Assembly: GCA_965116825.1 (NCBI GenBank)
Contig: OZ220736.1
Span: forward strand, 1,186,057 to 1,250,056
DNA from: Vicinamibacterales bacterium
GTDB lineage: Bacteria > Acidobacteriota > Vicinamibacteria > Vicinamibacterales > UBA8438
DNA: 64,000 bases
Direction of reading: 5' to 3'
Shown: one piece after another, positions 1-64,000 of the stretch
Numbering within the stretch: position 1 is the first letter of the stretch
Layout of the letters: each line of letters starts with the position of its first letter
Made by a program: the position numbers and the translations under genes
The notes under the pieces: generated by a model
The model's database searches: none
What the model was told of the DNA's origin: nothing
What the model saw: only the letters and a program-made list of their open reading frames with translations

Positions 1-909
1 ACCCGGCGCGTCGCCTACGGCACGGTGATCCGCGTCACCGCCATGTCGCTGACGGCGGTCGGGACGTTTCTCGCCACCGGCCTGCCGGGGGCCAGCGTCG
101 GCGCGCTGGCCCTGGCGACCGCGGTCGTCACCGAGGCGCTGGCCAGCCGGTGGATGTCCCGGAAGATCGTCGCCGAGCTCCTCGGCCGCGCCCGCCCCGC
201 GGAACGCATGGCCGGACTCCGCCTGCGGGCGCTCGTCCGCTTCTACGCGCCGCTCGGGTTGACGACCTTCATCGCGCTCTCGGCCCAGCCGCTCGTCACG
301 TTCTTCATGGGCCGGGCGCGGTTTCCGGTCGAGTCGCTCGCGGTGCTGCCGGTGATCCATGGCCTGACGTTCATCTTCCGGGCGGTCGGCCTCTCCTACC
401 TGGAGGTCGTCATCGCGCTGCTGGGTCCGCACCGGGAGCACTTCCGGCGGCTGCGCAACTTCGCGGGTCTGCTGGCCGTGGCCGCCACCGCGGGACTGTC
501 GGCGATCGCCCTGACCCCGCTGGCCGACATCTGGTTTCAGACGATTTCCGGGCTGAGCCCGGCCCTCACCCGGTTCGCCTTGCCGCCGCTCGCCATCCTG
601 GCCGTATTCCCCGCCCTGTCGGTGGCGCTGCACCTGCAGCGGGGCGTGCTGGTCCACGCGCATCACACCCGCCCCACCACCCGCGCGACGGCGCTGGAGG
701 TGCTGACGGTTGCGGGAACACTGACCGTCGCGATCCACGGATTCGACCTCGTCGGCGCCGTCGCGGCGTCGCTGGCGATCCTGGCAGGCCGCATCGTCGG
801 GGTGGCCTGGCTGGTCGCTCCCTGCATGCGGGTATTGCGCGCAGGGCCGGCGACCGAAATATCTGCACAGGACGAATCGGAGGCTGCATCCACGCAAGCA
901 ATCGGGTAG
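1..909 (+). CDS. polytopic membrane protein, C-terminal part of a MATE/flippase-like exporter (5' end outside window)
   Basis: Frame is open from base 1 upstream of the listed ORF 25..909. Product is a run of hydrophobic helices (FYAPLGLTTFIALSAQPLVTFFMG...). Family assigned from memory of MATE/MurJ/Wzx-type proteins only. Confidence 0.5.
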   Translation, partial: TRRVAYGTVIRVTAMSLTAVGTFLATGLPGASVGALALATAVVTEALASRWMSRKIVAELLGRARPAERMAGLRLRALVRFYAPLGLTTFIALSAQPLVTFFMGRARFPVESLAVLPVIHGLTFIFRAVGLSYLEVVIALLGPHREHFRRLRNFAGLLAVAATAGLSAIALTPLADIWFQTISGLSPALTRFALPPLAILAVFPALSVALHLQRGVLVHAHHTRPTTRATALEVLTVAGTLTVAIHGFDLVGAVAASLAILAGRIVGVAWLVAPCMRVLRAGPATEISAQDESEAASTQAIG

Positions 910-922
910 CCTGAGCACAAGA

Positions 923-1759
923 ATGCCCCTCGATCTGCGCCAGCTCTGGATCACGGAGTGGATCGTCTGCGGCTTCTTTGTTTACCTGATCGTCCTCTCA
1001 CGTCTACGCCCACTCGCGCCCGCACGCCGCCGCCGCGTGCTGCTCGTCGGCTTCGTGTGCATCGCGCTGGCCGTCATGCTGTCGCAGCTACGGCCGTCAC
1101 CCAGCCTGCGCATCATCCGCGACTGGGTTCCCGCGATCTATCTGCTGCAGGGCTACTGGCTCTGCGGCCTCTTCTTCCGGCGCCCGTCCCTGCGAATCGA
1201 GCGGCGCCTGCTGGCATTCGACACCTGGCTGTTCGAACGCAGCCGGCTGCGCCGCGCCGCCGCGCGCGCACCGCGCCTCGTCGCTTCCTGGTTCGAGGCC
1301 ACCTACCTGCTGGCGTACCCCTTCGTGCCCGGCGGCTTCGGCGTGTTCCTGGCGCTCGGACACCGCGGCCGGGCGGACGAGTTCTGGACGGCGGCGCTCA
1401 TCGCGGGGTTCACCTGCTACGGCATGCTGCCCTGGATCCAGACGCGCCCGCCGCGGGCGCTCGCCACCGACCGCCCGCTCTGGATCCCTCACCCGCACCT
1501 GCGCCGCCTCAACACGACCGTGCTGCAGCGGATGAGCGTGCAGGTGAACACCTGCCCGAGCGGTCACGCGGCGACGGCGGTGGCGGTCGCCCTGACCATC
1601 CTCTTCGCCGGCGCTCCCGCGACCGGCGCGGCATTCCTGTTCCTGGCGGCCAGCATCGTCGTCGCCACGGTCATGGCCCGCTACCACTACACCCTCGATT
1701 CGCTGCTCGGTCTGACGGTCGGCGTCGCCGCCTGGGGGATCGCATTCCTAGCGCTATAA
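923..1759 (+). CDS. PAP2-family (type 2 phosphatidic acid phosphatase-like) membrane protein
   Basis: 278-aa multi-TM ORF with PAP2 signature pieces: IQTRPP, TCPSGHAA and ARYHYTLDS (HxxxD). Confidence 0.7.
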   Translation: MPLDLRQLWITEWIVCGFFVYLIVLSRLRPLAPARRRRVLLVGFVCIALAVMLSQLRPSPSLRIIRDWVPAIYLLQGYWLCGLFFRRPSLRIERRLLAFDTWLFERSRLRRAAARAPRLVASWFEATYLLAYPFVPGGFGVFLALGHRGRADEFWTAALIAGFTCYGMLPWIQTRPPRALATDRPLWIPHPHLRRLNTTVLQRMSVQVNTCPSGHAATAVAVALTILFAGAPATGAAFLFLAASIVVATVMARYHYTLDSLLGLTVGVAAWGIAFLAL

Positions 1760-1842
1760 TCGGGCGCCTGGACGTCTGCGCGGCAGGGCCGCGCCGGCGC
1801 CGCCGCCGGTGGCCAACCGGCCGCTCACCTGGAGGGATACCC

Positions 1843-2622
1843 ATGATTCGCAGACTACTCCCGCTCGTCGCGCTCACCGCCTGGCTCGCCGGCGCCCCGG
1901 CCGGCGCCGCCGCCGCCGACTACCACCACATCCATCTGGTCGCGACGTCGGCAGCCGAGGCCAAGGAGTGGTACATGACCCACATGGGCTGCACCGACTA
2001 CGGCCGGCACAACGCCTGCGCCGCCGGCGACACGCTCATCATCTTCTTCGAACGCGAGCCGACCGGCCCCAGCGTCGGCAGCGGCGTCGACCACATCGGG
2101 TTCTCGTTCCCCGACCTGGCCGCCAAGATGGCCTCGTTCGAGGCCGCGGGCATCAAGATCCTCAATCCGATGCGGGAAATCGACGGCCTCTTCAAGCTTG
2201 CGTTCATCGAGGATCCGTGGGGCACCAAGATCGAGGTGGTCGAGGACACCGAGTGGCTCGGCTTCCACCACCTGCACCTCCGTTCCGCGGATCCGGCCGC
2301 GGCGCTCGACTGGTACGAGCACATCTTCGCGGGCGAGCGGGACAGCCTGAAGGGCCGCATCGCCGGCCTGCGCTACGGCACCGTCTGGCTGCTCATCTCG
2401 CAACACGACGGCGAGCTGGCGCCGACCGAAGGCCGCGCCTTCGACCACCTGGGCTGGCAATTCCCCGACCTGCGCTCGGCGGCCGAGGAGATCAAGGGCA
2501 AGGGCGTCGACTTCACGATGGAGCCGCGCCCGTTCACCAACCCGCTCGGCGAGGACATGCTGATCTCGTTCGTCGTCGGCCCCGACGGCGTGCGCATCGA
2601 GATCGTGCAGCCGCGGGCGTAA
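1843..2622 (+). CDS. secreted VOC/glyoxalase-family protein (two tandem VOC modules)
   Basis: ATG at 1843 preceded by GGAGGG. Signal peptide MIRRLLPLVALTAWLAGAPAGAAA. Two repeated modules (YHHIHLVATSAAEAKEWY and FHHLHLRSADPAAALDWY). The listed 958..2622 ORF has an Arg/Pro-rich artefactual N-terminus. Confidence 0.8.
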   Translation: MIRRLLPLVALTAWLAGAPAGAAAADYHHIHLVATSAAEAKEWYMTHMGCTDYGRHNACAAGDTLIIFFEREPTGPSVGSGVDHIGFSFPDLAAKMASFEAAGIKILNPMREIDGLFKLAFIEDPWGTKIEVVEDTEWLGFHHLHLRSADPAAALDWYEHIFAGERDSLKGRIAGLRYGTVWLLISQHDGELAPTEGRAFDHLGWQFPDLRSAAEEIKGKGVDFTMEPRPFTNPLGEDMLISFVVGPDGVRIEIVQPRA

Positions 2623-2665
2623 GCGCCGGGCAGGCCATCCACGCACTCAATCAGCACTCGGACGG

Positions 2666-2857
2666 GTGGCCTTGATCAAGAGTGCCCAGGCGACCACCGC
2701 GATCGAGGGCAATACGCTGACCGACTCCGAGGTGGAGCGGGTGGCCGACGGCATCGCCAAATGCCGGCGCGACGGCGGTGAAGCCGCTGGCGGCCGGAAC
2801 CGCGGGCAACCGACCGCCGCCCGTCCCGGCGCTCCAACAGATCGACCTTTACCTTCC
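2666..2857 (+). pseudogene. short remnant resembling the N-terminal region of a Fic-family protein
   Basis: ALIKSAQATTAIEGNTLTDSEVERV parallels the SSDIEGKKLDAGEVRS segment of the intact Fic gene at 39649-40761. No Fic motif follows and the frame degenerates into Gly/Arg/Pro-rich sequence. Confidence 0.3.
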
Positions 2858-3430
2858 ATGGAACGCCACGATCTCGACGCGCGACTCGTGAGCCTGCGTG
2901 ACGAAGCGGACCCGCGCCGGCGCCGGCTGCTCGCGCTCGGGTTGCTCACGGCGCAACTCGCCCCGGCGGACATCGAGCCGGTCCTGGTGGGCGGCGGCGC
3001 GCTGGAGTTCTATACGGCCGGTGGCTACGCGACGCACGACATGGACCTGGCGCTGCCGCACGGGCCGGACGTGGACGCCGCGTTCGCCGCGCTCGGATTC
3101 GCCAAGGAGGGGCGCTTCTGGTACCACGCCGACCTCGATCTCGTCTTCGAAGCGCCCGCGCCGGCGGGTCTGCCGGGCGAGGACGCTCCCCGTACCGAGA
3201 TCTCCGTCGACGGCCTGCGCGTGGTGATCCTCGGCGTCGAGGATCTGCTGATCGACCGCCTGCGCGCCTGGGTGCATTGGAAGAGCGACGACGACGGACG
3301 CTGGACCCGGCGCCTCGCGCACCTGTATGCGGATCGCCTGGACTGGCGCTATCTGCGGCAGCGGACGAGTGAGCAGCCCGAGGAAGCCGAAGCACTGCAA
3401 CGGGTGGAGCGGGAAGTGGGCCGCGCATGA
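2858..3430 (+). CDS. nucleotidyltransferase-fold protein (minimal NTase, adenylyltransferase-like)
   Basis: ATG at 2858. PVLVGGGALEFYTAGGYATHDMDLALP matches the G-G...hDxDh NTase core, with a helical C-terminal half. Start choice within the 2666..3430 ORF is inferred. Confidence 0.55.
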   Translation: MERHDLDARLVSLRDEADPRRRRLLALGLLTAQLAPADIEPVLVGGGALEFYTAGGYATHDMDLALPHGPDVDAAFAALGFAKEGRFWYHADLDLVFEAPAPAGLPGEDAPRTEISVDGLRVVILGVEDLLIDRLRAWVHWKSDDDGRWTRRLAHLYADRLDWRYLRQRTSEQPEEAEALQRVEREVGRA

Positions 3431-3651
3431 TCGACTACGATGCGTTCCAGGCCGAGGTGCGGCGGCTCAAGCGGGAACGCTGGGCGAAGATCCTCGCCGC
3501 GGAGCCGGCCGGCCGGCCGGCCGGCAGAAGACCGCGCGATCCGGAACAGGAGAGGTTGCTGTTGCGCATGGACCGCGCCCGCCTCGAGCGAGAGAACCCC
3601 AATCTCCTGCGACCGCCGCGGCGGCGGGAAGGCCCCCGGCCGACGAACTGA
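3427..3651 (+). CDS. small hypothetical protein, translationally coupled to the NTase gene
   Basis: ATGA start/stop overlap at 3427-3430. 74 aa, charged/helical N-terminus (AEVRRLKRERWAKIL) then a low-complexity tail. No family recognised. Confidence 0.3.
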   Translation: MIDYDAFQAEVRRLKRERWAKILAAEPAGRPAGRRPRDPEQERLLLRMDRARLERENPNLLRPPRRREGPRPTN

Positions 3652-3813
3652 CGGAACCGAACCGCCACGCGGCCCGTCGCGACTCCCGTGCCGGGGCTGC
3701 TGCGACGCGTCCGTCGCGGCTCCTCCGCCGGATTGTTGCGCGGGAGCGGGTTGATAGTAGAGTGATCGACACAGGGGAATCGAACGAACCATCCGCACGC
3801 CAGGAGATCACCG

Positions 3814-4809
3814 ATGCAAAGCCTGCCGCCGAACGACCCGACACCGAAGCCTTCGCGCAGGCGGTTCATGGAGAGCGCCGGCGCCGTCACCGGCGCGGCG
3901 TTCGCCGGCGCCGCCATCCCCGGCCGCGCGACCGCGGCGCAGTCGAGCGGGAGCGACAGCCCCGGCGCCCGGTTCCGCGGGCTCCTCGGCGGCGACGACC
4001 CGCCCTACTGCGTCAACTGCGGCGACGTCGCCACCGCCCGGCTCGCCGAGATGCACGGTGTCCAGATCGTGATGACCGGCGGCAGCGCCCTGTCGCTGAG
4101 CAAGTACGGCATCGGCGACTTCGGGATGATCACGATGGACGACCTGGTCGAGTTCTGCGGCCGCACCGCGGACCGCATCGCCACGCCGATCATCGCCGAC
4201 GCCGACGACGGCGGCGGGAACCCGCTGAACGTCTACCGCACCGTGCAGCGGATGGAGAAGGCGGGCGCGGCGTGCGTCATGATCGAGGACCTGTACGGGG
4301 CCAAGCACCTCGCCGGCTACGACGAGGGCAAGATCCTCGCCCGCGAAGCGATGGTCGACAAGGTGCACGCGGCGGTCGACGCACGGCGCGACGACGACCT
4401 GGTGCTGCTGGTGCGCAGCGACGTGGTCGCCGACGGCGGGCCGCTCGAGGACGCGCTCGAGCGCGTGACGAGCTACGCCGAGGCGGGCGGCGACCTCATC
4501 TTCGTGCCCGGCATTCCGCTCGACCAGTGCCGGCGGGCGGTCGAGATGGCCGGGAAGCCCATCCTGACCGGCGCGCCTTCGCTGGCCGCGGCCCGCGACG
4601 CCGGGGTCGGGGTCCTCTTCGTCGGCGCGATGGGGGCCATCGCGGCGGGCGCCATCGATCGCGCGATGGGCGAGCTGATGCGCGACGGAGAGCTCGGCGA
4701 CACGGCGTCGCTGTCGCTCCCCGGCGCCCGGCGGCTGGAGCTGATCGGCAACGAGGTGACGGCGAACCGGGCTCGCGAGTTCAACGCGCTGCGCGAAGAC
4801 GGCCAGTAG
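3814..4809 (+). CDS. isocitrate lyase/PEP mutase-superfamily enzyme with twin-arginine signal
   Basis: AGGAG before the ATG. SRRRFMESAGAVTGAAFAGAAIPGRATAAQ is a Tat signal. IIADADDGGGNPLNVYRTVQRMEKAGAACVMIEDL is the ICL/PEPM-family core. Confidence 0.8.
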   Translation: MQSLPPNDPTPKPSRRRFMESAGAVTGAAFAGAAIPGRATAAQSSGSDSPGARFRGLLGGDDPPYCVNCGDVATARLAEMHGVQIVMTGGSALSLSKYGIGDFGMITMDDLVEFCGRTADRIATPIIADADDGGGNPLNVYRTVQRMEKAGAACVMIEDLYGAKHLAGYDEGKILAREAMVDKVHAAVDARRDDDLVLLVRSDVVADGGPLEDALERVTSYAEAGGDLIFVPGIPLDQCRRAVEMAGKPILTGAPSLAAARDAGVGVLFVGAMGAIAAGAIDRAMGELMRDGELGDTASLSLPGARRLELIGNEVTANRAREFNALREDGQ

Positions 4810-4908
4810 ACCCGTAGCCTGGAGTCCGGCCGCGCCGACGCGGCTGCGCAACGAACACCCGGAGCTCGCGGATCTCCCGGACGCGGGCGAGTGAGTCAAG
4901 GAGAAGTC

Positions 4909-5466
4909 ATGGTTACCGTTCCGGCGCTCTGGTTGCCCATCCTGCTCTCGGCCGTGCTCGTCTTCGTCGTCAGCTCGATCATTCACATGGTGCTGCAGTA
5001 CCACGCCGGCGACTCCCGCGGCGTCCCCGACGAGGCGAAGGTGATGGACGCGCTCCGGCCGTTCAAGATTGCCCCGGGCGATTACGTCATGCCGCGCCCG
5101 GCGAACACGAAGGAGATGAGCGAGCCGGCGTTCATCGACAAGATGAAGGCGGGGCCGGTGGCGTTCGTCACGGTGCTCCCCAACGTGCCGATGGCCATCG
5201 GCACGAGCCTCGCCCGCTGGTTCGGCTACAGTCTGCTCGTGGGCGCGATCGCCGGGTACACGGCGGGACTGACCCTCGGACCGGGCGCGGAGTACGGCCT
5301 CGTCTTCCGCGTGGTCGGCACGGTCGGCTTCGCCGGCTACTCGCTCGCAATCATGCAGAGCAGCATCTGGTGGTACCGGAGCTGGCGCCATACGTTCCTG
5401 ACGATGTTCGACGGCCTCGTCTACGCGCTGCTCACCGCCGGCACGTTCGGCTGGCTCTGGCCGTAG
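4909..5466 (+). CDS. conserved hypothetical membrane protein
   Basis: ATG at 4909 with AAGGAG 6 nt upstream (the track start 4891 is an upstream GTG). Four predicted TM helices. No motif recognised. Confidence 0.6.
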   Translation: MVTVPALWLPILLSAVLVFVVSSIIHMVLQYHAGDSRGVPDEAKVMDALRPFKIAPGDYVMPRPANTKEMSEPAFIDKMKAGPVAFVTVLPNVPMAIGTSLARWFGYSLLVGAIAGYTAGLTLGPGAEYGLVFRVVGTVGFAGYSLAIMQSSIWWYRSWRHTFLTMFDGLVYALLTAGTFGWLWP

Positions 5467-5615
5467 CAACCGGCGCGGGCCGCGAGAGCTGCGACAGACA
5501 GGCCGCGAATCGGCACGCGCGGGACGGGATTTCGTTGCCGGCGGCGTTGCGGATGGTATCGTGGGCCTGAACGTCGAGAGTGGCTAGCGCTCCCGCCGGG
5601 AGCCGAGGAGGATCG

Positions 5616-6929
5616 ATGGGCAAGACGCAGACGAGCCGGCGCCGGTTCCTGAAGAAGAGCGCCGCGGCGGCGGGCCTGGTCGCCGCGCCGCCGAGCCTGG
5701 CGCTGGCCGCCGAGCCCGCTCCCGCGGCCGAGCCGACGCGCTCGGTCCTCGACAACAACTCGCTGGAGAGCGTGCTCTACGGCCGCCGCTCGCGCTTCGT
5801 CACCACGACGCGCGAGGTCGAGGGCCGCAGCCACTACGACACGCCCCGGATCCGGCCGGAGCCGTACCGCCCGAGCGCGCGCACGCCGCTGGGCGAGTCG
5901 ACCGGGACCATCACCCCGACGTCGCTGCACTTCACCACGCAGCACTACTACGGCATTCCCGACATCAACCCGGCCGAGCACACGCTGCTGGTCGAAGGGA
6001 TGGTGGAACGGCCGCTCGTGTTCACGATGGCCGAGCTGCAGCGGCTGCCGTTCGTCTCGCGCATCCACTTCCTGGAATGCGTCGGCAACCGGCCGAATCC
6101 GCGGGCCGCCACCGTCACCGGGACGCACGGCCGGATGGCGTGCAGCGAATGGACCGGCGTGCCGTTGTCGGTGCTCCTGAACGAGGCGGGCGTCAAGACC
6201 GGCGCGTCGTGGATCATCGCCGAGGCGGCCGACCGCGGGAAGCACACGAAGAGCCTGCCGCTGGCCAAGGCCCTCGACGACGTGCTCGTCGCCTACGGGC
6301 AGAACGGCGAGCCGGTACGGCCCGATCACGGCTACCCGCTGCGGCTGCTGGTGCCCGGCTTCGAGGGCATCTACAACGTGAAGTGGCTGAAGCGCATCAA
6401 GGTGGTCGACCAGCCGTACCTGTCGTTCCAGGAGCACTCGCGCTTCCTGACGCCGAACCCGAAGACGCAGCGCGACGCCTACGACTTCGGCCCGAACTCG
6501 GTCATCACGCAGCCGTCCGGCTCGCACGAGCTGCAGGGCCACGGCCTGCACGTCATCAGCGGCCTGGCGTGGTCCGGCGCCGGCAAGGTGAGCAGGGTCG
6601 AGGTCTCGACCGACGCGGGCCACACCTGGCAAGAGGCGGAGCTGGCCGGCCCGGTGCTGTCGAGGGCCCACACCCGCTTCCATCTGCCGTGGCGCTGGAA
6701 CGGCGAGGAGGCGGTGCTGCAGTCGCGCTGCCTCGACGAGCGGGGGCAGTTGCAGCCGACCGAGGACGAGTACGCCAGCTACTGGGGCCTCACGCGCGGC
6801 CAACTGTACGGGACGATCCAGAGCCAGCTCGGCTACTGCAACTGGATCCAGCCGTGGAAGGTCAGCGCCGATGGGAAGGTGACCAATGGGCTCGCACCGA
6901 CCGACGTGGTGGTGGATGTTCACGGGTAG
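5616..6929 (+). CDS. sulfite dehydrogenase-like molybdopterin oxidoreductase (SorA/SoxC-like), Tat-exported
   Basis: GGAGGA then ATG at 5616. Tat signal SRRRFLKKSAAAAGLVAAPP. Moco-Cys motif HFLECVGN and a sulfite-oxidase-type dimerisation domain. Confidence 0.85.
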   Translation: MGKTQTSRRRFLKKSAAAAGLVAAPPSLALAAEPAPAAEPTRSVLDNNSLESVLYGRRSRFVTTTREVEGRSHYDTPRIRPEPYRPSARTPLGESTGTITPTSLHFTTQHYYGIPDINPAEHTLLVEGMVERPLVFTMAELQRLPFVSRIHFLECVGNRPNPRAATVTGTHGRMACSEWTGVPLSVLLNEAGVKTGASWIIAEAADRGKHTKSLPLAKALDDVLVAYGQNGEPVRPDHGYPLRLLVPGFEGIYNVKWLKRIKVVDQPYLSFQEHSRFLTPNPKTQRDAYDFGPNSVITQPSGSHELQGHGLHVISGLAWSGAGKVSRVEVSTDAGHTWQEAELAGPVLSRAHTRFHLPWRWNGEEAVLQSRCLDERGQLQPTEDEYASYWGLTRGQLYGTIQSQLGYCNWIQPWKVSADGKVTNGLAPTDVVVDVHG

Positions 6930-7533
6930 GAGTCTGCGCCGTGGCGGTGGGCGCGCGGTTGCCGGGTGCACACCGGTGAGGCTGGCGGGCGCGCTGACCG
7001 GGGCGATCCTGCTGGCCGGCACGGTCGCCGAGGCGCAGCAGGCTGCCTCGCCCTCCGGCCTCGGGCGCGCTCCGACCGCGGCGGAACGGGCCGACCGCAT
7101 CGTCGGCCCCGACGGCGCGGAGCTGCCGCCGGGCAGCGGCACCCCCGCCCAGGGGGAGATGGTGTTCGGCCGGCGCGGGTGCTCGACCTGCCACGGCCCG
7201 ACCGGCAGCGAGGGACCGTCCATTCAGCTCGTCGGCGGTGACGTCACGACGCGCACCAACTACTGGCCGATCCGGCACTGGCCGTTCGCGCCGAGCGTCT
7301 GGGACTACATCCGCCGGGTCATGCCCTACGACCGCCCCGGCGTCCTCACCGACAACGAGGCCTACGCGGTGACCGCGTACCTGCTCTACCGCAACGGCAT
7401 CATCGGCGAGGACGACGTCATGGACGCCGAGAGCCTGCCGCGGGTCAGGATGCCGCGGCGCGACGACTACGTCATGCCCGGCGAGTGGACGCCCGATACG
7501 CGGCGCGGGTTCGAGATTCCGCCGGCCCGCTAG
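6916..7533 (+). CDS. monohaem cytochrome c partner subunit (SorB/SoxD-like)
   Basis: Overlaps the SorA-like stop. Signal peptide, haem motif CSTCHG, and conserved YIRRVMPYDRPGVLTDNEAYAVTAYLL. Confidence 0.8.
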   Translation: MFTGRSLRRGGGRAVAGCTPVRLAGALTGAILLAGTVAEAQQAASPSGLGRAPTAAERADRIVGPDGAELPPGSGTPAQGEMVFGRRGCSTCHGPTGSEGPSIQLVGGDVTTRTNYWPIRHWPFAPSVWDYIRRVMPYDRPGVLTDNEAYAVTAYLLYRNGIIGEDDVMDAESLPRVRMPRRDDYVMPGEWTPDTRRGFEIPPAR

Positions 7534-7587
7534 CCCGGAAAGAGGGAGTCTGCGCCCCAACGCGCCGGCAGGATCGCGCGCGCGTCC

Positions 7588-8454
7588 TTACGGGCGCGCC
7601 TTCGCCGACGCGTCGGCGGCCTTCGTGCTCATCTCGCCCAGCGCCACGCTGCGCTCGTAGGCGGCCAGCACCGCGTCGGACATGACCGTCCGAAAGCCCC
7701 CCCTCTCGAGCTGGTAGAGCGCGTCGGCGCTGGTCCCGCCGGGCGACGTGACGCGGTTGCGGAGCTCCGCCGGGTGGACCGGCTGCTGCTCCGCGTAGAT
7801 GGCCGATCCGCGGATGGTCTGCACCACCATCTCCCGCGCGGCGTCGCGTGAAAAGCCGAGGTGGACCGCCGCGTCGATGAGGGCCTCCATCATCAGGAAC
7901 ACGTAGGCCGGGCCCGACCCGCTGATGGCGGTGGCCATGTCGAGGAACTTCTCTTCCTCGACCAGGAGCTGGCGTCCGAGCGCGGCCACGATGGCGCGGG
8001 CCTGCCCGCGCTGCTGCTCCGAAACTTCCGGCGTCGCCGTCCAGACCGTCATTCCCTCGCCGACCTGCGCCGGCGTGTTCGGCATGGTGCGCACGATCGC
8101 GCGATGGTTCAGCCCGGTGGCAATCGAGGCTATGGTCGCCCCCGCCACGATGGAGACGACGAGTGCACCGGGCTCGACGACGCCCCGGAGCTCCGAGAGC
8201 ACTTCGGGCAGCACCTGCGGCTTCACCGACAGCACGACGACGTGCGCCTGCCGCGCGGCAGCCACGTTGTCGCGGGAAGTCCGGACCCTGAACTGCTCCC
8301 CCACGACGTCGAGGCGCTCCTGATGACGATCGCTCGCCGTGATTCCGCCCGGCTCCACGTCGTGCCGCGCCAGCAGCCCGCCGATCATGGCCGACGCCAT
8401 CGCCCCAGCCCCGATGAACGCCACGTTCAGGTCACTCAACACGTTCTTCGTCAC
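7588..8454 (-). CDS. proC: pyrroline-5-carboxylate reductase
   Basis: 288 aa. N-terminal Rossmann VAFIGAGAMASAMIGGLL and the ProC C-terminal dimerisation domain (VTSPGGTSADAL). Confidence 0.9.
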   Translation of the reverse strand: MTKNVLSDLNVAFIGAGAMASAMIGGLLARHDVEPGGITASDRHQERLDVVGEQFRVRTSRDNVAAARQAHVVVLSVKPQVLPEVLSELRGVVEPGALVVSIVAGATIASIATGLNHRAIVRTMPNTPAQVGEGMTVWTATPEVSEQQRGQARAIVAALGRQLLVEEEKFLDMATAISGSGPAYVFLMMEALIDAAVHLGFSRDAAREMVVQTIRGSAIYAEQQPVHPAELRNRVTSPGGTSADALYQLERGGFRTVMSDAVLAAYERSVALGEMSTKAADASAKARP

Positions 8455-8516
8455 GCCTGCTCCCCGGAACGCCCGCCGGGAAATCCGTCGAGCTTGAGTA
8501 TTCTAGTGGCGCAACG

Positions 8517-9653
8517 ATGGACCCGATCGCCCACACCCTGGCCGGCGCCACCCTCGCCGAGACCCGGCTCCGGAACTACTCGCCGTTTGCCGCGCCGGCT
8601 CTGATCCTCGGCGCCAACGCGCCCGACATCGACGTGGTCACGATGTTCATCAGCCGCGATCTGTCGCTCGGGTTCCGGCGGGGATGGACGCACGGCGTGC
8701 TCGCGATGGTAGTCCTCCCCATCGTGCTGACCGGACTGCTGCTGCTCCTCGACCGCGCCATCGCGCGTTGGCGGAGGCGGGAGCCGCGGGCCCGGACCGG
8801 TCCCCTGCTCGCGCTGAGCACGCTGGCCGTCGTCTCGCATCCGATACTCGACTGGCTGAACACCTACGGTGTCCGCTTCCTGATGCCGTTCGACGGCACG
8901 TGGTTCTACGGCGACGCGCTCTTCGTCGTCGATCCGTGGGTCTGGCTGCTACTGGGAACGTCGGTCGTCCTGGCCCACAGCACCTCCCCGGTCGGCGCAG
9001 CCGCCTGGATCGTGCTGGGCGTCGCTACCACGTCGCTCGTCACCGGCTTCGAAGGCGCGCCGGCTGCGACCCGCCTGCTGTGGTGCGCCAGCGTGGCCGC
9101 CATCGTCTGGCTGCGGCTCGCCGGGCGCTGGACGGGGCGCATTCCGCGGCTCGCCACGCTCTGCCTGTCGGCAGTCGCCCTCTACATCGGCGTCATGGTT
9201 GCCGCGTCGCTCCTTGCCGAGCGCCAGGTGGCCGCGTGGCTGGCCCAACGCGACGATGTGCCCGTGGAGATCATGGCCAGCCCGGCGCCCGGCAACCCGC
9301 TGCTGCGCCACGTCGTCGTCGCCGATGCCGAGCACTACCACTTTCTGGAGGTCGACTGGCTGTCGGGCGACCCGATCCGCATCAGCCTGCCGTCCATCGA
9401 GCGCGGCGGCGACAACCCGGCAGCCCGGGCCGCGCTGACCGCCCCGCACGTCTGGGGGCTGGCCACCTGGACTCGCTTCCCCGCCTTCCGGATCGAGGAA
9501 ACGAGAAACGGCCACCGGGTGTCGATTTCCGACGTCCGTTACATCTGGCGGGCCGGCAGCGGCCTCGGCGCCGCGGTGGTGGAGTTGGACCGCGACCTGC
9601 GCGTCCGAGTCCCCGAGCCGGCGGCGGCAATGCCAGGGGAGCATCGTCGGTGA
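8517..9653 (+). CDS. membrane-bound metal-dependent hydrolase (YdjM/DUF457-like)
   Basis: MDPIAHTLAG..., NAPDIDVV and GWTHGVLAM motifs, with multiple TM helices. Confidence 0.65.
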   Translation: MDPIAHTLAGATLAETRLRNYSPFAAPALILGANAPDIDVVTMFISRDLSLGFRRGWTHGVLAMVVLPIVLTGLLLLLDRAIARWRRREPRARTGPLLALSTLAVVSHPILDWLNTYGVRFLMPFDGTWFYGDALFVVDPWVWLLLGTSVVLAHSTSPVGAAAWIVLGVATTSLVTGFEGAPAATRLLWCASVAAIVWLRLAGRWTGRIPRLATLCLSAVALYIGVMVAASLLAERQVAAWLAQRDDVPVEIMASPAPGNPLLRHVVVADAEHYHFLEVDWLSGDPIRISLPSIERGGDNPAARAALTAPHVWGLATWTRFPAFRIEETRNGHRVSISDVRYIWRAGSGLGAAVVELDRDLRVRVPEPAAAMPGEHRR

Positions 9654-9767
9654 TGCGACTCGCAGTTCGACCCGCACTCTGTCCGGTGTGCGGCAGCAAA
9701 GGTGCGCAGGTGTCCGGCATCTCCCCACGCGGCGATTGCTCTCCCTGTCCACCACGCGGGGTGTTAC

Positions 9768-9808
9768 CGTGAGCGGTGCATCCGGAGATCGTGAGCGGTG
9801 CACCGGAG
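9768..9808 (+). repeat. tandem about 21-nt direct repeat containing a 10-bp palindrome, overlapping the RBS of the next gene
   Basis: CGTGAGCGGTGCATCCGGAG (9768-9787) and CGTGAGCGGTGCACCGGAG (9790-9808). The second copy contains the perfect palindrome CGGTGCACCG and supplies GGAGG for the ATG at 9816. Confidence 0.7.
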
Positions 9809-9815
9809 GTCATGC

Positions 9816-10973
9816 ATGTCGATAGTCCGAGCAGTGTTCGCGATCGGCGCGGCGACGTGCGCGTCGTTGCTGCCGGCGTGGGGTGAGACGGGATCGGGGC
9901 GCGCGTCGCCGGAGCAGGCCGCCGAGGTCTCGTCCGCCGCATCGCCGGCGAGCGACCGGCGGTTGTACTTCCCGCCGGTCGACGGCCCCTGGGAAACCGT
10001 CGACCCGTCGGAAGCCGGCTGGGACGCCGAGCGGATCGACGCCGCGCTCACGCTGGCCGGCGAGAGGAGCTCCACCGGCGTGGTCATCCTCCACCGCGGC
10101 CGGATCCTGGCCGAGCGGCACTGGACGCTCGATTCCCCGTCGCGCGGCCATGTGAACGGCAGCCACGGCCCCAACGCGGCCGGCCACGCCGTCGAGGACG
10201 TGGCCTCGGTCCAGAAGAGCGTGGTGGCGGTTCTCGTCGGCCAGGCGCAGGAGCGCGGGCTGCTGACGCTCGACGATCCGGTCACCGATCACGCCGGCGC
10301 CTGGACGGAGGCGACCGAAGAGCAGGAACGCGCCGTCACCATCCGGCACCTGATGGCGATGACGACCGGCCTCACACCCGGACTCGAGCACGACGCCGAG
10401 CCCGGATCGAAGTGGCTGTACAACACGCCCGCCTATCACCGCCTGCTCCGCATCGTGGCGGCGGCGGCCGGCCTCGACCGCAACGAGGTCACGCGGGCGT
10501 GGCTGACCGGACCCCTCGGCATGCGCGACTCGCGCTGGGAGCCGCGCCCCTGGGCGCGCTCCGCCATCGCCACCGGCTTCGCCGCCAGCGCCCGGGACCT
10601 GGCACGCTTCGGCCTGTTCATCCTGGCCGGCGGGACCTGGAACGGCGAGACGATCGTCGAGGACACGGCGTATCTGACCGAGATGCTCCGGCCGTCGCAG
10701 GCGCTGAACCCGTCCTACGGGCTGCTCTGGTGGGTCAACGACCAGGCATCGTCCATGTCCTGGGCGATTCCGCCGGTGACGACCGCCGGGCCGCTGATCC
10801 CGGCCGCGCCGCCCGACCTGGCCGCGGCGCAGGGCGCCCGCGACCGCAAGCTCTACGTCGTGCCCAGCCTGGATCTGGTAGTCAGCCGCCTCGGCGACAA
10901 CGGTTCACTCGAAGGCTCCTCGTTCAACGACGCCTTCTGGGAACGGCTTGTCGAAGCGGCCCCCCGCCCGTGA
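9816..10973 (+). CDS. serine hydrolase (beta-lactamase/class C-like family), secreted
   Basis: ATG at 9816 with GGAGG 6 nt upstream. Signal peptide, then the S-x-x-K motif in VASVQKSVVAVLVG. Confidence 0.8.
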   Translation: MSIVRAVFAIGAATCASLLPAWGETGSGRASPEQAAEVSSAASPASDRRLYFPPVDGPWETVDPSEAGWDAERIDAALTLAGERSSTGVVILHRGRILAERHWTLDSPSRGHVNGSHGPNAAGHAVEDVASVQKSVVAVLVGQAQERGLLTLDDPVTDHAGAWTEATEEQERAVTIRHLMAMTTGLTPGLEHDAEPGSKWLYNTPAYHRLLRIVAAAAGLDRNEVTRAWLTGPLGMRDSRWEPRPWARSAIATGFAASARDLARFGLFILAGGTWNGETIVEDTAYLTEMLRPSQALNPSYGLLWWVNDQASSMSWAIPPVTTAGPLIPAAPPDLAAAQGARDRKLYVVPSLDLVVSRLGDNGSLEGSSFNDAFWERLVEAAPRP

Positions 10974-10982
10974 GTCGCGGAC

Positions 10983-13253
10983 ATGCAGAGACTCCTGAAC
11001 ATGCTCCCGGTTCCGCGCGGCCTGTCGCTCCGATTCGGTTCGCTGGCGTTGCTCTGCGCGTGCCAAGGCCTCGTTGCGCCCGCCTTGTGCGCCGCCGCTT
11101 CGCAGCAGACCAGCCCGACGGATCCGGTCAGATCGGCCGTCGTAACAGCGATCACCGCGGAGATCGTCATCGACGGGTCGCTCGACGAAGCGCCGTGGCG
11201 ACAGGCCCCGAAGATTGGCAATCTGGTCCAGCGAATCCCGGTGGCCGGCGCGGCGCCCACGGAGCGGACCGAGGTCACGCTGCTCTACGACGAGGACAAC
11301 CTCTACATCGGCGTCATGTGCTACGACTCGGAGCCCGACCAGGTGCTCGCGTCGCAGATGGCGCGCGACGCGCGCCTGAACGCCGACGACCGGCTGGCCA
11401 TCGTGCTCGACACGTTCCGCGACCAGAGCAACGCCTTCCACTTCGCGACCAACCCGGCCGGCGCCATGGTCGACGGCCTGGTGTTCGCGAACGGCGAGAC
11501 GAACGACGACTGGAACGGCATCTGGATCGTGCGCACCGCGCGAACGGACGCAGGGTGGAGCGCGGAATTCGCCATCCCGTTCAAGACCCTGAGCTTTCCG
11601 GCGGGCGAGACCGTCTGGGGCTTCAACATCGGTCGCACCATTCAACGCAAGCTCGAGGAGAACCGCTGGACGGGGGCGCGTTTTCAGACCCAGTTCTTCC
11701 AGATCTCCGAAGCGGGCGAAATCACGAATCTCGAGGACCTGGCGCAAGGGGTCGGCCTCGATGTCCGCCCGTTCATCGCGCGGCTCTGGCCGCGCCCGGG
11801 CACCGGCGGCGATACGGTCGCCGGCAAGCCGGGGCTGGACGTGTTCTACAACATCACCCCGAGCCTGAAGCTGTCCGTCACCGCGAACACCGATTTCGGC
11901 GAGACGGAAGTGGACGCGCGGCAGATCAATCTCACGCGCTTCTCCATCTTCTTTCCCGAGAAACGGACGTTCTTCCTGCAGGACGCGGGCGTCTTCAACT
12001 TCGCCACGACCGGCATCGATCCGCCGGGCGGCATTCCCGGCACCGGGGCCGAGATATTCCCGTTCTTCAGCCGGAAGATCGGCCTGCTCGGCGGGCAGGA
12101 GGTGCCGATCGACTACGGCGCCAAGCTGACCGGGCGGGTCGGCCGCACCGAGGTCGGCATGCTCGACGTGCGCACGCGCGACGTGCCGCACGTGAACGCC
12201 AACAACCTGCTGGTCGGGCGCGTCAAGCAGAACTTCCTGGAGCAGTCGTACGTGGGCGCCATCCTCACGAGCGGCAATCCCGCTTCCGCGCTGTCGAGCA
12301 GCACCGTGGGAGTCGACGCGCGCCTGGCCACTTCGAACTTCCTGGGCCGCAATCAGAACATGGTGTTCAACGCCTACGGTCTCACGAGCAACAACGAAGG
12401 CGTCGCCGACGAGAACTCGTCCTACGGCTTCGGGGCGCACTATCCCAACGACAGGTTCGAGGCGCAGGTGCTCTGGCGGGAGATTCAGGAGAACTTCGAT
12501 CCGGCGATCGGCTTCGTGCAGCGCAGCAACGTGCGCATGCTACGGGTCGCCGGCAGCTTCAATCCGCGCCCGAGGCCGGCGACCGGCATTCAGCAGATGT
12601 TCCACGACGTCTTCTACACGCGCTTCACCCGGCTCGACAACGGACTGGTCGAGAGCTGGGACATCTACGCCACCATCGTCGACTGGCACTTCAACTCGGG
12701 CGACTCCCTGCACAGCCTGTTCGACCTGAACCCGACCTACGAGCGCCTGTTCGAGCCGTTCGAGATCTCGCCCGGCGTCGTGCTTCCGGTGGGCGAGTAC
12801 CGCTTCATGCCCATGCGGATCTTCTTCACCTCGGCGCAGAAGCGGCGGGTGCAGGGCAGCATCGGCCTGCGGTTCGGCAACTACTGGTCGGGCACCGCGC
12901 AGGAGGTTCAGACGGGCCTCAGCTACAAGCTCCCTCCCAACTTCCTGATCAGCTTCAACGCCAACCAGACGTTCGCCAGCCTGCCGGAAGGCGACTTCGT
13001 CGCCCGCATCTACAGCTCGCAGGTGCAATATGCGGTGTCGCCCTTCCTGTCGTTCTCCAACCTGGTCCAGTTCGACAATCGATCCGGGAATCTCGGCCTC
13101 CAGAGCCGCGTGCACTGGACCATCGAGCCGGGAAACGAGATCTTCTTCGTATTCGGCCAGGGCTGGGTGCAGGACCTCGAGCGCGGCTACCGCGACTTCA
13201 GGAGGCAGGACTCGAGACTCGCCACGAAGCTCCAGTACACGTTCCGTTTCTGA
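10983..13253 (+). CDS. large secreted CBM9-like/DUF5916-type beta-rich protein
   Basis: 756 aa, signal peptide. N-terminal IDGSLDEAPWRQAP...LYIGVMCYD is as in CBM9/DUF5916 proteins. C-terminus ends ...KLQYTFRF, as in beta-barrel proteins. Confidence 0.65.
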   Translation: MQRLLNMLPVPRGLSLRFGSLALLCACQGLVAPALCAAASQQTSPTDPVRSAVVTAITAEIVIDGSLDEAPWRQAPKIGNLVQRIPVAGAAPTERTEVTLLYDEDNLYIGVMCYDSEPDQVLASQMARDARLNADDRLAIVLDTFRDQSNAFHFATNPAGAMVDGLVFANGETNDDWNGIWIVRTARTDAGWSAEFAIPFKTLSFPAGETVWGFNIGRTIQRKLEENRWTGARFQTQFFQISEAGEITNLEDLAQGVGLDVRPFIARLWPRPGTGGDTVAGKPGLDVFYNITPSLKLSVTANTDFGETEVDARQINLTRFSIFFPEKRTFFLQDAGVFNFATTGIDPPGGIPGTGAEIFPFFSRKIGLLGGQEVPIDYGAKLTGRVGRTEVGMLDVRTRDVPHVNANNLLVGRVKQNFLEQSYVGAILTSGNPASALSSSTVGVDARLATSNFLGRNQNMVFNAYGLTSNNEGVADENSSYGFGAHYPNDRFEAQVLWREIQENFDPAIGFVQRSNVRMLRVAGSFNPRPRPATGIQQMFHDVFYTRFTRLDNGLVESWDIYATIVDWHFNSGDSLHSLFDLNPTYERLFEPFEISPGVVLPVGEYRFMPMRIFFTSAQKRRVQGSIGLRFGNYWSGTAQEVQTGLSYKLPPNFLISFNANQTFASLPEGDFVARIYSSQVQYAVSPFLSFSNLVQFDNRSGNLGLQSRVHWTIEPGNEIFFVFGQGWVQDLERGYRDFRRQDSRLATKLQYTFRF

Positions 13254-13328
13254 AGGATCGAGCTCGCGTAACGCCGCGCAGAAGCGGCTCCGCTTGCCGC
13301 CCACCAATCCTCCAGCGGTCCGCACCTT

Positions 13329-13979
13329 CTACGGCACAGCCTCGCGGTCCGGCTCGGCCTCGCCGAGGTAGGTCTCCATGTCATCCTGCAGGGATTCGTG
13401 AAGCTGCAGGAGGATGTCGAGTCGGCCGTGGATTCGCCTGACGGCGAACACCCCTGCGTCCAGGCCCTCATCACCGGTGCGGGACCCGAACCCTACACTG
13501 ATCTCCTCCAGGAACCGGGCCTCCAGGTCCACGTATCGGTCGACCGAATCGTAGTGCCGGGCGCGCTCGATGACCCAGTCGTAGTCGAAGTAGGGCGCGG
13601 CCTGACTCGCCTGCGCCACACGCCACGCAGCGGTGGAGGTTTCCGGGAAGTCGAATCCGAGTTGGGCGGACACGGCGCCGCTCTCCCCGCTCTCCTGCGC
13701 CTCCGTCAGCGCCTGCAACACCTGCGCTACTTCGTCTCGCCCGTCGATCAAGCCCTGGCGGGATCTCTGAAACTCGTCCAGGTTCTGCCGAATCTCCAGG
13801 TCCACCGCGGCCCGGGCGCGATCCGCGAACCCGCGGAGCTGCCGCTCTTCCCGCCACTCCTCGACGCCGAGCGCCACGAGGACGGCAAACACCACCATCA
13901 CGGCCTCGGTCGCCAACTCCGCAAACCTCCAGCGCACCTTCTCACCGGTGAGCGCCGCAATCGTCGAGGGCACGTTCAT
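13329..13979 (-). CDS. hypothetical single-pass membrane protein
   Basis: ATG at 13979 with GGAGG upstream. One TM (AVMVVFAVLVALGV) followed by a helical domain. No family recognised. Confidence 0.45.
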   Translation of the reverse strand: MNVPSTIAALTGEKVRWRFAELATEAVMVVFAVLVALGVEEWREERQLRGFADRARAAVDLEIRQNLDEFQRSRQGLIDGRDEVAQVLQALTEAQESGESGAVSAQLGFDFPETSTAAWRVAQASQAAPYFDYDWVIERARHYDSVDRYVDLEARFLEEISVGFGSRTGDEGLDAGVFAVRRIHGRLDILLQLHESLQDDMETYLGEAEPDREAVP

Positions 13980-14358
13980 GTCGCCTCCGTCGCCTCCGTC
14001 GCCTCCCGTCATACCGGCAGGCTACCACGCCGTTCTCCAGCGCGCCGGCCGAACGTGACCTGGCGAGTTCCGGTTACCCACGTCCCTCGGCCGCCGGTCA
14101 CCCCCGCTCCTCCCGCCGCATCCGGGCGGATGCTTCCGGCGGGCTGGGATCCGATTCCGCCGGTCAACGGGGGACGTGCTGTTCAGCCGGTTGCTTCACC
14201 TGGCTGCTGAAGCTGCGGGTGCCGTCTGGCGCTTCCGATTCTATCGCTTTCGGACGCTGCTGCTGCCGGGCATGGTTGTTGTTCCCGTGTATCGGCTATC
14301 ATCCTGCCCACGCGACCTCGGTCGGCGCCTTCGACCGGGCCGCGCGGGCAGAGCAGGC

Positions 14359-15489
14359 ATGACGAATCACCAACCTCTTGATCGCGTCGAGATCCGCCGG
14401 TTTCGCGGATTGTCGGAACTCGATCTCGACGGACTGGGAAGGTTCAACGTCCTGCTCGGCGCCAACGACGTCGGCAAGACGTCCGTTCTGGAGGCCCTGT
14501 TTCTCCTAACCGGCTTCGCCAATCCGGGGCTCCCGTTGCAGCTTCAGCGCGGGCGCCACCTGCCTATTCGCAAGCTCGAAGACCTCGAGGCGTTGTTTCA
14601 TCAGCTCGATCCCGATCGGCCGATCGATCTCGTGGCCCATTCTGCTGGCACCGTCGCGCGCCGGTCTCTCCACATTTCTGTTCCGTACACGGAACTCTCC
14701 CTCGACTCGGATCCCCCGGAATTGCCCGACAGCTCCACTGCCGCTGCCGCCGGTTCCGCGACCGTCGGTACAGCTCCAGGCCAGTCGTCTTCCCTCACCT
14801 CGCCCCGTAGGCGTCTTCTTCGGTACGACGTCACGCTGCATCCTCGTGACGGAGATCCCGAGTCGCTTTCAGCCCTGTTGCGTTTCGAGCCTGAAGGCGT
14901 CCAAGTCAAGCATTCTGCAAAGCCGATCGACGAGGTTACGCTCTCGGCCCGCTACATCACGCCTGCGGTCGCCGCCGATGCGACCGCGATCGGCGAGCTG
15001 ATCGTCGGCAAGAACGTCGCCCCTCTCCTCGAGTTTCTGCGGGTCATCAATCCCCGTGTCACGGACCTTGCTGTCAGTGGCGACCTCGTGTATCTCGACA
15101 TTGGTCTTGACCGTCTGGTGCCGTTGAACCTGTTCGGTAGTGCCATGGTGCGCGCCGCCACCATCCTTTCTCACTGCATCCTGGGCAACGAACGCATCCT
15201 CCTCCTCGATGAGCTGGAGAACGGCTTGCACCATGCAGCCGTGCGGCCACTGCTGGAGACTCTCCTGGCCCTGGCTCGTGATCACGACATGCAGATCTTC
15301 GTCACGACTCACAGCGAGGCGGTCCTTCAGAGTCTCTTGGACCTCCTGCGGGCCGATGGGTCTTCGGACCATCGTTCGACAACGCATTGCTACGCGCTCC
15401 AGCGCGATCGCGAAGGGCATGTTCGTCCGTATCGCTACGAGTACGCGCAGTTCGAGCACTGCGTACGGCACGGCATCGAGATCCGATGA
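14359..15489 (+). CDS. ABC/AAA_21-type ATPase of a two-gene OLD-like module
   Basis: ATG at 14359. N-terminal IRRFRGL..., Walker A GANDVGKTS, Walker B ILLLDELENGLH, then FVTTHS. The region is visibly less GC-rich than its surroundings. Confidence 0.8.
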   Translation: MTNHQPLDRVEIRRFRGLSELDLDGLGRFNVLLGANDVGKTSVLEALFLLTGFANPGLPLQLQRGRHLPIRKLEDLEALFHQLDPDRPIDLVAHSAGTVARRSLHISVPYTELSLDSDPPELPDSSTAAAAGSATVGTAPGQSSSLTSPRRRLLRYDVTLHPRDGDPESLSALLRFEPEGVQVKHSAKPIDEVTLSARYITPAVAADATAIGELIVGKNVAPLLEFLRVINPRVTDLAVSGDLVYLDIGLDRLVPLNLFGSAMVRAATILSHCILGNERILLLDELENGLHHAAVRPLLETLLALARDHDMQIFVTTHSEAVLQSLLDLLRADGSSDHRSTTHCYALQRDREGHVRPYRYEYAQFEHCVRHGIEIR

Positions 15490-16181
15490 GCTGGGCGTTG
15501 TTCGTCGAAGGCCTCTGGGACGAATTCTTCATCCGCTGTCTCTTGCAGCGCCTGGGCGTCGAGGACGTCACCGTCGGGCATATTGGCGGTGGCGTGTCGG
15601 CCCTCCACATGGTTGCTCAGCAGATTCGCCGGCGCCGCGCCGACGGCATGCGCGTGGCGCTGATTCTGGATGCCGACACCAGTGCCAAACGGACCGGCGA
15701 AGACCTGGCGAGGGAACTGCGTCGCCTCGAGCTGCAGGTCGAGCGCTCATTCTTGTTGCCCGACGACAGGACGGAGGGCAAGCTCGAGACCCTCCTCGAG
15801 CGGATGGCGCACCCGTCGCATCGAGTCGTGTACCGCTGTTTTGATGCCTATGTCGAGTGCCTCCACAATGCCGATCGCACCTACTCGACGCCGGATTCCA
15901 AGGCCCGCCTCTACGCGTACTGCCATGCTCTGGGCGCAGAGCTCCAGGCCAGCAAAGATTACGACGATCCCGCGCATTGGGACCACGACCAAGAGAAGTA
16001 CATTGGTCATTGGGTCTGGAACAAGAGGGGGTCGCTCCGTGACCCTCTCACCGGTCGTCGTCGTTACTACGAGAAGCCCGAGGACGAGTGGCGCGTTGTC
16101 GACGACGAAGGGCTTCGCATTGTTCCGCAGGACCCTTGGGACCAGGTCCGCAGTCGCCGCGCTGCTGTTCGCGCCGTCTGA
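15486..16181 (+). CDS. Toprim-like protein (DUF3226/DUF4276/AriB-like) with a serine-recombinase-derived C-terminal tail
   Basis: ATGA overlap with the ATPase stop. LFVEG (acidic E8) plus ILDAD (DxD) form a Toprim signature, and LPDDRTEGKLETLL follows. The last about 60 aa (KYIGHWVWNKR...DPLTGRRRYYEKPEDEWRVVDDEGLRIVPQDPWDQVRSRR) look like the recombinase domain of a large serine recombinase. Confidence 0.65.
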   Translation: MSWALFVEGLWDEFFIRCLLQRLGVEDVTVGHIGGGVSALHMVAQQIRRRRADGMRVALILDADTSAKRTGEDLARELRRLELQVERSFLLPDDRTEGKLETLLERMAHPSHRVVYRCFDAYVECLHNADRTYSTPDSKARLYAYCHALGAELQASKDYDDPAHWDHDQEKYIGHWVWNKRGSLRDPLTGRRRYYEKPEDEWRVVDDEGLRIVPQDPWDQVRSRRAAVRAV

Positions 16182-16303
16182 TCGAGCACCCGGGAGCCGA
16201 GCCACTCGATCGCCTGCCCGGCGTGCAACAGCAGCCCGGCGCGGACGGGTTGCCCGTACTCGGCCTGGAAGGCGCGCAGGTGCCTTGCGTCACCGAACGG
16301 GGT
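16178..16303 (-). pseudogene. remnant resembling the C-terminus of a DUF4143-type AAA ATPase
   Basis: Minus-strand frame reads TPFGDARHLRAFQAEYGQPVRAGLLLHAGQAIEWLGSRVL, like the C-terminal end of DUF4143 ATPases. No upstream body of the gene is present. Recognition is from memory. Confidence 0.3.
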
Positions 16304-16330
16304 TTTCGCATTGCATGACATTGCATTACA

Positions 16331-16768
16331 ATGGGCTGGGGGGGTCGAGTGCGCAACCAGTTGAGCGTCAGGCTGCCGCATGCGCTGAACGCCGCCGTGG
16401 CCGAACGCGCGAAGCGCGACGCGCGGCGGCCGTCGGACGTCGTGCGCCTGGCGCTGCAGTCGTACCTGAACGAACCTGCAAGCGGCGGGCGGAACAGACC
16501 GGGCCGCGCGCGCGAGGGCGCCGGCTCTCATGCCTGGGGGGAGTCCGGGGACGCGCCGGCGGAGCGGGACATCCTGCTGCGCAATGTTCCGGAAGCGCTC
16601 TACCAGGCACTGGAGGACCGAGCCTCCCGCGAGCGGCTGTCCGTGGCCGACTACGTGCTCGACATACTGGCGCGCCGGCAGTTCCGGGAACGTCTGCAAT
16701 CGCGGTCACGCGTCCAACTCGGCGTTTCCGCCGCGGAGCTGATCCGTCAGGATCGAGACAGCCGTTGA
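16331..16768 (+). CDS. vapB: ribbon-helix-helix antitoxin (VapB/FitA-like) with two RHH-like segments
   Basis: QLSVRLPHALNAAVAERAKRDARRPSDVVRLALQSYL and ILLRNVPEALYQALEDRASRERLSVADYVLDIL both fit RHH. The stop overlaps the PIN gene start (TTGA). Confidence 0.7.
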   Translation: MGWGGRVRNQLSVRLPHALNAAVAERAKRDARRPSDVVRLALQSYLNEPASGGRNRPGRAREGAGSHAWGESGDAPAERDILLRNVPEALYQALEDRASRERLSVADYVLDILARRQFRERLQSRSRVQLGVSAAELIRQDRDSR

Positions 16769-17157
16769 TCGTCGTAGACGCGTCGGTCGTGGTCGAGGTG
16801 CTGCTCCGCTCCGCCGCGGGCACCGCCCTCGAAGAGCGGCTCTTCGAGGGCGACGACCCGCTGCATGCTCCGCACATGCTGGACGTCGAGGTTGCCCACG
16901 CCCTCAGGCGTTGCGCGGCGCGCGGAGACCTCGACGAGCGGCAGGGCCGCGACGCGCTCGGCGACCTCGCGGCCATGTCCATCGAGCGACACGGGCACCA
17001 GCCGCTGCTGGAGAGAATCTGGCAACTTCGGCAGAACCTGACGGCGTACGACGCCGCGTATCTTGCGCTGGCGGAGCGACTGGACGCGCCGCTGCTGACC
17101 TGCGATGCGGGGCTCGCGTCGGCCGCCGGGCATCGTGCCCGGATCGAGCTCGGGTAG
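16765..17157 (+). CDS. vapC: PIN-domain ribonuclease toxin VapC
   Basis: TTG at 16765. LIVVDASVVVEVLL ... LTAYDAAYLALAERLDAPLLTCD carries the PIN acidic residues. It is hidden inside the artefactual 15670..17157 ORF. Confidence 0.85.
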   Translation: MIVVDASVVVEVLLRSAAGTALEERLFEGDDPLHAPHMLDVEVAHALRRCAARGDLDERQGRDALGDLAAMSIERHGHQPLLERIWQLRQNLTAYDAAYLALAERLDAPLLTCDAGLASAAGHRARIELG

Positions 17158-17184
17158 CCGATTCAGCCCTTCCGAGCCTCCAGC

Positions 17185-17203
17185 GCACCGGCGGGGCCGG
17201 TGT
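17185..17203 (+). terminator. short GC hairpin after vapC (weak terminator candidate)
   Basis: GCACCGGC-GGG-GCCGGTGT, followed by TCTGT. There is no real U-tract. Confidence 0.3.
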
Positions 17204-17279
17204 CTGTAACATTGCACCCTGACGCTCTTGGCTGCTGATGGCCGCGGCGGAGAGTCCGACCCGACTCCGGAGCTTGAAG

Positions 17280-18455
17280 ATGCAGATCACCACAAGAACC
17301 GCCGCCGCCGCCGCTATCCTCGTCGCCTCCCTGCCGATCGCCGCGCCCCTGCACGCCCAGCCGCGCCTGACCATGGACTGGGAGGCGATGGCCGAGCAGC
17401 TCGTGACGCAGCTCGCGCCCGAACCGGGCGAGAAGATCGTGCTGGTCGCGCGGCCCGGGCAGTTCGACGCGCTGGTCCCACCCCTGCGCTACGCCCTGAT
17501 GCGGGCCGGCGCCATCGACCTCGGCGTCATCGACGTCATCGAAGAACCGTATCCGACCGGCTGGGACGCAGACCTGCTGGCGCGCAACAACGACGCGGCG
17601 CGCGCGCTGTACCGCGAGATGCTGCGCGACTTCGACGGAGCGATCATGCTGCCCGGCGCGCGACCGGACCATGCCGTCTACGCGGCGCTGCAGGACCTGC
17701 TGCACGAAGGCATCGGCCGCACCATCCACTTCCACTGGACCCAGAACGGCAGCGCGTTCCCGCTTCCCGGGCAGCCAATGCCGGGGCAGGCGGTCATCGA
17801 CGCCACCTACCAGCGGGCGCTGCTCGAGACCGACTACACCGGACTGAACGCCGTGCAACAACGCTTCGTCGAAGCCATGCGCGGCGCCGAGGTGCGGGTC
17901 ACCTCGCCGCTCGGCACCGACATCCGCTTCCGCATCGGCGACCGGCCGGTCAACTTCGGCGACGGCAACGCGTCGAAGGCGCGGACCGACCAGGGCGTGA
18001 TCCTGATCGACCGCGAGATCGAGCTGCCGTCCGGCGCGGTCCGCGTCGCGCCCCTCGAGGAGAGCGTCAACGGCGTCATCGTCTTTCCGCCGTCGCAGTG
18101 GGACGGCCGGCCGGTCACCGGTCTCGCCGTGCGCATCGAGAACGGCCGCGTCGCCGGCATGACGGCGGAATCCGGGCAGGCGGCGGCGGAGGCGGAGTTG
18201 GCCGGGGTTCCCGAGGAGGCGCGGGCGTTCCGCGAGTTCGCGCTGGGGTTCAACCCGCTGCTCGCCCTGCCGGAGCGCAACCCCTGGATCCCGTACTACG
18301 GCTACGGCGCGGGCATCGTGCGCCTCTCGCTCGGCGACAACTCCGAGCTGGGCGGGACGGTGACCGGCGGCTACGTGCGCTGGAACTTCTTCACCGACAC
18401 GACGGTGACGGTGGGCGGCGACGTCTGGGTGCGCGACGGGCAGCTCGTGCGCTGA
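17280..18455 (+). CDS. secreted M29 (aminopeptidase T/AmpS)-like protein
   Basis: ATG at 17280, signal peptide ending PLHAQP. TSPLGTDIRFRIG...ELPSGAVRVAPLEESVNGVIVF resembles the M29 core (NLPsGEvftaP.e.svnG), here with GA in place of GE. Confidence 0.55.
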   Translation: MQITTRTAAAAAILVASLPIAAPLHAQPRLTMDWEAMAEQLVTQLAPEPGEKIVLVARPGQFDALVPPLRYALMRAGAIDLGVIDVIEEPYPTGWDADLLARNNDAARALYREMLRDFDGAIMLPGARPDHAVYAALQDLLHEGIGRTIHFHWTQNGSAFPLPGQPMPGQAVIDATYQRALLETDYTGLNAVQQRFVEAMRGAEVRVTSPLGTDIRFRIGDRPVNFGDGNASKARTDQGVILIDREIELPSGAVRVAPLEESVNGVIVFPPSQWDGRPVTGLAVRIENGRVAGMTAESGQAAAEAELAGVPEEARAFREFALGFNPLLALPERNPWIPYYGYGAGIVRLSLGDNSELGGTVTGGYVRWNFFTDTTVTVGGDVWVRDGQLVR

Positions 18456-18576
18456 CGCGGGTCCTGCGGCACCGCCTGCGCCGTGATACCGTCTGCGTTG
18501 TGAACCGCGGCCGCGATCGGAACGGTCGCCGGCGAGCGGAAGGGTGCCCCACTACCAGGAAGAATCGGAGTCGCGC

Positions 18577-19233
18577 ATGCCCAAAGCGCCAACGGTCCCG
18601 CGTCGTCACGCGTTGAAGATCCTGGGCGCGGCCACTGTCGCACCGGCCGTCGCCGAGGGCGCGTGGATGTTCCATCCGCTCGTCCCGCCGCAGGCGGACG
18701 GCGGCCCGTGGCGGCCGCGCTTCTTCACCGTGGACGAGAGCGCCGCCGTCGAGACGCTCGCCGAGCTGATCATCCCCGAGACGGACACGCCGGGCGCCCG
18801 GGCGGCCAACGTGCACCAGTACATCGACTGGATCGTCAGCCGCGCGGCGGAGGACGGCAGGATCGCCGACGACGGCGCCAACGATGGCGACGCATCGCTC
18901 CCCGCCGTGATGCGCGACGGACTCGCCTGGCTCGACCGCCGCACTGCCGCGCTGTACGGACGGCGTTTCATCGAGGCAACGAGCGGAGACCAGACCGCGC
19001 TGCTCGAACGCCTGGCCGCCGATCCGGTGGCCGAGGAAGCGGCCGGCGTGGCGTTCTTCCGGGAGACGCGGCGGCTCACCATCCACGGCTACTACCGCTC
19101 GGAGATCGGCATGCGCGAGGAGCTCGGCTACGACGGCAAGCGCTACCTGACCGGGTTCGAGGGCTGCACCCACGACGAGCACCTGTCCTGGGAGCCGGAG
19201 GACACGGACAACGCGCCCGCGGGAAGCCGGTGA
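18577..19233 (+). CDS. gluconate 2-dehydrogenase subunit 3-family small Tat subunit
   Basis: Tat signal [18 protein letters not shown]. Its size and position directly upstream of a GMC flavoprotein are typical of this family. Confidence 0.7.
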
Positions 19234-19238
19234 CCGCC

Positions 19239-20891
19239 ATGGAGATCCTGCAGCGCGGCGAGGTGCACGACGTCGTCGTCATCGGCAGCGGCGCCTCCGG
19301 CGCGATGGCGGCGCACACGCTGGTCGAGCACGGCGTGCGGGTGCTGATGCTCGACGCCGGCTGGAAGTTCGACCGCAGCCTGTCGTGGGCACACGTGCTG
19401 CCGTTCGAGGCCGACCGGCGGCTGCAGCAGGGCGACCGGCCGCAGCAGTTCCGGCTCGATACGCGCGAGCAGCCCTACCTGACGCCCGAGGGCCGGCCGT
19501 TCGACCTCTACCGCACCTGGGGCTGGGGCGGCAAGACCAACGTCTGGGGCCGGGTCAGCCTGCGCATGGCCGACCTCGACTTCGCCGGCCCCGCGCGCGA
19601 CGGCTGGGACATCCCCTGGCCGATCCGCTACGCGGACATCGCGCCGTACTACGACCGGGTCGAGCAGCGCATCGGCGTGACCGGGGGCGACGACGACTCC
19701 GACTCGCTGCCCGGCAGCCGCTACCACCTGCCGCCGGTCCGCCCGCGCTGCACGGAGGTCATCCTGACCCGCGCGGCCGAGCGCCTCGGCATCCCGAGCG
19801 TGCCGATCCGCCGCGCCGTACTGACGCGCGCCCACAACGGACGGACCGCCTGCCATTACTGCGGCTCGTGCGGTTCCGGCTGCCGGACCGCGTCGTACTT
19901 CAACGCCACCGACTACCTCCTGCTGCCGGCCATGGAGGCCGGGCGGCTGGAGATCGTCTCGGGCGCGGTCGCAGCCCGTGTGACTACAGACGACGAAGGC
20001 CGCGCCTCGGGCGTGCAGTACTTCGAGCGCCGCAGCGGCGCCGAGCGCCACGTCCGGGCGCGCACCGTGGTGGTCGCCGCCTCGGCGATGGACTCCACCC
20101 GCATCCTGCTCAACTCGACGTCGCCGCGGCATCCGAACGGCCTCGGCAACGGCAACGACCAGTTGGGGCGGAACTACTGCGAGCAGGTCCGCTTCCACCG
20201 CCACGGCTTTCTGCCCCAGCTCTTCGGCCGCGGCTACACCAACGACGACGGCATCGGCGGCGGCCACACCTACATCCCGCGCTTCAACCACCGGCTTCGC
20301 GGGCTCGACTACCTGCGCGGGTTCGGCATCCAGATGTGGATGAACGGCTGCCAGACGACCGGCGTCAACGTCGCCGAGCGCATGCCCGGACTCGAGTTCG
20401 GGGCCGGCTTCAAGCGGCGGGTGAAGGAGCGCTACCCCGCCCTCGCCTCGCTCCATCCCTACGGGGAGATGCTGCCGCGGCCGGACAACCGCGTGACCGT
20501 CGATCCGGACCGCACCGACCGCTATGGCGTGCCGTTGATGCGCATCGACGTCCGGTTCGGCGACAACGAGATGAAGATGGTGCGCCACATGCACCAGGTC
20601 GCCGACGAGATTCTGGAGACGGCCGGGGCCGAGGCGATCCCCGCCAGCCCCGGCGACCACGACCCGCCCGGCGCCGCGATTCACGAGCACGGCACCGTCC
20701 GCATGGGCGCCGATCCGGCCCGCTCGGTGCTCGACCGGTTCAACCGGATGCACGAGGTCGACAACGTCTTCGTGGTCGACGGCTCGTCGTTCACCACCGC
20801 GTCCGAGAAGAACCCGACGCTGACGATCCTGGCCCTCGCCTGGCGCGCCGCCGACTACCTCGCGGAGGAGCTGCGCGCCGGTCGCTTGTAG
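19239..20891 (+). CDS. GMC-family FAD oxidoreductase
   Basis: [18 protein letters not shown] fold and C-terminal [12 protein letters not shown]...VDGSSF. A GTG at 19230 overlapping the upstream stop is an alternative start. Confidence 0.85.
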
Positions 20892-20901
20892 GAGAAACTA
20901 C

Positions 20902-22377
20902 ATGACACGCTTGCGCCTTTTCGGCTCGGCACTCATCGTCGCGGCTACCCTCGCCGCCTGCGCCGGCCCCGAGCCGGTCGAGATAACGATGACCAACGGG
21001 CAGGGCGAGATCGCCGGCGAGGTCACCGCCACGTCGGTCATCCTGCAGACGCGCCTGACGTCGAAGGCGGGCTGGGTCGACGGCGACCTGCCCGGCGTGG
21101 ACGGGGTCGCGCGCTTCGAGGTGGCGACCGATCCCGACTTCGCCGATCCGATCACCACCGACTGGCTCACGGCCGCGGCAGACGCCGATCACATCGTCAA
21201 GGCCAGGATCGACGGCCTCTCCCCCGGCACGGAGTACCTCTACCGCGTAGTCTACGGCCCGGATCCGGAGCACACCGAAAACGGCGCGACGCGGTCGTTC
21301 GCCACCCACCCGGGAGCGGACGCGGCGGCGCGGACGAGCTTCACCGTCGTCACCGGCATGAACTACTACCAGTTCTACGACAACCCGAACCGCGCCTACA
21401 CGGGGCCGGACAAGGAGCTCGGCTTCCCGGGGCTGGCGTCGATGCTCGCCCTCGAACCCGACTTCTTCGTGGCGACCGGCGACAACGTCTACTACGACGC
21501 GCCCTACGACGGACGGGCCGACACGGCGCCCACGATGCGCCGGAAGTGGCACCGGCAGCTCTCGAAGCAGCGCTTCATCGACTTCTTCGCCGACACGCCG
21601 ACCTACTGGGAGAAGGACGACCACGACTACCGCTACAACGACTGCGACAACACCAGCGACGCGGCGCCGCTGCCCGACCTCGGCCGCCGCATCTTCCTGG
21701 AGCAGGTGCCGGTGGCCGATCCGAACGATCCGGATCCGCTGCCGTACCGCACGCACCGCGTGAGTCGGGACCTGCAGATCTGGCTCACCGAGGGGCGCGA
21801 ATTCCGCAGCCCGAACATGATGGAGCCGGGCCCCGGCAAGACGTTGTGGGGCGCAGAGCAACTCGCCTGGTTCAAGGAGACGCTGGCGGAAAGCGACGCG
21901 ACCTTCAAGATACTGATCTCGCCCACGCCCATGGTGGGCCCCGACGACGCCGATCAGGCCGGTCGCGCGGCCGAGAACCACGACCCGGTCAAGCGCGACA
22001 ACCACTCGAACCCGGGCGGCTTCCGCCACGAGCGGGACGAGCTGTTCGCCTGGCTTATCGAGAACGGCTTCCTCGAGAAGAACTTCTACATCGTGACCGG
22101 CGACCGCCACTGGCAGTACCACTCGCTCGACCCGACCGGCTTCGAGGAGTTCTCGACCGGCGCCCTCGTCGACGCCAACTCGCGCGTCGGCCGGCCGCCG
22201 GGCGATCCGGACTCGAACGACCCGGATGCGCTCGTGATGCAGTACTACACCTACGACGAACCGACCGGCGGCTTCCTGAACGTCGTCGTTGCGCCGGGCG
22301 ACCAACCGACCGCCACCTTCCGCTTCTACGACGAGCAGGGCGAGCTGCTGTACGAGGATGTCAAGACTGCGAACTGA
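20902..22377 (+). CDS. PhoD-like alkaline phosphatase, lipoprotein
   Basis: Lipobox LIVAATLAAC. Metallophosphatase motifs ATGDNVYYD and IVTGDRHWQY, plus ISPTPMVGPDD. Confidence 0.85.
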   Translation: MTRLRLFGSALIVAATLAACAGPEPVEITMTNGQGEIAGEVTATSVILQTRLTSKAGWVDGDLPGVDGVARFEVATDPDFADPITTDWLTAAADADHIVKARIDGLSPGTEYLYRVVYGPDPEHTENGATRSFATHPGADAAARTSFTVVTGMNYYQFYDNPNRAYTGPDKELGFPGLASMLALEPDFFVATGDNVYYDAPYDGRADTAPTMRRKWHRQLSKQRFIDFFADTPTYWEKDDHDYRYNDCDNTSDAAPLPDLGRRIFLEQVPVADPNDPDPLPYRTHRVSRDLQIWLTEGREFRSPNMMEPGPGKTLWGAEQLAWFKETLAESDATFKILISPTPMVGPDDADQAGRAAENHDPVKRDNHSNPGGFRHERDELFAWLIENGFLEKNFYIVTGDRHWQYHSLDPTGFEEFSTGALVDANSRVGRPPGDPDSNDPDALVMQYYTYDEPTGGFLNVVVAPGDQPTATFRFYDEQGELLYEDVKTAN

Positions 22378-23488
22378 GCACGGCTCCCACTCGGGCGGAG
22401 GATTCCGCGCACGGGCGGCCAACCGGCTCGTCTGCGCGGTCGGCATCGCGTCTCTGGTCGCGGGTACGACGACTGCGGCCGCCGGCCCCCGCCGACCGCA
22501 ACAGCCGCGGCCGGACACCCCCGTTGCCGCGCCTGCCGCCGCGGCGCAGATGGAAACCGGAGCGCAGACCGGCGCGACAGCGGCGGCCGACGCCCCGGGA
22601 CCGGAGCTGTTCGTCGGGCCGCCGGAGCCGCCGTGGCTCTACGGTCCACCTGCGCCGGGCATCGAGGAGCTCGCCGAGGGCCTCTACGTCGTGACCGGTT
22701 ACGGCGGCAACGTGGTCGCGCGGGTCACGCCGGAAGGCGCGGTCATCGCGGGCGAGCCGGCCGCGGCGGCCGAGACGATTGCGGCGCGGGTGGCGAGCGT
22801 TGCCGACGAGCCAATCCGCTACCTGGTCCGGACCCACCGCCGCAACGACGAACCCCCGGCGCTGCCCGGCCCCTGGGAGGGCGCGAGACTCGTGGCTCCC
22901 GAACCGCCCGCGATCGGCGCGGCGGGCGCCGGCGCCGATACTTCGCCGGTGCGGCCGGACCTGTCGTTCACCCGCGGGCTGTCGCTGTTCGTCGGCGAGG
23001 CCGAGATCCAGCTCCACCACTTCGCCCCGGCGCACACCGGCAGCGACGCCGTGGTGCTCTTCCCCGACCTGGGCGTCCTGTACGCCGGGGAGCTCGTGGT
23101 CCGCGGGATGCCGTTCATCGACTACGCGGCGGGCGGCAGCAGCCGCGGCTGGGTCGAGACGCTGAACGGGATCCTGGCTCTCGAATTCGACACCGTCGTC
23201 CCCGGAGCCGGGCCGGCCCTGACGAAGCGCGACGTGCAGATCTTCCGCGACCGGTTCGTGACGCTGCGGATGCGCACGATGCAGCTCCTGTACCGCGAGG
23301 TGGCGCGGGGGAACGCGCTGCCGCTGCTGCAGACGACCGACCTCGACTGGCCGCGAGCGGCCGGCGGCCCTTTCGACGCACGGAGCTTCGCCGCCCTCTA
23401 CGACGAGCTCGCCGTCGAACGGGAGGCGGCTCGCGAGGCCGCCGCACTCGAGTCGGAAACAAACGCCGTCGACACCGAGCGTCCGTAA
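22358..23488 (+). CDS. MBL-fold-like protein with degenerate metal motif, secreted
   Basis: ATG at 22358 overlaps the phoD end. Signal-like LVCAVGIASLVAG. MBL-like order of motifs, but HxHxDH reads THRRNDE. A later HHFAPAHTGSDAVVLFPD is retained. Confidence 0.45.
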   Translation: MSRLRTEHGSHSGGGFRARAANRLVCAVGIASLVAGTTTAAAGPRRPQQPRPDTPVAAPAAAAQMETGAQTGATAAADAPGPELFVGPPEPPWLYGPPAPGIEELAEGLYVVTGYGGNVVARVTPEGAVIAGEPAAAAETIAARVASVADEPIRYLVRTHRRNDEPPALPGPWEGARLVAPEPPAIGAAGAGADTSPVRPDLSFTRGLSLFVGEAEIQLHHFAPAHTGSDAVVLFPDLGVLYAGELVVRGMPFIDYAAGGSSRGWVETLNGILALEFDTVVPGAGPALTKRDVQIFRDRFVTLRMRTMQLLYREVARGNALPLLQTTDLDWPRAAGGPFDARSFAALYDELAVEREAAREAAALESETNAVDTERP

Positions 23489-23494
23489 GGCACC

Positions 23495-23520
23495 CGCGCG
23501 CCGACGGCGCAGGGCGCGCG
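23495..23520. terminator. GC-rich hairpin between convergent genes (bidirectional terminator candidate)
   Basis: CGCGCGCC (23495-23502) pairs with GGCGCGCG (23513-23520) around a 10-nt loop. It lies between the MBL-like (+) and SixA-like (-) gene ends. Confidence 0.35.
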
Positions 23521-23561
23521 CCGCGAGGTGCGAGATTTCAAGCAGCCCGGAAGCTCGGCGG

Positions 23562-24062
23562 TCAGGTGTCGTCGGGCAGCTCGCGCGGTCGCCACACGCC
23601 GGCCAGGGTGCCGGCGCCCGCCGCGCCCAGGTCCTTCCAGGACCGGATCGACAGGCGAACTTCGGCCAGAGCGGCGGTCGGCAGCGTTTCGGGACGCCCC
23701 GTCAGGCGCGCGACCAGATCCTCCAACCCCGGGTTGTGCCCGACGACCATCACGCGTCGTGCGGGGCCGGCGACGCTGCGGACGACGTCGACGATCTCGT
23801 CCGGGCTGGCGAGATAGAGGCGACGCTCGAGTTGCACGGTCCCGGCGTAGCCGGCGTGCTCGGCGACCTCGTCCGCCGTCCAGCGCGCGCGCTTCGCGGT
23901 CGAGCTCACGATGGTGTCCGGACATAGCCCCTGCGCCGCCACGAGGCGCCCCATCCGCGGCGCGTCCCGCTTTCCGCGCTTGTTCAGCGGCCGGTCGTGG
24001 TCGGACGTCTCCCGGTGTTTCCAGCTCGACTTGGCGTGCCGCAGAACGAGCAGCGTCTTCAT
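23562..24062 (-). CDS. sixA: histidine phosphatase-family protein (SixA-like)
   Basis: 166 aa. MKTLLVLRHAKSSW...RPLNKRGKRDA and GHNPG motifs of the SixA branch. Confidence 0.75.
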   Translation of the reverse strand: MKTLLVLRHAKSSWKHRETSDHDRPLNKRGKRDAPRMGRLVAAQGLCPDTIVSSTAKRARWTADEVAEHAGYAGTVQLERRLYLASPDEIVDVVRSVAGPARRVMVVGHNPGLEDLVARLTGRPETLPTAALAEVRLSIRSWKDLGAAGAGTLAGVWRPRELPDDT

Positions 24063-24137
24063 CGCGTGAGCCTTGTATGATCGGTGATGGATGGGGATTC
24101 AGCAAGCCCCGAATCCCGGCGCCAGCCCTGAGACATC

Positions 24138-24383
24138 ATGCTGCTCATCGGCCTTCTCGACATCTACTCTTTCATCGTCTTCGGCGCGGTAATCGCCTCC
24201 TGGGTGCAGCTTCCGCCCGACAACCCGATCGGGAACTTCCTGAACACCATGACGGAGCCGTTGCTGGGGCCCATCCGTTCGGTGCTGCCCGACATGGGCG
24301 GGCTGGACTTCTCTCCGCTCGTGCTGCTGTTCGGGGTCCGGATGCTGCGCGGCGTCCTGCTGTCGGCGGCGGCCGGGTTCTGA
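24138..24383 (+). CDS. yggT: YggT-family membrane protein
   Basis: 81 aa, two TM helices, with YSFIVFGAVIASWV...NPIGNFLNTMTEPLLGPIR typical of YggT. Confidence 0.85.
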   Translation: MLLIGLLDIYSFIVFGAVIASWVQLPPDNPIGNFLNTMTEPLLGPIRSVLPDMGGLDFSPLVLLFGVRMLRGVLLSAAAGF

Positions 24384-24480
24384 ACGGCGGCTTCCGGAGC
24401 GTCGCACGGGCGGGCCGGGCGCAAGACACCATGCCCGAAAGCGATTATCATTCCCTGCACTTTTCCTCGGAGGTAGCACC

Positions 24481-25284
24481 ATGCGCAAAGCACTCTTCGT
24501 CGGGCTGATCCAGGCCGCGCTCGTCGCCGCCCTGGTCGTCCTCGCCGGCCCCGCAGCGCCGGCCCAGGCCCAGGAGAACACGTTCGACACCCTGGTCGAC
24601 GTCCGGATGGGCGAACGCGTGTTCCGCGCCCAGTGCGGACGCTGCCACGGCCGGGACGCCCGCGGCAACGACGAGACCGGCGCGCCGGATCTGACGACCG
24701 GCCAGTTCTCGCAGGCGAGCAGCGACGCCGGGATGTTCAGCGTCATCCGCGACGGGATCGAGAACACCGCGATGATCGGCATCAGCCCCCGGGCGTCCGA
24801 TCAGACCGTGTGGCAGATCGTCTCCTACATCAACTCGCTGAATCTCGATCCGGCCGACTACGATCTGCCCGGCGACGCGGCCCGCGGCGAGCAAGTGTAC
24901 GCCGGCGCGGACTGCGCGAGCTGCCACATGATCGGCGGCGAGGGCGGACGGACGGGTCCCGACCTGTCCACCGTCGGCAGCCGGCTGGATCCCGACGAGA
25001 TCGCGACTTCCCTCAGCGACCCCGACGCCGAGGTGACGCCCCGCTGGTGGACGATGCGCATCAACCGGGCCGACGGCTCGACCATCGAAGGGCTGCGGAT
25101 GAACGAGGACACGTTCACGGTCCGCATCATGGATACCGACGAGAACCTCTGGAGCTTCATGAAGAGCGAGGTCCGCTCCCTCGAGCGGATCAAGACCTCG
25201 ACCATGCCGGCCGCCGAAAATCTGACCGCCAGCGAAGTGGACGACCTGGTCGCCTACCTCTTCTCGCTGCGCAGGGAGAGCTGA
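24481..25284 (+). CDS. dihaem c-type cytochrome
   Basis: GGAGG upstream, signal peptide, and two haem motifs (CGRCHG and CASCHM). Confidence 0.8.
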   Translation: MRKALFVGLIQAALVAALVVLAGPAAPAQAQENTFDTLVDVRMGERVFRAQCGRCHGRDARGNDETGAPDLTTGQFSQASSDAGMFSVIRDGIENTAMIGISPRASDQTVWQIVSYINSLNLDPADYDLPGDAARGEQVYAGADCASCHMIGGEGGRTGPDLSTVGSRLDPDEIATSLSDPDAEVTPRWWTMRINRADGSTIEGLRMNEDTFTVRIMDTDENLWSFMKSEVRSLERIKTSTMPAAENLTASEVDDLVAYLFSLRRES

Positions 25285-25286
25285 CG

Positions 25287-26906
25287 ATGAGACCATTTGC
25301 GACGGTATTCGTGTTGATTGCGCTCGCGTTGCCGGCCGTGTCGACGGCCCAGGACGAGCCCTCCTTGCGGCCCGTCACCTGGGAACGGCTGCTGAACGCC
25401 GACGACGAGCCGGAGAACTGGCTCATGTACTCCGGCACCCTCGACAGCAAGCGGTACAGCGGACTGGAGCAGATCCACAACCGCAACGTCGGCAACCTCG
25501 AGTTGAAGTGGGCGTACCAGATCCCCGAGATCGACCGCGCGGAGACCACGCCGCTGGTCGTCGACGGCGTGATGTTCGTCACCGAGGCGCCGAGCAACGT
25601 GGTGGCCCTCGACGCGGCGACCGGCCGGCAGTACTGGCGCTACGACCACGAGTTGCCGGACGACCTGCGCATCTGCTGCGGGCGCAACAACCGGGGCGTG
25701 GCCATCCTCGGCGAGACGCTCTTCATGAGCACCCTCGACGCGCACACCGTCGCCATCGACGCCCGCACCGGCAATCTGGTCTGGAACACCGAGACCGCCC
25801 CGCACGCGAGCGGCTACAGCAAGACGGCGGCCCCGCTCATCGTCAAGGACCAGGTGATCACCGGGATCGCGGGCGGCGAGTACGGCATCCGCGGCTTCCT
25901 CGATTCGTACGACGCGACGAGCGGCGCCCGCAACTGGCGGACCTACACCATCCCCGGTCCGGACGACCCCGGCAACCAGACCTGGGCCGGCGAATCGTGG
26001 CGCACCGGCGGGTCGCCGACGTGGATCACCGGCGCCTACGATCCGGACCTCGACCTGGTCTATTGGGGCACGGGCAACCCCGGCCCCGACTGGAACGGCG
26101 ACGTCCGCCTGGGCGACAACCTCTACTCCGACTCGGTCCTCGCCTTGAACGGCGTGGGCGGCGAGATGGAGTGGTACTTCCAGTTCACGCCGCACGACAT
26201 CCACGACTGGGACGCCATCCAGGTGCCGATTCTCGCCGACATCATGTACGCGGGCGAGACGCGGAAGGTGATGATGTGGGCCAACCGCAACGCCTTCTAC
26301 TACACGCTCGACCGCGAGACCGGCGAGTTCCTGGTCGGCAAGCCGTACGCGCGGCAGACCTGGGCGGAAGGGCTCGACGAGAACGGGCGTCCGATCCGCG
26401 TGCCGAACATGGAGCCGTCCGTGGAAGGCAAGCTCGTCTCGCCGACCATCGGCGGCGGCACCAACTGGTGGTCGCCCACCTTCAGTCCGCGCACCGGCCT
26501 GTACTACGTCAACGCGTTCGACGGCGAGCAGATCTACTTCATCCGCGAGGAGGAGTACGTCGAGGGCGAGCAGTACACCGGGGGCGGCGGCGAGAGCGCC
26601 GGGCCTATCGAGAACTACCACAGCGCGGTGCGCGCCATCAATCCGGCGACCGGCGACGTGCAGTGGGAGTATCCGATCGCGCCGCGCTCCACGTCGGGCC
26701 TGATGTCCACCGCCGGCGACCTCGTCTTCGGCGGCACCGTCGACGGCTACTTCTTCGCCATCGACGCGGTCAGCGGCGAAGAGCTCTGGCACATGACGGT
26801 GGGCGCCCGCGTCCACTCGGCGCCGATCAGCTACGCGGTCGACGGCCAGCAGTACGTCTCGATCGCGGCGGGCAACGTCGTCTTCACGTTCGGCCTCGCC
26901 GAGTAG
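25287..26906 (+). CDS. PQQ-dependent dehydrogenase (methanol/ethanol family)
   Basis: ATG at 25287, 3 nt after the cytochrome stop. Signal peptide, PENWLMYSGTLDSKRYSGLEQI, and repeated beta-propeller W motifs. Confidence 0.85.
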   Translation: MRPFATVFVLIALALPAVSTAQDEPSLRPVTWERLLNADDEPENWLMYSGTLDSKRYSGLEQIHNRNVGNLELKWAYQIPEIDRAETTPLVVDGVMFVTEAPSNVVALDAATGRQYWRYDHELPDDLRICCGRNNRGVAILGETLFMSTLDAHTVAIDARTGNLVWNTETAPHASGYSKTAAPLIVKDQVITGIAGGEYGIRGFLDSYDATSGARNWRTYTIPGPDDPGNQTWAGESWRTGGSPTWITGAYDPDLDLVYWGTGNPGPDWNGDVRLGDNLYSDSVLALNGVGGEMEWYFQFTPHDIHDWDAIQVPILADIMYAGETRKVMMWANRNAFYYTLDRETGEFLVGKPYARQTWAEGLDENGRPIRVPNMEPSVEGKLVSPTIGGGTNWWSPTFSPRTGLYYVNAFDGEQIYFIREEEYVEGEQYTGGGGESAGPIENYHSAVRAINPATGDVQWEYPIAPRSTSGLMSTAGDLVFGGTVDGYFFAIDAVSGEELWHMTVGARVHSAPISYAVDGQQYVSIAAGNVVFTFGLAE

Positions 26907-26911
26907 GACCA

Positions 26912-26950
26912 GGCGGGAGCCGGGCGCACCAGATGCGCCCGGCTCCCGCC
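26912..26950 (+). terminator. 16-bp perfect GC hairpin directly after the PQQ dehydrogenase stop
   Basis: GGCGGGAGCCGGGCGC-ACCAGAT-GCGCCCGGCTCCCGCC. No U-tract follows. Confidence 0.55.
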
Positions 26951-27013
26951 ACCGGCACTCCGGGTTCGATCCGACCTCGCACCCCTCGCCTGAGCGCGCC
27001 TTCGCGTTCTACG

Positions 27014-27940
27014 ATGCCCGGCATGGCTTTCGTCGCCTTCATCGGCGGTCTCCGTCGCGTCGCGGCCGCCCCGTCCCTGCTTCTCGGCGCCTACGGCCTC
27101 GCCCTCGCGATCATCCTCGGGATGCAGCTCATCCCGGGCGGAGCCGGCGCGGCGCAACCCCGACCGGCCGCGGCGGCCGGGGCGCTCGTCGGCATCCCGC
27201 ACACCTTCGGGCCCGGTCTGGTCGGCTTTGCAGCCGTGCTCTCGACTCTCGCTGACCCGTACGGGATGCGAGCGCCGCTCGGGGCCGCCACCGGCGTGGC
27301 CGTCGCCGGCGTAGCGGCCTGGACGTTCCTGGCCGGCGGTATCCTCGACCGGCTGGCCCGGCAGCAGGGGACGGGAGGACCGGCTTTCTTCGCGGCCTGC
27401 CGGCACCATTTCTGGCCGCTGGCGCGTCTCGCGGCCCTGGCCGGCGGCATGTACTGGTTCCTGCTGGGCGGGCTGTTTCCGTGGCTCCTCGCCGACCCGC
27501 TTGCCGCGCCGGCGCGCCTGCCGACCGTGCCGGCCGACGCCGCCCGGTCCGCGCTTCACCTGATGTTCGGCGCCGGCATAGCCGGTGTCGGCCTGCTCGT
27601 CGACTACGCCAGAGTCCGCGCCGTCGTCGAGGATCGCCGGAGCATGGTGGGAGCGCTGCTTGCCGCGCTGCGATTCGTGCGGCGGCGCCCTGCAGCCGTC
27701 ATCGGGCTGTGGCTCATGAACGCGGCGCTGGCCGCGGCCGCCCTCGCCGCCTGGACCCTGGCCGCGCCCGGTCCCGGCGCGGTCTACCCGGCAATGCGTG
27801 CGGCGTTCCTCGGCGGGCAGCTCTGCATGGCGGCGCAACTCTTCGCGCAACTCGTGGCCTGGGCTTCGCAGACCGCGTACTTCCAGGACCAGCTCGCGCA
27901 TGCCACCTACGTGGCCCGGACGCGCGTGTCACGGCCCTGA
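27014..27940 (+). CDS. hypothetical polytopic membrane protein
   Basis: ATG at 27014 inside the artefactual 25508..27940 ORF. 308 aa of Ala/Leu/Gly-rich TM helices. No family recognised. Confidence 0.45.
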   Translation: MPGMAFVAFIGGLRRVAAAPSLLLGAYGLALAIILGMQLIPGGAGAAQPRPAAAAGALVGIPHTFGPGLVGFAAVLSTLADPYGMRAPLGAATGVAVAGVAAWTFLAGGILDRLARQQGTGGPAFFAACRHHFWPLARLAALAGGMYWFLLGGLFPWLLADPLAAPARLPTVPADAARSALHLMFGAGIAGVGLLVDYARVRAVVEDRRSMVGALLAALRFVRRRPAAVIGLWLMNAALAAAALAAWTLAAPGPGAVYPAMRAAFLGGQLCMAAQLFAQLVAWASQTAYFQDQLAHATYVARTRVSRP

Positions 27941-27941
27941 C

Positions 27942-29432
<1,491 letters not shown>

Positions 29433-29642
29433 CCCGCAACAGCCGCGCCGTCCGCCCGCGCTCCGCGGCTCATGACGCCGTCCGGCAGCCGTCCACTCTA
29501 TCACCGCGCACCGGAAGCGCCCGGCCGGTGTGGTGCCCGCATGAAGCACCCCGAACGTGTCGCGCCCCGGACGAGCCGCGCGGCGCGAAGGCCGCGACTG
29601 TGGTACAAGTGAGACAGAGGCCGCCTGCCGAGGAGATCAAGC

Positions 29643-30392
29643 ATGGACGCGATTCAGAGACAGTTCGCCAGCATCGCCGCCGCGTTGTCGATCGCCGTCG
29701 GCGTGACCGCCGCCGCGGCCCCCGCCGCCGCCCAGTCTCCGGAGCAGGTCGAGCAGGCCGTCGAGCGAGAGTTGCGGCGGGATCGCGCGCTGCGCCGTCT
29801 CGAGGTGTCGGTAGCCGGCGACGAGGTGACGCTGACCGGGACAGTGCGCCACTTCTGGGACAAGAACGAAGCGTTGCGCCGCGCCTTCGACGTCCGGGGC
29901 GTCGGCACCGTGGTCAGCGAGATCGAGGTGCCTGTCCAGGAGGACCAGGAAGAGCTCGTCGAGGACGTGAGCCGGGCCATCCAGCGCTACCCGCACTACC
30001 GGATCTGGGACTACATCGACGGCCGGATCGACAGCGGCGTCGTGAGCATCTTCGGGCGGGTGACTCCCGAGCGCGACAAGGCGGGCGAGCTGTTCGAGCG
30101 CATCGCCAAGGTGCGCGGCGTGCAGGACGTGCAGATGAACGTCACGCCGCTGTCGCCGAGCCGCTCGGACGACCGGCTCCGCGCCTCTATCGGACGGCGG
30201 CTGTTCTCCAGCGAGCACTTCCAGCGCTTCGCGTCGATGACGAATCCACCGTTCCACATCATCGTGAACAACAGCGTCGTCACGCTGATCGGCTACGTGC
30301 AGAGCCGGATCGAGTACATCGAGATGCAGCGCATCGTCGCGCAGACGCAAGGCGTCCTGCGCGTCGACAACCAGATACAGACCCTCCGCTAG
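29643..30392 (+). CDS. secreted BON-domain protein
   Basis: GAGGAG upstream, signal peptide, and repeated BON-like units (VAGDEVTLTGTV..., SGVVSIFGRV..., NSVVTLIGYV...). Confidence 0.75.
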   Translation: MDAIQRQFASIAAALSIAVGVTAAAAPAAAQSPEQVEQAVERELRRDRALRRLEVSVAGDEVTLTGTVRHFWDKNEALRRAFDVRGVGTVVSEIEVPVQEDQEELVEDVSRAIQRYPHYRIWDYIDGRIDSGVVSIFGRVTPERDKAGELFERIAKVRGVQDVQMNVTPLSPSRSDDRLRASIGRRLFSSEHFQRFASMTNPPFHIIVNNSVVTLIGYVQSRIEYIEMQRIVAQTQGVLRVDNQIQTLR

Positions 30393-30437
30393 CGATCCAC
30401 CTACGGGCTCCCAGGCCGCGGCGCGCCGCCGGGCGCG

Positions 30438-32858
30438 CTACGAACCGGCGCCGGCCGCCGGCGAGGGAGAGTCCCCGGGACCGGGAGCGGCTGCAACCGC
30501 TGGCGGGCCGCCCCCGACCGGTCGCCGGCGGACCTCCCGGACGACGGGAACCTCCGGTTCCAGTTCCAGCAGCTCGTCCTCGTGGACGATGGTCAGCGGC
30601 GCTTCCCCCCGCACCACGTAGGTCGCCGACGCCGGCGTCAGATCGACCTCCAGGCGCTGCCCGCGGATCTGCAGCGGGAACCGCAGGCTGCCCAGCCGCT
30701 CGGGCACCTTGGGCGCGAAGCTGATGCGGCCGCCCGCGTCGCGCATCCCCGCGAAGCCGTAGATGAGCGTCATCCAGAACCCGCCCATCGACGCGATGTG
30801 GCAACCGTCCTGCACGTTGCCGGCCACGTCCGCCAGGTCCATCAATCCCGCGTCCATGGAGTAGCTGAACGCCTTGTCCATCTCCCCCACCTCGGCCGCG
30901 ATGATGCTCTCTATCGAGCACGACAGCGACGAATCGCGGGTGGTGCGCTGGTCGTAGTAGACGAAGTTGCGCCGTTTCTGGTCGTGCGAGAACTCATGGC
31001 CGAGCAGGAACATCGCCAGCACCACGTCGGCCTGCTTGACGACGCGGTAGCGGTAGATCACGAGCGGGTGGTAGTGCAGCAGGAGCGGATACTTGTCCGG
31101 GGGCGTGTTGACGAAGTCCCAGTCCTGCTTGTCCTTGAAGGAATCGTCCTGCAGGTGCACCCCGTCGCGCTCGTCGTACGGCAGGTACATCCGGTCGGCC
31201 GCCTGCTGCCACGCATCGATCTCGTCCGCACCGAGCCCCGTGTCCCGGACCAGCGACGCGAAACGCTGCGGCTCGTTCTCCGCCAGCCGGCGGATGGTCT
31301 CCACCGCGTACCACAGGTTCTCGCGCGCCATAAGGTTGGTGTACAGGTTGTTGTTCACGACGGTGTTGTACTCGTCCGGCCCGGTCACTCCGTTGATGCG
31401 GAACCTGCCGTCGTGGCGGCCGAAGAAGCCGAGGTCGACCCACAGACGCGCCGTCTCGACCAGGATCTCCGCACCGACCTCCCCGAGGAATCCCTTGTCC
31501 CCGGTCGCGTCGACATACTTGCGGAACGCGTACACGATGTCCGCGTTGATGTGGTACTGCGCCGTCCCGGCCGCGTAGTACGCGGACGCCTCGTTGCCGT
31601 TGATGGTGCGCCAGGGAAACAGCGCCCCGCGCTGATTGACCTCCCGCGCCCGCTCGCGCGCCTCGTCCAGGAAGGCGTGCCGCTGCCTGAGCAGGTTCTG
31701 CGCGATCCGCGGCTTCGTGTAGATCAGGAAGGGCAGCACGTAGATCTCCGTGTCCCAGAAGTAGTGGCCCTCGTATCCCGGCCCGGTCAGGCCCTTGGCC
31801 GGCACGCCGACCCCCTCCGCCCGCGCGGTCGCCTGGCACATCTGGAACAGGTTGAAGCGGATCGTCTGCTGCCACTCCGGGTTCCCGCTCACCTCCACGT
31901 CGCTGCGCTGCCAGAAGTCGTCGAGAAAGCGCCGCTGGCTCACCAGCAGGTCCGGAAATCCGCGCCCCACGGCCCGGTCGAGAACCCGCTCGGCCCGCTG
32001 GCAGAGCTCCTCCACCTGCGGGCGCCGCGACGTGTGGTAGGTGATGTACTTGACGAGCCGGATTCGGGTTCCGACCGTGCCGTCGATGGAATAGACGACC
32101 CGGCCGGCCGAGTCGTCGGCCGATGTCTTCACGCTGAACGAGCAGCCGGTCCGCACCTCGTGATCGAGGGCGCACGAGAGCGTCATCCCGCTCGACCTGG
32201 TCGCGTAGCCACGTACCACGCGGGCGCCCGCGACGCGGCTCACCTGCGCGTCGAGCACCTCGCAGCCGAGCTGCCGGGTACGTGGATCGCCGTTGGGATG
32301 CGTCTCACGGCCGCCGTCGACCACTTCCGACACGATGACGACGGGCGCGTCGTTCGCCAGCAGCGTGACCTCGTACTCGATCGCCGCCAGGTGCCGGTGC
32401 TCCAGCGACACGAGACGCCGCGACCGGATCGACACACGCTGCCCCGACGAGTGGGCCCAGACCAGCTCCCGATCCAGGGTGCCGGCCTGCATGTCGAGCG
32501 CCCGCTCGAATCCCTCCAGGGTCGCGGTCGGCAGGAAGAACGGCTCGTCGTCGACGTACAGCCGGATGATCTTCGCGTCCGGGAGGTCGACGATGGTCTG
32601 ACCCAGCTTGGCGAAGCCGTAAGCCTCCTCGCCGTAGACGATCGGCCATGTCTCGTGGAAGCCGTTGACGTAGGTGCCGTTGTGCACCACCGGCTGCCCC
32701 TCGTCGCACGTCCCGCGCATCCCCAGGTAGCCGTTGGCGGTGGCGAACAGCGACTCGGCCGCAGCCAGATGGCGCTCGTCGAAACGAGTCTCCACCAGGC
32801 GCCACGGCTCGCGCGAATAGATGTCCTGCGACGGGTGCCGGCGGTGAGAGTCGCCCAT
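30438..32858 (-). CDS. GH65 glycoside hydrolase/disaccharide phosphorylase (kojibiose/trehalose/maltose phosphorylase family)
   Basis: 806 aa. N-terminal WRLVETRFD...ESLFATANGYLGMRG and a central (alpha/alpha)6 domain. Pro/Ala/Gly-rich C-terminal tail. Confidence 0.9.
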   Translation of the reverse strand: MGDSHRRHPSQDIYSREPWRLVETRFDERHLAAAESLFATANGYLGMRGTCDEGQPVVHNGTYVNGFHETWPIVYGEEAYGFAKLGQTIVDLPDAKIIRLYVDDEPFFLPTATLEGFERALDMQAGTLDRELVWAHSSGQRVSIRSRRLVSLEHRHLAAIEYEVTLLANDAPVVIVSEVVDGGRETHPNGDPRTRQLGCEVLDAQVSRVAGARVVRGYATRSSGMTLSCALDHEVRTGCSFSVKTSADDSAGRVVYSIDGTVGTRIRLVKYITYHTSRRPQVEELCQRAERVLDRAVGRGFPDLLVSQRRFLDDFWQRSDVEVSGNPEWQQTIRFNLFQMCQATARAEGVGVPAKGLTGPGYEGHYFWDTEIYVLPFLIYTKPRIAQNLLRQRHAFLDEARERAREVNQRGALFPWRTINGNEASAYYAAGTAQYHINADIVYAFRKYVDATGDKGFLGEVGAEILVETARLWVDLGFFGRHDGRFRINGVTGPDEYNTVVNNNLYTNLMARENLWYAVETIRRLAENEPQRFASLVRDTGLGADEIDAWQQAADRMYLPYDERDGVHLQDDSFKDKQDWDFVNTPPDKYPLLLHYHPLVIYRYRVVKQADVVLAMFLLGHEFSHDQKRRNFVYYDQRTTRDSSLSCSIESIIAAEVGEMDKAFSYSMDAGLMDLADVAGNVQDGCHIASMGGFWMTLIYGFAGMRDAGGRISFAPKVPERLGSLRFPLQIRGQRLEVDLTPASATYVVRGEAPLTIVHEDELLELEPEVPVVREVRRRPVGGGPPAVAAAPGPGDSPSPAAGAGS

Positions 32859-32861
32859 CGG

Positions 32862-33635
32862 TCAGCGCGCCTCCGGGGGGCGGGCTTCGTCCCGGTCTGC
32901 GCGTTGCAACGTGTCGCCCAGGTCGGTCACCACGCGGTCGGCGCCGGCCCCTGCGAGCGCGTTCGAGTCCCCGGTGCGATCGATCGCCACGACCAGGCCG
33001 AACCCGCCGGACCTGCCGGCTTCAACACCGGCAATCGCATCCTCGACCACGACGGCCCGCGACGGGGATACGCCGAGCACCCGCGCCGCGTAGGCGAACG
33101 TATCGGGCGCCGGCTTGCCGGCCAGGCCCTGCCGGGCGGCCACCTGGCCGTCGACCCGCAGCTCGAACAGGCCGGCGAGTCCGGCCGCCTCCAGGATGGA
33201 CTCGCAACTGCGGCTCGAAGAGACGACGGCGCAGCGCACGCCGTTGCGGAGCAGGTGCCGGACCACCGCCAGAGAGCCTTCGTAGACCTCGACCCCCTCG
33301 CTGGCCAGCAGCTCGCCGAACATCGCGTTCTTCCGGTTGCCGAGGCCGCAGACCGTCTCCAGCCCGGGCGCATCGTCGGAAACGCCGTCTTCCAGCGTGA
33401 TGCCGCGCGAGGCGAGGAAGGTCCGGACGCCGTCGTAGCGCGGCCGGCCGTCGACGAACCGTGCGTAGTCGCCCGGCATCTCGAACGGGCGGAACGGCTC
33501 GCCGCGCGCGGACGCCCGGCCCCGCAGATAGTCGTCGAACATCCGCTTCCACGACGCCGCGTGCAGCCTGGCGGTGGCGGTGAGCACGCCGTCGAGGTCG
33601 AAGAGCACCGCCTCGTAGGCGGTCCAGTCGATCAT
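32862..33635 (-). CDS. pgmB: beta-phosphoglucomutase (HAD family)
   Basis: Start at MIDW (33635). VLFDLDGVLT DxD motif. Sits immediately downstream of the GH65 phosphorylase, as is typical. Confidence 0.8.
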   Translation of the reverse strand: MIDWTAYEAVLFDLDGVLTATARLHAASWKRMFDDYLRGRASARGEPFRPFEMPGDYARFVDGRPRYDGVRTFLASRGITLEDGVSDDAPGLETVCGLGNRKNAMFGELLASEGVEVYEGSLAVVRHLLRNGVRCAVVSSSRSCESILEAAGLAGLFELRVDGQVAARQGLAGKPAPDTFAYAARVLGVSPSRAVVVEDAIAGVEAGRSGGFGLVVAIDRTGDSNALAGAGADRVVTDLGDTLQRADRDEARPPEAR

Positions 33636-33655
33636 CGGGCCGCGGCCGGCTCCCC

Positions 33656-34315
33656 TCAGGCTTGCGAGGCTTCCACCGGCCGCGGGCAGGAGACGCCGGT
33701 CCCGCCGAGGCCGCAATAGCCGCCGGGGTTCTTGGCCAGATATTGCTGGTGGTACTCCTCGGCGTGGTAGAAGAGCGGCAACATGCGGATTTCCGTCGTG
33801 ATCGGGCCGTAGCCGGCCGCGGTCAGGCCCGGCTGGTACGCGTCCCGCGACGCCTCGACCGCCCGTTGCTGCTCCGCTGCGTCCACGAGCACCACGGAGC
33901 GGTACTGGGTGCCGACGTCGTTGCCCTGCCGCATCCCCTGGGTCGGGTCATGGCTCTCCCAGAAGACCTGCAAGAGGCGTTCGAAGTCGATGACGCGCGG
34001 GTCGTACACGACGAGCACCACCTCGGAATGGCCCGTGCCGCCGCTGCACACCTCTTCGTACGTCGGGTTCTTCGTGTATCCGCCGGCATAGCCGACAGCG
34101 GTCGAGTAGACGCCGTCGAGCTCCCAGAACGTCCGCTCGGCGCCCCAGAAGCAACCCATACCGAACACCGCCTTGCGGGTCCCCTCCGGGAACGGCGGGC
34201 CGATCGGGCGCCCGTGCACGAAGTGCCCCGCGGGCACCGACAGCGGCGCGGCGCGGCCGGGCAGCGCCTCCGCCGCGGTGGGCATCCGCAGACTGGCCGG
34301 ATTGGCGAACAGCAT
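33656..34315 (-). CDS. msrA: peptide-methionine (S)-S-oxide reductase
   Basis: GCFWGAE active-site motif, 219 aa. A GAGGAGG RBS is preceded by an 8-bp hairpin (34330-34350). Confidence 0.9.
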
Positions 34316-34582
34316 CGTTCCTCCTCAACGCGGGCACAACCCGCGTTCCTACAGCATAGCGCCCGCCGGTTCGCGGAGCGACCATGCTCGGCCCGCGCGG
34401 CGACGCGAGTCTCGAACGGCAGCCTCACGCGAGGCTCCTGCCCACCCTTCGCTGCGACACGCCGACTACCGGCCGCAGCGTACGCGGGCCGGTTATCCTA
34501 CTTGCAATGGCGGGTGATGGTCCATTCTCGCTCGATGCCGAGCGCCGCGAGCGCGCACAGTCGGAACCGCGTGGGCCGCGTG

Positions 34583-35092
34583 TCACGCATCCTCCCCTGC
34601 GAGGTCACTCAGGTCCCGCCGGTCGATCTCCCGGTCGAGTCTCCGCTTCTGGTCCAGGAGCTGCTCGCGCGGCATCACCGGCGCCTCGACGCCCCGAACC
34701 TTCACGGTGACGGACGCCGTGGGGTCGATGGCCGCGTCCCGCCACGACCCCGTGGCCGCCTCCCTGAACCGGGCGGCTTCCGTGATGCAGACGTCGATCG
34801 TCACCCCGTCGAAGGACAGCGACAGGGCGACGCGGTCCCAGACATCTTCACGCCGGCGCCAGGGATAGTCGACGACGTGCTCCGCCGCGCCCCGCAACAG
34901 AGCGGGCACGTGCTCGGCCGCGATGAACAACTCCACGCTGCGGATCGGCCGCGCGGCGCCGTACGCGGCGGCGGCGACGTCGCCCGTCAACTGGAAGGGG
35001 ATGGCGCATTCGTCGAGCAGCCCGCACACCCAGCGCAGCGCCGCGGCCGGCACTTCCCCACTCGCCGCTCCCCTGCTCGCCGCCTCGGTCAC
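34583..35092 (-). CDS. NTase-fold-like protein with degenerate catalytic motif, coupled to the macro-domain gene
   Basis: GTG at 35092 overlaps the macro gene stop (GTGA). [33 protein letters not shown] aligns by eye with the adenylyltransferase-like core, but the DxD is replaced by VEL. Confidence 0.45.
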
Positions 35093-35622
35093 GCGGATTC
35101 TCCATGCGCGCAAGTGGCAAGTGCACGCTCGAACGCCGCCCGGATTCGCGGCTCGAAGCAGACGAAGTCGACGCGCTCGACGGATGGAGCGCCGGCCAGG
35201 GCCTGGACCACCGTCCGCACGGCGACCGCCGCCGCCTGTTCCGGCGGGTATCCGTAGATACCGCAACTGATGGCAGCGAAGGCGATGGTGCGCAGCCCGT
35301 GCTCGCGCGCCAGCTCGATCGCCCGCCGGTAGCAGCCGGCAAGCTGCTCCGGCTCACCCTTCGACCCGCCGCGCCAGACCGGTCCGACGGCGTGAATCAC
35401 GTGGCGTGCCGGAAGGTCGTACCCGGCGGTTATCCTCGCGTCACCGGTGGAGCACCCGCCCAGCGTCCGGCACTCGGCCAGGAGTCCGGAGCCCGCGGCG
35501 CGGTGAATCGCGCCGTCCACGCCGCCGCCACCGAGCAGGCTCGCGTTGGCCGCATTGACGATGGCGTCGACGCGCAGCGTCGTGATGTCGGCGGTGGTGA
35601 CGCGCAGGCGCTCGCTGGACAT
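35089..35622 (-). CDS. macro-domain protein (O-acetyl-ADP-ribose deacetylase, YmdB-like)
   Basis: [36 protein letters not shown] is the canonical macro-domain core. Confidence 0.9.
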
Positions 35623-35636
35623 GGGAAACGCGCCGG

Positions 35637-35665
35637 TTCACGCGGATTCGCGCAACGGGTAGTAT
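35637..35665 (+). promoter_or_regulatory. sigma70-like promoter candidate for the SelW-like gene
   Basis: TTCACG-17 nt-TAGTAT, ending 23 nt upstream of the ATG at 35688. An AAGGAG RBS lies at 35674-35679. Confidence 0.35.
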
Positions 35666-35687
35666 ACGGAGACAAGGAGTCGAGCCG

Positions 35688-35918
35688 ATGAAGCTGTCGA
35701 TCACGTACTGCACCCGTTGAAAGTACCTGCCCAGGGCCTCCAGTCTGGCGGCCGAGATCAAGAGCGCGCTCGGTCTGGAAACCGAGCTGATCGAGGGCAC
35801 CAACGGGATATTCGACGTCGTCGCGGACGGCAGGATGATCTTCTCGAAGCACGCCGAGCAGCGGTTTCCGGAATCGGAGGAGATCATCGGCGCCCTGCGC
35901 GCGCTGAACGCCGCATGA
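35688..35918 (+). CDS. SelW/Rdx-family selenoprotein (CxxU), in-frame TGA at 35718-35720
   Basis: ATG with AAGGAG upstream. MKLSITYCTR-TGA-KYLPRASSLAAEIKSALGLETELIEGTNGIFDVVADGRMIFSKHAEQRFPESEEIIGALRALNAA matches the Rdx pattern (YCxxC/U...RA..La.el...G.FeV.vdG.lifSk...grFP). It is absent from the ORF track because of the TGA. Confidence 0.75.
35735..35753 (+). promoter_or_regulatory. candidate bacterial SECIS hairpin
   Basis: Starts 14 nt after the TGA. GGCC-U-CCA-GUC-UGG-C-GGCC: a 4-bp plus 3-bp stem with a 1x1 mismatch and GU in the loop. An alternative CCAG/CUGG pairing exists. Not folded computationally. Confidence 0.4.
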
Positions 35919-36013
35919 ACGCGTCGCCGGCGCCGGAACCATCGCCCCGGCCGCAGGCCTCGGGCTCACACCGGGCATCCGGTTCGGTCGTGCGTCTCAC
36001 GGAGGGAGGACCC

Positions 36014-37222
36014 ATGGCGAGAACAGTCACCCGTCGGGATATCCTGACCGGCGCGGCAGGCGCCATCGGCGCCGCCACGCTTGCGCCGGTCGGCCAGCGC
36101 GTGCACGCGCAGGACACCACGAAGGCGCCGGGGGGGCCGGCGAGCGCACTCGGCGCACGCTCACCGCACGAGCCGCTGGCGCGCGGCAGGGTCACCGGCC
36201 TCTCTTCGCGGACGCCGCTGCAGGATCTGCACGGCATGATCACGCCGTCGGACCTCCACTTCGAGCGGCACCACGGCGGCGTGCCGGAGATCGACCCCGA
36301 CGACTACCGGCTCCTGATCCACGGCCTGGTCGAGCGGCCGACGATTCTCACCCTCGCCGAGCTGAAGCGGTTCCCCGCCACGTCGCGGGTCTGCTTCCTG
36401 GAATGCTCGGGCAACTATCCCACCGGGGCCGGACCGGAGACGAGGCCAGAGTTGGTCTGCGGCATGACGTCCACCACCGAGTGGACCGGCGTGTCGCTCG
36501 CCACGCTGTTCCGCGAGGTCGGCGCGCGCCCCGGCGCAACGTGGTTCCTGGCCGAGGGACAGGACGCCGCGGTGATGACGCGCAGCGTCCCGATGGAGAA
36601 GGCCTGGGACGACGCCATGATCGCCTACGCCCAGAACGGCGAGGCGCTGCGGCCGTCGCAGGGCTACCCGGCGCGGCTCCTGTTGCCGGGCTGGGAGGGC
36701 AACTCCAACGTCAAGTGGCTGCGCCGCCTCGAGCTGGCCGACGCCCCGTTCATGACGCGCGAGGAGACCTCGAAGTACACCGACCCGCTCGCCGACGGCA
36801 CGGCCCGGCAGTTCAGCTTCGTCTTCGACGCCCGTTCGATCATCACCTCGCCGGCCTACCCCGACGTGGTCGAGCCGGGCTGGATCGAGCTCCGCGGCGT
36901 CGCCTGGTCCGGGCGGGGCACCATCGCGCAGGTGGACGTCAGCACCGACGGCGGCCGGACCTGGCAGGCGGCGCGCCTGCAGGAGCCCGTGCTGCGGCAG
37001 GCGCACACCCGCTTCCGGCACCTGTGGCGCTGGGACGGCTCCGAGACCGAGATCATGAGCCGGGCCACCGACGACAGCGGCTACGTCCAGCCGACCCGCG
37101 CCGCGCTGCGCGCCGTCCGCGGCCGCCGGGCGCGCCGGTATCACCTCAACCCCATCACCGCCTGGCGCATCCAGCCGAACGGGCAGGTCTACTACCGGGA
37201 GGAGCCGCCGTGGGACGCGTAA
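36014..37222 (+). CDS. second sulfite dehydrogenase-like molybdopterin oxidoreductase (SorA-like paralog), Tat-exported
   Basis: GGAGGGAGGA before the ATG at 36014. Tat signal TRRDILTGAAGAIGAATLAP and Moco-Cys motif FLECSGN. Collinear with the 5616-6929 product. Confidence 0.85.
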   Translation: MARTVTRRDILTGAAGAIGAATLAPVGQRVHAQDTTKAPGGPASALGARSPHEPLARGRVTGLSSRTPLQDLHGMITPSDLHFERHHGGVPEIDPDDYRLLIHGLVERPTILTLAELKRFPATSRVCFLECSGNYPTGAGPETRPELVCGMTSTTEWTGVSLATLFREVGARPGATWFLAEGQDAAVMTRSVPMEKAWDDAMIAYAQNGEALRPSQGYPARLLLPGWEGNSNVKWLRRLELADAPFMTREETSKYTDPLADGTARQFSFVFDARSIITSPAYPDVVEPGWIELRGVAWSGRGTIAQVDVSTDGGRTWQAARLQEPVLRQAHTRFRHLWRWDGSETEIMSRATDDSGYVQPTRAALRAVRGRRARRYHLNPITAWRIQPNGQVYYREEPPWDA

Positions 37223-37836
37223 CGCTGCCTCGCGCCTGCACGCCGCGCCTCCTCGTCGCGCTCGCCCTGGCCGCCGCCGGTCTCGCGCTCGCGGCGCCTG
37301 CCGCGGCACAGAATGCCGGCGGTGACGGCGCGGAAACGATGCCCGAGTCGTTCGGTATCGGGCGGGCGGCCACCCCGGAAGAGATCGCCGCCTGGGACAT
37401 CGACGTCATGCCCGACGGCACCGGCCTGCCGGAGGGGGAGGGCACGGCGACGAGCGGCGCCCCGATCTACGGCCGGCAGTGCGCCGTGTGCCACGGGGCC
37501 GCCGGAGAAGGAGGCATCGCCGACCGGCTCGTCGGCTACACGCCGGAGACCACGCCGCCGTTCGGGCCGCGCTACGAGGAGTGGCGCGGCGACGGCCCCG
37601 ACGTGCCGTACTCCGTGGGCAACTACTGGCCCTACGCCACGACGCTCTTCGACTACATCCGCCGCGCGATGCCGTCGAACGCGCCGGGCACGCTGGAGGC
37701 CGACCAGGTCTACGGCCTCGTCGCCTGGATCCTGGCCGAGAACGGCCTCATCGGGGCCGACGAAGCGATGAACGCCACGACGCTGCCGGCAGTCGAGATG
37801 CCGGCCCGCGACGTCTTCGTCCCACAGGAACGCTGA
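37210..37836 (+). CDS. second monohaem cytochrome c partner (SorB-like paralog)
   Basis: GTG at 37210 overlaps the SorA-like end. Signal peptide, CAVCHG, and YIRRAMPSNAPGTLEADQVYGLVAWIL parallel to the 6916-7533 product. Confidence 0.8.
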   Translation: MGRVTLPRACTPRLLVALALAAAGLALAAPAAAQNAGGDGAETMPESFGIGRAATPEEIAAWDIDVMPDGTGLPEGEGTATSGAPIYGRQCAVCHGAAGEGGIADRLVGYTPETTPPFGPRYEEWRGDGPDVPYSVGNYWPYATTLFDYIRRAMPSNAPGTLEADQVYGLVAWILAENGLIGADEAMNATTLPAVEMPARDVFVPQER

Positions 37837-37933
37837 CATCGAGAAACGCAAGCTGCCCATCGGGATACAGACGTTCCGCCAGATCCGCGAGGAAGGCTAT
37901 TACTACGTCGACAAGACGGGCTGGGCGCGGCGG

Positions 37934-39442
37934 ATGGTGGAGGAGGGGAAGCACTACTTCCTCTCCCGCCCGCGGCGTTTCGGCAAGAGCCTGTTCCTGG
38001 ACACGCTGAACGAGCTGTTCGAGGGCAACGAGCCCCTGTTCGAGGGTCTGGCCATCCACGAGCACTGGGACTGGTCCGTGCGCCGTCCCGTGGTACGGCT
38101 GAGCTTCGGCAGCGGTCGATTCGGCGATCCTGAAGGCCTGCCCGAGGACGTGATGGCGCAGCTCGACGCCATCGAGCGCCGGACGGACGTCGCGTCCGGC
38201 TACGACGCCGCGCACGCCCGTTTTCGACACGTGTTGCAGACGCTGCACGAGCGCACCGGACAGCGTGTCGCGGTGCTGGTGGACGAGTACGACAAGCCGA
38301 TCCTGGACGCCCTGGATACGCCGGCGGTCGCTCGCGCCAACCGGGATCATCTGCGCGGGCTGTACGCGACGATCAAGGAGAGCGACGCGCACGTCGAGTT
38401 CACGCTGCTCACCGGCGTGAGCCGGTTCTCCAGGGTCAGCCTCTTCTCCGGCCTCAACAACCTGAAGGACATCACCCTGGATCCGCGCTACTCGGCCGTC
38501 TGCGGCTACACCGACGCGGACCTGGACGCGGTGTTCGCGCCGGAGCTTCCCGGCCTGGATCGGGACGAAATCCGCGACTGGTACAACGGCTACAACTGGC
38601 TCGGCGAGGAGCGCGTCTACAACCCCTTCGACATCCTGCTGCTGTTCGACCGCCGGGACTTCGAGGCGTGGTGGTTCGAAACCGGCACGCCGACGTTCCT
38701 CGTCGACATGCTCGCCAGCCGGCGCATCGACTCCCCGAAGCTGGACGACATGCTGAGCCAGCGCGACCTGCTGTCGACCTTCGACGTGGACGACATCGCC
38801 ACCGAGGCGCTGCTGTTCCAGACCGGCTACCTGACCATCCGCGGCGAAGAGCGGCGCGGCGGCAAGAAGTACTACCGGCTCGGCTACCCCAACCGCGAAG
38901 TACGGCAGAGCCTGAACGAGAACCTGCTGCGCCACCTGCTGGGGCGACCACCCCACCTGGCGGAGCACACGGCCCGCTTGTACGACCTGCTGCTGGCCAA
39001 CGACTTCGCGGGCCTGGAGTCGCTGTTCCGGGCGCTCTTCGCCAGCATCCCTTACGAGTGGCACACGAAGAACGAGATCGCGCGCTACGAGGGCCACTAC
39101 GCCAGCGTCTTCTATTCCTGCTTCGCCGCGCTCGGCCTCGACGTCACCGTGGAGGACAGCAGCAGCCACGGCCGCCTCGACATGGCCGTCCACTTCAACG
39201 ACAACGTCTACCTGTTCGAGCTCAAGGTGATCGATGGAGCGGGAGAACGCACGACCGCCTCGCGTGCGCGAACGGGCGCCCTCTCCTCCGACGACGCATC
39301 CACGGGCCGGGCGATGGCACAGTTGAAACAGAAACGCTACGCTGACAAGTACCGTCACCTGGACCAGCCGATCCACCTGATCGGCGTGGAGTTGGACCGG
39401 GATGCCCGCAACGTGGCGTCGTGGGAGGTGGAGCTTGTCTGA
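37934..39442 (+). CDS. AAA-ATPase_like (PF09820-type) N-domain plus PD-(D/E)XK nuclease-like (DUF1703/PDDEXK_9) protein
   Basis: HYFLSRPRRFGKSLFLDTL and LVDEYDKP motifs. C-terminal SHGRLDMAVHFNDNVYLFELKV is PD-(D/E)XK-like. Conserved N-terminal residues continue in frame upstream to 37838 without a canonical start (see findings). Confidence 0.8.
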   Translation: MVEEGKHYFLSRPRRFGKSLFLDTLNELFEGNEPLFEGLAIHEHWDWSVRRPVVRLSFGSGRFGDPEGLPEDVMAQLDAIERRTDVASGYDAAHARFRHVLQTLHERTGQRVAVLVDEYDKPILDALDTPAVARANRDHLRGLYATIKESDAHVEFTLLTGVSRFSRVSLFSGLNNLKDITLDPRYSAVCGYTDADLDAVFAPELPGLDRDEIRDWYNGYNWLGEERVYNPFDILLLFDRRDFEAWWFETGTPTFLVDMLASRRIDSPKLDDMLSQRDLLSTFDVDDIATEALLFQTGYLTIRGEERRGGKKYYRLGYPNREVRQSLNENLLRHLLGRPPHLAEHTARLYDLLLANDFAGLESLFRALFASIPYEWHTKNEIARYEGHYASVFYSCFAALGLDVTVEDSSSHGRLDMAVHFNDNVYLFELKVIDGAGERTTASRARTGALSSDDASTGRAMAQLKQKRYADKYRHLDQPIHLIGVELDRDARNVASWEVELV

Positions 39443-39648
39443 TCGCAACCGGCGCGGCTCGCAGGATGCATCCGAACATCCCGGACCCGAGCAGCGGAAG
39501 ACGGACATCTGGCACGCACTCCAGGCTTGGCACGCGCAGGCAAGCTTCGACTGGCCGGAGTTGACCCCGGAGGAAGTGGAGGCGTGGCGAGACCGCCGCC
39601 CCGGGCGCGAGTTCGTGTGGCCGGAGTGACACTGCGTCTGCGCCATCG

Positions 39649-40761
39649 TCAGCTATCCGTCGCGAGTCCGTAACTGGTGCTGCGCCCGCCGCCCGGATTG
39701 CGGACGAGGACGCCGCGGTCGACCAGGAACGCGATGTCCCGCAGGGCCGTGTCCTGGGAGCACTTCGCGAGCTTCGCCCACTTCGAGGTGGTGAGCTTGC
39801 CCTCGAAGCCGTCCAGCAGGCGGTTCAGGACGAGGCGCTGGCGATCGTTCAGGGAAAGGCCGGCCGTTCGCTCCCGGAATCGCGCTTTGGCCAGCACCCC
39901 GGCCTGGGCGGTCGCCGCACTGTCGATGGAGCGGCCAAGGCAGGCGAGAAACCAGCCCACCCACTCGGTGATGTCGGTCGTACCCCGTTGCGTCCGCTCG
40001 AGGATGTCGTAGTAGGCATTGCGCTCCGCGCGGATCTGCGACGACATGCTGTAGAAGCGCTGCGAGCCGTGTTCCGAGCGGGCCAACGCCATGTCCGCGA
40101 CCGCGCGTGCGATGCGGCCGTTGCCGTCGTCGAACGGGTGGATGGTCACGAACCGAAGATGGGCCAACGCCGCGTTGAGCACCGGATCGGTGTCCGCCGG
40201 CGCCTCGAACCAGTCCAGGAACGTCTCCATCTCGGCATCGAGTCTGCCAGCCGCCGGCGCCTTGAAGTGCACACGCTCGCGGCCTGCCGGGCCGGAGACT
40301 ACCTGCATGGGATCGGAGTCGCTGTCGCGCCAGGCGCCGACCCTGATCCGCTTCATGCCGCTGCGGCCGGTCGGAAACAGCGACGCCTGCCAATCGAACA
40401 GGCGCTCGGCGGTCAGAGGTTCGTCGTAGTGCCCTGTTGCGTCCAGCATCATCTCGACGACGCCTTCCACATCCCGATCCGCCCGACCGATGCCCCCGGC
40501 GTCCATGCCGAGACGCCGCGCGACCGAGGACCGGACCTCCCCCGCGTCGAGCTTCTTCCCCTCGATGTCGCTGCTCTTGACGACATCCTCGACAAGCGTT
40601 CCGAGCACCGCCTCGCGCTGCAGATCGAAGCCGAGCGCCTCCATGCGGCCAATCAGGCGCCCCTGCCGGTGCCTCACGTCGGCCAGCGCGTCAACTACGG
40701 CCTCACGGTCCCAGTGCAGGCGCGGCCAGTCGCGCTGCTCGTGGATGTTTATTCTCCGCAC
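39649..40761 (-). CDS. Fic/DOC-family protein (DUF4172 N-terminus, C-terminal wHTH)
   Basis: Fic motif HPFDDGNGRIARA, 370 aa, GTG start at 40761. Confidence 0.9.
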   Translation of the reverse strand: MRRINIHEQRDWPRLHWDREAVVDALADVRHRQGRLIGRMEALGFDLQREAVLGTLVEDVVKSSDIEGKKLDAGEVRSSVARRLGMDAGGIGRADRDVEGVVEMMLDATGHYDEPLTAERLFDWQASLFPTGRSGMKRIRVGAWRDSDSDPMQVVSGPAGRERVHFKAPAAGRLDAEMETFLDWFEAPADTDPVLNAALAHLRFVTIHPFDDGNGRIARAVADMALARSEHGSQRFYSMSSQIRAERNAYYDILERTQRGTTDITEWVGWFLACLGRSIDSAATAQAGVLAKARFRERTAGLSLNDRQRLVLNRLLDGFEGKLTTSKWAKLAKCSQDTALRDIAFLVDRGVLVRNPGGGRSTSYGLATDS

Positions 40762-40772
40762 AATATACGGCG

Positions 40773-40778
40773 ATTATA
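40773..40778 (-). promoter_or_regulatory. perfect TATAAT -10 box 11 nt upstream of the Fic start codon (short-leader or leaderless transcript)
   Basis: Minus strand reads gcgcTATAATcgccgtatattGTG. It lies in a locally AT-richer patch. No convincing -35 box. Confidence 0.4.
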
Positions 40779-40821
40779 GCGCGCATTTGCTGCACAAACA
40801 CGCGCCAAGGGCCGAGTCGCA

Positions 40822-41067
40822 ATGAACCCCAAGACCGCAGTAGACTCATGCGACTCCGCGAGAGCCCACATGTGCAACCGCAATCTGGTGTTCCTCAAGG
40901 CATCATTCGAAGGTGAGCCGCAGCCCGCGCGTGACGCCGTTGTGCCTGCGAACGCTCGGGGAGGTTCATTCTCGCGCATCTTCGGCGCACTCAGGGGCAC
41001 TGTGACGATCGTACCAGGCACCGACCTTGCGGCTGAGATCGGCGAAGAATGGGACGCGGAGCGATGA
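40822..41067 (+). CDS. small hypothetical protein with an antitoxin-like C-terminal tail
   Basis: C-terminus FGALRGTVTIVPGTDLAAEIGEEWDAE resembles the fG.lkG.i.i..d...p...eW tail seen on some VapB/DUF2281-type antitoxins. The N-terminus is unconvincing. Confidence 0.25.
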   Translation: MNPKTAVDSCDSARAHMCNRNLVFLKASFEGEPQPARDAVVPANARGGSFSRIFGALRGTVTIVPGTDLAAEIGEEWDAER

Positions 41068-41071
41068 AACG

Positions 41072-41323
41072 ATGGATCTGGACGCCCAACGCGCCAGACG
41101 GAGCATCAACGTGACCCGCGAGACACAGCGACGCATCCGGCTCGCTGCAGTACAGGGGTACCAGTCCATCCGGCAGAACCCGTGGGACGCCATCGAAGCG
41201 CGGCTGCACGATGACTTGCCCGACGAGATGTCGTGCGATTCCACTGCCCTGAGAGCCTCTGCGGACCCGGTGCTCGCCGAGTTGTGGGACAACCCCGCCG
41301 ATGCCGCGTACGACGACCTCTGA
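41072..41323 (+). CDS. small hypothetical protein, antitoxin-like
   Basis: 83 aa. It ends in LAELWDNPADAAYDDL, a tail I associate with small type II antitoxins. No toxin gene follows because the IS1634 end begins at about 41362. Confidence 0.3.
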   Translation: MDLDAQRARRSINVTRETQRRIRLAAVQGYQSIRQNPWDAIEARLHDDLPDEMSCDSTALRASADPVLAELWDNPADAAYDDL

Positions 41324-41536
41324 CCGGCCGCGAACGTCGTCCAGGATTCATCTTCGCGGACTAACCCATCTTTAACAGGATTCCCGACGATTTTGTCGAT
41401 TTGGGCGATATTTCGGGGGTCGCAGGCCTGCAACTTGTTGATTATAAAGGACCGAGGGTCGGTGGGACTGAATGTAGTGCCATAATCGTCAGAAAGAGCA
41501 TTGCCTCGGGGGACGTGCACCCGCTATCGTGGGCGT

Positions 41537-41852
41537 GTGTTCATTCGGCGCACCCAAACCCGGCGGACCGAAGACGGACAGCCCTACTTCTCGCATCGCC
41601 TCGTCCACTCCGAGCGCATCGGAAACGCCGTCCGCCAGCGCACCCTGCTCAATCTCGGACGCCACTCGACATTCCCCAGGCGCAATGGCCGCTGGTCTGC
41701 TCCCGCATCGACGACATCCTGGCCGGCCAGACACCCCTGGTGGCCAATTGCCCGACCGCCGTCGAGCACGAAGCGCAACGCATAGCCGCACAGTTGGTCG
41801 CCCGCGGCACGCCGGTGAAGGGATCGGCCGCCGAGTCGACCGACGTGCAGCC
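41537..41852 (+). pseudogene. IS1634-family transposase fragment 1 (N-terminus), frameshifted
   Basis: GTG at 41537. VFIRRTQTRRTEDGQPYFSHRLVHSERIGNAVRQRTLLNLGRH then shifts frame at about 41666 (cac-t-c-gac where cac-ttc-gac is expected) into DIPQAQWPLVCSRIDDILAGQ. Cut by the IS21 insertion at 41853. Confidence 0.75.
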
Positions 41853-41866
41853 TGCGCATTCCGGTG

Positions 41867-41951
41867 AAACCGATCACCCGTTCCGGTGGCAAACCGATCA
41901 CCTGTTCCGGCGCAAACCGATCACCTGTTCCGACGCAAACCGATCACCTGT
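41867..41951 (+). repeat. four subterminal direct repeats of the IS21 element (istB-proximal end)
   Basis: AAACCGATCACC(C/T)GT at 41867, 41891, 41914 and 41937, with 23-24 bp spacing. These are the multiple terminal transposase-binding repeats typical of IS21. Confidence 0.85.
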
Positions 41952-41976
41952 CGGAGCGAAGCGACGCGGGACGAAA

Positions 41977-42759
41977 TCATGAGTCCCGGGTCTCCGTTCG
42001 GGTCGACGGTCGGCTTCGTTTCCGCATCGAGTCTCCTTTCAGGTCGAGCTTGTACGCATTGTGCACGAGACGGTCGAGGATCGCGTCGGCGAGCGTCGGG
42101 TCGCCGACGATGTCATGCCACTTGTCGACGGGAACCTGGCTGGTCACGACCGTCGAGCGGACGCCGTGGCGGTCCTCGAGGACTTCGAGCAGGTCGTGGC
42201 GGTTCTCCGCGTTGAATGGGGCCAGCCCCCAGTCATCCATCACCAGCACCTCGGTCTTGGCGAGCGATTCGAGCAGCTTCGGGTAGCGCCCGTCGGCGCG
42301 CGCAATGGCCAGGGCGCTCAGCAGCCGGGACACGCGGACATACAACGCGCTGTGTCCGTTGCGGCAGGCGCTGTGGGCGAGCGCGCATCCTATCCAGCTT
42401 TTTCCGATGCCGGTCGGGCCGCAGATCAGGACGTTGAGATGCTCGCGGACCCAGCGCCCGTCGGCGAGCGAGAGGACGAGCTGCTTGTCGAGCCCGCGAC
42501 GGTGACGGAAGTCGATGTCCTCGATGCAGGCGTCGTGCTTCAGCTTGGCGCGCCGCAGTCGGTTGGTGAGCTGTCGGGAGTAACGCTCGGTAAGCTCGCG
42601 GTCGACGAGCAGACCGAGCCGTTCCTCGAACGAGAGGGCTTCGACCTCGGACGAGTCGAACTGCTCGGCGAGAGCCTTGGCCATCCCGGCGCATCGTAGC
42701 TGTTGGAGCTTCTCGACGGTCGGATGAGTCAGCATCTGGGCGTTCCTTTCAGCAATCAC
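41977..42759 (-). CDS. istB: IS21 helper ATPase IstB
   Basis: 260 aa. Walker A GPTGIGKSW and Walker B LLVMDDWG. Start overlaps the istA stop. Confidence 0.9.
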   Translation of the reverse strand: MIAERNAQMLTHPTVEKLQQLRCAGMAKALAEQFDSSEVEALSFEERLGLLVDRELTERYSRQLTNRLRRAKLKHDACIEDIDFRHRRGLDKQLVLSLADGRWVREHLNVLICGPTGIGKSWIGCALAHSACRNGHSALYVRVSRLLSALAIARADGRYPKLLESLAKTEVLVMDDWGLAPFNAENRHDLLEVLEDRHGVRSTVVTSQVPVDKWHDIVGDPTLADAILDRLVHNAYKLDLKGDSMRKRSRPSTRTETRDS

Positions 42760-44276
42760 TGGTAGTAGAGGGCGCCGCGGATGTTGTCGTGCTCGACCGG
42801 GTCGGCGCGGTCGAATTGCTCGGCGGACGTCTCGTCGAGTCGGTGCTTGAGGATCGATTCAACGCTGCGGTAGCTGTAGCTGCCGATGGCCAGCGCCCGT
42901 GTGGCGGCCGCTTCCAGGCGGGCGTCGCCGTGGCACTTGGCCAGACGCAGGAGACCGAGGCAGGAACGGTAGGCCTGCTGTGGGTGACGCCGCGAATTGA
43001 GGACGGCGGTGATCAGGGCGGCGGTCGACGGCCCGATCTTCTCGGCCAAGCGGATGAAGCAGTCCGGGGTCCATTCGCCCATCTGGCGGTGCTTCTCGGG
43101 CATGTGCTCGGTCGCGGTGGTGTGACGCCCCTTGTGCGAGGAACGGACGTGGCTGGCAACGCGCTGGCTGCGATGAAAGCACTCGACGGTGCGGGCGGTC
43201 AGTCGGACGTCGAGCTGGCGCCCGACCAGCGCGTGTGGAACCGAGTAGTAGTGGCGGTCGATTTCCACGTGGTAGTCGATGTGTACGCGCACGGTCTTCC
43301 ACTCGGCGAAGACGTACCGGCTGGAGGGCAGCGGGCGCAGGGCCGGCCGGTCGAGCTGCTCGAACTGCGAGCGCCGCGACCCCGGGAGCTTGCGGAACGG
43401 GCGCGTGTTGAGCCGGTCGAGCAGCTTGGAGACCGCGGCGTTGAGCTCGGCCAGCGAGAAGAACCTGCGATGGCGAAGCGCGGCGAGTATCCACCGCTCG
43501 ACGATTTGAACGGCGACCTCCGCCTTCGCCTTGTCCCTTGGGCGACGCACCCGCGCGGGCAGCACCGCCACGCCGTAGTGGGAGGCGAGGTCGTGATAGG
43601 TCGGATTCAGGTCAGGCTCGTAGCGATGGGCGCCGCTGACTCCCGAGCGCAGGTTGTCTGGGATCACGAGCTCGGGACAACCGCCGCAGAACTCGAAGGC
43701 TCGTACGTGCGAGGCCGTCCAGTCCGGCAGGGTCTGCGTCCAGGTGGCCTCGGCGAAGGTGTAGCTCGAGGCGCCGAGCACGGCCACGAAGACCTGCGCT
43801 TGACGCTCCTCGCCGGTCTCGGGGTCGACCACCGGCACCGTCTGCCCGGCGTAGTCGATGAACAGCTTCTCGCCGGCGCGGTGCTCCTGGCGCATCACCA
43901 GGTCGAGCTTTCCAGCCCATTCCCGGTACTGCTCGCAGAACCGGCTGTACTGCAACCCCTCGGGATGGATCGCCTTGTACTCTTCCCAGAGCAAGGCCAG
44001 CGTTACGTTCTTGCCCCGCAGCTCCCGGCGCACCTCGCTCCAGTCCGGCAGCGGACGCGACGTGTGGCTCGACGGGAGCGCCGGAAACAGCCGGCGCTCC
44101 AGCCCGGCGTCGTCGATCGCCTCGGGTAGCGGCCAACTCACCCCCGCCACCTTGGCGCGGCGCAGGTACTCGCCCACCGTCGACGGCGATGTCCCCAGGC
44201 TGCGGGCAATCGCCCGAATGCTCAACGCCGCGGCGAAGTACAGCCGCAGCACCTCTCGAATCTTCCGCATGGACAA
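42756..44276 (-). CDS. istA: IS21 transposase IstA
   Basis: 506 aa. N-terminal HTH (RKIREVLRLYF...SIRAIARSLG) and a DDE core (FIDYAGQTV...). Confidence 0.9.
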   Translation of the reverse strand: MSMRKIREVLRLYFAAALSIRAIARSLGTSPSTVGEYLRRAKVAGVSWPLPEAIDDAGLERRLFPALPSSHTSRPLPDWSEVRRELRGKNVTLALLWEEYKAIHPEGLQYSRFCEQYREWAGKLDLVMRQEHRAGEKLFIDYAGQTVPVVDPETGEERQAQVFVAVLGASSYTFAEATWTQTLPDWTASHVRAFEFCGGCPELVIPDNLRSGVSGAHRYEPDLNPTYHDLASHYGVAVLPARVRRPRDKAKAEVAVQIVERWILAALRHRRFFSLAELNAAVSKLLDRLNTRPFRKLPGSRRSQFEQLDRPALRPLPSSRYVFAEWKTVRVHIDYHVEIDRHYYSVPHALVGRQLDVRLTARTVECFHRSQRVASHVRSSHKGRHTTATEHMPEKHRQMGEWTPDCFIRLAEKIGPSTAALITAVLNSRRHPQQAYRSCLGLLRLAKCHGDARLEAAATRALAIGSYSYRSVESILKHRLDETSAEQFDRADPVEHDNIRGALYYQ

Positions 44277-44366
44277 CCTCCTGTTCGCCAGCTTCTATCC
44301 CTCCTGCAAAAGCAGGGAGGATCCCACGCCGGCGGGGTTGTCCCGCGTCGCTCAGCCCCGACTCAG

Positions 44367-44447
44367 GGTGATCGGTTTCGACCGGAATCGGTGATCGCTT
44401 TGGATCGGAATCAGTGATCGGTTTCGGCCGGAATCGGTGATCGGTTT
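44367..44447 (+). repeat. four subterminal direct repeats of the IS21 element (istA-proximal end)
   Basis: GGTGATCGGTTT-like units at 44367, 44390, 44413 and 44436, with 23-bp spacing. They are inverted relative to the 41867-41951 set. Confidence 0.85.
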
Positions 44448-44462
44448 GCCCCGGAATCCGCA

Positions 44463-45262
44463 TGCAGCCGGTCGACGTCGACTCGCTGCGCCTGGTCCGC
44501 CCCCGCAGCGTCGGCGTCGAGCAGGTCGGCCTGTGGGCCCTGGAGCAATTGGGCCTGCCGGCCCTGCTGGCCGAGTTGGGCGTCAACGGCGCGTTGCGCA
44601 CCGCGGCGGCCGGCGCCATCGTCGGGCGTCTGGCCCAGCCGGCCTCGGAGCGCGCGACGCACCGCTGGCTGCAAACCCGCAGCGGCCTCGGCGAGTTGCT
44701 CGGCGTCGACTTCGAGACCGTCAGCCCGATGCAGCTCTACCGCGCCTCGGATGCGCTGGTGAAGCATCGCGAGGCGATCGAGGCGCATCTGTTCGAGCGG
44801 GCCATGGGCCTGTTCGACCTGCAGCCGACCGTCACCCTCTACGACCTGACCAACACCTACTTCGAAGGCGAGGCGGGCGCGCAACCGCAGGCAAAGCGCG
44901 GACACTCGAAAGAGAAGCGCAGCGACTGTCCGCTGCTGACCCTGGGCCTGATGCTCGACGCCAGCGGCTTCGTGCGACGCTCGCAGGTCTTCGCCGGCAA
45001 CGTCCGGGAACACCGCACGCTGGCCGGCATGCTGGAGGCACTCGATGCACCGGCCGGCGCCCTGGTGGTCATGGACCGCGGCGTCGCCACCGAGGCCGCC
45101 ATCGGGTGGCTGCGCGACAACCGCTACCGCTATCTGGTCGTCAGCCGCGAACGCCACCGGCAGTTCGACGCCGAGACCGCCGTGTCGATCCAGACCCGAT
45201 CCAAACAGACCGTGCATCTGCACAAGGTCGTCTCGACCGACCCCGGCGAGGTCCGCCTGTAC
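44463..45262 (+). pseudogene. IS1634-family transposase fragment 2 (middle)
   Basis: ...LYDLTNTYFEGEAGAQPQAKRGHSKEKRSDCPLLTLGLMLD...VVMDRGVATE... is DDE transposase core sequence. Terminated by the IS3 insertion (the TGA is the first three bases of the IS3 IRL). Confidence 0.8.
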
Positions 45263-45322
45263 TGAAGTTGCCCCAGTTCCGCGGACACTTATCCTCTTGG
45301 CGAGGAGGAGGAGGAGTCCACG

Positions 45323-45631
45323 ATGCCGAAGTCGAGACCGCCGTACGCGGCGGCATTCCGACAGCAGATGGTCGAGCTGGTTCAGTCCGGACGTACACCG
45401 GGAGACCTCGCTCGGGAGTTCGAGCCGTCGGCCGAGGCGATACGAAACTGGGTCGCGCAGGCTGATCGCGACGCGGGCAAGCGCTCCGACGGCCTGCGCA
45501 CCGAAGAACATGAGGAGATTCGTCGGCTGCGCCGGGAGAACCGGCGGTTGCGCGAAGAACGCGAAATTTTGGCAAAAGCCACGGCCTGGTTCGCGCGGGA
45601 GACCGGATCCGGGAGGTCTACCGGTTCATGA
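45323..45631 (+). CDS. IS3 transposase OrfA (HTH)
   Basis: 102 aa with HTH and leucine zipper (EEIRRLRRENRRLREEREIL). A slippery A-AAA-G lies in GCAAAAGCC at about 45570. Confidence 0.85.
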   Translation: MPKSRPPYAAAFRQQMVELVQSGRTPGDLAREFEPSAEAIRNWVAQADRDAGKRSDGLRTEEHEEIRRLRRENRRLREEREILAKATAWFARETGSGRSTGS

Positions 45632-46581
45632 GCACGAACCAGGCTCGTTTTCGCGTCGCCACGATGGCCCGCGTGCTCGGTGTCTCCACGAGCGGGTACT
45701 ACGCGTGGCGTCAACGTCCACCGTCAGCTCGTGCGCAGGCCGATGCGGAGCTGACGGCCCGCGTGCAGGAGATTCATGCCGGCAGCCGGGGCACGTACGG
45801 CGCGCCGCGGATTCACGCCGAACTGGTCGAAGCCGGTGCCGCGGTCGGCCGCAAGCGGGTCGCGCGGGTGATGCGCGAGGCCGGCATCGCTGGGGTGAGC
45901 CGGCGCCGCGGCCCCCGCACGACGCGCCGAGAGGTGCAAGCGCGGCCGGCCCCGGACCGGGTCGAGCGGTGCTTCGAGGCCGACGCGCCGAACCGCCTGT
46001 GGGTGGCCGATATCACCTACATTCCGACCTTGGCAGGCTTCCTCTACTTGGCCATCGTTCTGGACGTTTTCAGTCGGCGGGTGGTCGGCTGGGCCATGGC
46101 TGCGCACCTGCGCACGGAGCTGGTGGTCGAGGCGCTGGAGATGGCCGTGGCGCAACGCCGGCCCGAGGCGGTCATCCATCATTCCGACCAGGGCTGCCAG
46201 TACACGTCGCTGGCCTTCGGAGCCCGCTGCCGTGAATCAGGCGTGGCGCTGTCGATGGGTTCGGTGGGAGATTGCTTCGACAACGCGATGGCGGAGAGCT
46301 TTTTCGCGACGCTCGAGTGCGAGCTGCTGGCCCGCACGAGCTTGTCCACGCACGCCGAGGCGCGGGCGGCGGTTTTTGATTTCGTCGAGGGCTGGTACAA
46401 CACGCGGCGCCGCCATTCGGCGTTGGGCTACGTGTCGCCGCTGGAGTTCGAACGTCTCCATGCGGCAGAAACTGTGGACGGGGCCCGGCCGGTGAAGGCT
46501 CTGCAGGCGCCCACGAGTCAGGTGGAGCTCGGATTGCCGGTGACGACTCACGCCGTCACCGGCCTTGCTGCGGGGGCTTGA
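45628..46581 (+). CDS. IS3 transposase OrfB (DDE integrase core), -1 frame relative to OrfA
   Basis: ADITYIPT, HSDQGCQYTS and DNAMAESFFATLE form the DDE triad context. The -1 frame stays open upstream to the slippery site (SHGLVRAGDRIREVYRF-MSTNQARFRV...). Confidence 0.85.
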   Translation: MSTNQARFRVATMARVLGVSTSGYYAWRQRPPSARAQADAELTARVQEIHAGSRGTYGAPRIHAELVEAGAAVGRKRVARVMREAGIAGVSRRRGPRTTRREVQARPAPDRVERCFEADAPNRLWVADITYIPTLAGFLYLAIVLDVFSRRVVGWAMAAHLRTELVVEALEMAVAQRRPEAVIHHSDQGCQYTSLAFGARCRESGVALSMGSVGDCFDNAMAESFFATLECELLARTSLSTHAEARAAVFDFVEGWYNTRRRHSALGYVSPLEFERLHAAETVDGARPVKALQAPTSQVELGLPVTTHAVTGLAAGA

Positions 46582-46973
46582 GGCCGGTTACGTAACGGTG
46601 CGTAGTTGACTTGGAAACCCACGGAGGAAATGGTGATCAACAGAGTACACGGCTCGCCTTCGGCTTCGCGAGACGAACCGCTGTTGCGGGTCGTGTGCCG
46701 CATCCACGGGGGCGCTGTGGAAGTGCCCGGTCTGGGGACGCCCGGTCAACGTCCTGCTGAATCTGAAGGTCGGCGAGGCGGGCGCCCCCAGCCCGTTGGA
46801 AATCTCGCGGGCGATCGTCGCCGATCACGCCCTGCACCGGGGCCGCGAGATTCCCACACTCCCACAGCGGTTGTCGTCGATGACTGACACGGAAACGACG
46901 TTCATCGGAGAATGTGTCATGATGTGAGCCCGCAAGCATTAACCCGTCCACGGGATCGGGGCAACCTCAGTAC

Positions 46974-47672
46974 TGCTACTCCGAAGAGCGAGCCCACAAG
47001 GAGCGGGCCATCGTCGAGCGGGCCGCCGACCGCTTCGAGGCCGCCCTGACCACGCTCAACGACGGGCTGGCGCGCCCCCGCGCCCACAAGCGCCTCGGAC
47101 AGGTCTGGCAGCGCATCGGGCGACTGAAAGCCAAGCATACCCGCGTCGCCGCGCACTACCAGATCGAGGTCACCCCCGACCAGACCGGTGAGAAGGCCGC
47201 CGCCGTCACCTGGACCCGCCGTCCCCAGGACGGCTCGATGGCCACCCATCCGGGCGTCTATTGCCTGCGCAGCAGCGAGACCGACTGGGACGAAGACGCC
47301 TTGTGGCGCACCTACACCACCCTCACCGATGTCGAGGCCGTCTTTCGCGCCCTGAAGTCCGAACTCGGACTGCGCCCCATCTACCACCACAAGCCGCGGC
47401 GGGCCGACGGCCACCTGTTCATCACCGTCATCGCCTACCAGCTCGTGCAGGTCATCCGCACCCGGCTGCAAGCTCACGGCGAACACGCCAGTTGGACCAC
47501 GCTGCGCCGCATCCTCGAAGGCCAGCAGCGCGTCACCGCCACCTTCCGGCGCCCCGACCGACGCACCCTGCACGTGCGCACCGCCACGCAAGCCGAACCC
47601 GGACAGCGGGCCATCTACGACGCGCTCGGCGTCGACCCGCAGCCGGGAGGCGTTCGCAAGACGACCATCTGA
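46974..47672 (+). pseudogene. IS1634-family transposase fragment 3 (C-terminus)
   Basis: CYSEERAHKERAIVERAADRFE...YTTLTDVEAVFRALKSELGLRPIYHHKPRRADGHLFITVIAYQLV... Its frame is consistent with fragment 2 after removal of the IS3 and one TSD. Confidence 0.8.
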
Positions 47673-47976
47673 CCGACCCATTTCCGGTTTGCGCGCGTTT
47701 GTAGTGCCACTCGAGCATTCTTGCCGGCGTAAACTGCTGATTCTGCAATGGCTTAGTAATACCGCTGTTAAACTTGGGCTAACGAGGCTCGAAGCGACGG
47801 CCAGCCTTGATCCTGTGAGCGCGGACGTGACGCGGGCCACCACGAAGTCGTTGTGGCAGCCATCACGAGCAATGTCGAGCGACTGCTCGTCGGCGATCAC
47901 CGGATCGCGATGTAGCGTGTGGTGGGTTGACCGAAATGTGAAAGTGTCGATGGGACTCTGAGGCTCGTCGCGCGCA

Positions 47977-48492
47977 TCACCCAGTTCCTGTAGCTCCAGA
48001 CAGGGGAGCGTTCTCTCGAACCACCGGGAAGCGTGGAGCGCCCCAACCGTGGTCCGGGTGCTTGATCATCAGGTCGATGAAGTGCGGCACCAGAGACGCC
48101 ATGATTCTCGCACCGGTCTCGACTTGCGCCCGGTTCACCGTACTCGCCCAAGTCGCACCGCCGTGAAGTAGTTGGTTGCGCAGCGTGTACAGGCGACCGA
48201 ACAGCTTGGGAAGGACATCCTTGGTCTGTCGCTCGTTGATCGCCTGCTTCGCCGTTTCCCGATCCTTGTCGAACCTGTTCTCCCAGTCCAGTTCTTCCGC
48301 CGGGTTGTGGCGATGTTTCCAGTACCGCCAGTACACGTACCTGTTCTCCAGGATCCTTTTGACCTTGGCCCTTCCCCGCCACAGAGTGGCATCGACTACG
48401 CTGTTCGAATCGACAAGAATGCCTATTCTGTCGAGATAGTCACCCCACATTTCCCACTCTTTCTTCTCCAGAGAAGTCCCCCGCTGCCCGTA
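47977..48492 (-). pseudogene. C-terminal part of an Rx4H (HEPN-like) protein gene split by the ISAzo13 insertion
   Basis: Contains LYTLRNQLLHGGATW (R-x4-H). The frame continues upstream of the listed Met to the insertion point (YGQRGTSLEKKEWEMWGDYL...). Clearly lower GC than the background. Confidence 0.55.
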
Positions 48493-48525
48493 AGGGCCGG
48501 CGCAAGAATAACTTCCGTTTTTTCG

Positions 48526-49440
48526 TTACATGGGTTCGATGGTGTAGTTCCATTTGGGCATTGAGCTGTCGGGTGTAATGCGCAACTCCCGCATCTGGGC
48601 GTCGGTGACCTTGATGCCGGTCTTGTAGGTCTTTCGGACCAGGTGCGCGCGCACGCGCAGCCCGGTGGCGGTGCGTGTGGTGCGCAGGTACTTCAGGATG
48701 GTCTCGTAGCTGTCCAGCGGGCGGCCCGCCCAGTTCTTGGTGACCTCGCAGAACAGGCGGTGTTCGATTGGATTCCACTTCGAAGTGGCCGGCGGGTAGT
48801 GGGCCACGGTCACGCGCAAGCCGTGCCGGTTGCAGAGGCGGTGCTGCAGGTTGAATTTCCAGGCGCGCGCCGTGCAACTGTTGCTGCCGCCGCCGTCGGC
48901 CAGGATCTGCAACGCGTTGGCCTCGGGATAGTGCTTGCAGCCCTCGGTGCGCCACCATTTCTCGATGCAGTCGACGGCGAACGCCGGGGTGTCGGCGGTC
49001 TGGCCGACGAAGATGGTGCCGGCGTTGGCCCGCGGGTCGTAGATGCCGTAGGGGACGGCGAGTCCCTCAGCGTCTGAGCGGAAGTCGTGGTCCTTGACCC
49101 GTTCGGGACTGCGGTCCCACTTGGCGCCGGGATTGCGGAACGTGCCGACGAGTTCCTTCTTCTTGGTGTCGACGCTGATGACCGGGACGTTGTCGGCGGC
49201 GCAACGCTCGCGCAGTTCGGTGATGTTCCGAAACTGGTCGTCGCGCCTCGGATGCGAGGCCCCGGCGAGCTTCTTGTGGTTGACGCGCAACGAATAGCCC
49301 ATCGCCTTGAGCAGTCGCGCGACCGTCTGCGGGCAGACGTCGATGCCGAGCGCGCACAGTTCATCGGCGACCTTGGCGGTCGTACGGCGTGTCCACTTCA
49401 GGCCCCTGACCGGGTCGCCGGCCGTCTCGTGTTCCATCAA
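48526..49440 (-). CDS. ISAzo13-family transposase, C-terminal (DDE) part
   Basis: LMEHETAGDPVRGLKWTRRTT...ISVDTKKKELVG...ILADGGGSNS...HYPPATSKWNPIEHRLF is the characteristic ISAzo13/Rhodopirellula-type DDE transposase. It is joined to the N-part by a -1 shift at an A8 run. Confidence 0.85.
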   Translation of the reverse strand: MMEHETAGDPVRGLKWTRRTTAKVADELCALGIDVCPQTVARLLKAMGYSLRVNHKKLAGASHPRRDDQFRNITELRERCAADNVPVISVDTKKKELVGTFRNPGAKWDRSPERVKDHDFRSDAEGLAVPYGIYDPRANAGTIFVGQTADTPAFAVDCIEKWWRTEGCKHYPEANALQILADGGGSNSCTARAWKFNLQHRLCNRHGLRVTVAHYPPATSKWNPIEHRLFCEVTKNWAGRPLDSYETILKYLRTTRTATGLRVRAHLVRKTYKTGIKVTDAQMRELRITPDSSMPKWNYTIEPM

Positions 49441-50150
49441 GGCTTGGATGCAGACGATGACTTCCGGTGTTTTTTTTCCGTTGGTGTGCGTCCGCCGCCC
49501 GCGCGCCGCACCCGGTCGACCTCGACGTCACGCGCGACCAGTTGCCGCCGGCCCGAAGCGACCGTCGACGGGTCGATGCCGAGCAGTCGGGCGATGCGCC
49601 GGTCACCGCCCCACCCGCACTTGAGCGCTTCGAGGCCGGCGAACAGACGCCGCTGCCGCTCGTCGAGCAGGCTGGCGAACAACACGATGGCGGCACGCAA
49701 CTCCTCGGGCATCAGGTCGGCGTCGGGTAGGGGTTGTCCAAGTCCGGGCGTGGCCAGCAGCAGGCGTCTGCTGCGCACTTGGTGCGTCTGCTGCGTGCGG
49801 TCGGCCGCGCAGTAGAGGAACTGGCCGGCGAGCTTGTGGCGTGTCAGCCGCTCGTCAGCGACGAGTTTACGCAGCGCGTCCTGGGTGCCGACACCGAGCA
49901 GGTTGTCCAACTCGTCGACGAAGTGTCCGGCTTCGGCGTGGTTGACGAACGACTCGGCGGTTGCGAGCAGGGTGCCGGCGCGGGAGAAGCGGACTCCGGC
50001 GAAGGACCACAGGCCGCGCTCGTCGAAGTCGGCGAGTTGGTCGAGGGTGTAGTAGCCGCCACGATGCGAGTAGCTGGTGCGGGCGTCGATGTCCTTGAGC
50101 TTGCGGAACGCGGTGCGCCTGCTGGCGCCGGCACCGAGCGCGGCCATCAC
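49437..50150 (-). CDS. ISAzo13-family transposase, N-terminal part
   Basis: Ends ...RRAGGGRTPTEKK then runs out of frame. The -1 frame continues TPEVIVCIQALMEHETAGDP. Confidence 0.8.
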   Translation of the reverse strand: MMAALGAGASRRTAFRKLKDIDARTSYSHRGGYYTLDQLADFDERGLWSFAGVRFSRAGTLLATAESFVNHAEAGHFVDELDNLLGVGTQDALRKLVADERLTRHKLAGQFLYCAADRTQQTHQVRSRRLLLATPGLGQPLPDADLMPEELRAAIVLFASLLDERQRRLFAGLEALKCGWGGDRRIARLLGIDPSTVASGRRQLVARDVEVDRVRRAGGGRTPTEKKHRKSSSASKP

Positions 50151-50409
50151 CTCGGCCAGCGAGGCGATGGTCTGGTTGCCGAGTAGGGCGCTGATCGTGT
50201 CGGCGGAGAACTGGGTGGGTCTCCTTATGGCACCATTACTGGTTTATATTACCGCAATGATGCCATAATCCAGACGGGGTTGCACCTCTCAGAATCCAGA
50301 AAACCTCCGTCCTGACGAGACTGGTCGCCGATCACGAGAGTCGCGGCGCTGGTGTGCTCTACTGCAAGACTACAGGCACTTCTAGGAACTTATTGTTGCG
50401 CGGACCCTA

Positions 50410-50643
50410 AATGGCATTGAAAGCTATCCAATAGAAGATGAATGCGGCGTCCAGGTCACCTACCCCAGCCCCGTACTCCTTCTCGGCGCGCTCAAGCCAA
50501 CTCAGGGCGCGACTCAACCTGAGGTTGAGGCTGTCATGCGGGTTGGATGAATCGCCGGGGGGCGGGCTGTACCAAGCGGCGCCTTCCCACTCAGTCCTCA
50601 AGGCTTTCGCCCCCAAGGGCACCGTCGACACCCTTGGGGACAT
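50410..50643 (-). pseudogene. N-terminal part of the IS-split Rx4H (HEPN-like) protein gene
   Basis: MSPRV...LSRALSWLERAEKEYGAGVGDLDAAFIFYWIAFNAI, then a stop codon created by the IS end. Joining it to 48492 gives ...AFNAI-YGQRG... and an uninterrupted 249-codon ORF. Confidence 0.55.
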
Positions 50644-50696
50644 GCGTTGGTCCACGCGGGTCGATTCTCGGTCGTCTCTCGCGGCAAGTACCGGGC

Positions 50697-52468
<1,772 letters not shown>

Positions 52469-52472
<4 letters not shown>

Positions 52473-52954
52473 GGCTTCAACGGCAAGCCGTCAGAGTCCT
52501 TGAGCTCGCCCACGAGAATGAGGATGAGATCGACCAGCGTCCAGACACCCAGAGCGCCGAAGGTCACGAGCATCAGAATGCCCGTGCCGATCTTGCCCAC
52601 GTAGAAGCGGTGCATGCCCGCGACCAGAATGAAGCCCAGAATACAGAGCAACGCCGCCAATCCCTTGGTCCTGGTCGAGGTCGTGGGCTCCGCGGCCGGG
52701 TTCGGCGCGCCGCATTGCGGGCAGGTCGGCGCGTTCAACGCGATCCGGTGCCCGCACGTCGGGCAGTGCACGAGTAGCGGGCCACCTGGCGGCGGCGGGG
52801 CGGGCGCAGCCGCCACTGCCGGCGGCGGGGCGGACGCAGGCCCCGCTGCCGGCGGCGGCGGGGCTGCTACGGCAGCCGGCGTTGCGGGCGACGTCGGGGC
52901 TGCCGCAGGCGCCGCAACGGGAGGCGCCGGGTCCGACGAACCGTTGCTCGGCAT
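52469..52954 (-). CDS. zinc-ribbon plus TM2-domain membrane protein
   Basis: Pro/Ala-rich N-terminus, CPTCGH...CPQCG zinc ribbon, and TM2 core GMHRFYVGKIGTGILMLVTFGALGVWTLVDLILI. Its stop overlaps the GTG of ggt. Confidence 0.8.
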
Positions 52955-53052
52955 GCTGTCGTCCTCCCTGCGCGCGGATCATGACCGGGATCGACCGCCG
53001 GACGCAATGCCGCCGTGTCGAGCTCGCCCGGAGCCGCGCGTCCTGCACCCGA

Positions 53053-54954
53053 CTACGCTCGACCGGCCGCGGCGGTTCCCGCGCCGGCGCCGACCTGACG
53101 GCGGACCGCGGCGGCGATGCAGGAGGCGGAGATGCCGAACTGTTCGAGCAGCTCGTCGGGCCGTCCGCTGCGCGGGACCCCGCGGACTGCGAGGCGCTCC
53201 ACCACGATGCCGTCGGCCGCGACCGCTTCGCTGACCGCGTCGCCGAGCCCTCCGGCCGCGTAGTGGTCCTCGACGGTGATGAGCCGGCCGCCCGTCTCCC
53301 CCGCGGCGGCGACCAGGGCGCGGCGGTCCACCGGCTGCACCGAATAGGCGTCGATGACACGCAGCGGGATGCCCTCGGCGGCCAGCGCGTCGTGCGCCCG
53401 CAACGCCTCGAACAGGGTCACCCCGGCCGCCACCACCGTCGCCGCGTCGTCCGGCGACTCGCGCACCACCTTCGACCCGCCGATCGGGAACTCGTCGTCC
53501 GGCCCGTAGATGACCGGGGTCTTCGGCCGGGAGGTCCGGATGTAGACCATGCCGTCGCAACCGGCCGCCTCCTCGACGAGGCGCGCCGTGCTGACCGCGT
53601 CGCACGGATAGAGGACGGCGCAGCCCGGCACGGCGCGCATCATCGCGAGATCCTCCAGCGCCATCTGGGAGGGTCCGTCCTCGCCGATGGAAATCCCGGC
53701 ATGCGAGCCGGCGAGCTTGACGTTCATCCCGCCGATGCCCGCCATGCGCACGAAGTCGGAGGCCCGCGTCAGGAAGGCGGCGAACGTCGACGGAAACGGG
53801 ATGGCGCCGCGGCCGGCCAGTCCCATCGCGGCCCCGACCATCGCCTGCTCGGCGATGTAGGTCTCGAAGAACCGGTCCGGATGCGCGCGCTCGAACGTCT
53901 GGCTGAACGTGGAATTGCCCACGTCCGCGTCGAGCGCCACGATACGCTGATCCGCCGCGCCGAGCGCCGCGAGCGCGTCGCCGTAGGCGGTCCGCGTCGC
54001 CACGTGGCTCCCCCGCTCGTAGGCCGGCGGGGACGGCAATCGCGGCGGACCGGCGGGGACCGCCGCCGGCGCCGCATCCGAACGCACCGGCCGCGGAATG
54101 GCCGGAACCGCCGTTTCCGGCCCGAGCCGGCCGTGCAACTCGTCGAGCGCGGCGTCGAGATCCGCACCGGGCTCGATCGGCTTGCCGTGCCAGCCGTCCT
54201 TCCCCTCGATCAACGACACGCCCTTGCCCTTGACCGTGCGGGCGAGGATCATCGTCGGCCGTCCGGTGGTCCCGCGTGCTTCCTCCAGCGCCGCCGCGAT
54301 GGCCCCGACGTCGTGGCCGTCGACGACGACGGCGTGCCAGCCGAAGGCCTCCCATCGCCTCCGGTAAGCGGCCATGTCGTGGCCCCACTGCGTCGCCCGG
54401 CTCTGGCCGAAGCCGTTGACGTCGGTGATGCCGCACAGGTTGTCGAGCCCGTAGCGGTCGGCGACCTGCGCGGCCTCCCACACCGAGCCCTCCGCCGACT
54501 CGCCGTCTCCGATCAGCACGTAGGTGCGGTAGCCGGACCCGATGCGGCGGGCGTTGAGCGCGATGCCGACGGCGGCGCAGATGCCCTGCCCGAGCGAGCC
54601 GGTCGCCACGTCGACGAAGGGCAGGCGCGGCGTCGGGTGCCCTTCGAGATCGCTGTCGATGCACCGCAGCTTCAGCAGGTCGTCCGGCGGCACGAAGCCC
54701 GCCTCGGCCCAGGCGGCATACAGCAGCGGGGCGGCGTGACCCTTCGACAGGACGAAGCGGTCGTTGTCGTGGTTCTGCGGGTCCTGCGGGTCGAAGCGCA
54801 TGTGCCCGAAGAACAGGGCGGCGACGATGTCCGCGGCCGAGCAGCAGCTCGACGGATGGCCGCTGCCCGCCGCACTCGTGGCGCGCACGGACGCCATGCG
54901 CAGACGAGTCGCGACCCGCTCGAGCGCGGGGACGATGGTGGAATCGGACGGCAA
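53053..54954 (-). CDS. tkt: transketolase
   Basis: 633 aa. GSGHPSSCCSAADI...LSKGHAAPLLYA, GDGESAEGSVWEA, and pyrimidine-binding and C-terminal domains. Confidence 0.9.
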   Translation of the reverse strand: MPSDSTIVPALERVATRLRMASVRATSAAGSGHPSSCCSAADIVAALFFGHMRFDPQDPQNHDNDRFVLSKGHAAPLLYAAWAEAGFVPPDDLLKLRCIDSDLEGHPTPRLPFVDVATGSLGQGICAAVGIALNARRIGSGYRTYVLIGDGESAEGSVWEAAQVADRYGLDNLCGITDVNGFGQSRATQWGHDMAAYRRRWEAFGWHAVVVDGHDVGAIAAALEEARGTTGRPTMILARTVKGKGVSLIEGKDGWHGKPIEPGADLDAALDELHGRLGPETAVPAIPRPVRSDAAPAAVPAGPPRLPSPPAYERGSHVATRTAYGDALAALGAADQRIVALDADVGNSTFSQTFERAHPDRFFETYIAEQAMVGAAMGLAGRGAIPFPSTFAAFLTRASDFVRMAGIGGMNVKLAGSHAGISIGEDGPSQMALEDLAMMRAVPGCAVLYPCDAVSTARLVEEAAGCDGMVYIRTSRPKTPVIYGPDDEFPIGGSKVVRESPDDAATVVAAGVTLFEALRAHDALAAEGIPLRVIDAYSVQPVDRRALVAAAGETGGRLITVEDHYAAGGLGDAVSEAVAADGIVVERLAVRGVPRSGRPDELLEQFGISASCIAAAVRRQVGAGAGTAAAGRA

Positions 54955-55122
54955 GGGTTCCTCTGGGGCGGGAAGTCTAGCACGGCGGCTGCGGGCGTCC
55001 GGCGAAACTCACTCCGAGTCGGCGAAGCTCCCGCGTGGTCGCGCCGGCTCTATCTTGGCGGAGGCGGTGGAGGTGGAGGTGGGGGAGTCGGTGGGCGTGT
55101 CGGCCCGCCGGTGCGATCCGTA

Positions 55123-55650
55123 TCACCTCGTGGCATATCGATCCTCTGTCACTCTGTAGGCGTCGGCGGTGGTGGCCACGTTGATCTTCTCGCTCACCTT
55201 CACATGGACGTCCATGGGGATGGTCGCCCGCCCGAGTCTCCTGGAGAGTTCCTTGTTCCGTTCCCGGATATCGGAGTCGGTGACCGCTGCAGAGTCGACG
55301 TCCAGCCAGAGCTGCCGCCACTCGGTCTCCAGATCCTGGCATTCCCTCCTGGCGGAGTTGAGCACAGCGATCTTGGTGCCGTAATCCGACATGAAGTCCC
55401 ATGTGACCAGAACGGCGATGCCCAGGTTGGGAATCATCTGCCACTGCTCGGGCAGCATGTTCAGGATCGTCGCGACACTACCCGTTGCGGAAAGCAGCAG
55501 ACCAAAGCGTACAGCGCTGTGACGGTTACGGAAGCGCGACTCCATCTTCTCCGCATACCGGGTCATACGAGCAGCGTCCAGCATCTCGCTCCACACGGCG
55601 TGTCGGGTTCCTTCCGTGACGGCCTGCCGCGCGATGCGCTCGTCGTCCAT
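55123..55650 (-). CDS. hypothetical 2-TM protein in a lower-GC patch (SLATT/DUF4231-like topology, tentative)
   Basis: Strong AGGAGGGGG RBS. 175 aa: an N-terminal helix, two adjacent TM helices (VRFGLLLSATGSVATILNML and IPNLGIAVLVTWDFM), then a charged helical tail. No firm family match from memory. Confidence 0.45.
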   Translation of the reverse strand: MDDERIARQAVTEGTRHAVWSEMLDAARMTRYAEKMESRFRNRHSAVRFGLLLSATGSVATILNMLPEQWQMIPNLGIAVLVTWDFMSDYGTKIAVLNSARRECQDLETEWRQLWLDVDSAAVTDSDIRERNKELSRRLGRATIPMDVHVKVSEKINVATTADAYRVTEDRYATR

Positions 55651-55699
55651 CGGCCCCCTCCTGTTCCAACTCTATACCGACCTCATGTGCAGCGGTCGC

Positions 55700-57178
55700 T
55701 CAGTCGACATCCAGCAGATCGCGCACGGCCAGCGCGTACGGCGCCGCGTCGACCCCGTGCGCGCGGGCGGCCGCCGTCTGCGCGGCTAGCGTGGCGACGG
55801 CGCGATCCCGAAACGCGGGGTCGGCCGTGATGGTCGCCAATCTCAGGAGGATGCGCGCCGCCTCGCAGTTGACGGCGAACGGTCGCAGGGGCTCCCGCAA
55901 CAGGCCGATGTCCTCCGGGCCGTGAACGCGGTCGCGGAAGCCGCCGCCTCCGCTCGCGCCCCACAGGTGCTGGATTGCGAAGTGCATCAGCTCCTGGGCC
56001 ATGTCGAGATAGACCTCGCGGCCGGTCAGCTCGTGGAGATCGAGCAGCGCCGCGGCGGCCCGGACCTGGTCGGAGAGCAGGCCCCGGACGCCGGTGCGGG
56101 AGCCGGCCCGGTGGGCGATCCCGCCGCCGCGCTCGTAGGTCCCCGCCACGACGTGCTCCATCGCGTCGACGGCGAACTCCAGCAGCGACGAGTCCCGCAG
56201 GGTCTCCGACGCGGCGGCGAACGCGCGGGCCATCAGGGCGGTGCCGTCGGCGTAGACGGCGCGGTCGACAGGGGGCGGCCCGGCGGCGGGTGCATCTGCC
56301 TCCGTCCGCGGCCGGTAGTAGTCCGGGTCGCCCCGCTGGCTGGCGAAGAACCCGGGATGGTCCGGCGCCAGGTCGGCCAGCGTGCGCCGCACGTAGCCGA
56401 CCACGCCGATGGCCCGGTCGAGGCAGCCGTCGTCGTCGGGCAGCAGGAAGAGGCGGAGCGCCTCGGCATTGACGGCGAGCAGCTTCTCCGTCGCCGGCTC
56501 GGTCCAGTCGCGGCGCGCGCAGTAGCGGAACACGCCGCCGTCGAGCTCGTCGTAGAGCCCGCCCCAGGCCATGGCCCGGAGCGTGCGTTCGACCACCGCG
56601 CCGAACGCCTCGTCACCGTCGCCGGCCCGGCGCCACGCCAGCTCGAGGGCGGCGGCGTGGACCCGCTTCGCCCCGGCGCCGAAGCCGCCGTGCTCCTCGT
56701 CGAACTGCGCGAGCAGACACTCGCCCACCCAGGCGTCGACGCCGGAATCCGGCGCGGCGGCCGCCGGAACGGCAGGTTGTGCGGCAGGCGCGGCGCCGCG
56801 CGCGACGATCGCGTCCCGCTGCTGCTCGAACGCGTCGGCCACGCGCGGCAGCAGGTCCCGCATCCGCTCCGTCGTCGCGTAGGTCTCCCCGCCCAGAACC
56901 TGACCGTCCGGAGTCAGGAACGCGGTCGTCGGCCATCCACCGAGGCCGTAGCGGTCTGCGATGTCGGGCCGCTCTTCCGCATCGACGCGGACCGGCACGA
57001 ACCGATCGTCCAGCAGATCGGCGACGCGGGGATCGGCGTACGCCCCGCCCATCATGGACGCGCTGGCGGGGCACCAGCGCGGTCCGAGGGCCAGCAGCAC
57101 CGGGACCTGCCCAACCCGCGCCTCCTCGAAGGCGGCGCGCCCCCACGAACGCCACTCGACGAGGAAGGTTGTCGCCAC
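55700..57178 (-). CDS. thioredoxin-domain (DUF255/YyaL-like) protein with (alpha/alpha)6 C-terminal domain
   Basis: N-terminal WRSWGRAAFEEARVGQVPVLLALGPRWC...RFVPVRVDAEERPDIADRY...GWPTTAFLTPDG. The usual CxxC is degenerate (WCPASAS). Confidence 0.75.
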   Translation of the reverse strand: MATTFLVEWRSWGRAAFEEARVGQVPVLLALGPRWCPASASMMGGAYADPRVADLLDDRFVPVRVDAEERPDIADRYGLGGWPTTAFLTPDGQVLGGETYATTERMRDLLPRVADAFEQQRDAIVARGAAPAAQPAVPAAAAPDSGVDAWVGECLLAQFDEEHGGFGAGAKRVHAAALELAWRRAGDGDEAFGAVVERTLRAMAWGGLYDELDGGVFRYCARRDWTEPATEKLLAVNAEALRLFLLPDDDGCLDRAIGVVGYVRRTLADLAPDHPGFFASQRGDPDYYRPRTEADAPAAGPPPVDRAVYADGTALMARAFAAASETLRDSSLLEFAVDAMEHVVAGTYERGGGIAHRAGSRTGVRGLLSDQVRAAAALLDLHELTGREVYLDMAQELMHFAIQHLWGASGGGGFRDRVHGPEDIGLLREPLRPFAVNCEAARILLRLATITADPAFRDRAVATLAAQTAAARAHGVDAAPYALAVRDLLDVD

Positions 57179-57274
57179 GGGCGCCTGCTCACCGGCCGGT
57201 CAGGCGTACATCGAGGCAGACGCGCCGGCCATGACGCGCCACCTCGCCGCGCCCGATCACCCGCGGGTGAGACG

Positions 57275-57739
57275 CTACTCCTCGGTGATGTCCGCCTGGA
57301 TGTCGAGATCGATGCAGCCGGCCACGCTGTTGGCGGCGGGACACCCGGTCGGGTGCCGCTCGACAGCGCGCTCGGCCGCCTCGCGCTTCCCTTTCGGGAT
57401 CGTGAGGTCGTAGCGGACGCGGATGCGCGTGATGCGCAGCACCTTGTCGATCGCTTCGATGTCGCCTTCGACGGCGGCGGTGATCTTGTCGGGCGGCGCC
57501 GGAATGTCGCGCACCTCCAGTGCGCGTGCAAGGGTGCCGAGCAGTCAACCGCCGACGGCGCCGACCATGTAGTCGAGCGTCGCGGGCACGTCCTCGTCCG
57601 GCTCCACCCCGTAGAACTTCTTGATGCCCCCGTGCACGCCGAACCGGATCGGCGTGTCGAACCCCTCGAGGAACATCTCGCGGATGGGCCCCTTGACCCG
57701 ATCGATCCGCATGCGGCTGGTATGTACGACGTCTGGCAC
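57275..57739 (-). CDS. OsmC-like selenoprotein, in-frame TGA at 57547-57545
   Basis: Track ORFs 57545..57946 and 57275..57514 share one frame separated only by the TGA. The read-through gives ...ATLDYMVGAVGG-U-LLGTLARALEVRDI...ERHPTGCPAANSV, so U falls at the first conserved OsmC Cys and the second Cys is retained. GTG start at 57739 after GGAAGGAG (an ATG at 57712 is the alternative). Confidence 0.7.
57508..57526 (-). promoter_or_regulatory. candidate bacterial SECIS hairpin
   Basis: On the mRNA strand, 18 nt after the UGA: CGCGCAC-UGGAG-GUGCGCG, a 7-bp perfect stem with a 5-nt G-containing loop. Not folded computationally. Confidence 0.45.
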
Positions 57740-57815
57740 GAGCGGCTCCTTCCGCCTCCGGCCGCGATCGCGCGGCGCCGGGCACTTCGCTTCCCCGATG
57801 CTACAATCGGGGACC

Positions 57816-58370
57816 ATGCAAGAGTCAAGAATCGGTTTTGTTTTCGTCGTCTTCGCGGCTGCGCTGCTGCTCGCGGGGAGCGCGGTTCCGGCCGGCGCCC
57901 AGGCGCCGAGCTTCCAGGCGGAAGAGGGACCCGAAGGGGTCCGCAACTACACGCGCGTCGACGCCACCGTCGCCTGCGCCGGCGCCACGCCGGTCGAGGC
58001 GCTGGCCGTGCTGCAGGAACGGGGCTTCCGCACCATCGTCAACTTCCGCACCCCGGGCGAGCAGGGGGCCAACATCGACGACAGCCGTGCGGCGGCCGAG
58101 GCGGCGGGCCTCAACTACGTCCACCTGCCGTTCCGCACGCCGACGGCCGAGATCGCCGAGGCGTTCCTCGACACGGTGGGCGAGCCGGCCAATCAGCCCG
58201 TCTACATCCACTGCGGCTCCGCCAACCGGGTGGGCGCGATGTGGCTGATCAAGCGCGTCAAGCAGGACGGCTACTCGGTGGAGGATGCCACCGCCGAGGC
58301 AGAAGCGATCGGCCTGCGCAGCGTCCCGCTGAGGAACTTCGCGCTCGAGTACGTCGGCGCAGGCAACTGA
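57816..58370 (+). CDS. secreted DUF442/PTP-loop (dual-specificity phosphatase-like, sulfur-transferase-associated) protein
   Basis: ATG at 57816, signal peptide. VYIHCGSANRVGAMW is an HC-x4-R loop, as in TIGR01244/DUF442 proteins. Confidence 0.6.
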   Translation: MQESRIGFVFVVFAAALLLAGSAVPAGAQAPSFQAEEGPEGVRNYTRVDATVACAGATPVEALAVLQERGFRTIVNFRTPGEQGANIDDSRAAAEAAGLNYVHLPFRTPTAEIAEAFLDTVGEPANQPVYIHCGSANRVGAMWLIKRVKQDGYSVEDATAEAEAIGLRSVPLRNFALEYVGAGN

Positions 58371-58471
58371 CGGACTCGGGCCGACAGCGACACGGTGGCC
58401 GACGACACGTGGCCGACGACACGGCGGGCAGCGGCACCGTGGCCGGCAAGGAAACGAAACGCCTCGGCGAC

Positions 58472-59962
58472 ATGGACGCCGAGGCGTTTCGCCGGCACGG
58501 CCACGCCCTCGTCGACTGGATAGCCGACTACCTGAACCGCACCGAGCGCTACCCGGTCCTCTCGAAGAATTCGCCGGGCGCGGTGCGCGACGCGCTGCCG
58601 CCGTCCCCGCCCGACAAGGGCGTCCCCTTCGATGCGATCTTCCGCGACTTCGAGCGGGTGATCGTGCCCGGCATCACACACTGGAACCACCCCGGCTTCT
58701 TCGCCTACTTCGCCATCTCGGGCGCCGCCGCCGGGGTGCTCGCCGAGTTCCTCTCCGCCGCTCTGAACGTGCAGGCCATGCTGTGGCGGACGTCGCCCGC
58801 CGCGACCGAGCTCGAAGAGGTGACCCTCGGCTGGCTGCGGCAGCTTCTCGGCCTGCCCGACGCGTTCGAGGGGGTCATCTACGACACGGCGTCCATATCG
58901 AGCCTCCACGCGCTGGCCGCGGCCCGGCACCGCGCGGTGGCCGACGTCCGCACGCGGGGGCTGGCCGGGCGCCCGGAGGTCGGTCCGTTGCGCGTCTACG
59001 CCTCCGAGCAGGCGCACTCGTCGATAGACAAGGCGATCATGACGCTCGGCCTGGGCCACGACGCGCTGTCTCACGTCCCCGCGGACGACGAGTTCCGGAT
59101 GCGGCCCGAGGCGCTGCGCGAGGCCATCGCCGCCGATCGCGCACGCGGCGTGACCCCGCTGGCGGTGGTCGCCACCGTCGGCACCACCTCGACGACCAGC
59201 GTCGACCCGGTCGGCCCCATCGCCGACATCTGCGCGGACGAGGGCGTCTGGCTGCACGTCGACGCGGCCTACGCCGGCGTCGCGGCCCTGGTGCCGGAGA
59301 CGCGGGGCGTGCTGGCCGGCTGCGACCGGGCCGACTCGTTCGTCGTCAATCCGCACAAGTGGCTCTTCACCCCGTTCGATCTCAGCGCGTTCTACTGCCG
59401 CCACATGGACACGCTGCGGGATGCGTTCTCTCTGACGCCCGACTACCTGCAGACGCTGGAAGCCGTGGAGGTCCGCAACCTGATGGACACCGGCGTGCAG
59501 CTCGGCCGCCGGTTCCGCTCGCTGAAGCTCTGGGCCATCCTGCGCCACTTCGGGTCCGAGGGCATCCGCGACCGGCTCGCCGAGCACATGCGGCTCGCCC
59601 GGCTGTTCGCGGCGTGGGTGGACGAGAGCCGCGACTTCGAGCGGCTGGCGCCGGTCCCGTTCAGCGTCGTCTGCTTCCGGGCCTTGCCCGCCGGCGCGGC
59701 AGCCGCACCGGGTAGAGCCGGGACCGACGCCGGCGCCTCAACCGCAGGCGGCGCTGCCGACGCCGCCGTCGATGCCGCAGCGGACACGCTGAACGAACGG
59801 CTGATCGAGGCGGTCAACGCCACCGGCGAGGTGTTCCTCTCGCACACGCGCCTCGACGGGCGTTTCACCATCCGCCTGGCGGTCGGGCACGTACGCACCG
59901 AGGAGCGGCACGTGCGGCGGGCGTGGGAGCTGCTCGACGAGAAGCTGCGGGCGCTCCGCTGA
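58472..59962 (+). CDS. PLP-dependent group II decarboxylase (aromatic-L-amino-acid/tyrosine decarboxylase-like)
   Basis: ATG at 58472. ITHWNHPGFFAYF, the PLP-lysine motif NPHKWLF, and SLKLW. It is hidden in the 55922..59962 artefactual ORF. Confidence 0.9.
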   Translation: MDAEAFRRHGHALVDWIADYLNRTERYPVLSKNSPGAVRDALPPSPPDKGVPFDAIFRDFERVIVPGITHWNHPGFFAYFAISGAAAGVLAEFLSAALNVQAMLWRTSPAATELEEVTLGWLRQLLGLPDAFEGVIYDTASISSLHALAAARHRAVADVRTRGLAGRPEVGPLRVYASEQAHSSIDKAIMTLGLGHDALSHVPADDEFRMRPEALREAIAADRARGVTPLAVVATVGTTSTTSVDPVGPIADICADEGVWLHVDAAYAGVAALVPETRGVLAGCDRADSFVVNPHKWLFTPFDLSAFYCRHMDTLRDAFSLTPDYLQTLEAVEVRNLMDTGVQLGRRFRSLKLWAILRHFGSEGIRDRLAEHMRLARLFAAWVDESRDFERLAPVPFSVVCFRALPAGAAAAPGRAGTDAGASTAGGAADAAVDAAADTLNERLIEAVNATGEVFLSHTRLDGRFTIRLAVGHVRTEERHVRRAWELLDEKLRALR

Positions 59963-60075
59963 TCCAGGTCGCCAGGACGCGCTCCGACGCCCTTGTGCGC
60001 ATAAACACATATGCTGATATGCTCACATGGATCTTGTTTCTCTGTATGTCTTGAATCCTCTGTATACATGAAGTT

Positions 60076-60324
60076 GTGCTGACGATGAGCATCCGCTGGA
60101 GTCTGGTCGTCCCTGATGAAACCGACCGCAGTCTTCGCAGCTACCTGGCCAGAACCGGGGGCAGGAAGGGAGACCTGTCCCGGTTCGTCGACCGCGCCGT
60201 CCGGCAGGCAATCTTCTGGGAGACCCTCGAATCGATCTGGGAGCGCAACCAGCACCTCTCAGCCGAAGAGGTCCAGGCCCTCGCCGATGACGCGGTCGCG
60301 CAAGCCCGTGCGGATCGTCCTTGA
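60076..60324 (+). CDS. ribbon-helix-helix antitoxin
   Basis: MSIRWSLVVPDETDRSLRSYLARTGGRKGDLSRFVDRAVRQAIF is RHH-like. The likely real start is the ATG at 60085. Overlaps the PIN gene start. Confidence 0.6.
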   Translation: MLTMSIRWSLVVPDETDRSLRSYLARTGGRKGDLSRFVDRAVRQAIFWETLESIWERNQHLSAEEVQALADDAVAQARADRP

Positions 60325-60736
60325 CACCAACCTCCTCGTGAGCGCGTTGATTTCGCGGAACGGACTACCCGGCCGGGTGCTGGAAGCGGTCAAACACCAG
60401 GGACTGACGCTGGTCACCTCCACGGTACAGCTCGACGAGCTGCGGGCCATGCTGAGCCGTGAGCGTCTCGCTCTGTACATCCGCCGTGAAGAGGCGGAGG
60501 ATCTGATGCGCAACCTGGAGGCGGTGGGCGAAGTCGTCACCACCGACCTGCCCGACGTGGAGGTGTCACCCGACCCGGACGACAACCGGATCCTCGGCAC
60601 GGCGATCGCCGGACGCGCAGACCTGATCATCTCCGGCGACAAGAAGCACATGTTGGCCCTTGGCCAAGTGGAGGGCATTCCGATCGTCAGCGTGGCCGAT
60701 GCAGTAGACCGGTTGCCTGTCGGCGGCCGCAGTTAG
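60308..60736 (+). CDS. PIN-family toxin (PIN_3/TIGR00305-type)
   Basis: GTG at 60308. RIVLDTNLLVSALISRNG...SPDPDDNRILGTAIAGRADLIISGDKKHM. Confidence 0.8.
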   Translation: MRIVLDTNLLVSALISRNGLPGRVLEAVKHQGLTLVTSTVQLDELRAMLSRERLALYIRREEAEDLMRNLEAVGEVVTTDLPDVEVSPDPDDNRILGTAIAGRADLIISGDKKHMLALGQVEGIPIVSVADAVDRLPVGGRS

Positions 60737-60914
60737 GAAGCTGCGGCACACCGGAATGCGGCACTGCAAGCAACGCCGCGCCTCGCCGCCGCTCGGCTCT
60801 TGAGCGCGTCATCCAGGATGCCGGCGATGAAGGCGCTCACGCTGACCCCCGTGGCCGCCGCCTCCCGGCGCACCTGCTTGCAAGCCGGTCGTCGAGCGAT
60901 ATCGTCGTTCGCAT
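60733..60914 (-). pseudogene. frameshifted VapB-type (RHH) antitoxin remnant, convergent on the PIN gene
   Basis: ATG at 60914. MRTTISLDDRL, then a one-base slip at about 60880. The adjacent frame continues CKQVRREAAATGVSVSAFIAGILDDALK. 182 nt is one base short of a whole number of codons. No toxin gene lies downstream. Confidence 0.45.
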
Positions 60915-60972
60915 CATGCGTAGCATATCGAAGTTATTCACTTCATCACACCATCCGGAGGACCACGCAACG

Positions 60973-61437
60973 TCAACTCCCGGCGTGGGAACCCAGGCGC
61001 CACGCCTCCCGCCAGCGCATGGGGTCGTCCCCCGGACCCGGCTCCAGCGCCACCATGCCGTGCGCCGGGAACTCCACGTCCTCGCCGACACGGCCGAGCA
61101 GGCGCCGCAGCAGGCGGGCGATGTGCGGCATGTGGCCCACCAGCAGCAGATCGCGCGTCTCGCCGGCCAGCCGGTCCGCGAGGATGTCCGACGGATCGGC
61201 CGGCTGCAGGCCGCGCACCATCGTGAAGGCGGCCAGCGGGTTGCACGCCAAGCGGACGGCTTCGCCGGTCTGGCGCGCACGCAGCTTGCCGCTGTGCCAG
61301 ATCTCGACCGGGGCGACGCCGCGACCCACCGCCTCCCGCGCGAGCCGCTCGACCGCCGCGCGGCCGGCCGCGGTCAGCGGACGCTGCGCGTCGACGCCCG
61401 GATCGGTCGCCTCGCCGTGATGAACCAGATAGACCAC
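60973..61437 (-). CDS. histidine phosphatase-family protein (SixA-like) with HHG instead of RHG
   Basis: 154 aa. MVYLVHHGEATDP...RPLTAAGRAA...LLVGHMPH. The canonical RHG arginine is His here. Confidence 0.7.
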   Translation of the reverse strand: MVYLVHHGEATDPGVDAQRPLTAAGRAAVERLAREAVGRGVAPVEIWHSGKLRARQTGEAVRLACNPLAAFTMVRGLQPADPSDILADRLAGETRDLLLVGHMPHIARLLRRLLGRVGEDVEFPAHGMVALEPGPGDDPMRWREAWRLGSHAGS

Positions 61438-61443
61438 TTGCGA

Positions 61444-62904
61444 CTACCCCTCGATCCCCCGCCAGTGCGCGCTGGTCCAGACCTCGGGCCGCAGCAGCGC
61501 GAGCACCGTCACCACCTCCAGGCGCCCGATCCACATGGCGGCGATCAGCGTCATCTTGCTCACCGGATGCAGCCCGGCGTAGCTGGACATCGGGCCCACT
61601 TCGCCGAAGCCCGGGCCGATGTTGCCCAGCGTGCCGGTGGTGGCGGTGACCGCCGTCTCCAGGTCCGCCCCGAAGCCGATGACCACCGCCGTGCAGACCG
61701 CGAACATCAGGACGTAGAACAGGAAGAACACCAGGACCGAACGGATCACCTCGTCGGGCACGACCTTCCCGCCGAGCTTCAGCGGCAACACGCCGCGCGG
61801 ATGCAGCGTCCGCCGCAGCTCCAGCAGCGTGAAGCGCCCCACCAGCATGTGCCGGAGGACCTTCGGCCCGCCGGCCGCCGAGCCCGCGCAGCCGCCGATG
61901 AACATCATGGCCAGCAGCACCAGCTTGGTGCGGTCGTTCCACAGGTCGAAGTCGGCGGTGGCGTAGCCGGTGGTGGTCAGGATGGACAGCACCTGGAACG
62001 CCGCCCGGCGCAGCGGCGCGCCATCGCCCTCGACGGCCCACAGCAGCAGGGCCAGGGAGCCGGCCGCGAGCGCCACGATGCCCGCGTAGGCGCGGAACTC
62101 GTCGTCGCGGAACAGCACGCCGGGCCGGCCGAGCAGCGCCCGGTACTGCAGCGCGAAGTTGGCCCCGGCAAGGAACATGAAGAGGCAGACGATCCACTCG
62201 ATCAGCGCGCTGTCGTAGCCCATGATCGACTGCGCGTGGGGCGAGAAGCCGCCCGCCGCCAGCGTCGTCATCGCGTGGCACACCGCGTCGAACCAGGGCA
62301 TGCCGGCCAGGCCGAGCGCCACCACCTCGGCCGCGGTCAGGCCCGCGTAGAGCTTCCAGAGCGACGCCGCGGTCTTGCGGATCTGCGGCGCCAGCTTCTC
62401 CTCGGTCGGACCCGGCGCCTCGGCGAAGAACAACTGGCGAACCCCGACCGCGAGGCGCGGCAGGACCGCGACGACCAGGGTGATCACGCCCATGCCGCCG
62501 ATCCACTGCGTCATCGCGCGCCAGAAGAAAAAGCCCCGCCCCGGCGACTCGAAGTCGGTCAGGATGGTCGCGCCGGTGGCGGTGATGCCGGACATCGCCT
62601 CGAACAGGGCGTCGACGACGCCGAAGCCCACCCACAGATAGGGGATCGAGCACAGCACCGCGAACAGCAGCCAGACGCCGGCCACCACCGACAGCGCCTC
62701 GATCCGGCGCAGATCGTCGTCGGCGTCGCGCGAGATGCCGAGGAGCGTCTGCCCGATGCCGCCGCTGACGACGCCGCCGAGCACGAAGCCCGGGATGTCG
62801 GCCCATTCGCCGTAGAAGGCGGCCACGACCACCGGCGCGGCGAACGCGGCGCCGAAGAGCCGGCAGATGCGGCCGGCGACCTGGGCGATGTGGATGAAGC
62901 GCAT
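61444..62904 (-). CDS. trkH: Trk-type potassium transporter membrane subunit
   Basis: 486 aa polytopic protein with repeated M1-P-M2 units carrying TATG/TTGY/MGG-type selectivity motifs (SGITATGATIL, LSILTTTGYA, GTLGNIGPGFG). Confidence 0.9.
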   Translation of the reverse strand: MRFIHIAQVAGRICRLFGAAFAAPVVVAAFYGEWADIPGFVLGGVVSGGIGQTLLGISRDADDDLRRIEALSVVAGVWLLFAVLCSIPYLWVGFGVVDALFEAMSGITATGATILTDFESPGRGFFFWRAMTQWIGGMGVITLVVAVLPRLAVGVRQLFFAEAPGPTEEKLAPQIRKTAASLWKLYAGLTAAEVVALGLAGMPWFDAVCHAMTTLAAGGFSPHAQSIMGYDSALIEWIVCLFMFLAGANFALQYRALLGRPGVLFRDDEFRAYAGIVALAAGSLALLLWAVEGDGAPLRRAAFQVLSILTTTGYATADFDLWNDRTKLVLLAMMFIGGCAGSAAGGPKVLRHMLVGRFTLLELRRTLHPRGVLPLKLGGKVVPDEVIRSVLVFFLFYVLMFAVCTAVVIGFGADLETAVTATTGTLGNIGPGFGEVGPMSSYAGLHPVSKMTLIAAMWIGRLEVVTVLALLRPEVWTSAHWRGIEG

Positions 62905-62913
62905 GAGCCGCCG

Positions 62914-64000
62914 TTACCCGCGCGCGAACAGGTCGCGCACGCCCCGGACCGCGACCTCGGTGCAGCAGACGAGCAACCGGTCGCCTCCCTCTATCCGGTA
63001 GTCGCCCCGCGGAACGATGACCTCCCCGGCGCGCAGCACGGTGCCGATGATGGAGTCGCGCGGGAGACGCAGGTCCTTGACCGCGGTGGGCAGGAAGCCC
63101 GCCGGCGTGGTCAGCTCCACGACGCGGGCCTGCCCCTCTTGCAGGATGGCGAGCAGGCTGGCGCGCCCGCTGTCGATCTGGTGAACCACCGACGTCACCG
63201 CCGCGCCGCGGGCCGACAACGCCACGTCGATGCCGACGCGCTCGAACAAGCGGTGGTTGGACGGCTTGCTGACGCGGGTGATCACCTTGCCGACGCCGAG
63301 CTGCCGCCCGAGAAGCGAGGCGAGCAGGTTGCGCTCGTCGTTGTCGATGACCGAGACCAGGACGTCGCTGCGGCCGATGTCCTCCGATTCCAGCAGCTCC
63401 AGGTCGGTGCCGTCCCCCTGGAGGATGAGCGCGCGGCCCAGCGTGGCGGCCAGCAGCTCGCCGCGGGCCGGGTCGCGTTCGATGACGCAGAGCCGGATCC
63501 GGTCGGCGCGGTCGAGGTGCTGCGCCAGGCGGTAGCCGACGTCGCCGCCCCCGATGATGGTCACGAGCTGCGACGCCGCATCCCCCGCGCCGGGCGCCAT
63601 CAGCGGGCGGAGCTGCGCCATGCCGTCGCGGTTGCCCATCAGGACCACCTTGTCGCCGGCCTCCAAGCGGGTCTCGCCGCGCGGGATCGAGGTGGAGTGC
63701 TCGTGCTTCACCGCGATGATGACCACCCCCGCCGGCAGGTCGAGAGACGCCACCGGCGGTCCCACCAGCGGCGACCCGGCATCGAGCCGGTACTCCAGCA
63801 GTTCGATGCTGCCGCCCGCGAACACCTCGGCGTCGGTCGCCCCCGGCGCCATGATGATGCGCTCGATGTCGGCGGCCAGCTCAGCCTCCGGCCAGATGAT
63901 CTCGTCGATGCCGAAGTGGCCGTGCAGGCCGTCCGCGCCGCCGACGAGCAGGTCCTCGCGGGTGGCGAAGCAGATCGTCTTCCGCGCACCCAGCCTGCTC
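62914..64000 (-). CDS. trkA: Trk system NAD-binding subunit (5' end beyond window)
   Basis: IIGGGDVGYRLAQHL Rossmann fold plus RCK_C domains. The frame stays open upstream of the listed Met to the window edge (...ICFATREDLLVGGADGLHGHFGIDEIIWPEAELAADIERIIMAPG...). Confidence 0.9.
   Translation of the reverse strand, partial: SRLGARKTICFATREDLLVGGADGLHGHFGIDEIIWPEAELAADIERIIMAPGATDAEVFAGGSIELLEYRLDAGSPLVGPPVASLDLPAGVVIIAVKHEHSTSIPRGETRLEAGDKVVLMGNRDGMAQLRPLMAPGAGDAASQLVTIIGGGDVGYRLAQHLDRADRIRLCVIERDPARGELLAATLGRALILQGDGTDLELLESEDIGRSDVLVSVIDNDERNLLASLLGRQLGVGKVITRVSKPSNHRLFERVGIDVALSARGAAVTSVVHQIDSGRASLLAILQEGQARVVELTTPAGFLPTAVKDLRLPRDSIIGTVLRAGEVIVPRGDYRIEGGDRLLVCCTEVAVRGVRDLFARG

Follow-up and report, generated by a model that had tools for sequence, protein, structure and literature searches.

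Does a TGA codon that interrupts a short reading frame end a protein, or is it read as selenocysteine (Sec)? The question is raised by a gene at 35688..35918 (+) of the window, the 64,000-nt stretch of DNA that was analysed, which on reading the sequence comprises 76 codons, Sec11 included, and a stop codon. Its start is the ATG at 35688-35690, an in-frame TGA stands at codon 11 (35718-35720), and from there 65 sense codons run to a second TGA at 35916-35918. A first-pass annotation had proposed this frame as a hidden SelW-like selenoprotein gene, and the ATG, the internal TGA, the 65 further codons and the terminal TGA that it had given match the coordinates and the translation exactly. The answer developed here is that the stretch very probably holds a gene that is expressed as a cytoplasmic redox protein of 76 residues, SelW-like and of the Rdx family, in which Sec11 would be inserted at the UGA by the standard bacterial mechanism. 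The proposed selenoprotein reading is thereby upheld by family membership, by the Cys that homologues place in the TGA column, by coding conservation, by a hairpin behind the TGA and by a second, OsmC-like case in the same window.

Reading frame, protein family and fold

The start codon is preceded by the Shine-Dalgarno sequence AAGGAG (35674..35679, +), whose GGAG is kept in the closest loci; the motif is where the first-pass annotation had seen it, while the spacing to the ATG is 8 nt and not the 9 nt that it had given. Further upstream, a promoter-like element may be recognized at 35637..35665 (+), made of TTCACG (35637-35642) and TAGTAT (35660-35665) with 17 nt between them, and it is kept in the closest clade (L001-L018). 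With 8 of 12 consensus matches this pair scores under the threshold of the consensus scanner, and the promoter and terminator consensus scans of 35400-36200 found nothing. In other clades a TAGGAT or TACGAT box lies 9-10 nt before the rdx ATG, and the position of this -10-like box suggests that rdx transcripts may be leaderless there. Base composition is of one kind along the frame: in a window with a G+C content of 69%, GC3 differs little between the part before the TGA (0.90) and the part behind it (0.89; 0.88 over the gene), as against 0.77 in the spacer that follows.

No ORF of 40 aa or more in the frame of the gene appears in the ORF list. From the TGA at 35718-35720 up to Met50 there is no ATG, GTG or TTG, so that ORF callers cannot recover the gene; for the same reason, the conserved frame after the TGA is not translatable on its own. 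The annotation of the window is here corrected for a real, conserved gene that standard ORF callers had missed.

The family of the product was established by profile searches in which the TGA was replaced by Cys. The read-through product matches the Pfam family Rdx (PF10262) over residues 3-71 of 76 with an E-value of 2.2e-18 and 66.7 bits (cut-off 22.6), and it scores 49.1 bits against NCBIfam TIGR02174 (CXXU_selWTH), whose cut-off is 34.2. Both scores lie above the curated cut-offs and bear out the Rdx (SelW/SelT/SelH) pattern that had been claimed from the letters. The best-scoring curated model is NF041051 (SelTWH_Campy), with 83.5 bits and an E-value of 9e-24 over residues 4-70; as the cut-off of this equivalog is 88, the protein is a close relative of its members and is not itself assigned to it.

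The redox motif of the SelW-like protein is C8-T-R-[TGA]11. Its first residue, Cys8, is encoded by TGC at 35709..35711 (+) and never varies, being Cys in 79 of 79 sequences. Sequence matches in the PDB are to six solved SelW-related proteins of bacteria at 21-33% identity, with CTQC opposite CTR[U], an alignment that can be named for 2oka, 3dex and 2fa8. The fold was examined on a marine Cys homologue, P0003, which is 67% identical, carries CVPC and stands in for the window protein. Its AlphaFold model (pLDDT 92.6) has a beta-alpha-beta-beta-beta-alpha order, with the CxxC between the strand at 3-8 and the helix at 14-28. The model superposes on 2fa8, 2ojl, 2oka, 2obk, 3dex and 2p0g with TM scores of 0.86-0.90, on MIEN1 (2ljk) with 0.79, on mouse SelW (2npb) with 0.72 and on thioredoxins with about 0.5. 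A thioredoxin-like fold of the Rdx family is thus predicted for the SelW-like protein, as modelled on this homologue.

The TGA column in relatives and the hairpin behind it

A search of protein databases returned 27 relatives, most of which are N-terminally truncated calls beginning just after the TGA column. Two of the 27 carry W in this column, which is TGA translated under another code, and one has Cys; the latter is P0003, whose locus (L082) uses the codon TGT. Some sources label protein relatives as 'selT/selW/selH-like putative selenoprotein'. The public records of the orthologue group are either N-terminally truncated, under the name 'Rdx family protein', or absent, and the truncated records in relatives lack the active site.

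The codon itself was followed in DNA. Species-representative genomes were scanned with two peptide patterns that both lie downstream of the TGA, and the scan is therefore blind to the TGA column. It yielded 80 related loci with full-length tblastn matches at identities of 54-96%, mostly from Vicinamibacterales or other Acidobacteriota; at least 13 of the 80 are non-Acidobacteriota, namely Myxococcota and other Deltaproteobacteria, Planctomycetota, Burkholderiales and a Candidatus Rariloculus. Counted from the invariant Cys, the third codon is TGA in 78 of the 80 loci, and never TAA or TAG. Of the two loci without it, one is cut off (L072) and the other is deleted for it: in L009 (OZ219745.1) 9 nt, GTTGAAAGT, are precisely deleted in frame, by which the TGA is lost while the hairpin is preserved. 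The 79 gene sequences, those of the 78 loci and of the window, are all distinct. The claim that the TGA occupies a column of a CxxC/CxxU motif holds on two counts, the Cys of the solved homologues (CTQC) and the TGT of P0003.

On either side of the TGA the loci vary as coding sequence does. Column entropy at codon positions 1, 2 and 3 is 0.64, 0.62 and 1.07 for codons 1-10, and 0.69, 0.44 and 1.08 for codons 12-70; compared with the 17 closest loci, substitutions at the three positions number 134, 75 and 279. Both sides of the TGA are under protein-coding selection in one frame, so that coding conservation extends not just downstream of the TGA, where the first-pass annotation had proposed to look for it, but upstream as well. 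Such selection in a single frame therefore leaves practically no room for a pseudogene, for an assembly error or for a reading in which a leader peptide alone is made. TGA is also the stop of 25 of the 47 ordinary high-GC3 ORFs of the window and the commonest ordinary stop there, and the genetic code as a whole is therefore not reassigned.

Downstream of the TGA the transcript would form a hairpin of the bacterial SECIS type, GGCCUCCAGUCUGGCGGCC, at 35735..35753 (+), with a stem of 7 bp (4 bp, a 1x1 mismatch and 3 bp) and an MFE of -9.5 kcal/mol. It begins 14 nt after the TGA. Its apical loop occupies 35743-35745, at a distance of 22 nt from the TGA, and reads GUC, or AGUCU if the A-U pair that closes it is counted in; a hairpin 14 nt behind the TGA with GU in its loop had been claimed and is present as such. 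The consensus model of bacterial SECIS elements, as quoted in a 2026 review, has an apical loop of 3-9 nt and a stem of 4-16 bp, a G in one of the first two loop positions that is usually followed by G or U, a distance of 16-37 nt from the UGA to the loop and an MFE of at most -7.5 kcal/mol (PMC13188914). All four constraints, on loop, stem, spacing (22 nt) and MFE (-9.5), are satisfied by the hairpin, which is also, within the region 35718-35780 singled out for a SECIS, a site of covariation and of synonymous-site constraint. Folding energies are of another kind: their z-scores, +0.35 for 76 nt and -1.9 for the 19-nt hairpin, are not above shuffled controls in DNA of 69% G+C. Since they are uninformative for the SECIS of E. 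coli fdhF too (z = -1.3), they are used as evidence neither way, and support for the hairpin comes from conservation, not energy.

In the alignment of 79 sequences, 89.3% of the cells of the helix are paired, as against 26-48% when the 3' partners are slid, and the covariation score of the helix is reached by none of 500 shuffles. The covariation is modest, with compensatory changes in three hairpin pairs. In particular, the pair C21-G33 becomes U-A in six distinct sequences, a change that is synonymous at both sites, each being the third position of an Ala codon. RNAalifold alone, run on the 79 sequences, returns a weak 3-bp helix (19-32, 20-31, 21-30) with no covariation; the 8-position helix is preferred to it on the strength of its compensatory changes and of a pairing above that of every slid control.

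Synonymous sites point the same way. Third-position entropy is 0.28 for codons 17-22 and 1.20 for codons 23-70. Across window genes AGT accounts for 3.7% of the Ser codons, yet 70 of 70 sequences use it for Ser19, the residue whose codon gives the loop its G-U; Ser18 is TCC in 34 of 34. In contrast, the invariant Ser53 uses TCG in 39 sequences, TCC in 31 and TCA in 5. Part of the nucleotide conservation in the hairpin region reflects the conserved peptide ASSLAA. In these sequences the hairpin suppresses synonymous variation, the mark of a constraint at the RNA level on a hairpin of SECIS geometry. The Cys form (L082) keeps the hairpin with the loop U changed to C (AGC), an anecdotal observation with n=1. 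The loop-core motif CCRGTYTGG has seven occurrences in the window, compared with 2.2 expected; no in-frame TGA of a coding frame precedes any of the other six, and no further selenoprotein gene was found in the window in that way.

Alternative readings and the case for Sec decoding

Several explanations other than Sec decoding can be considered for such a frame, and the evidence weighs on them to different degrees. There is a negligible chance that the frame is open merely because the DNA is rich in G+C and that the true feature is an overlapping ORF. DNA of high G+C content does yield many long spurious ORFs, and three overlap here, one on the plus strand (35717-37222) and two on the minus strand (35430-35978 and 35441-35887); however, the Rdx match has an E-value of 2e-18, GC3 is 0.88 in the SelW-like frame and 0.62-0.72 in the minus-strand ORFs, and the long plus-strand ORF runs into soxC from upstream: that gene really begins at 36014, with a Shine-Dalgarno sequence and a twin-arginine signal. 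A pseudogene or an error of sequencing or assembly, in which a Cys codon (TGC or TGT) of a decaying Rdx gene was mutated or misread to TGA, takes a single base change, and the window does come from a metagenome assembly. It is nonetheless extremely improbable, given that the TGA recurs in 78 of 80 independent species-level genomes with no TAA or TAG, that the 79 sequences are distinct and that purifying selection acts on both sides; the spread of identities from 54 to 96% excludes a single contaminating sequence copied across loci. Equally, the ten-codon ORF could be all that is translated, as a leader peptide, with the hairpin serving as an attenuator or regulator of soxCD and the Rdx frame not being made. 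A short ORF is indeed followed by a conserved hairpin, and soxC lies on the same strand with no terminator-like site in between; this reading is still highly improbable, as evolution in the 65 codons behind the TGA follows the coding pattern (entropy 1.08 at third and 0.44 at second positions), a complete Rdx domain with its predicted fold is kept there, the same arrangement occurs in 33 loci without soxC within 10 kb, and the hairpin has no U-tract.

A different matter is decoding of the UGA as something other than Sec, either as Cys, through a SelB paralogue and a tRNA(Cys)UCA of the selC* type that mimics tRNA(Sec), or by an allo-tRNA acting as opal suppressor. Precedents exist: selC* tRNA(Cys) with an opal anticodon occurs together with selB* in Deltaproteobacteria (Mukai et al., PMC5389517), and allo-tRNAs of Acidobacteria can act as nonsense suppressors (PMC5389517). 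Against them, the hairpin has the geometry of a SelB-dependent SECIS, with a G-U loop and an apical sequence close to that of E. coli fdhF, and the TGA and the same hairpin are kept across unrelated phyla, for which ordinary Sec decoding is the simplest common factor. Because a SelB-type hairpin is shared across phyla, non-Sec decoding is the less parsimonious account; moreover, a selC*-type route would itself need a SelB-like factor, and Sec is regarded as the original form in the SelW-like family (PMC1794560). Decoding as Cys or through an allo-tRNA is thus considered very unlikely.

With Sec as the preferred reading of codon 11, the course of events can be outlined. Ribosomes would start at the ATG at 35688, guided by the AAGGAG, and meet the UGA after ten codons. 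The hairpin 14 nt past the UGA, formed within the codons for Arg-Ala-Ser-Ser-Leu-Ala-Ala, would present its G-U apical loop; SelB·GTP·Sec-tRNA(Sec) would bind this loop, so that Sec is delivered at the UGA instead of termination by RF2. In the protein, Cys8-x-x-Sec11, placed between strand 1 and helix 1, would most likely cycle between the selenol/thiol and selenenylsulfide forms. The outline presupposes that SelB and tRNA(Sec) exist in the genome, that selenium is incorporated at the UGA and that the redox chemistry is of the kind described.

The genes of this machinery were sought in the window and around the related loci. The first-pass annotation had stated that the window holds no selA, selB, selC or selD, and this agrees with all searches made: ARAGORN found no tRNA in the window, an Rfam scan of the whole window at gathering thresholds gave no match, and no member of the SelA, SelB or SelD families was found among the 30 window ORFs scanned, a set that partly covers the low-GC3 stretches at about 58.4-60.9 kb. 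Six-frame regular expressions for the G1 motif of translational GTPases, the SelD N-terminus and the PLP motif of SelA, a crude test, matched neither in the window nor in 1.5 Mb of loci. In addition, no sel gene lies in 9 kb of further left flank, taken from an ENA metagenome contig identical to the window (L081), and ARAGORN, applied to the flanks of 60 related loci, detected no tRNA-Sec there.

A second in-frame TGA within the window adds to the case. An OsmC-like gene at 57275..57712 (-) has an in-frame TGA at 57545-57547, and its read-through product scores 42.7 bits against PF02566 (cut-off 27.5). The TGA aligns with the catalytic Cys of OsmC from T. thermophilus (1ukk), and 26 nt on, at 57508-57526 (-), a stable hairpin with the loop GGA follows. 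The OsmC-like gene, which had been put forward as a supporting case, retains that role on all three points, the Pfam match, the catalytic column and the hairpin. OsmC-like proteins are a documented selenoprotein family (PMC1088965), and Sec users are known among Acidobacteria (PMC1794560). Judged from these genes, the lineage, which belongs to the abundant soil Vicinamibacterales, is very probably Sec-decoding. Flagging it in this manner means that other in-frame TGAs in these genomes deserve screening, of which the OsmC-like gene at 57275-57712 is an example.

Gene neighbourhood and comparison with known systems

The SelW-like gene lies 95 nt upstream, on the same strand, of a gene for a SoxC-type sulfite dehydrogenase with a twin-arginine signal (36014..37222, +; TIGR04555, 491.8 bits against a cut-off of 420), in which Pfam finds the domains Oxidored_molyb and Mo-co_dimer; no terminator-like site was found between the two genes. 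On reading the sequence, soxC is followed by a c-type cytochrome gene (CAVCH, with a signal peptide) at 37210..37836 (+), which overlaps its end by 13 nt. On the other side, a divergent gene encodes a macro-domain O-acetyl-ADP-ribose deacetylase (35089..35622, -; Pfam Macro, E-value 9.5e-47; NF001664, 225 bits against 200), and further upstream are genes for a HAD hydrolase, a GH65 phosphorylase and the methionine sulfoxide reductase MsrA (33656..34315, -; PF01625, E-value 4e-61; TIGR00401).

In 43 of the 80 loci soxC immediately follows rdx, and among them is a clade in which SoxC identity is down to 67-70%; MsrA is found near rdx in 27. The 33 loci without soxC lack it within 10 kb of rdx, and the adjacency is absent from all other phyla. 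It may reflect inherited synteny or a functional link. That the SelW-like selenoprotein is functionally tied to SoxCD in Vicinamibacterales is an unlikely proposal, which could take two forms. Under co-transcription, translation through the Sec-UGA would make soxCD expression depend on selenium supply; alternatively, the SelW-like protein would be a cytoplasmic redox helper for a neighbourhood concerned with sulfite and methionine-sulfoxide stress, in which MsrA recurs. If true, a tie with SoxCD would for the first time place a bacterial Rdx protein in a physiological context. The frequent adjacency of rdx and soxCD is only a mildly new point.

Mammalian SelW carries CxxU at the equivalent position. 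Together with MIEN1 (2ljk), it (2npb) shares the Rdx family and the thioredoxin-like fold with the SelW-like protein, at the weaker TM scores of 0.72-0.79. Eukaryotic SelW relies on a SECIS in the 3'-UTR, with SBP2 and eEFSec, whereas the signal here is a coding-region hairpin of the bacterial type. Structurally nearer are the Cys-containing SelW-related proteins of solved structure (2fa8, which is Atu0228, 2oka, 2obk, 2ojl, 3dex and 2p0g), which have the same fold and motif position and differ in their length of about 100 aa and in having Cys for Sec.

At the RNA level, the reference is the fdhF SECIS of E. coli, in which roles are ascribed to G23 and U24 of the loop and to the bulged U17. 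Like it, the SelW-like hairpin directly follows the UGA and has G-U in a small apical loop closed by A-U, and the apical sequences, CAGGUCUG in fdhF and CAGUCUGG here, are similar. In both hairpins, too, a U that lies a few nucleotides to the 5' side of the loop is unpaired; among relatives, this position (position 22 here) is U, A or G and in some of them it is paired. Compared with fdhF, the SelW-like loop is 1 nt shorter and 3 nt further from the UGA.

The closest match is with the bacterial SelW-like selenoproteins themselves. As the first-pass annotation had said, SelW-like CXXU proteins are an established bacterial selenoprotein family with Cys homologues (PMC1088965, PMC1794560). In the Sargasso Sea survey they outnumbered every other selenoprotein family, with 48 Sec and 7 Cys forms (PMC1088965), and they occur in completed genomes as well (PMC1088965, PMC1794560). 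The protein described here shares with them a length of about 75 aa, a CxxU near the N-terminus, a hairpin with an apical G right after the Sec-UGA and the rarity of Cys forms. Family, motif and recoding mechanism are already textbook for bacterial selenoproteins, and no new question is opened by them; there is no difference in kind, and what sets this orthologue group apart is that it comes mainly from soil Vicinamibacterales MAGs, where it often stands before soxCD.

Sec column in variant loci

Two loci carry variants at the Sec-encoding TGA of rdx, the SelW-like selenoprotein gene. At L009 (10001-10060; OZ219745.1), from a Vicinamibacterales MAG, an exact 9-nt in-frame deletion, GTTGAAAGT, takes out the Sec-TGA and replaces R-U-K-Y with H in the product, which corresponds to the database entry P0001. 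The downstream SECIS hairpin is intact despite the deletion. The Sec residue, and hence the CxxU motif, looks to have been recently lost in one species. The locus of the marine homologue P0003 (L082:486-719, on a TARA contig) instead presents TGT at the Sec column, the sole Cys form seen among close relatives. Here the hairpin stem is kept, while the loop U, elsewhere conserved, is changed to C, as the Ser codon is AGC rather than AGT.

Upstream signals of rdx

Upstream of rdx, the arrangement TTCACG-17-TAGTAT (window 35637-35665) is conserved across the closest clade. Other clades (loci L026-L062) display a TAGGAT or TACGAT box 9-10 nt 5' of the rdx ATG, and in these same clades a Shine-Dalgarno sequence is absent just upstream of the ATG. 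Taken together, the position of the box and the absence of a Shine-Dalgarno sequence suggest that rdx mRNAs are leaderless in these clades.

Redox neighbours and mobile elements

Downstream of rdx and on the same strand (+), a twin-arginine SoxC-type sulfite dehydrogenase is followed by an overlapping c-type cytochrome (CAVCH) at window 36014-37836. The rdx-soxC adjacency is present in 43 of the 80 related loci compared (within L001-L078), none of them outside Acidobacteriota. A second SoxC-type sulfite dehydrogenase (TIGR04555, 425 bits), followed by a cytochrome-c-like ORF, is encoded at 5580-7533 (+), which gives two paralogous soxCD-like pairs within the window. On the other side of rdx, upstream and on the minus strand, lies the gene for the methionine sulfoxide reductase MsrA (33656-34315). 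Since MsrA recurs within a few kb upstream of rdx in 27/80 related loci, it represents another thiol-redox enzyme in the rdx neighbourhood.

The window also contains an insertion-sequence cluster (41977-49440) with IS21-type istA/istB and two further transposases, one IS3-like and the other ISAzo13-like; IstB was confirmed by Pfam, and the rest were identified by eye from translations. Separately, GC3 is lower (around 0.7) at 14059-16181 (+). Alongside an AbiEii-like AAA ATPase (AAA_21), this stretch encodes a DUF3226 protein and part of a recombinase, and it may be a small acquired island of the defence or mobile type.

OsmC-like candidate selenoprotein

The second candidate selenoprotein gene in the window is OsmC-like (57275-57712, minus strand) and adjoins a thioredoxin-like DUF255 gene (55700-57178). 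A hairpin with the loop GGA (57508-57526) is found 26 nt 3' of its in-frame TGA (57545-57547), which aligns with the catalytic Cys of a solved OsmC (1ukk).

Follow-up and report, generated by a model that had tools for sequence, protein, structure and literature searches.

An OsmC-like gene with a conserved in-frame UGA in a Vicinamibacterales bacterium, a predicted member of a widespread selenoprotein clade

Two open reading frames on the minus strand of a Vicinamibacterales contig, 57545..57946 and 57275..57514 in the ORF list, are in the same frame and joined by a lone TGA (57547-57545). This raises the question of whether they are the remains of a broken gene, two small genes, or one gene in which the UGA is read as selenocysteine (Sec). 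We followed up this locus in its window, the whole stretch of 64,000 nucleotides that was analysed, and in its relatives. A sequence-only reading of the window had proposed an OsmC-like selenoprotein, and its coordinates and sequences (the ORFs, the TGA and a hairpin downstream of it) were all correct on re-reading.

One reading frame across the TGA

The features of the gene and its upstream boundary are:

57275..57739, minus strand: coding sequence of the predicted OsmC-like selenoprotein, which opens with GTG, runs to 154 codons with predicted Sec at number 65 and closes with TAG at 57277-57275
57746..57753, minus strand: Shine-Dalgarno-like GGAAGGAG, 6 nt 5' of the GTG start, putative ribosome-binding site
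57545..57547, minus strand: in-frame UGA at codon 65, predicted Sec codon at the position of the peroxidatic Cys, followed by C
57816..58370, plus strand: divergent gene for a secreted protein with DSP/PTP-like phosphatase fold, which delimits the selenoprotein gene's upstream region

Translation of 57739..57275 gives VPDVVHTSR...MVGAVGG, a stop, LLGTLARALEVRDIP...HPTGCPAANSV...ITEE and the final stop, thus a frame with one internal stop; the full read-through from the GTG at 57739 is VPDVVHTSRMRIDRVKGPIREMFLEGFDTPIRFGVHGGIKKFYGVEPDEDVPATLDYMVGAVGG-stop-LLGTLARALEVRDIPAPPDKITAAVEGDIEAIDKVLRITRIRVRYDLTIPKGKREAAERAVERHPTGCPAANSVAGCIDLDIQADITEE. Judging by the sequence, translation begins with the GTG at 57739 and not with the TTG at 57946, for three reasons: GGAAGGAG precedes it with a 6-nt spacer, the homologues open at the same residue (M-[PAS]-[DE]-V-V-H-T-S-R) and the divergent gene begins at 57816. 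Orthologues share the length and both ends of this coding sequence. The second half has no usable start or ribosome-binding site of its own, and the first in-frame start after the TGA falls inside the hairpin. TGA is the stop of many other ORFs in the window; the genome is therefore on the standard code and not on code 4 or 25. Two other TGA-joined pairs in the window, 9795-10973/10974-13253 and 32862-33947/30438-32861, turned out to be separate genes (beta-lactamase and DUF5916, and HAD hydrolase and GH65, respectively).

An orthologue scan with one genome per species returned 80 loci, 79 of them scorable (a frameshift prevented the scoring of locus L068). TGA is present at the Sec column in 77 of the 79; L067, from Terriglobia, has TGC, and L080 keeps the TGA, is frameshifted just after it and was left out of the TGA count. 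The closest loci are on chromosomes of Vicinamibacterales MAGs, with protein identities of 94-97%. According to the record titles, TGA loci are found in Acidobacteriota (Vicinamibacterales, Bryobacterales), in cultured Bacillota (Marinithermofilum, Melghirimyces, Alteribacillus, Guptibacillus hwajinpoensis, Thalassobacillus devorans, Cytobacillus oceanisediminis, Salibacterium, Mesobacillus, Litchfieldia and Virgibacillus) and also in Dehalococcoidia/Chloroflexota, Desulfobacteraceae, Gemmatimonadota, Actinomycetes, Dormiibacterota and one Cytophagia MAG, and the TGA form spans at least 8 phylum-level groups. All TGA loci show a conserved protein sequence before and after the codon, and the base that follows the UGA is C in 75 of the 77. 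Comparing this codon between orthologues had been suggested together with the original proposal: other homologues have TGC or TGT, and the sequence downstream of the TGA is related. Both halves of the gene are, as judged from codon positions, under purifying selection: among 22 close orthologues, 350 of 430 changes upstream and 448 of 640 changes downstream of the TGA are at third positions.

Annotation pipelines treat the TGA as a real stop, which would make the locus a pseudogene or two independent small ORFs. Public records that hold halves only, such as MDP7338709.1 and MBM63285.1 (85-89 aa), fit this explanation, and so do the frameshifts in L068 and L080 and the outcome of our search for the Sec machinery, which found none in the window and none in 85 related loci. 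However, it is hard to reconcile with a TGA at the same codon across phyla between flanks under purifying selection, with a single OsmC domain and a single fold that require both halves (below), with a second half that lacks start codon and ribosome-binding site, and with homologues that have Cys in place of the stop. We therefore regard a real stop as extremely improbable.

The Sec column is also informative in full-length proteins: about 97 clusters have Cys at this position, versus 92 Sec forms, and TGC or TGT was seen in the DNA of L067, L081 and L083-L085. For seven Cys forms the nearest relative is a Sec form, indicating repeated exchange between Sec and Cys, as is typical of selenoprotein families. 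Another 21 clusters have W and one has G at the column; the W in the protein record of P0001 is TGA in the DNA, and W and G are therefore explained by a switch of the gene callers to code 4 or 25.

Thus, 57739..57275 is very probably a single gene that encodes Sec at codon 65. The proposal that the two halves split by the TGA belong to one gene has held up: the OsmC domain spans the TGA and both flanks are conserved. Actual insertion of Sec at codon 65 is predicted from comparative genomics.

The hairpin downstream of the UGA

The mRNA has a putative SECIS (Sec insertion element) within the coding sequence:

57508..57526, minus strand: SECIS-like mRNA hairpin, 5' arm 57526-57520, loop UGGAG 57519-57515, 3' arm 57514-57508

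The hairpin, CGCGCAC-UGGAG-GUGCGCG, has 7 bp and starts 18 nt past the UGA; in the window gene it encodes A-L-E-V-R. Folding of the region downstream of the UGA, proposed beforehand as a check, gave a divided answer: the minimum-free-energy structure contains the hairpin, yet the energy does not stand out (z = -0.77 over 71 nt). As the single-sequence energy is no outlier, the significance of the hairpin comes from comparative data only.

We aligned the 60 nt from the TGA without gaps for 71 sequences, 70 of which are distinct. Among the 70 distinct sequences, standard pairs make up 93.9% of the cells when columns 22-28 are paired with columns 34-40. Two-sided changes are found at four of the seven pairs (22:40, 27:35, 23:39 and 26:36), with compensatory counts of 34 CG and 15 GC for 22:40 and of 37 AU and 27 GC for 27:35; much of this covariation may trace to a few deep events between related sequences. 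Neither the observed pairing nor the covariation was reached in any of 500 shuffles, and pairing falls to 5-65% when the partner strand is slid by 1-3 columns. RNAalifold pairs columns 23-29 with 33-39, which is a helix with six of the same seven pairs, shifted by one pair towards the loop: it adds a closing U29·G/A33 and omits 22:40. The apical loop, C-U-G-G-A/G, is near-invariant, and G30 and G31 each reach at least 90%. The family hairpin agrees with the published description of bacterial SECIS elements, namely stem-loops that follow closely on the UGA and have a G in a small apical loop (PMC1088965). Like the SECIS of Escherichia coli fdhF, it is found inside the coding region, shortly past the UGA, and has a G in the apical loop; unlike it, it has a shorter stem (7-8 bp) that starts 18 nt after the UGA, and a different sequence. 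By analogy, the hairpin presumably binds SelB.

Because the stem overlaps the conserved codons R/G-A-L-E-V/A-R, we controlled for coding constraint by resampling synonymous codons according to the codon usage of the gene in question: the mean pairing is 6.62 of 7 observed versus 4.50 expected from the resampling. In 14 low-GC loci, the GC3 of the hairpin codons is 0.67, versus 0.41 for the remainder of the gene. Pair 27:35 connects the wobble base of an Ala codon with the second base of a Val/Ala codon, and pair 22:40 connects the first bases of the R/G codon and of the D,E/Q,H codon; pairing in the RNA thus seems to have influenced the protein sequence as well. Five homologues with TGC or TGT keep only two to five of the seven pairs and have lost the CUGGA loop. 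Two TGA loci, L069 and L046, fit the hairpin register poorly; L046 folds into a larger, different hairpin. Rfam returned no SECIS and no credible RNA family, neither for the whole window at the gathering threshold nor for 57450-57600 with permissive settings. The hairpin first noticed in the window alone is thus conserved with covariation in the family, and degraded in the Cys forms.

Sec users have been reported among Acidobacteria and Bacillales (PMC1794560), a statement that is not specific to the source genome. Pfam identified no SelA, SelB or SelD among about 50 ORFs of the window, and tblastn searches with the three E. coli proteins in the 64 kb window and in 85 loci returned one weak match to a GTPase domain only. 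ARAGORN detected no tRNA gene in the window or in the 38 loci scanned. The ORF at 58451-59959 has a weak match to SepSecS and was rejected as a Sec gene: its main Pfam domain is Pyridoxal_deC, and the match reflects the fold-level similarity of a PLP-dependent decarboxylase.

A UGA could also be recoded to a residue that is not, or not always, Sec: to Cys by a tRNA-Sec-like tRNA(Cys) or an opal-suppressor allo-tRNA, or to Trp or Cys by near-cognate decoding at low selenium. Suppressor-capable tRNAs have in fact been described, namely selC*-type tRNA(Cys) and acidobacterial allo-tRNAs that are possible nonsense suppressors, from Deltaproteobacteria and Acidobacteria (PMC5389517), and Cys is functionally acceptable at the column. 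Yet the hairpin with its loop G is kept in Bacillaceae and Chloroflexota, where such tRNAs are unreported, a lineage in need of Cys could simply use TGC, as several did, and no tRNA gene was found in the window or near the 38 scanned loci. We consider this type of recoding very unlikely, and continue with Sec as the predicted residue.

The OsmC fold, the redox residues and the possible function

The two features needed here are:

57341..57343, minus strand: TGT codon of Cys133 in a C-P-A motif, predicted resolving cysteine, family-invariant and aligned with the second Cys of 1UKK
55700..57178, minus strand: gene for a thioredoxin-like protein (DUF255/Thioredox_DsbH), 96 nt past the selenoprotein stop, possibly co-transcribed

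With Cys at the position of the stop, the product matches the Pfam OsmC model (PF02566) at residues 52-147 with an E-value of 9e-11 and 42.5 bits, above the gathering cut-off of 27.5 bits. This match, which resulted from the comparison with OsmC HMMs that had been suggested for the read-through protein, covers both sides of the TGA; chance does not explain the feature.

A profile built from 26 members of the family matches the structure of Thermus thermophilus OsmC, 1UKK. In the profile alignment, the TGA column corresponds to the first conserved Cys (A-G-C-F), Cys133 (G-C-P-A) to the second Cys (G-C-P-V) and the invariant D56 to the acidic residue that precedes the first Cys by about 10 positions; the columns of Sec65 and Cys133 are invariant in the family. 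The alignment agrees with the earlier assignment of Sec to the first conserved Cys, with the second Cys kept in a CP context. The aligned columns are those of Cys59 and Cys125 of E. coli OsmC and of Cys60 and Cys124 of Ohr, which are the peroxidatic and resolving cysteines. Candidates for the equivalent of the catalytic Arg of OsmC/Ohr are the conserved R9, R20 and R77.

An AlphaFold2 model was made for P0002, a Cys homologue with 67% identity to the window protein over the full length, and has a mean pLDDT of 96.8. Among the top 50 Foldseek matches of the model in the PDB, OsmC/Ohr structures have TM values of 0.6-0.86; the best matches all have the OsmC/Ohr fold and are 2ONF, 6MJN, 1LQL, 2EGT and 1ML8, followed by Ohr and OsmC. 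The long central helix (54-76) has residue 65 at its middle, and Cys133 opens a short helix, as in OsmC/Ohr. By this homologue model, the window protein has the OsmC fold.

The hydroperoxide reductases of the OsmC/Ohr group (1QWI/1NYE of E. coli, 1UKK, and the Ohr structures 4XX2/1N2F of Xylella/Pseudomonas) share this fold with TM values of 0.6-0.75 and have the same peroxidatic and resolving columns, the peroxidatic one being occupied by Sec in the present clade in place of Cys. The identity is only 10-20%, and, unlike OsmC/Ohr, the present clade has its own conserved N-terminal segment (HTSR...FGVHGGIK.FYG). The best structural matches, with TM values up to 0.86, are instead 2ONF (Ta0195), 1LQL of Mycoplasma pneumoniae, 2EGT, 1ML8 (E. 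coli YhfA) and 2OPL of Geobacter; the sequence profile also matches the last of these, in an alignment that takes in part of the N-terminal segment. These OsmC-like/YhfA-type structures are all of Cys or non-Cys proteins, none is a selenoprotein, and their functions are mostly uncharacterised.

We favour, with some reservation, a function of the product as Sec-dependent hydroperoxide reductase. Alternatively, it may be a true selenoprotein with another thiol or selenol role, in the handling of disulfides or persulfides or as a carrier of selenium or sulfur, possibly together with the DUF255 protein. This would be in line with the uncharacterised OsmC-like/YhfA-type proteins among the closest structures (2ONF, 1LQL, 2EGT, 1ML8), with scores far below the curated cut-offs for the OsmC and Ohr peroxiredoxins (16.0 bits versus 85.8 for TIGR03562 OsmC, and 12.9 bits versus 88.85 for TIGR03561 Ohr) and with the position of the DUF255 gene directly downstream in Vicinamibacterales. 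A scan of 55500-58000 for promoters and terminators returned nothing, and there is no terminator-like site between the selenoprotein and DUF255 genes. However, the clade retains the two catalytic Cys columns of OsmC/Ohr together with the acidic residue upstream of them, and the linkage to DUF255 is found in one order only: synteny with the DUF255, PTP-like, PLP-decarboxylase, transketolase and GGT genes is limited to Vicinamibacterales, and no neighbour is conserved in other phyla among the loci compared. For this reason, a partnership with the DUF255 protein is speculation, and we regard a role other than hydroperoxide reduction as rather unlikely.

The integrity of the gene, its family, the Sec/Cys column, the conservation of the hairpin and the fold are observations of this study; for the hydroperoxide reductase, we propose the following working model. 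SelB carrying Sec-tRNA(Sec) would bind the hairpin and deliver its cargo to the ribosome paused at UGA65. Sec65 would be the peroxidatic residue: its selenolate would attack the hydroperoxide (ROOH) and become a selenenic acid, which Cys133 would resolve to an intramolecular selenenylsulfide. A thiol reductant, perhaps a thioredoxin-like or a lipoyl protein, would then reduce the selenenylsulfide again.

Known OsmC-like selenoproteins and the annotation of the clade

An OsmC-like selenoprotein family was predicted from the Sargasso Sea by Zhang, Fomenko and Gladyshev in 2005, with three sequences, PF02566/COG1765 and a UxxT motif (PMC1088965), and found again with five sequences in the GOS data (PMC2398784). 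It is included in reviews of 2022 and 2026 (PMC9312934, PMC13188914), the latter of which cites PF02566 and no NCBIfam model, as fits a family that, like the present clade, is captured by no specific model. The sequence-only reading was therefore right to name OsmC-like proteins as a reported selenoprotein family (PMC1088965, PMC2398784, PMC13188914): this kind of protein has been predicted by computation since 2005, and the present gene very probably encodes a further OsmC-like selenoprotein. The literature that we found contains no experiments on the family, which appears in computational tables only, and nothing relevant on Vicinamibacter and selenium.

The Sargasso/GOS family resembles the present clade in several ways: both belong to PF02566, have Sec in place of the first redox Cys, have Cys homologues and a SECIS with a G in a small apical loop, and are known from computation only. 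The present clade also has members from marine MAGs (MBM63285.1, MBQ00209.1), comparable to the marine origin of the Sargasso/GOS family. There are differences, too: compared by its published description, the Sargasso family has UxxT, whereas the present clade has U-L-[LT]-G-T, with the Thr at +4. The Sargasso/GOS family was rare (three and five sequences), in contrast to the 77 species-level genomes with TGA in the present clade, among them soil Acidobacteriota and cultured Bacillaceae.

The NCBIfam model NF041052, 'OsmC-related (seleno)protein', likewise describes an OsmC-type family with Sec and Cys members and is the best-scoring NCBIfam model for the window protein, with 20.8 bits at residues 49-147 and a cut-off of 95 bits. 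None of 26 diverse clade members reaches this cut-off (best E-value 1.8e-6). The clade is thus a different subfamily, which NF041052 would neither name nor recode. TIGR03563 (SACOL1771) gives 17.1 bits for the window protein, versus a cut-off of 166.15, and the clade likewise stays under the cut-offs of the OsmC, Ohr and SACOL1771 models. We tentatively suggest that the clade may represent another OsmC-fold family of selenoproteins, separate from that of NF041052, perhaps also from the Sargasso UxxT family, and far more widespread.

Public records contain about 100 half-length fragments of 85-100 aa, which end in ...AVGG/AVGA or start just after the TGA and are named 'OsmC family protein', 'hypothetical protein' or 'organic hydroperoxide reductase OsmC/OhrA'; full-length members are called 'uncharacterized OsmC-like protein' by JGI. 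That pipelines would split the gene had been anticipated, and these fragments bear it out. A conserved redox enzyme is thereby absent from the annotations of Vicinamibacterales and many others, where it is present as fragments, as a pseudogene or with Trp or Gly (code 4/25).

These results leave the current understanding of selenoproteins unchanged. Sec use is thought to be rare in aerobic soil Acidobacteriota and in cultured Bacillaceae. If our reading is true, a second OsmC-fold selenoprotein family would be widespread in just these groups, and a single SECIS, shared by the whole family and lying in the codons for G/R-A-L-E-A/V-R, would have constrained RNA and protein together in at least 8 phylum-level groups. 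The systematic mis-annotation would then mean that the capacity for Sec decoding has been under-counted in these lineages. The SECIS-like hairpin, kept across phyla on top of conserved codons, is a compact example of joint RNA and protein constraint. The family is also a clean marker of the capacity for Sec decoding, both in the abundant soil Acidobacteriota and in cultivable Bacillaceae. The cultivable Bacillaceae that carry the gene are easy organisms for a first experimental test of an OsmC-type selenoenzyme.

Neighbours of the selenoprotein gene and redox genes of the window

Directly 3' of the OsmC-like selenoprotein gene lies a DUF255/Thioredox_DsbH gene (55700-57178, minus strand) with the motif W-C-P-A-S, which has a single Cys left at a site where a CxxC-type motif is usual in this family. 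The pyridoxal-dependent decarboxylase at 58451-59959 (plus strand) has a weak secondary Pfam match to SepSecS (28 bits). Its top Pfam match is Pyridoxal_deC, and the SepSecS match is therefore read as similarity at the level of the PLP-enzyme fold rather than as a sign of Sec synthesis.

Further redox genes are found elsewhere in the window:

5571-6926, plus strand: sulfite-oxidase-like molybdopterin oxidoreductase, first of two
6883-7530, plus strand: c-type cytochrome gene, 3' of the first molybdopterin oxidoreductase
33659-34324, minus strand: methionine sulfoxide reductase A (MsrA)
35663-37219, plus strand: sulfite-oxidase-like molybdopterin oxidoreductase, second of two

Sec forms of MsrA exist elsewhere in the family; the uninterrupted domain of the MsrA in the window indicates a Cys form.

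Mobile elements and candidate defence genes

Insertion-sequence genes are grouped at 41980-49527, and this region looks like a local mobile-element hotspot:

41980-42759, minus strand: IstB-like ATPase
42759-44294, minus strand: IS21-type transposase
44441-45262, plus strand: DDE_Tnp_1
45514-46578, plus strand: IS3-like rve integrase
48529-49527, minus strand: ISAzo13-type DDE transposase

Possible toxin-antitoxin or defence genes are found at two positions:

14176-17154, plus strand: AAA_21/AbiEii-like ATPase adjoining a PIN-domain protein
60116-60733, plus strand: PIN_3 protein, separate from the ATPase/PIN pair

Copies of the gene in other genomes

Marinithermofilum abyssi has two near-identical TGA-containing copies on two contigs of one genome (loci L048 and L049), both with the SECIS-like hairpin. 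In Cytobacillus oceanisediminis CGMCC 1.10115 (L080:6193-6240), comparison with locus L059 shows that 11 nt flanked by short GCGCG repeats have been deleted, which removes the hairpin loop and the 3' arm and shifts the reading frame; either the copy has decayed or the assembly is at fault here. Locus L068 is frameshifted too. The copy in an assembly labelled Chryseobacterium sp. ISL-80 (L065, JAGGQZ010000020.1) groups with the Bacillaceae versions and is of the LVGTLSGALEARK type, as in Mesobacillus and Bacillus sp. EB01; the label or the purity of this assembly may be wrong.

Miscalled genetic codes

On short metagenomic contigs, gene callers rendered the UGA of the selenoprotein family as Trp in 21 protein clusters and as Gly in one (miscalled clusters include P0001, P0003, P0004 and P0121-P0126, among these P0123, as well as others). 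A single Sec codon thus causes the entire contig to be called as genetic code 4 or 25, and such miscalls may lead to alternative codes being reported where there are none.
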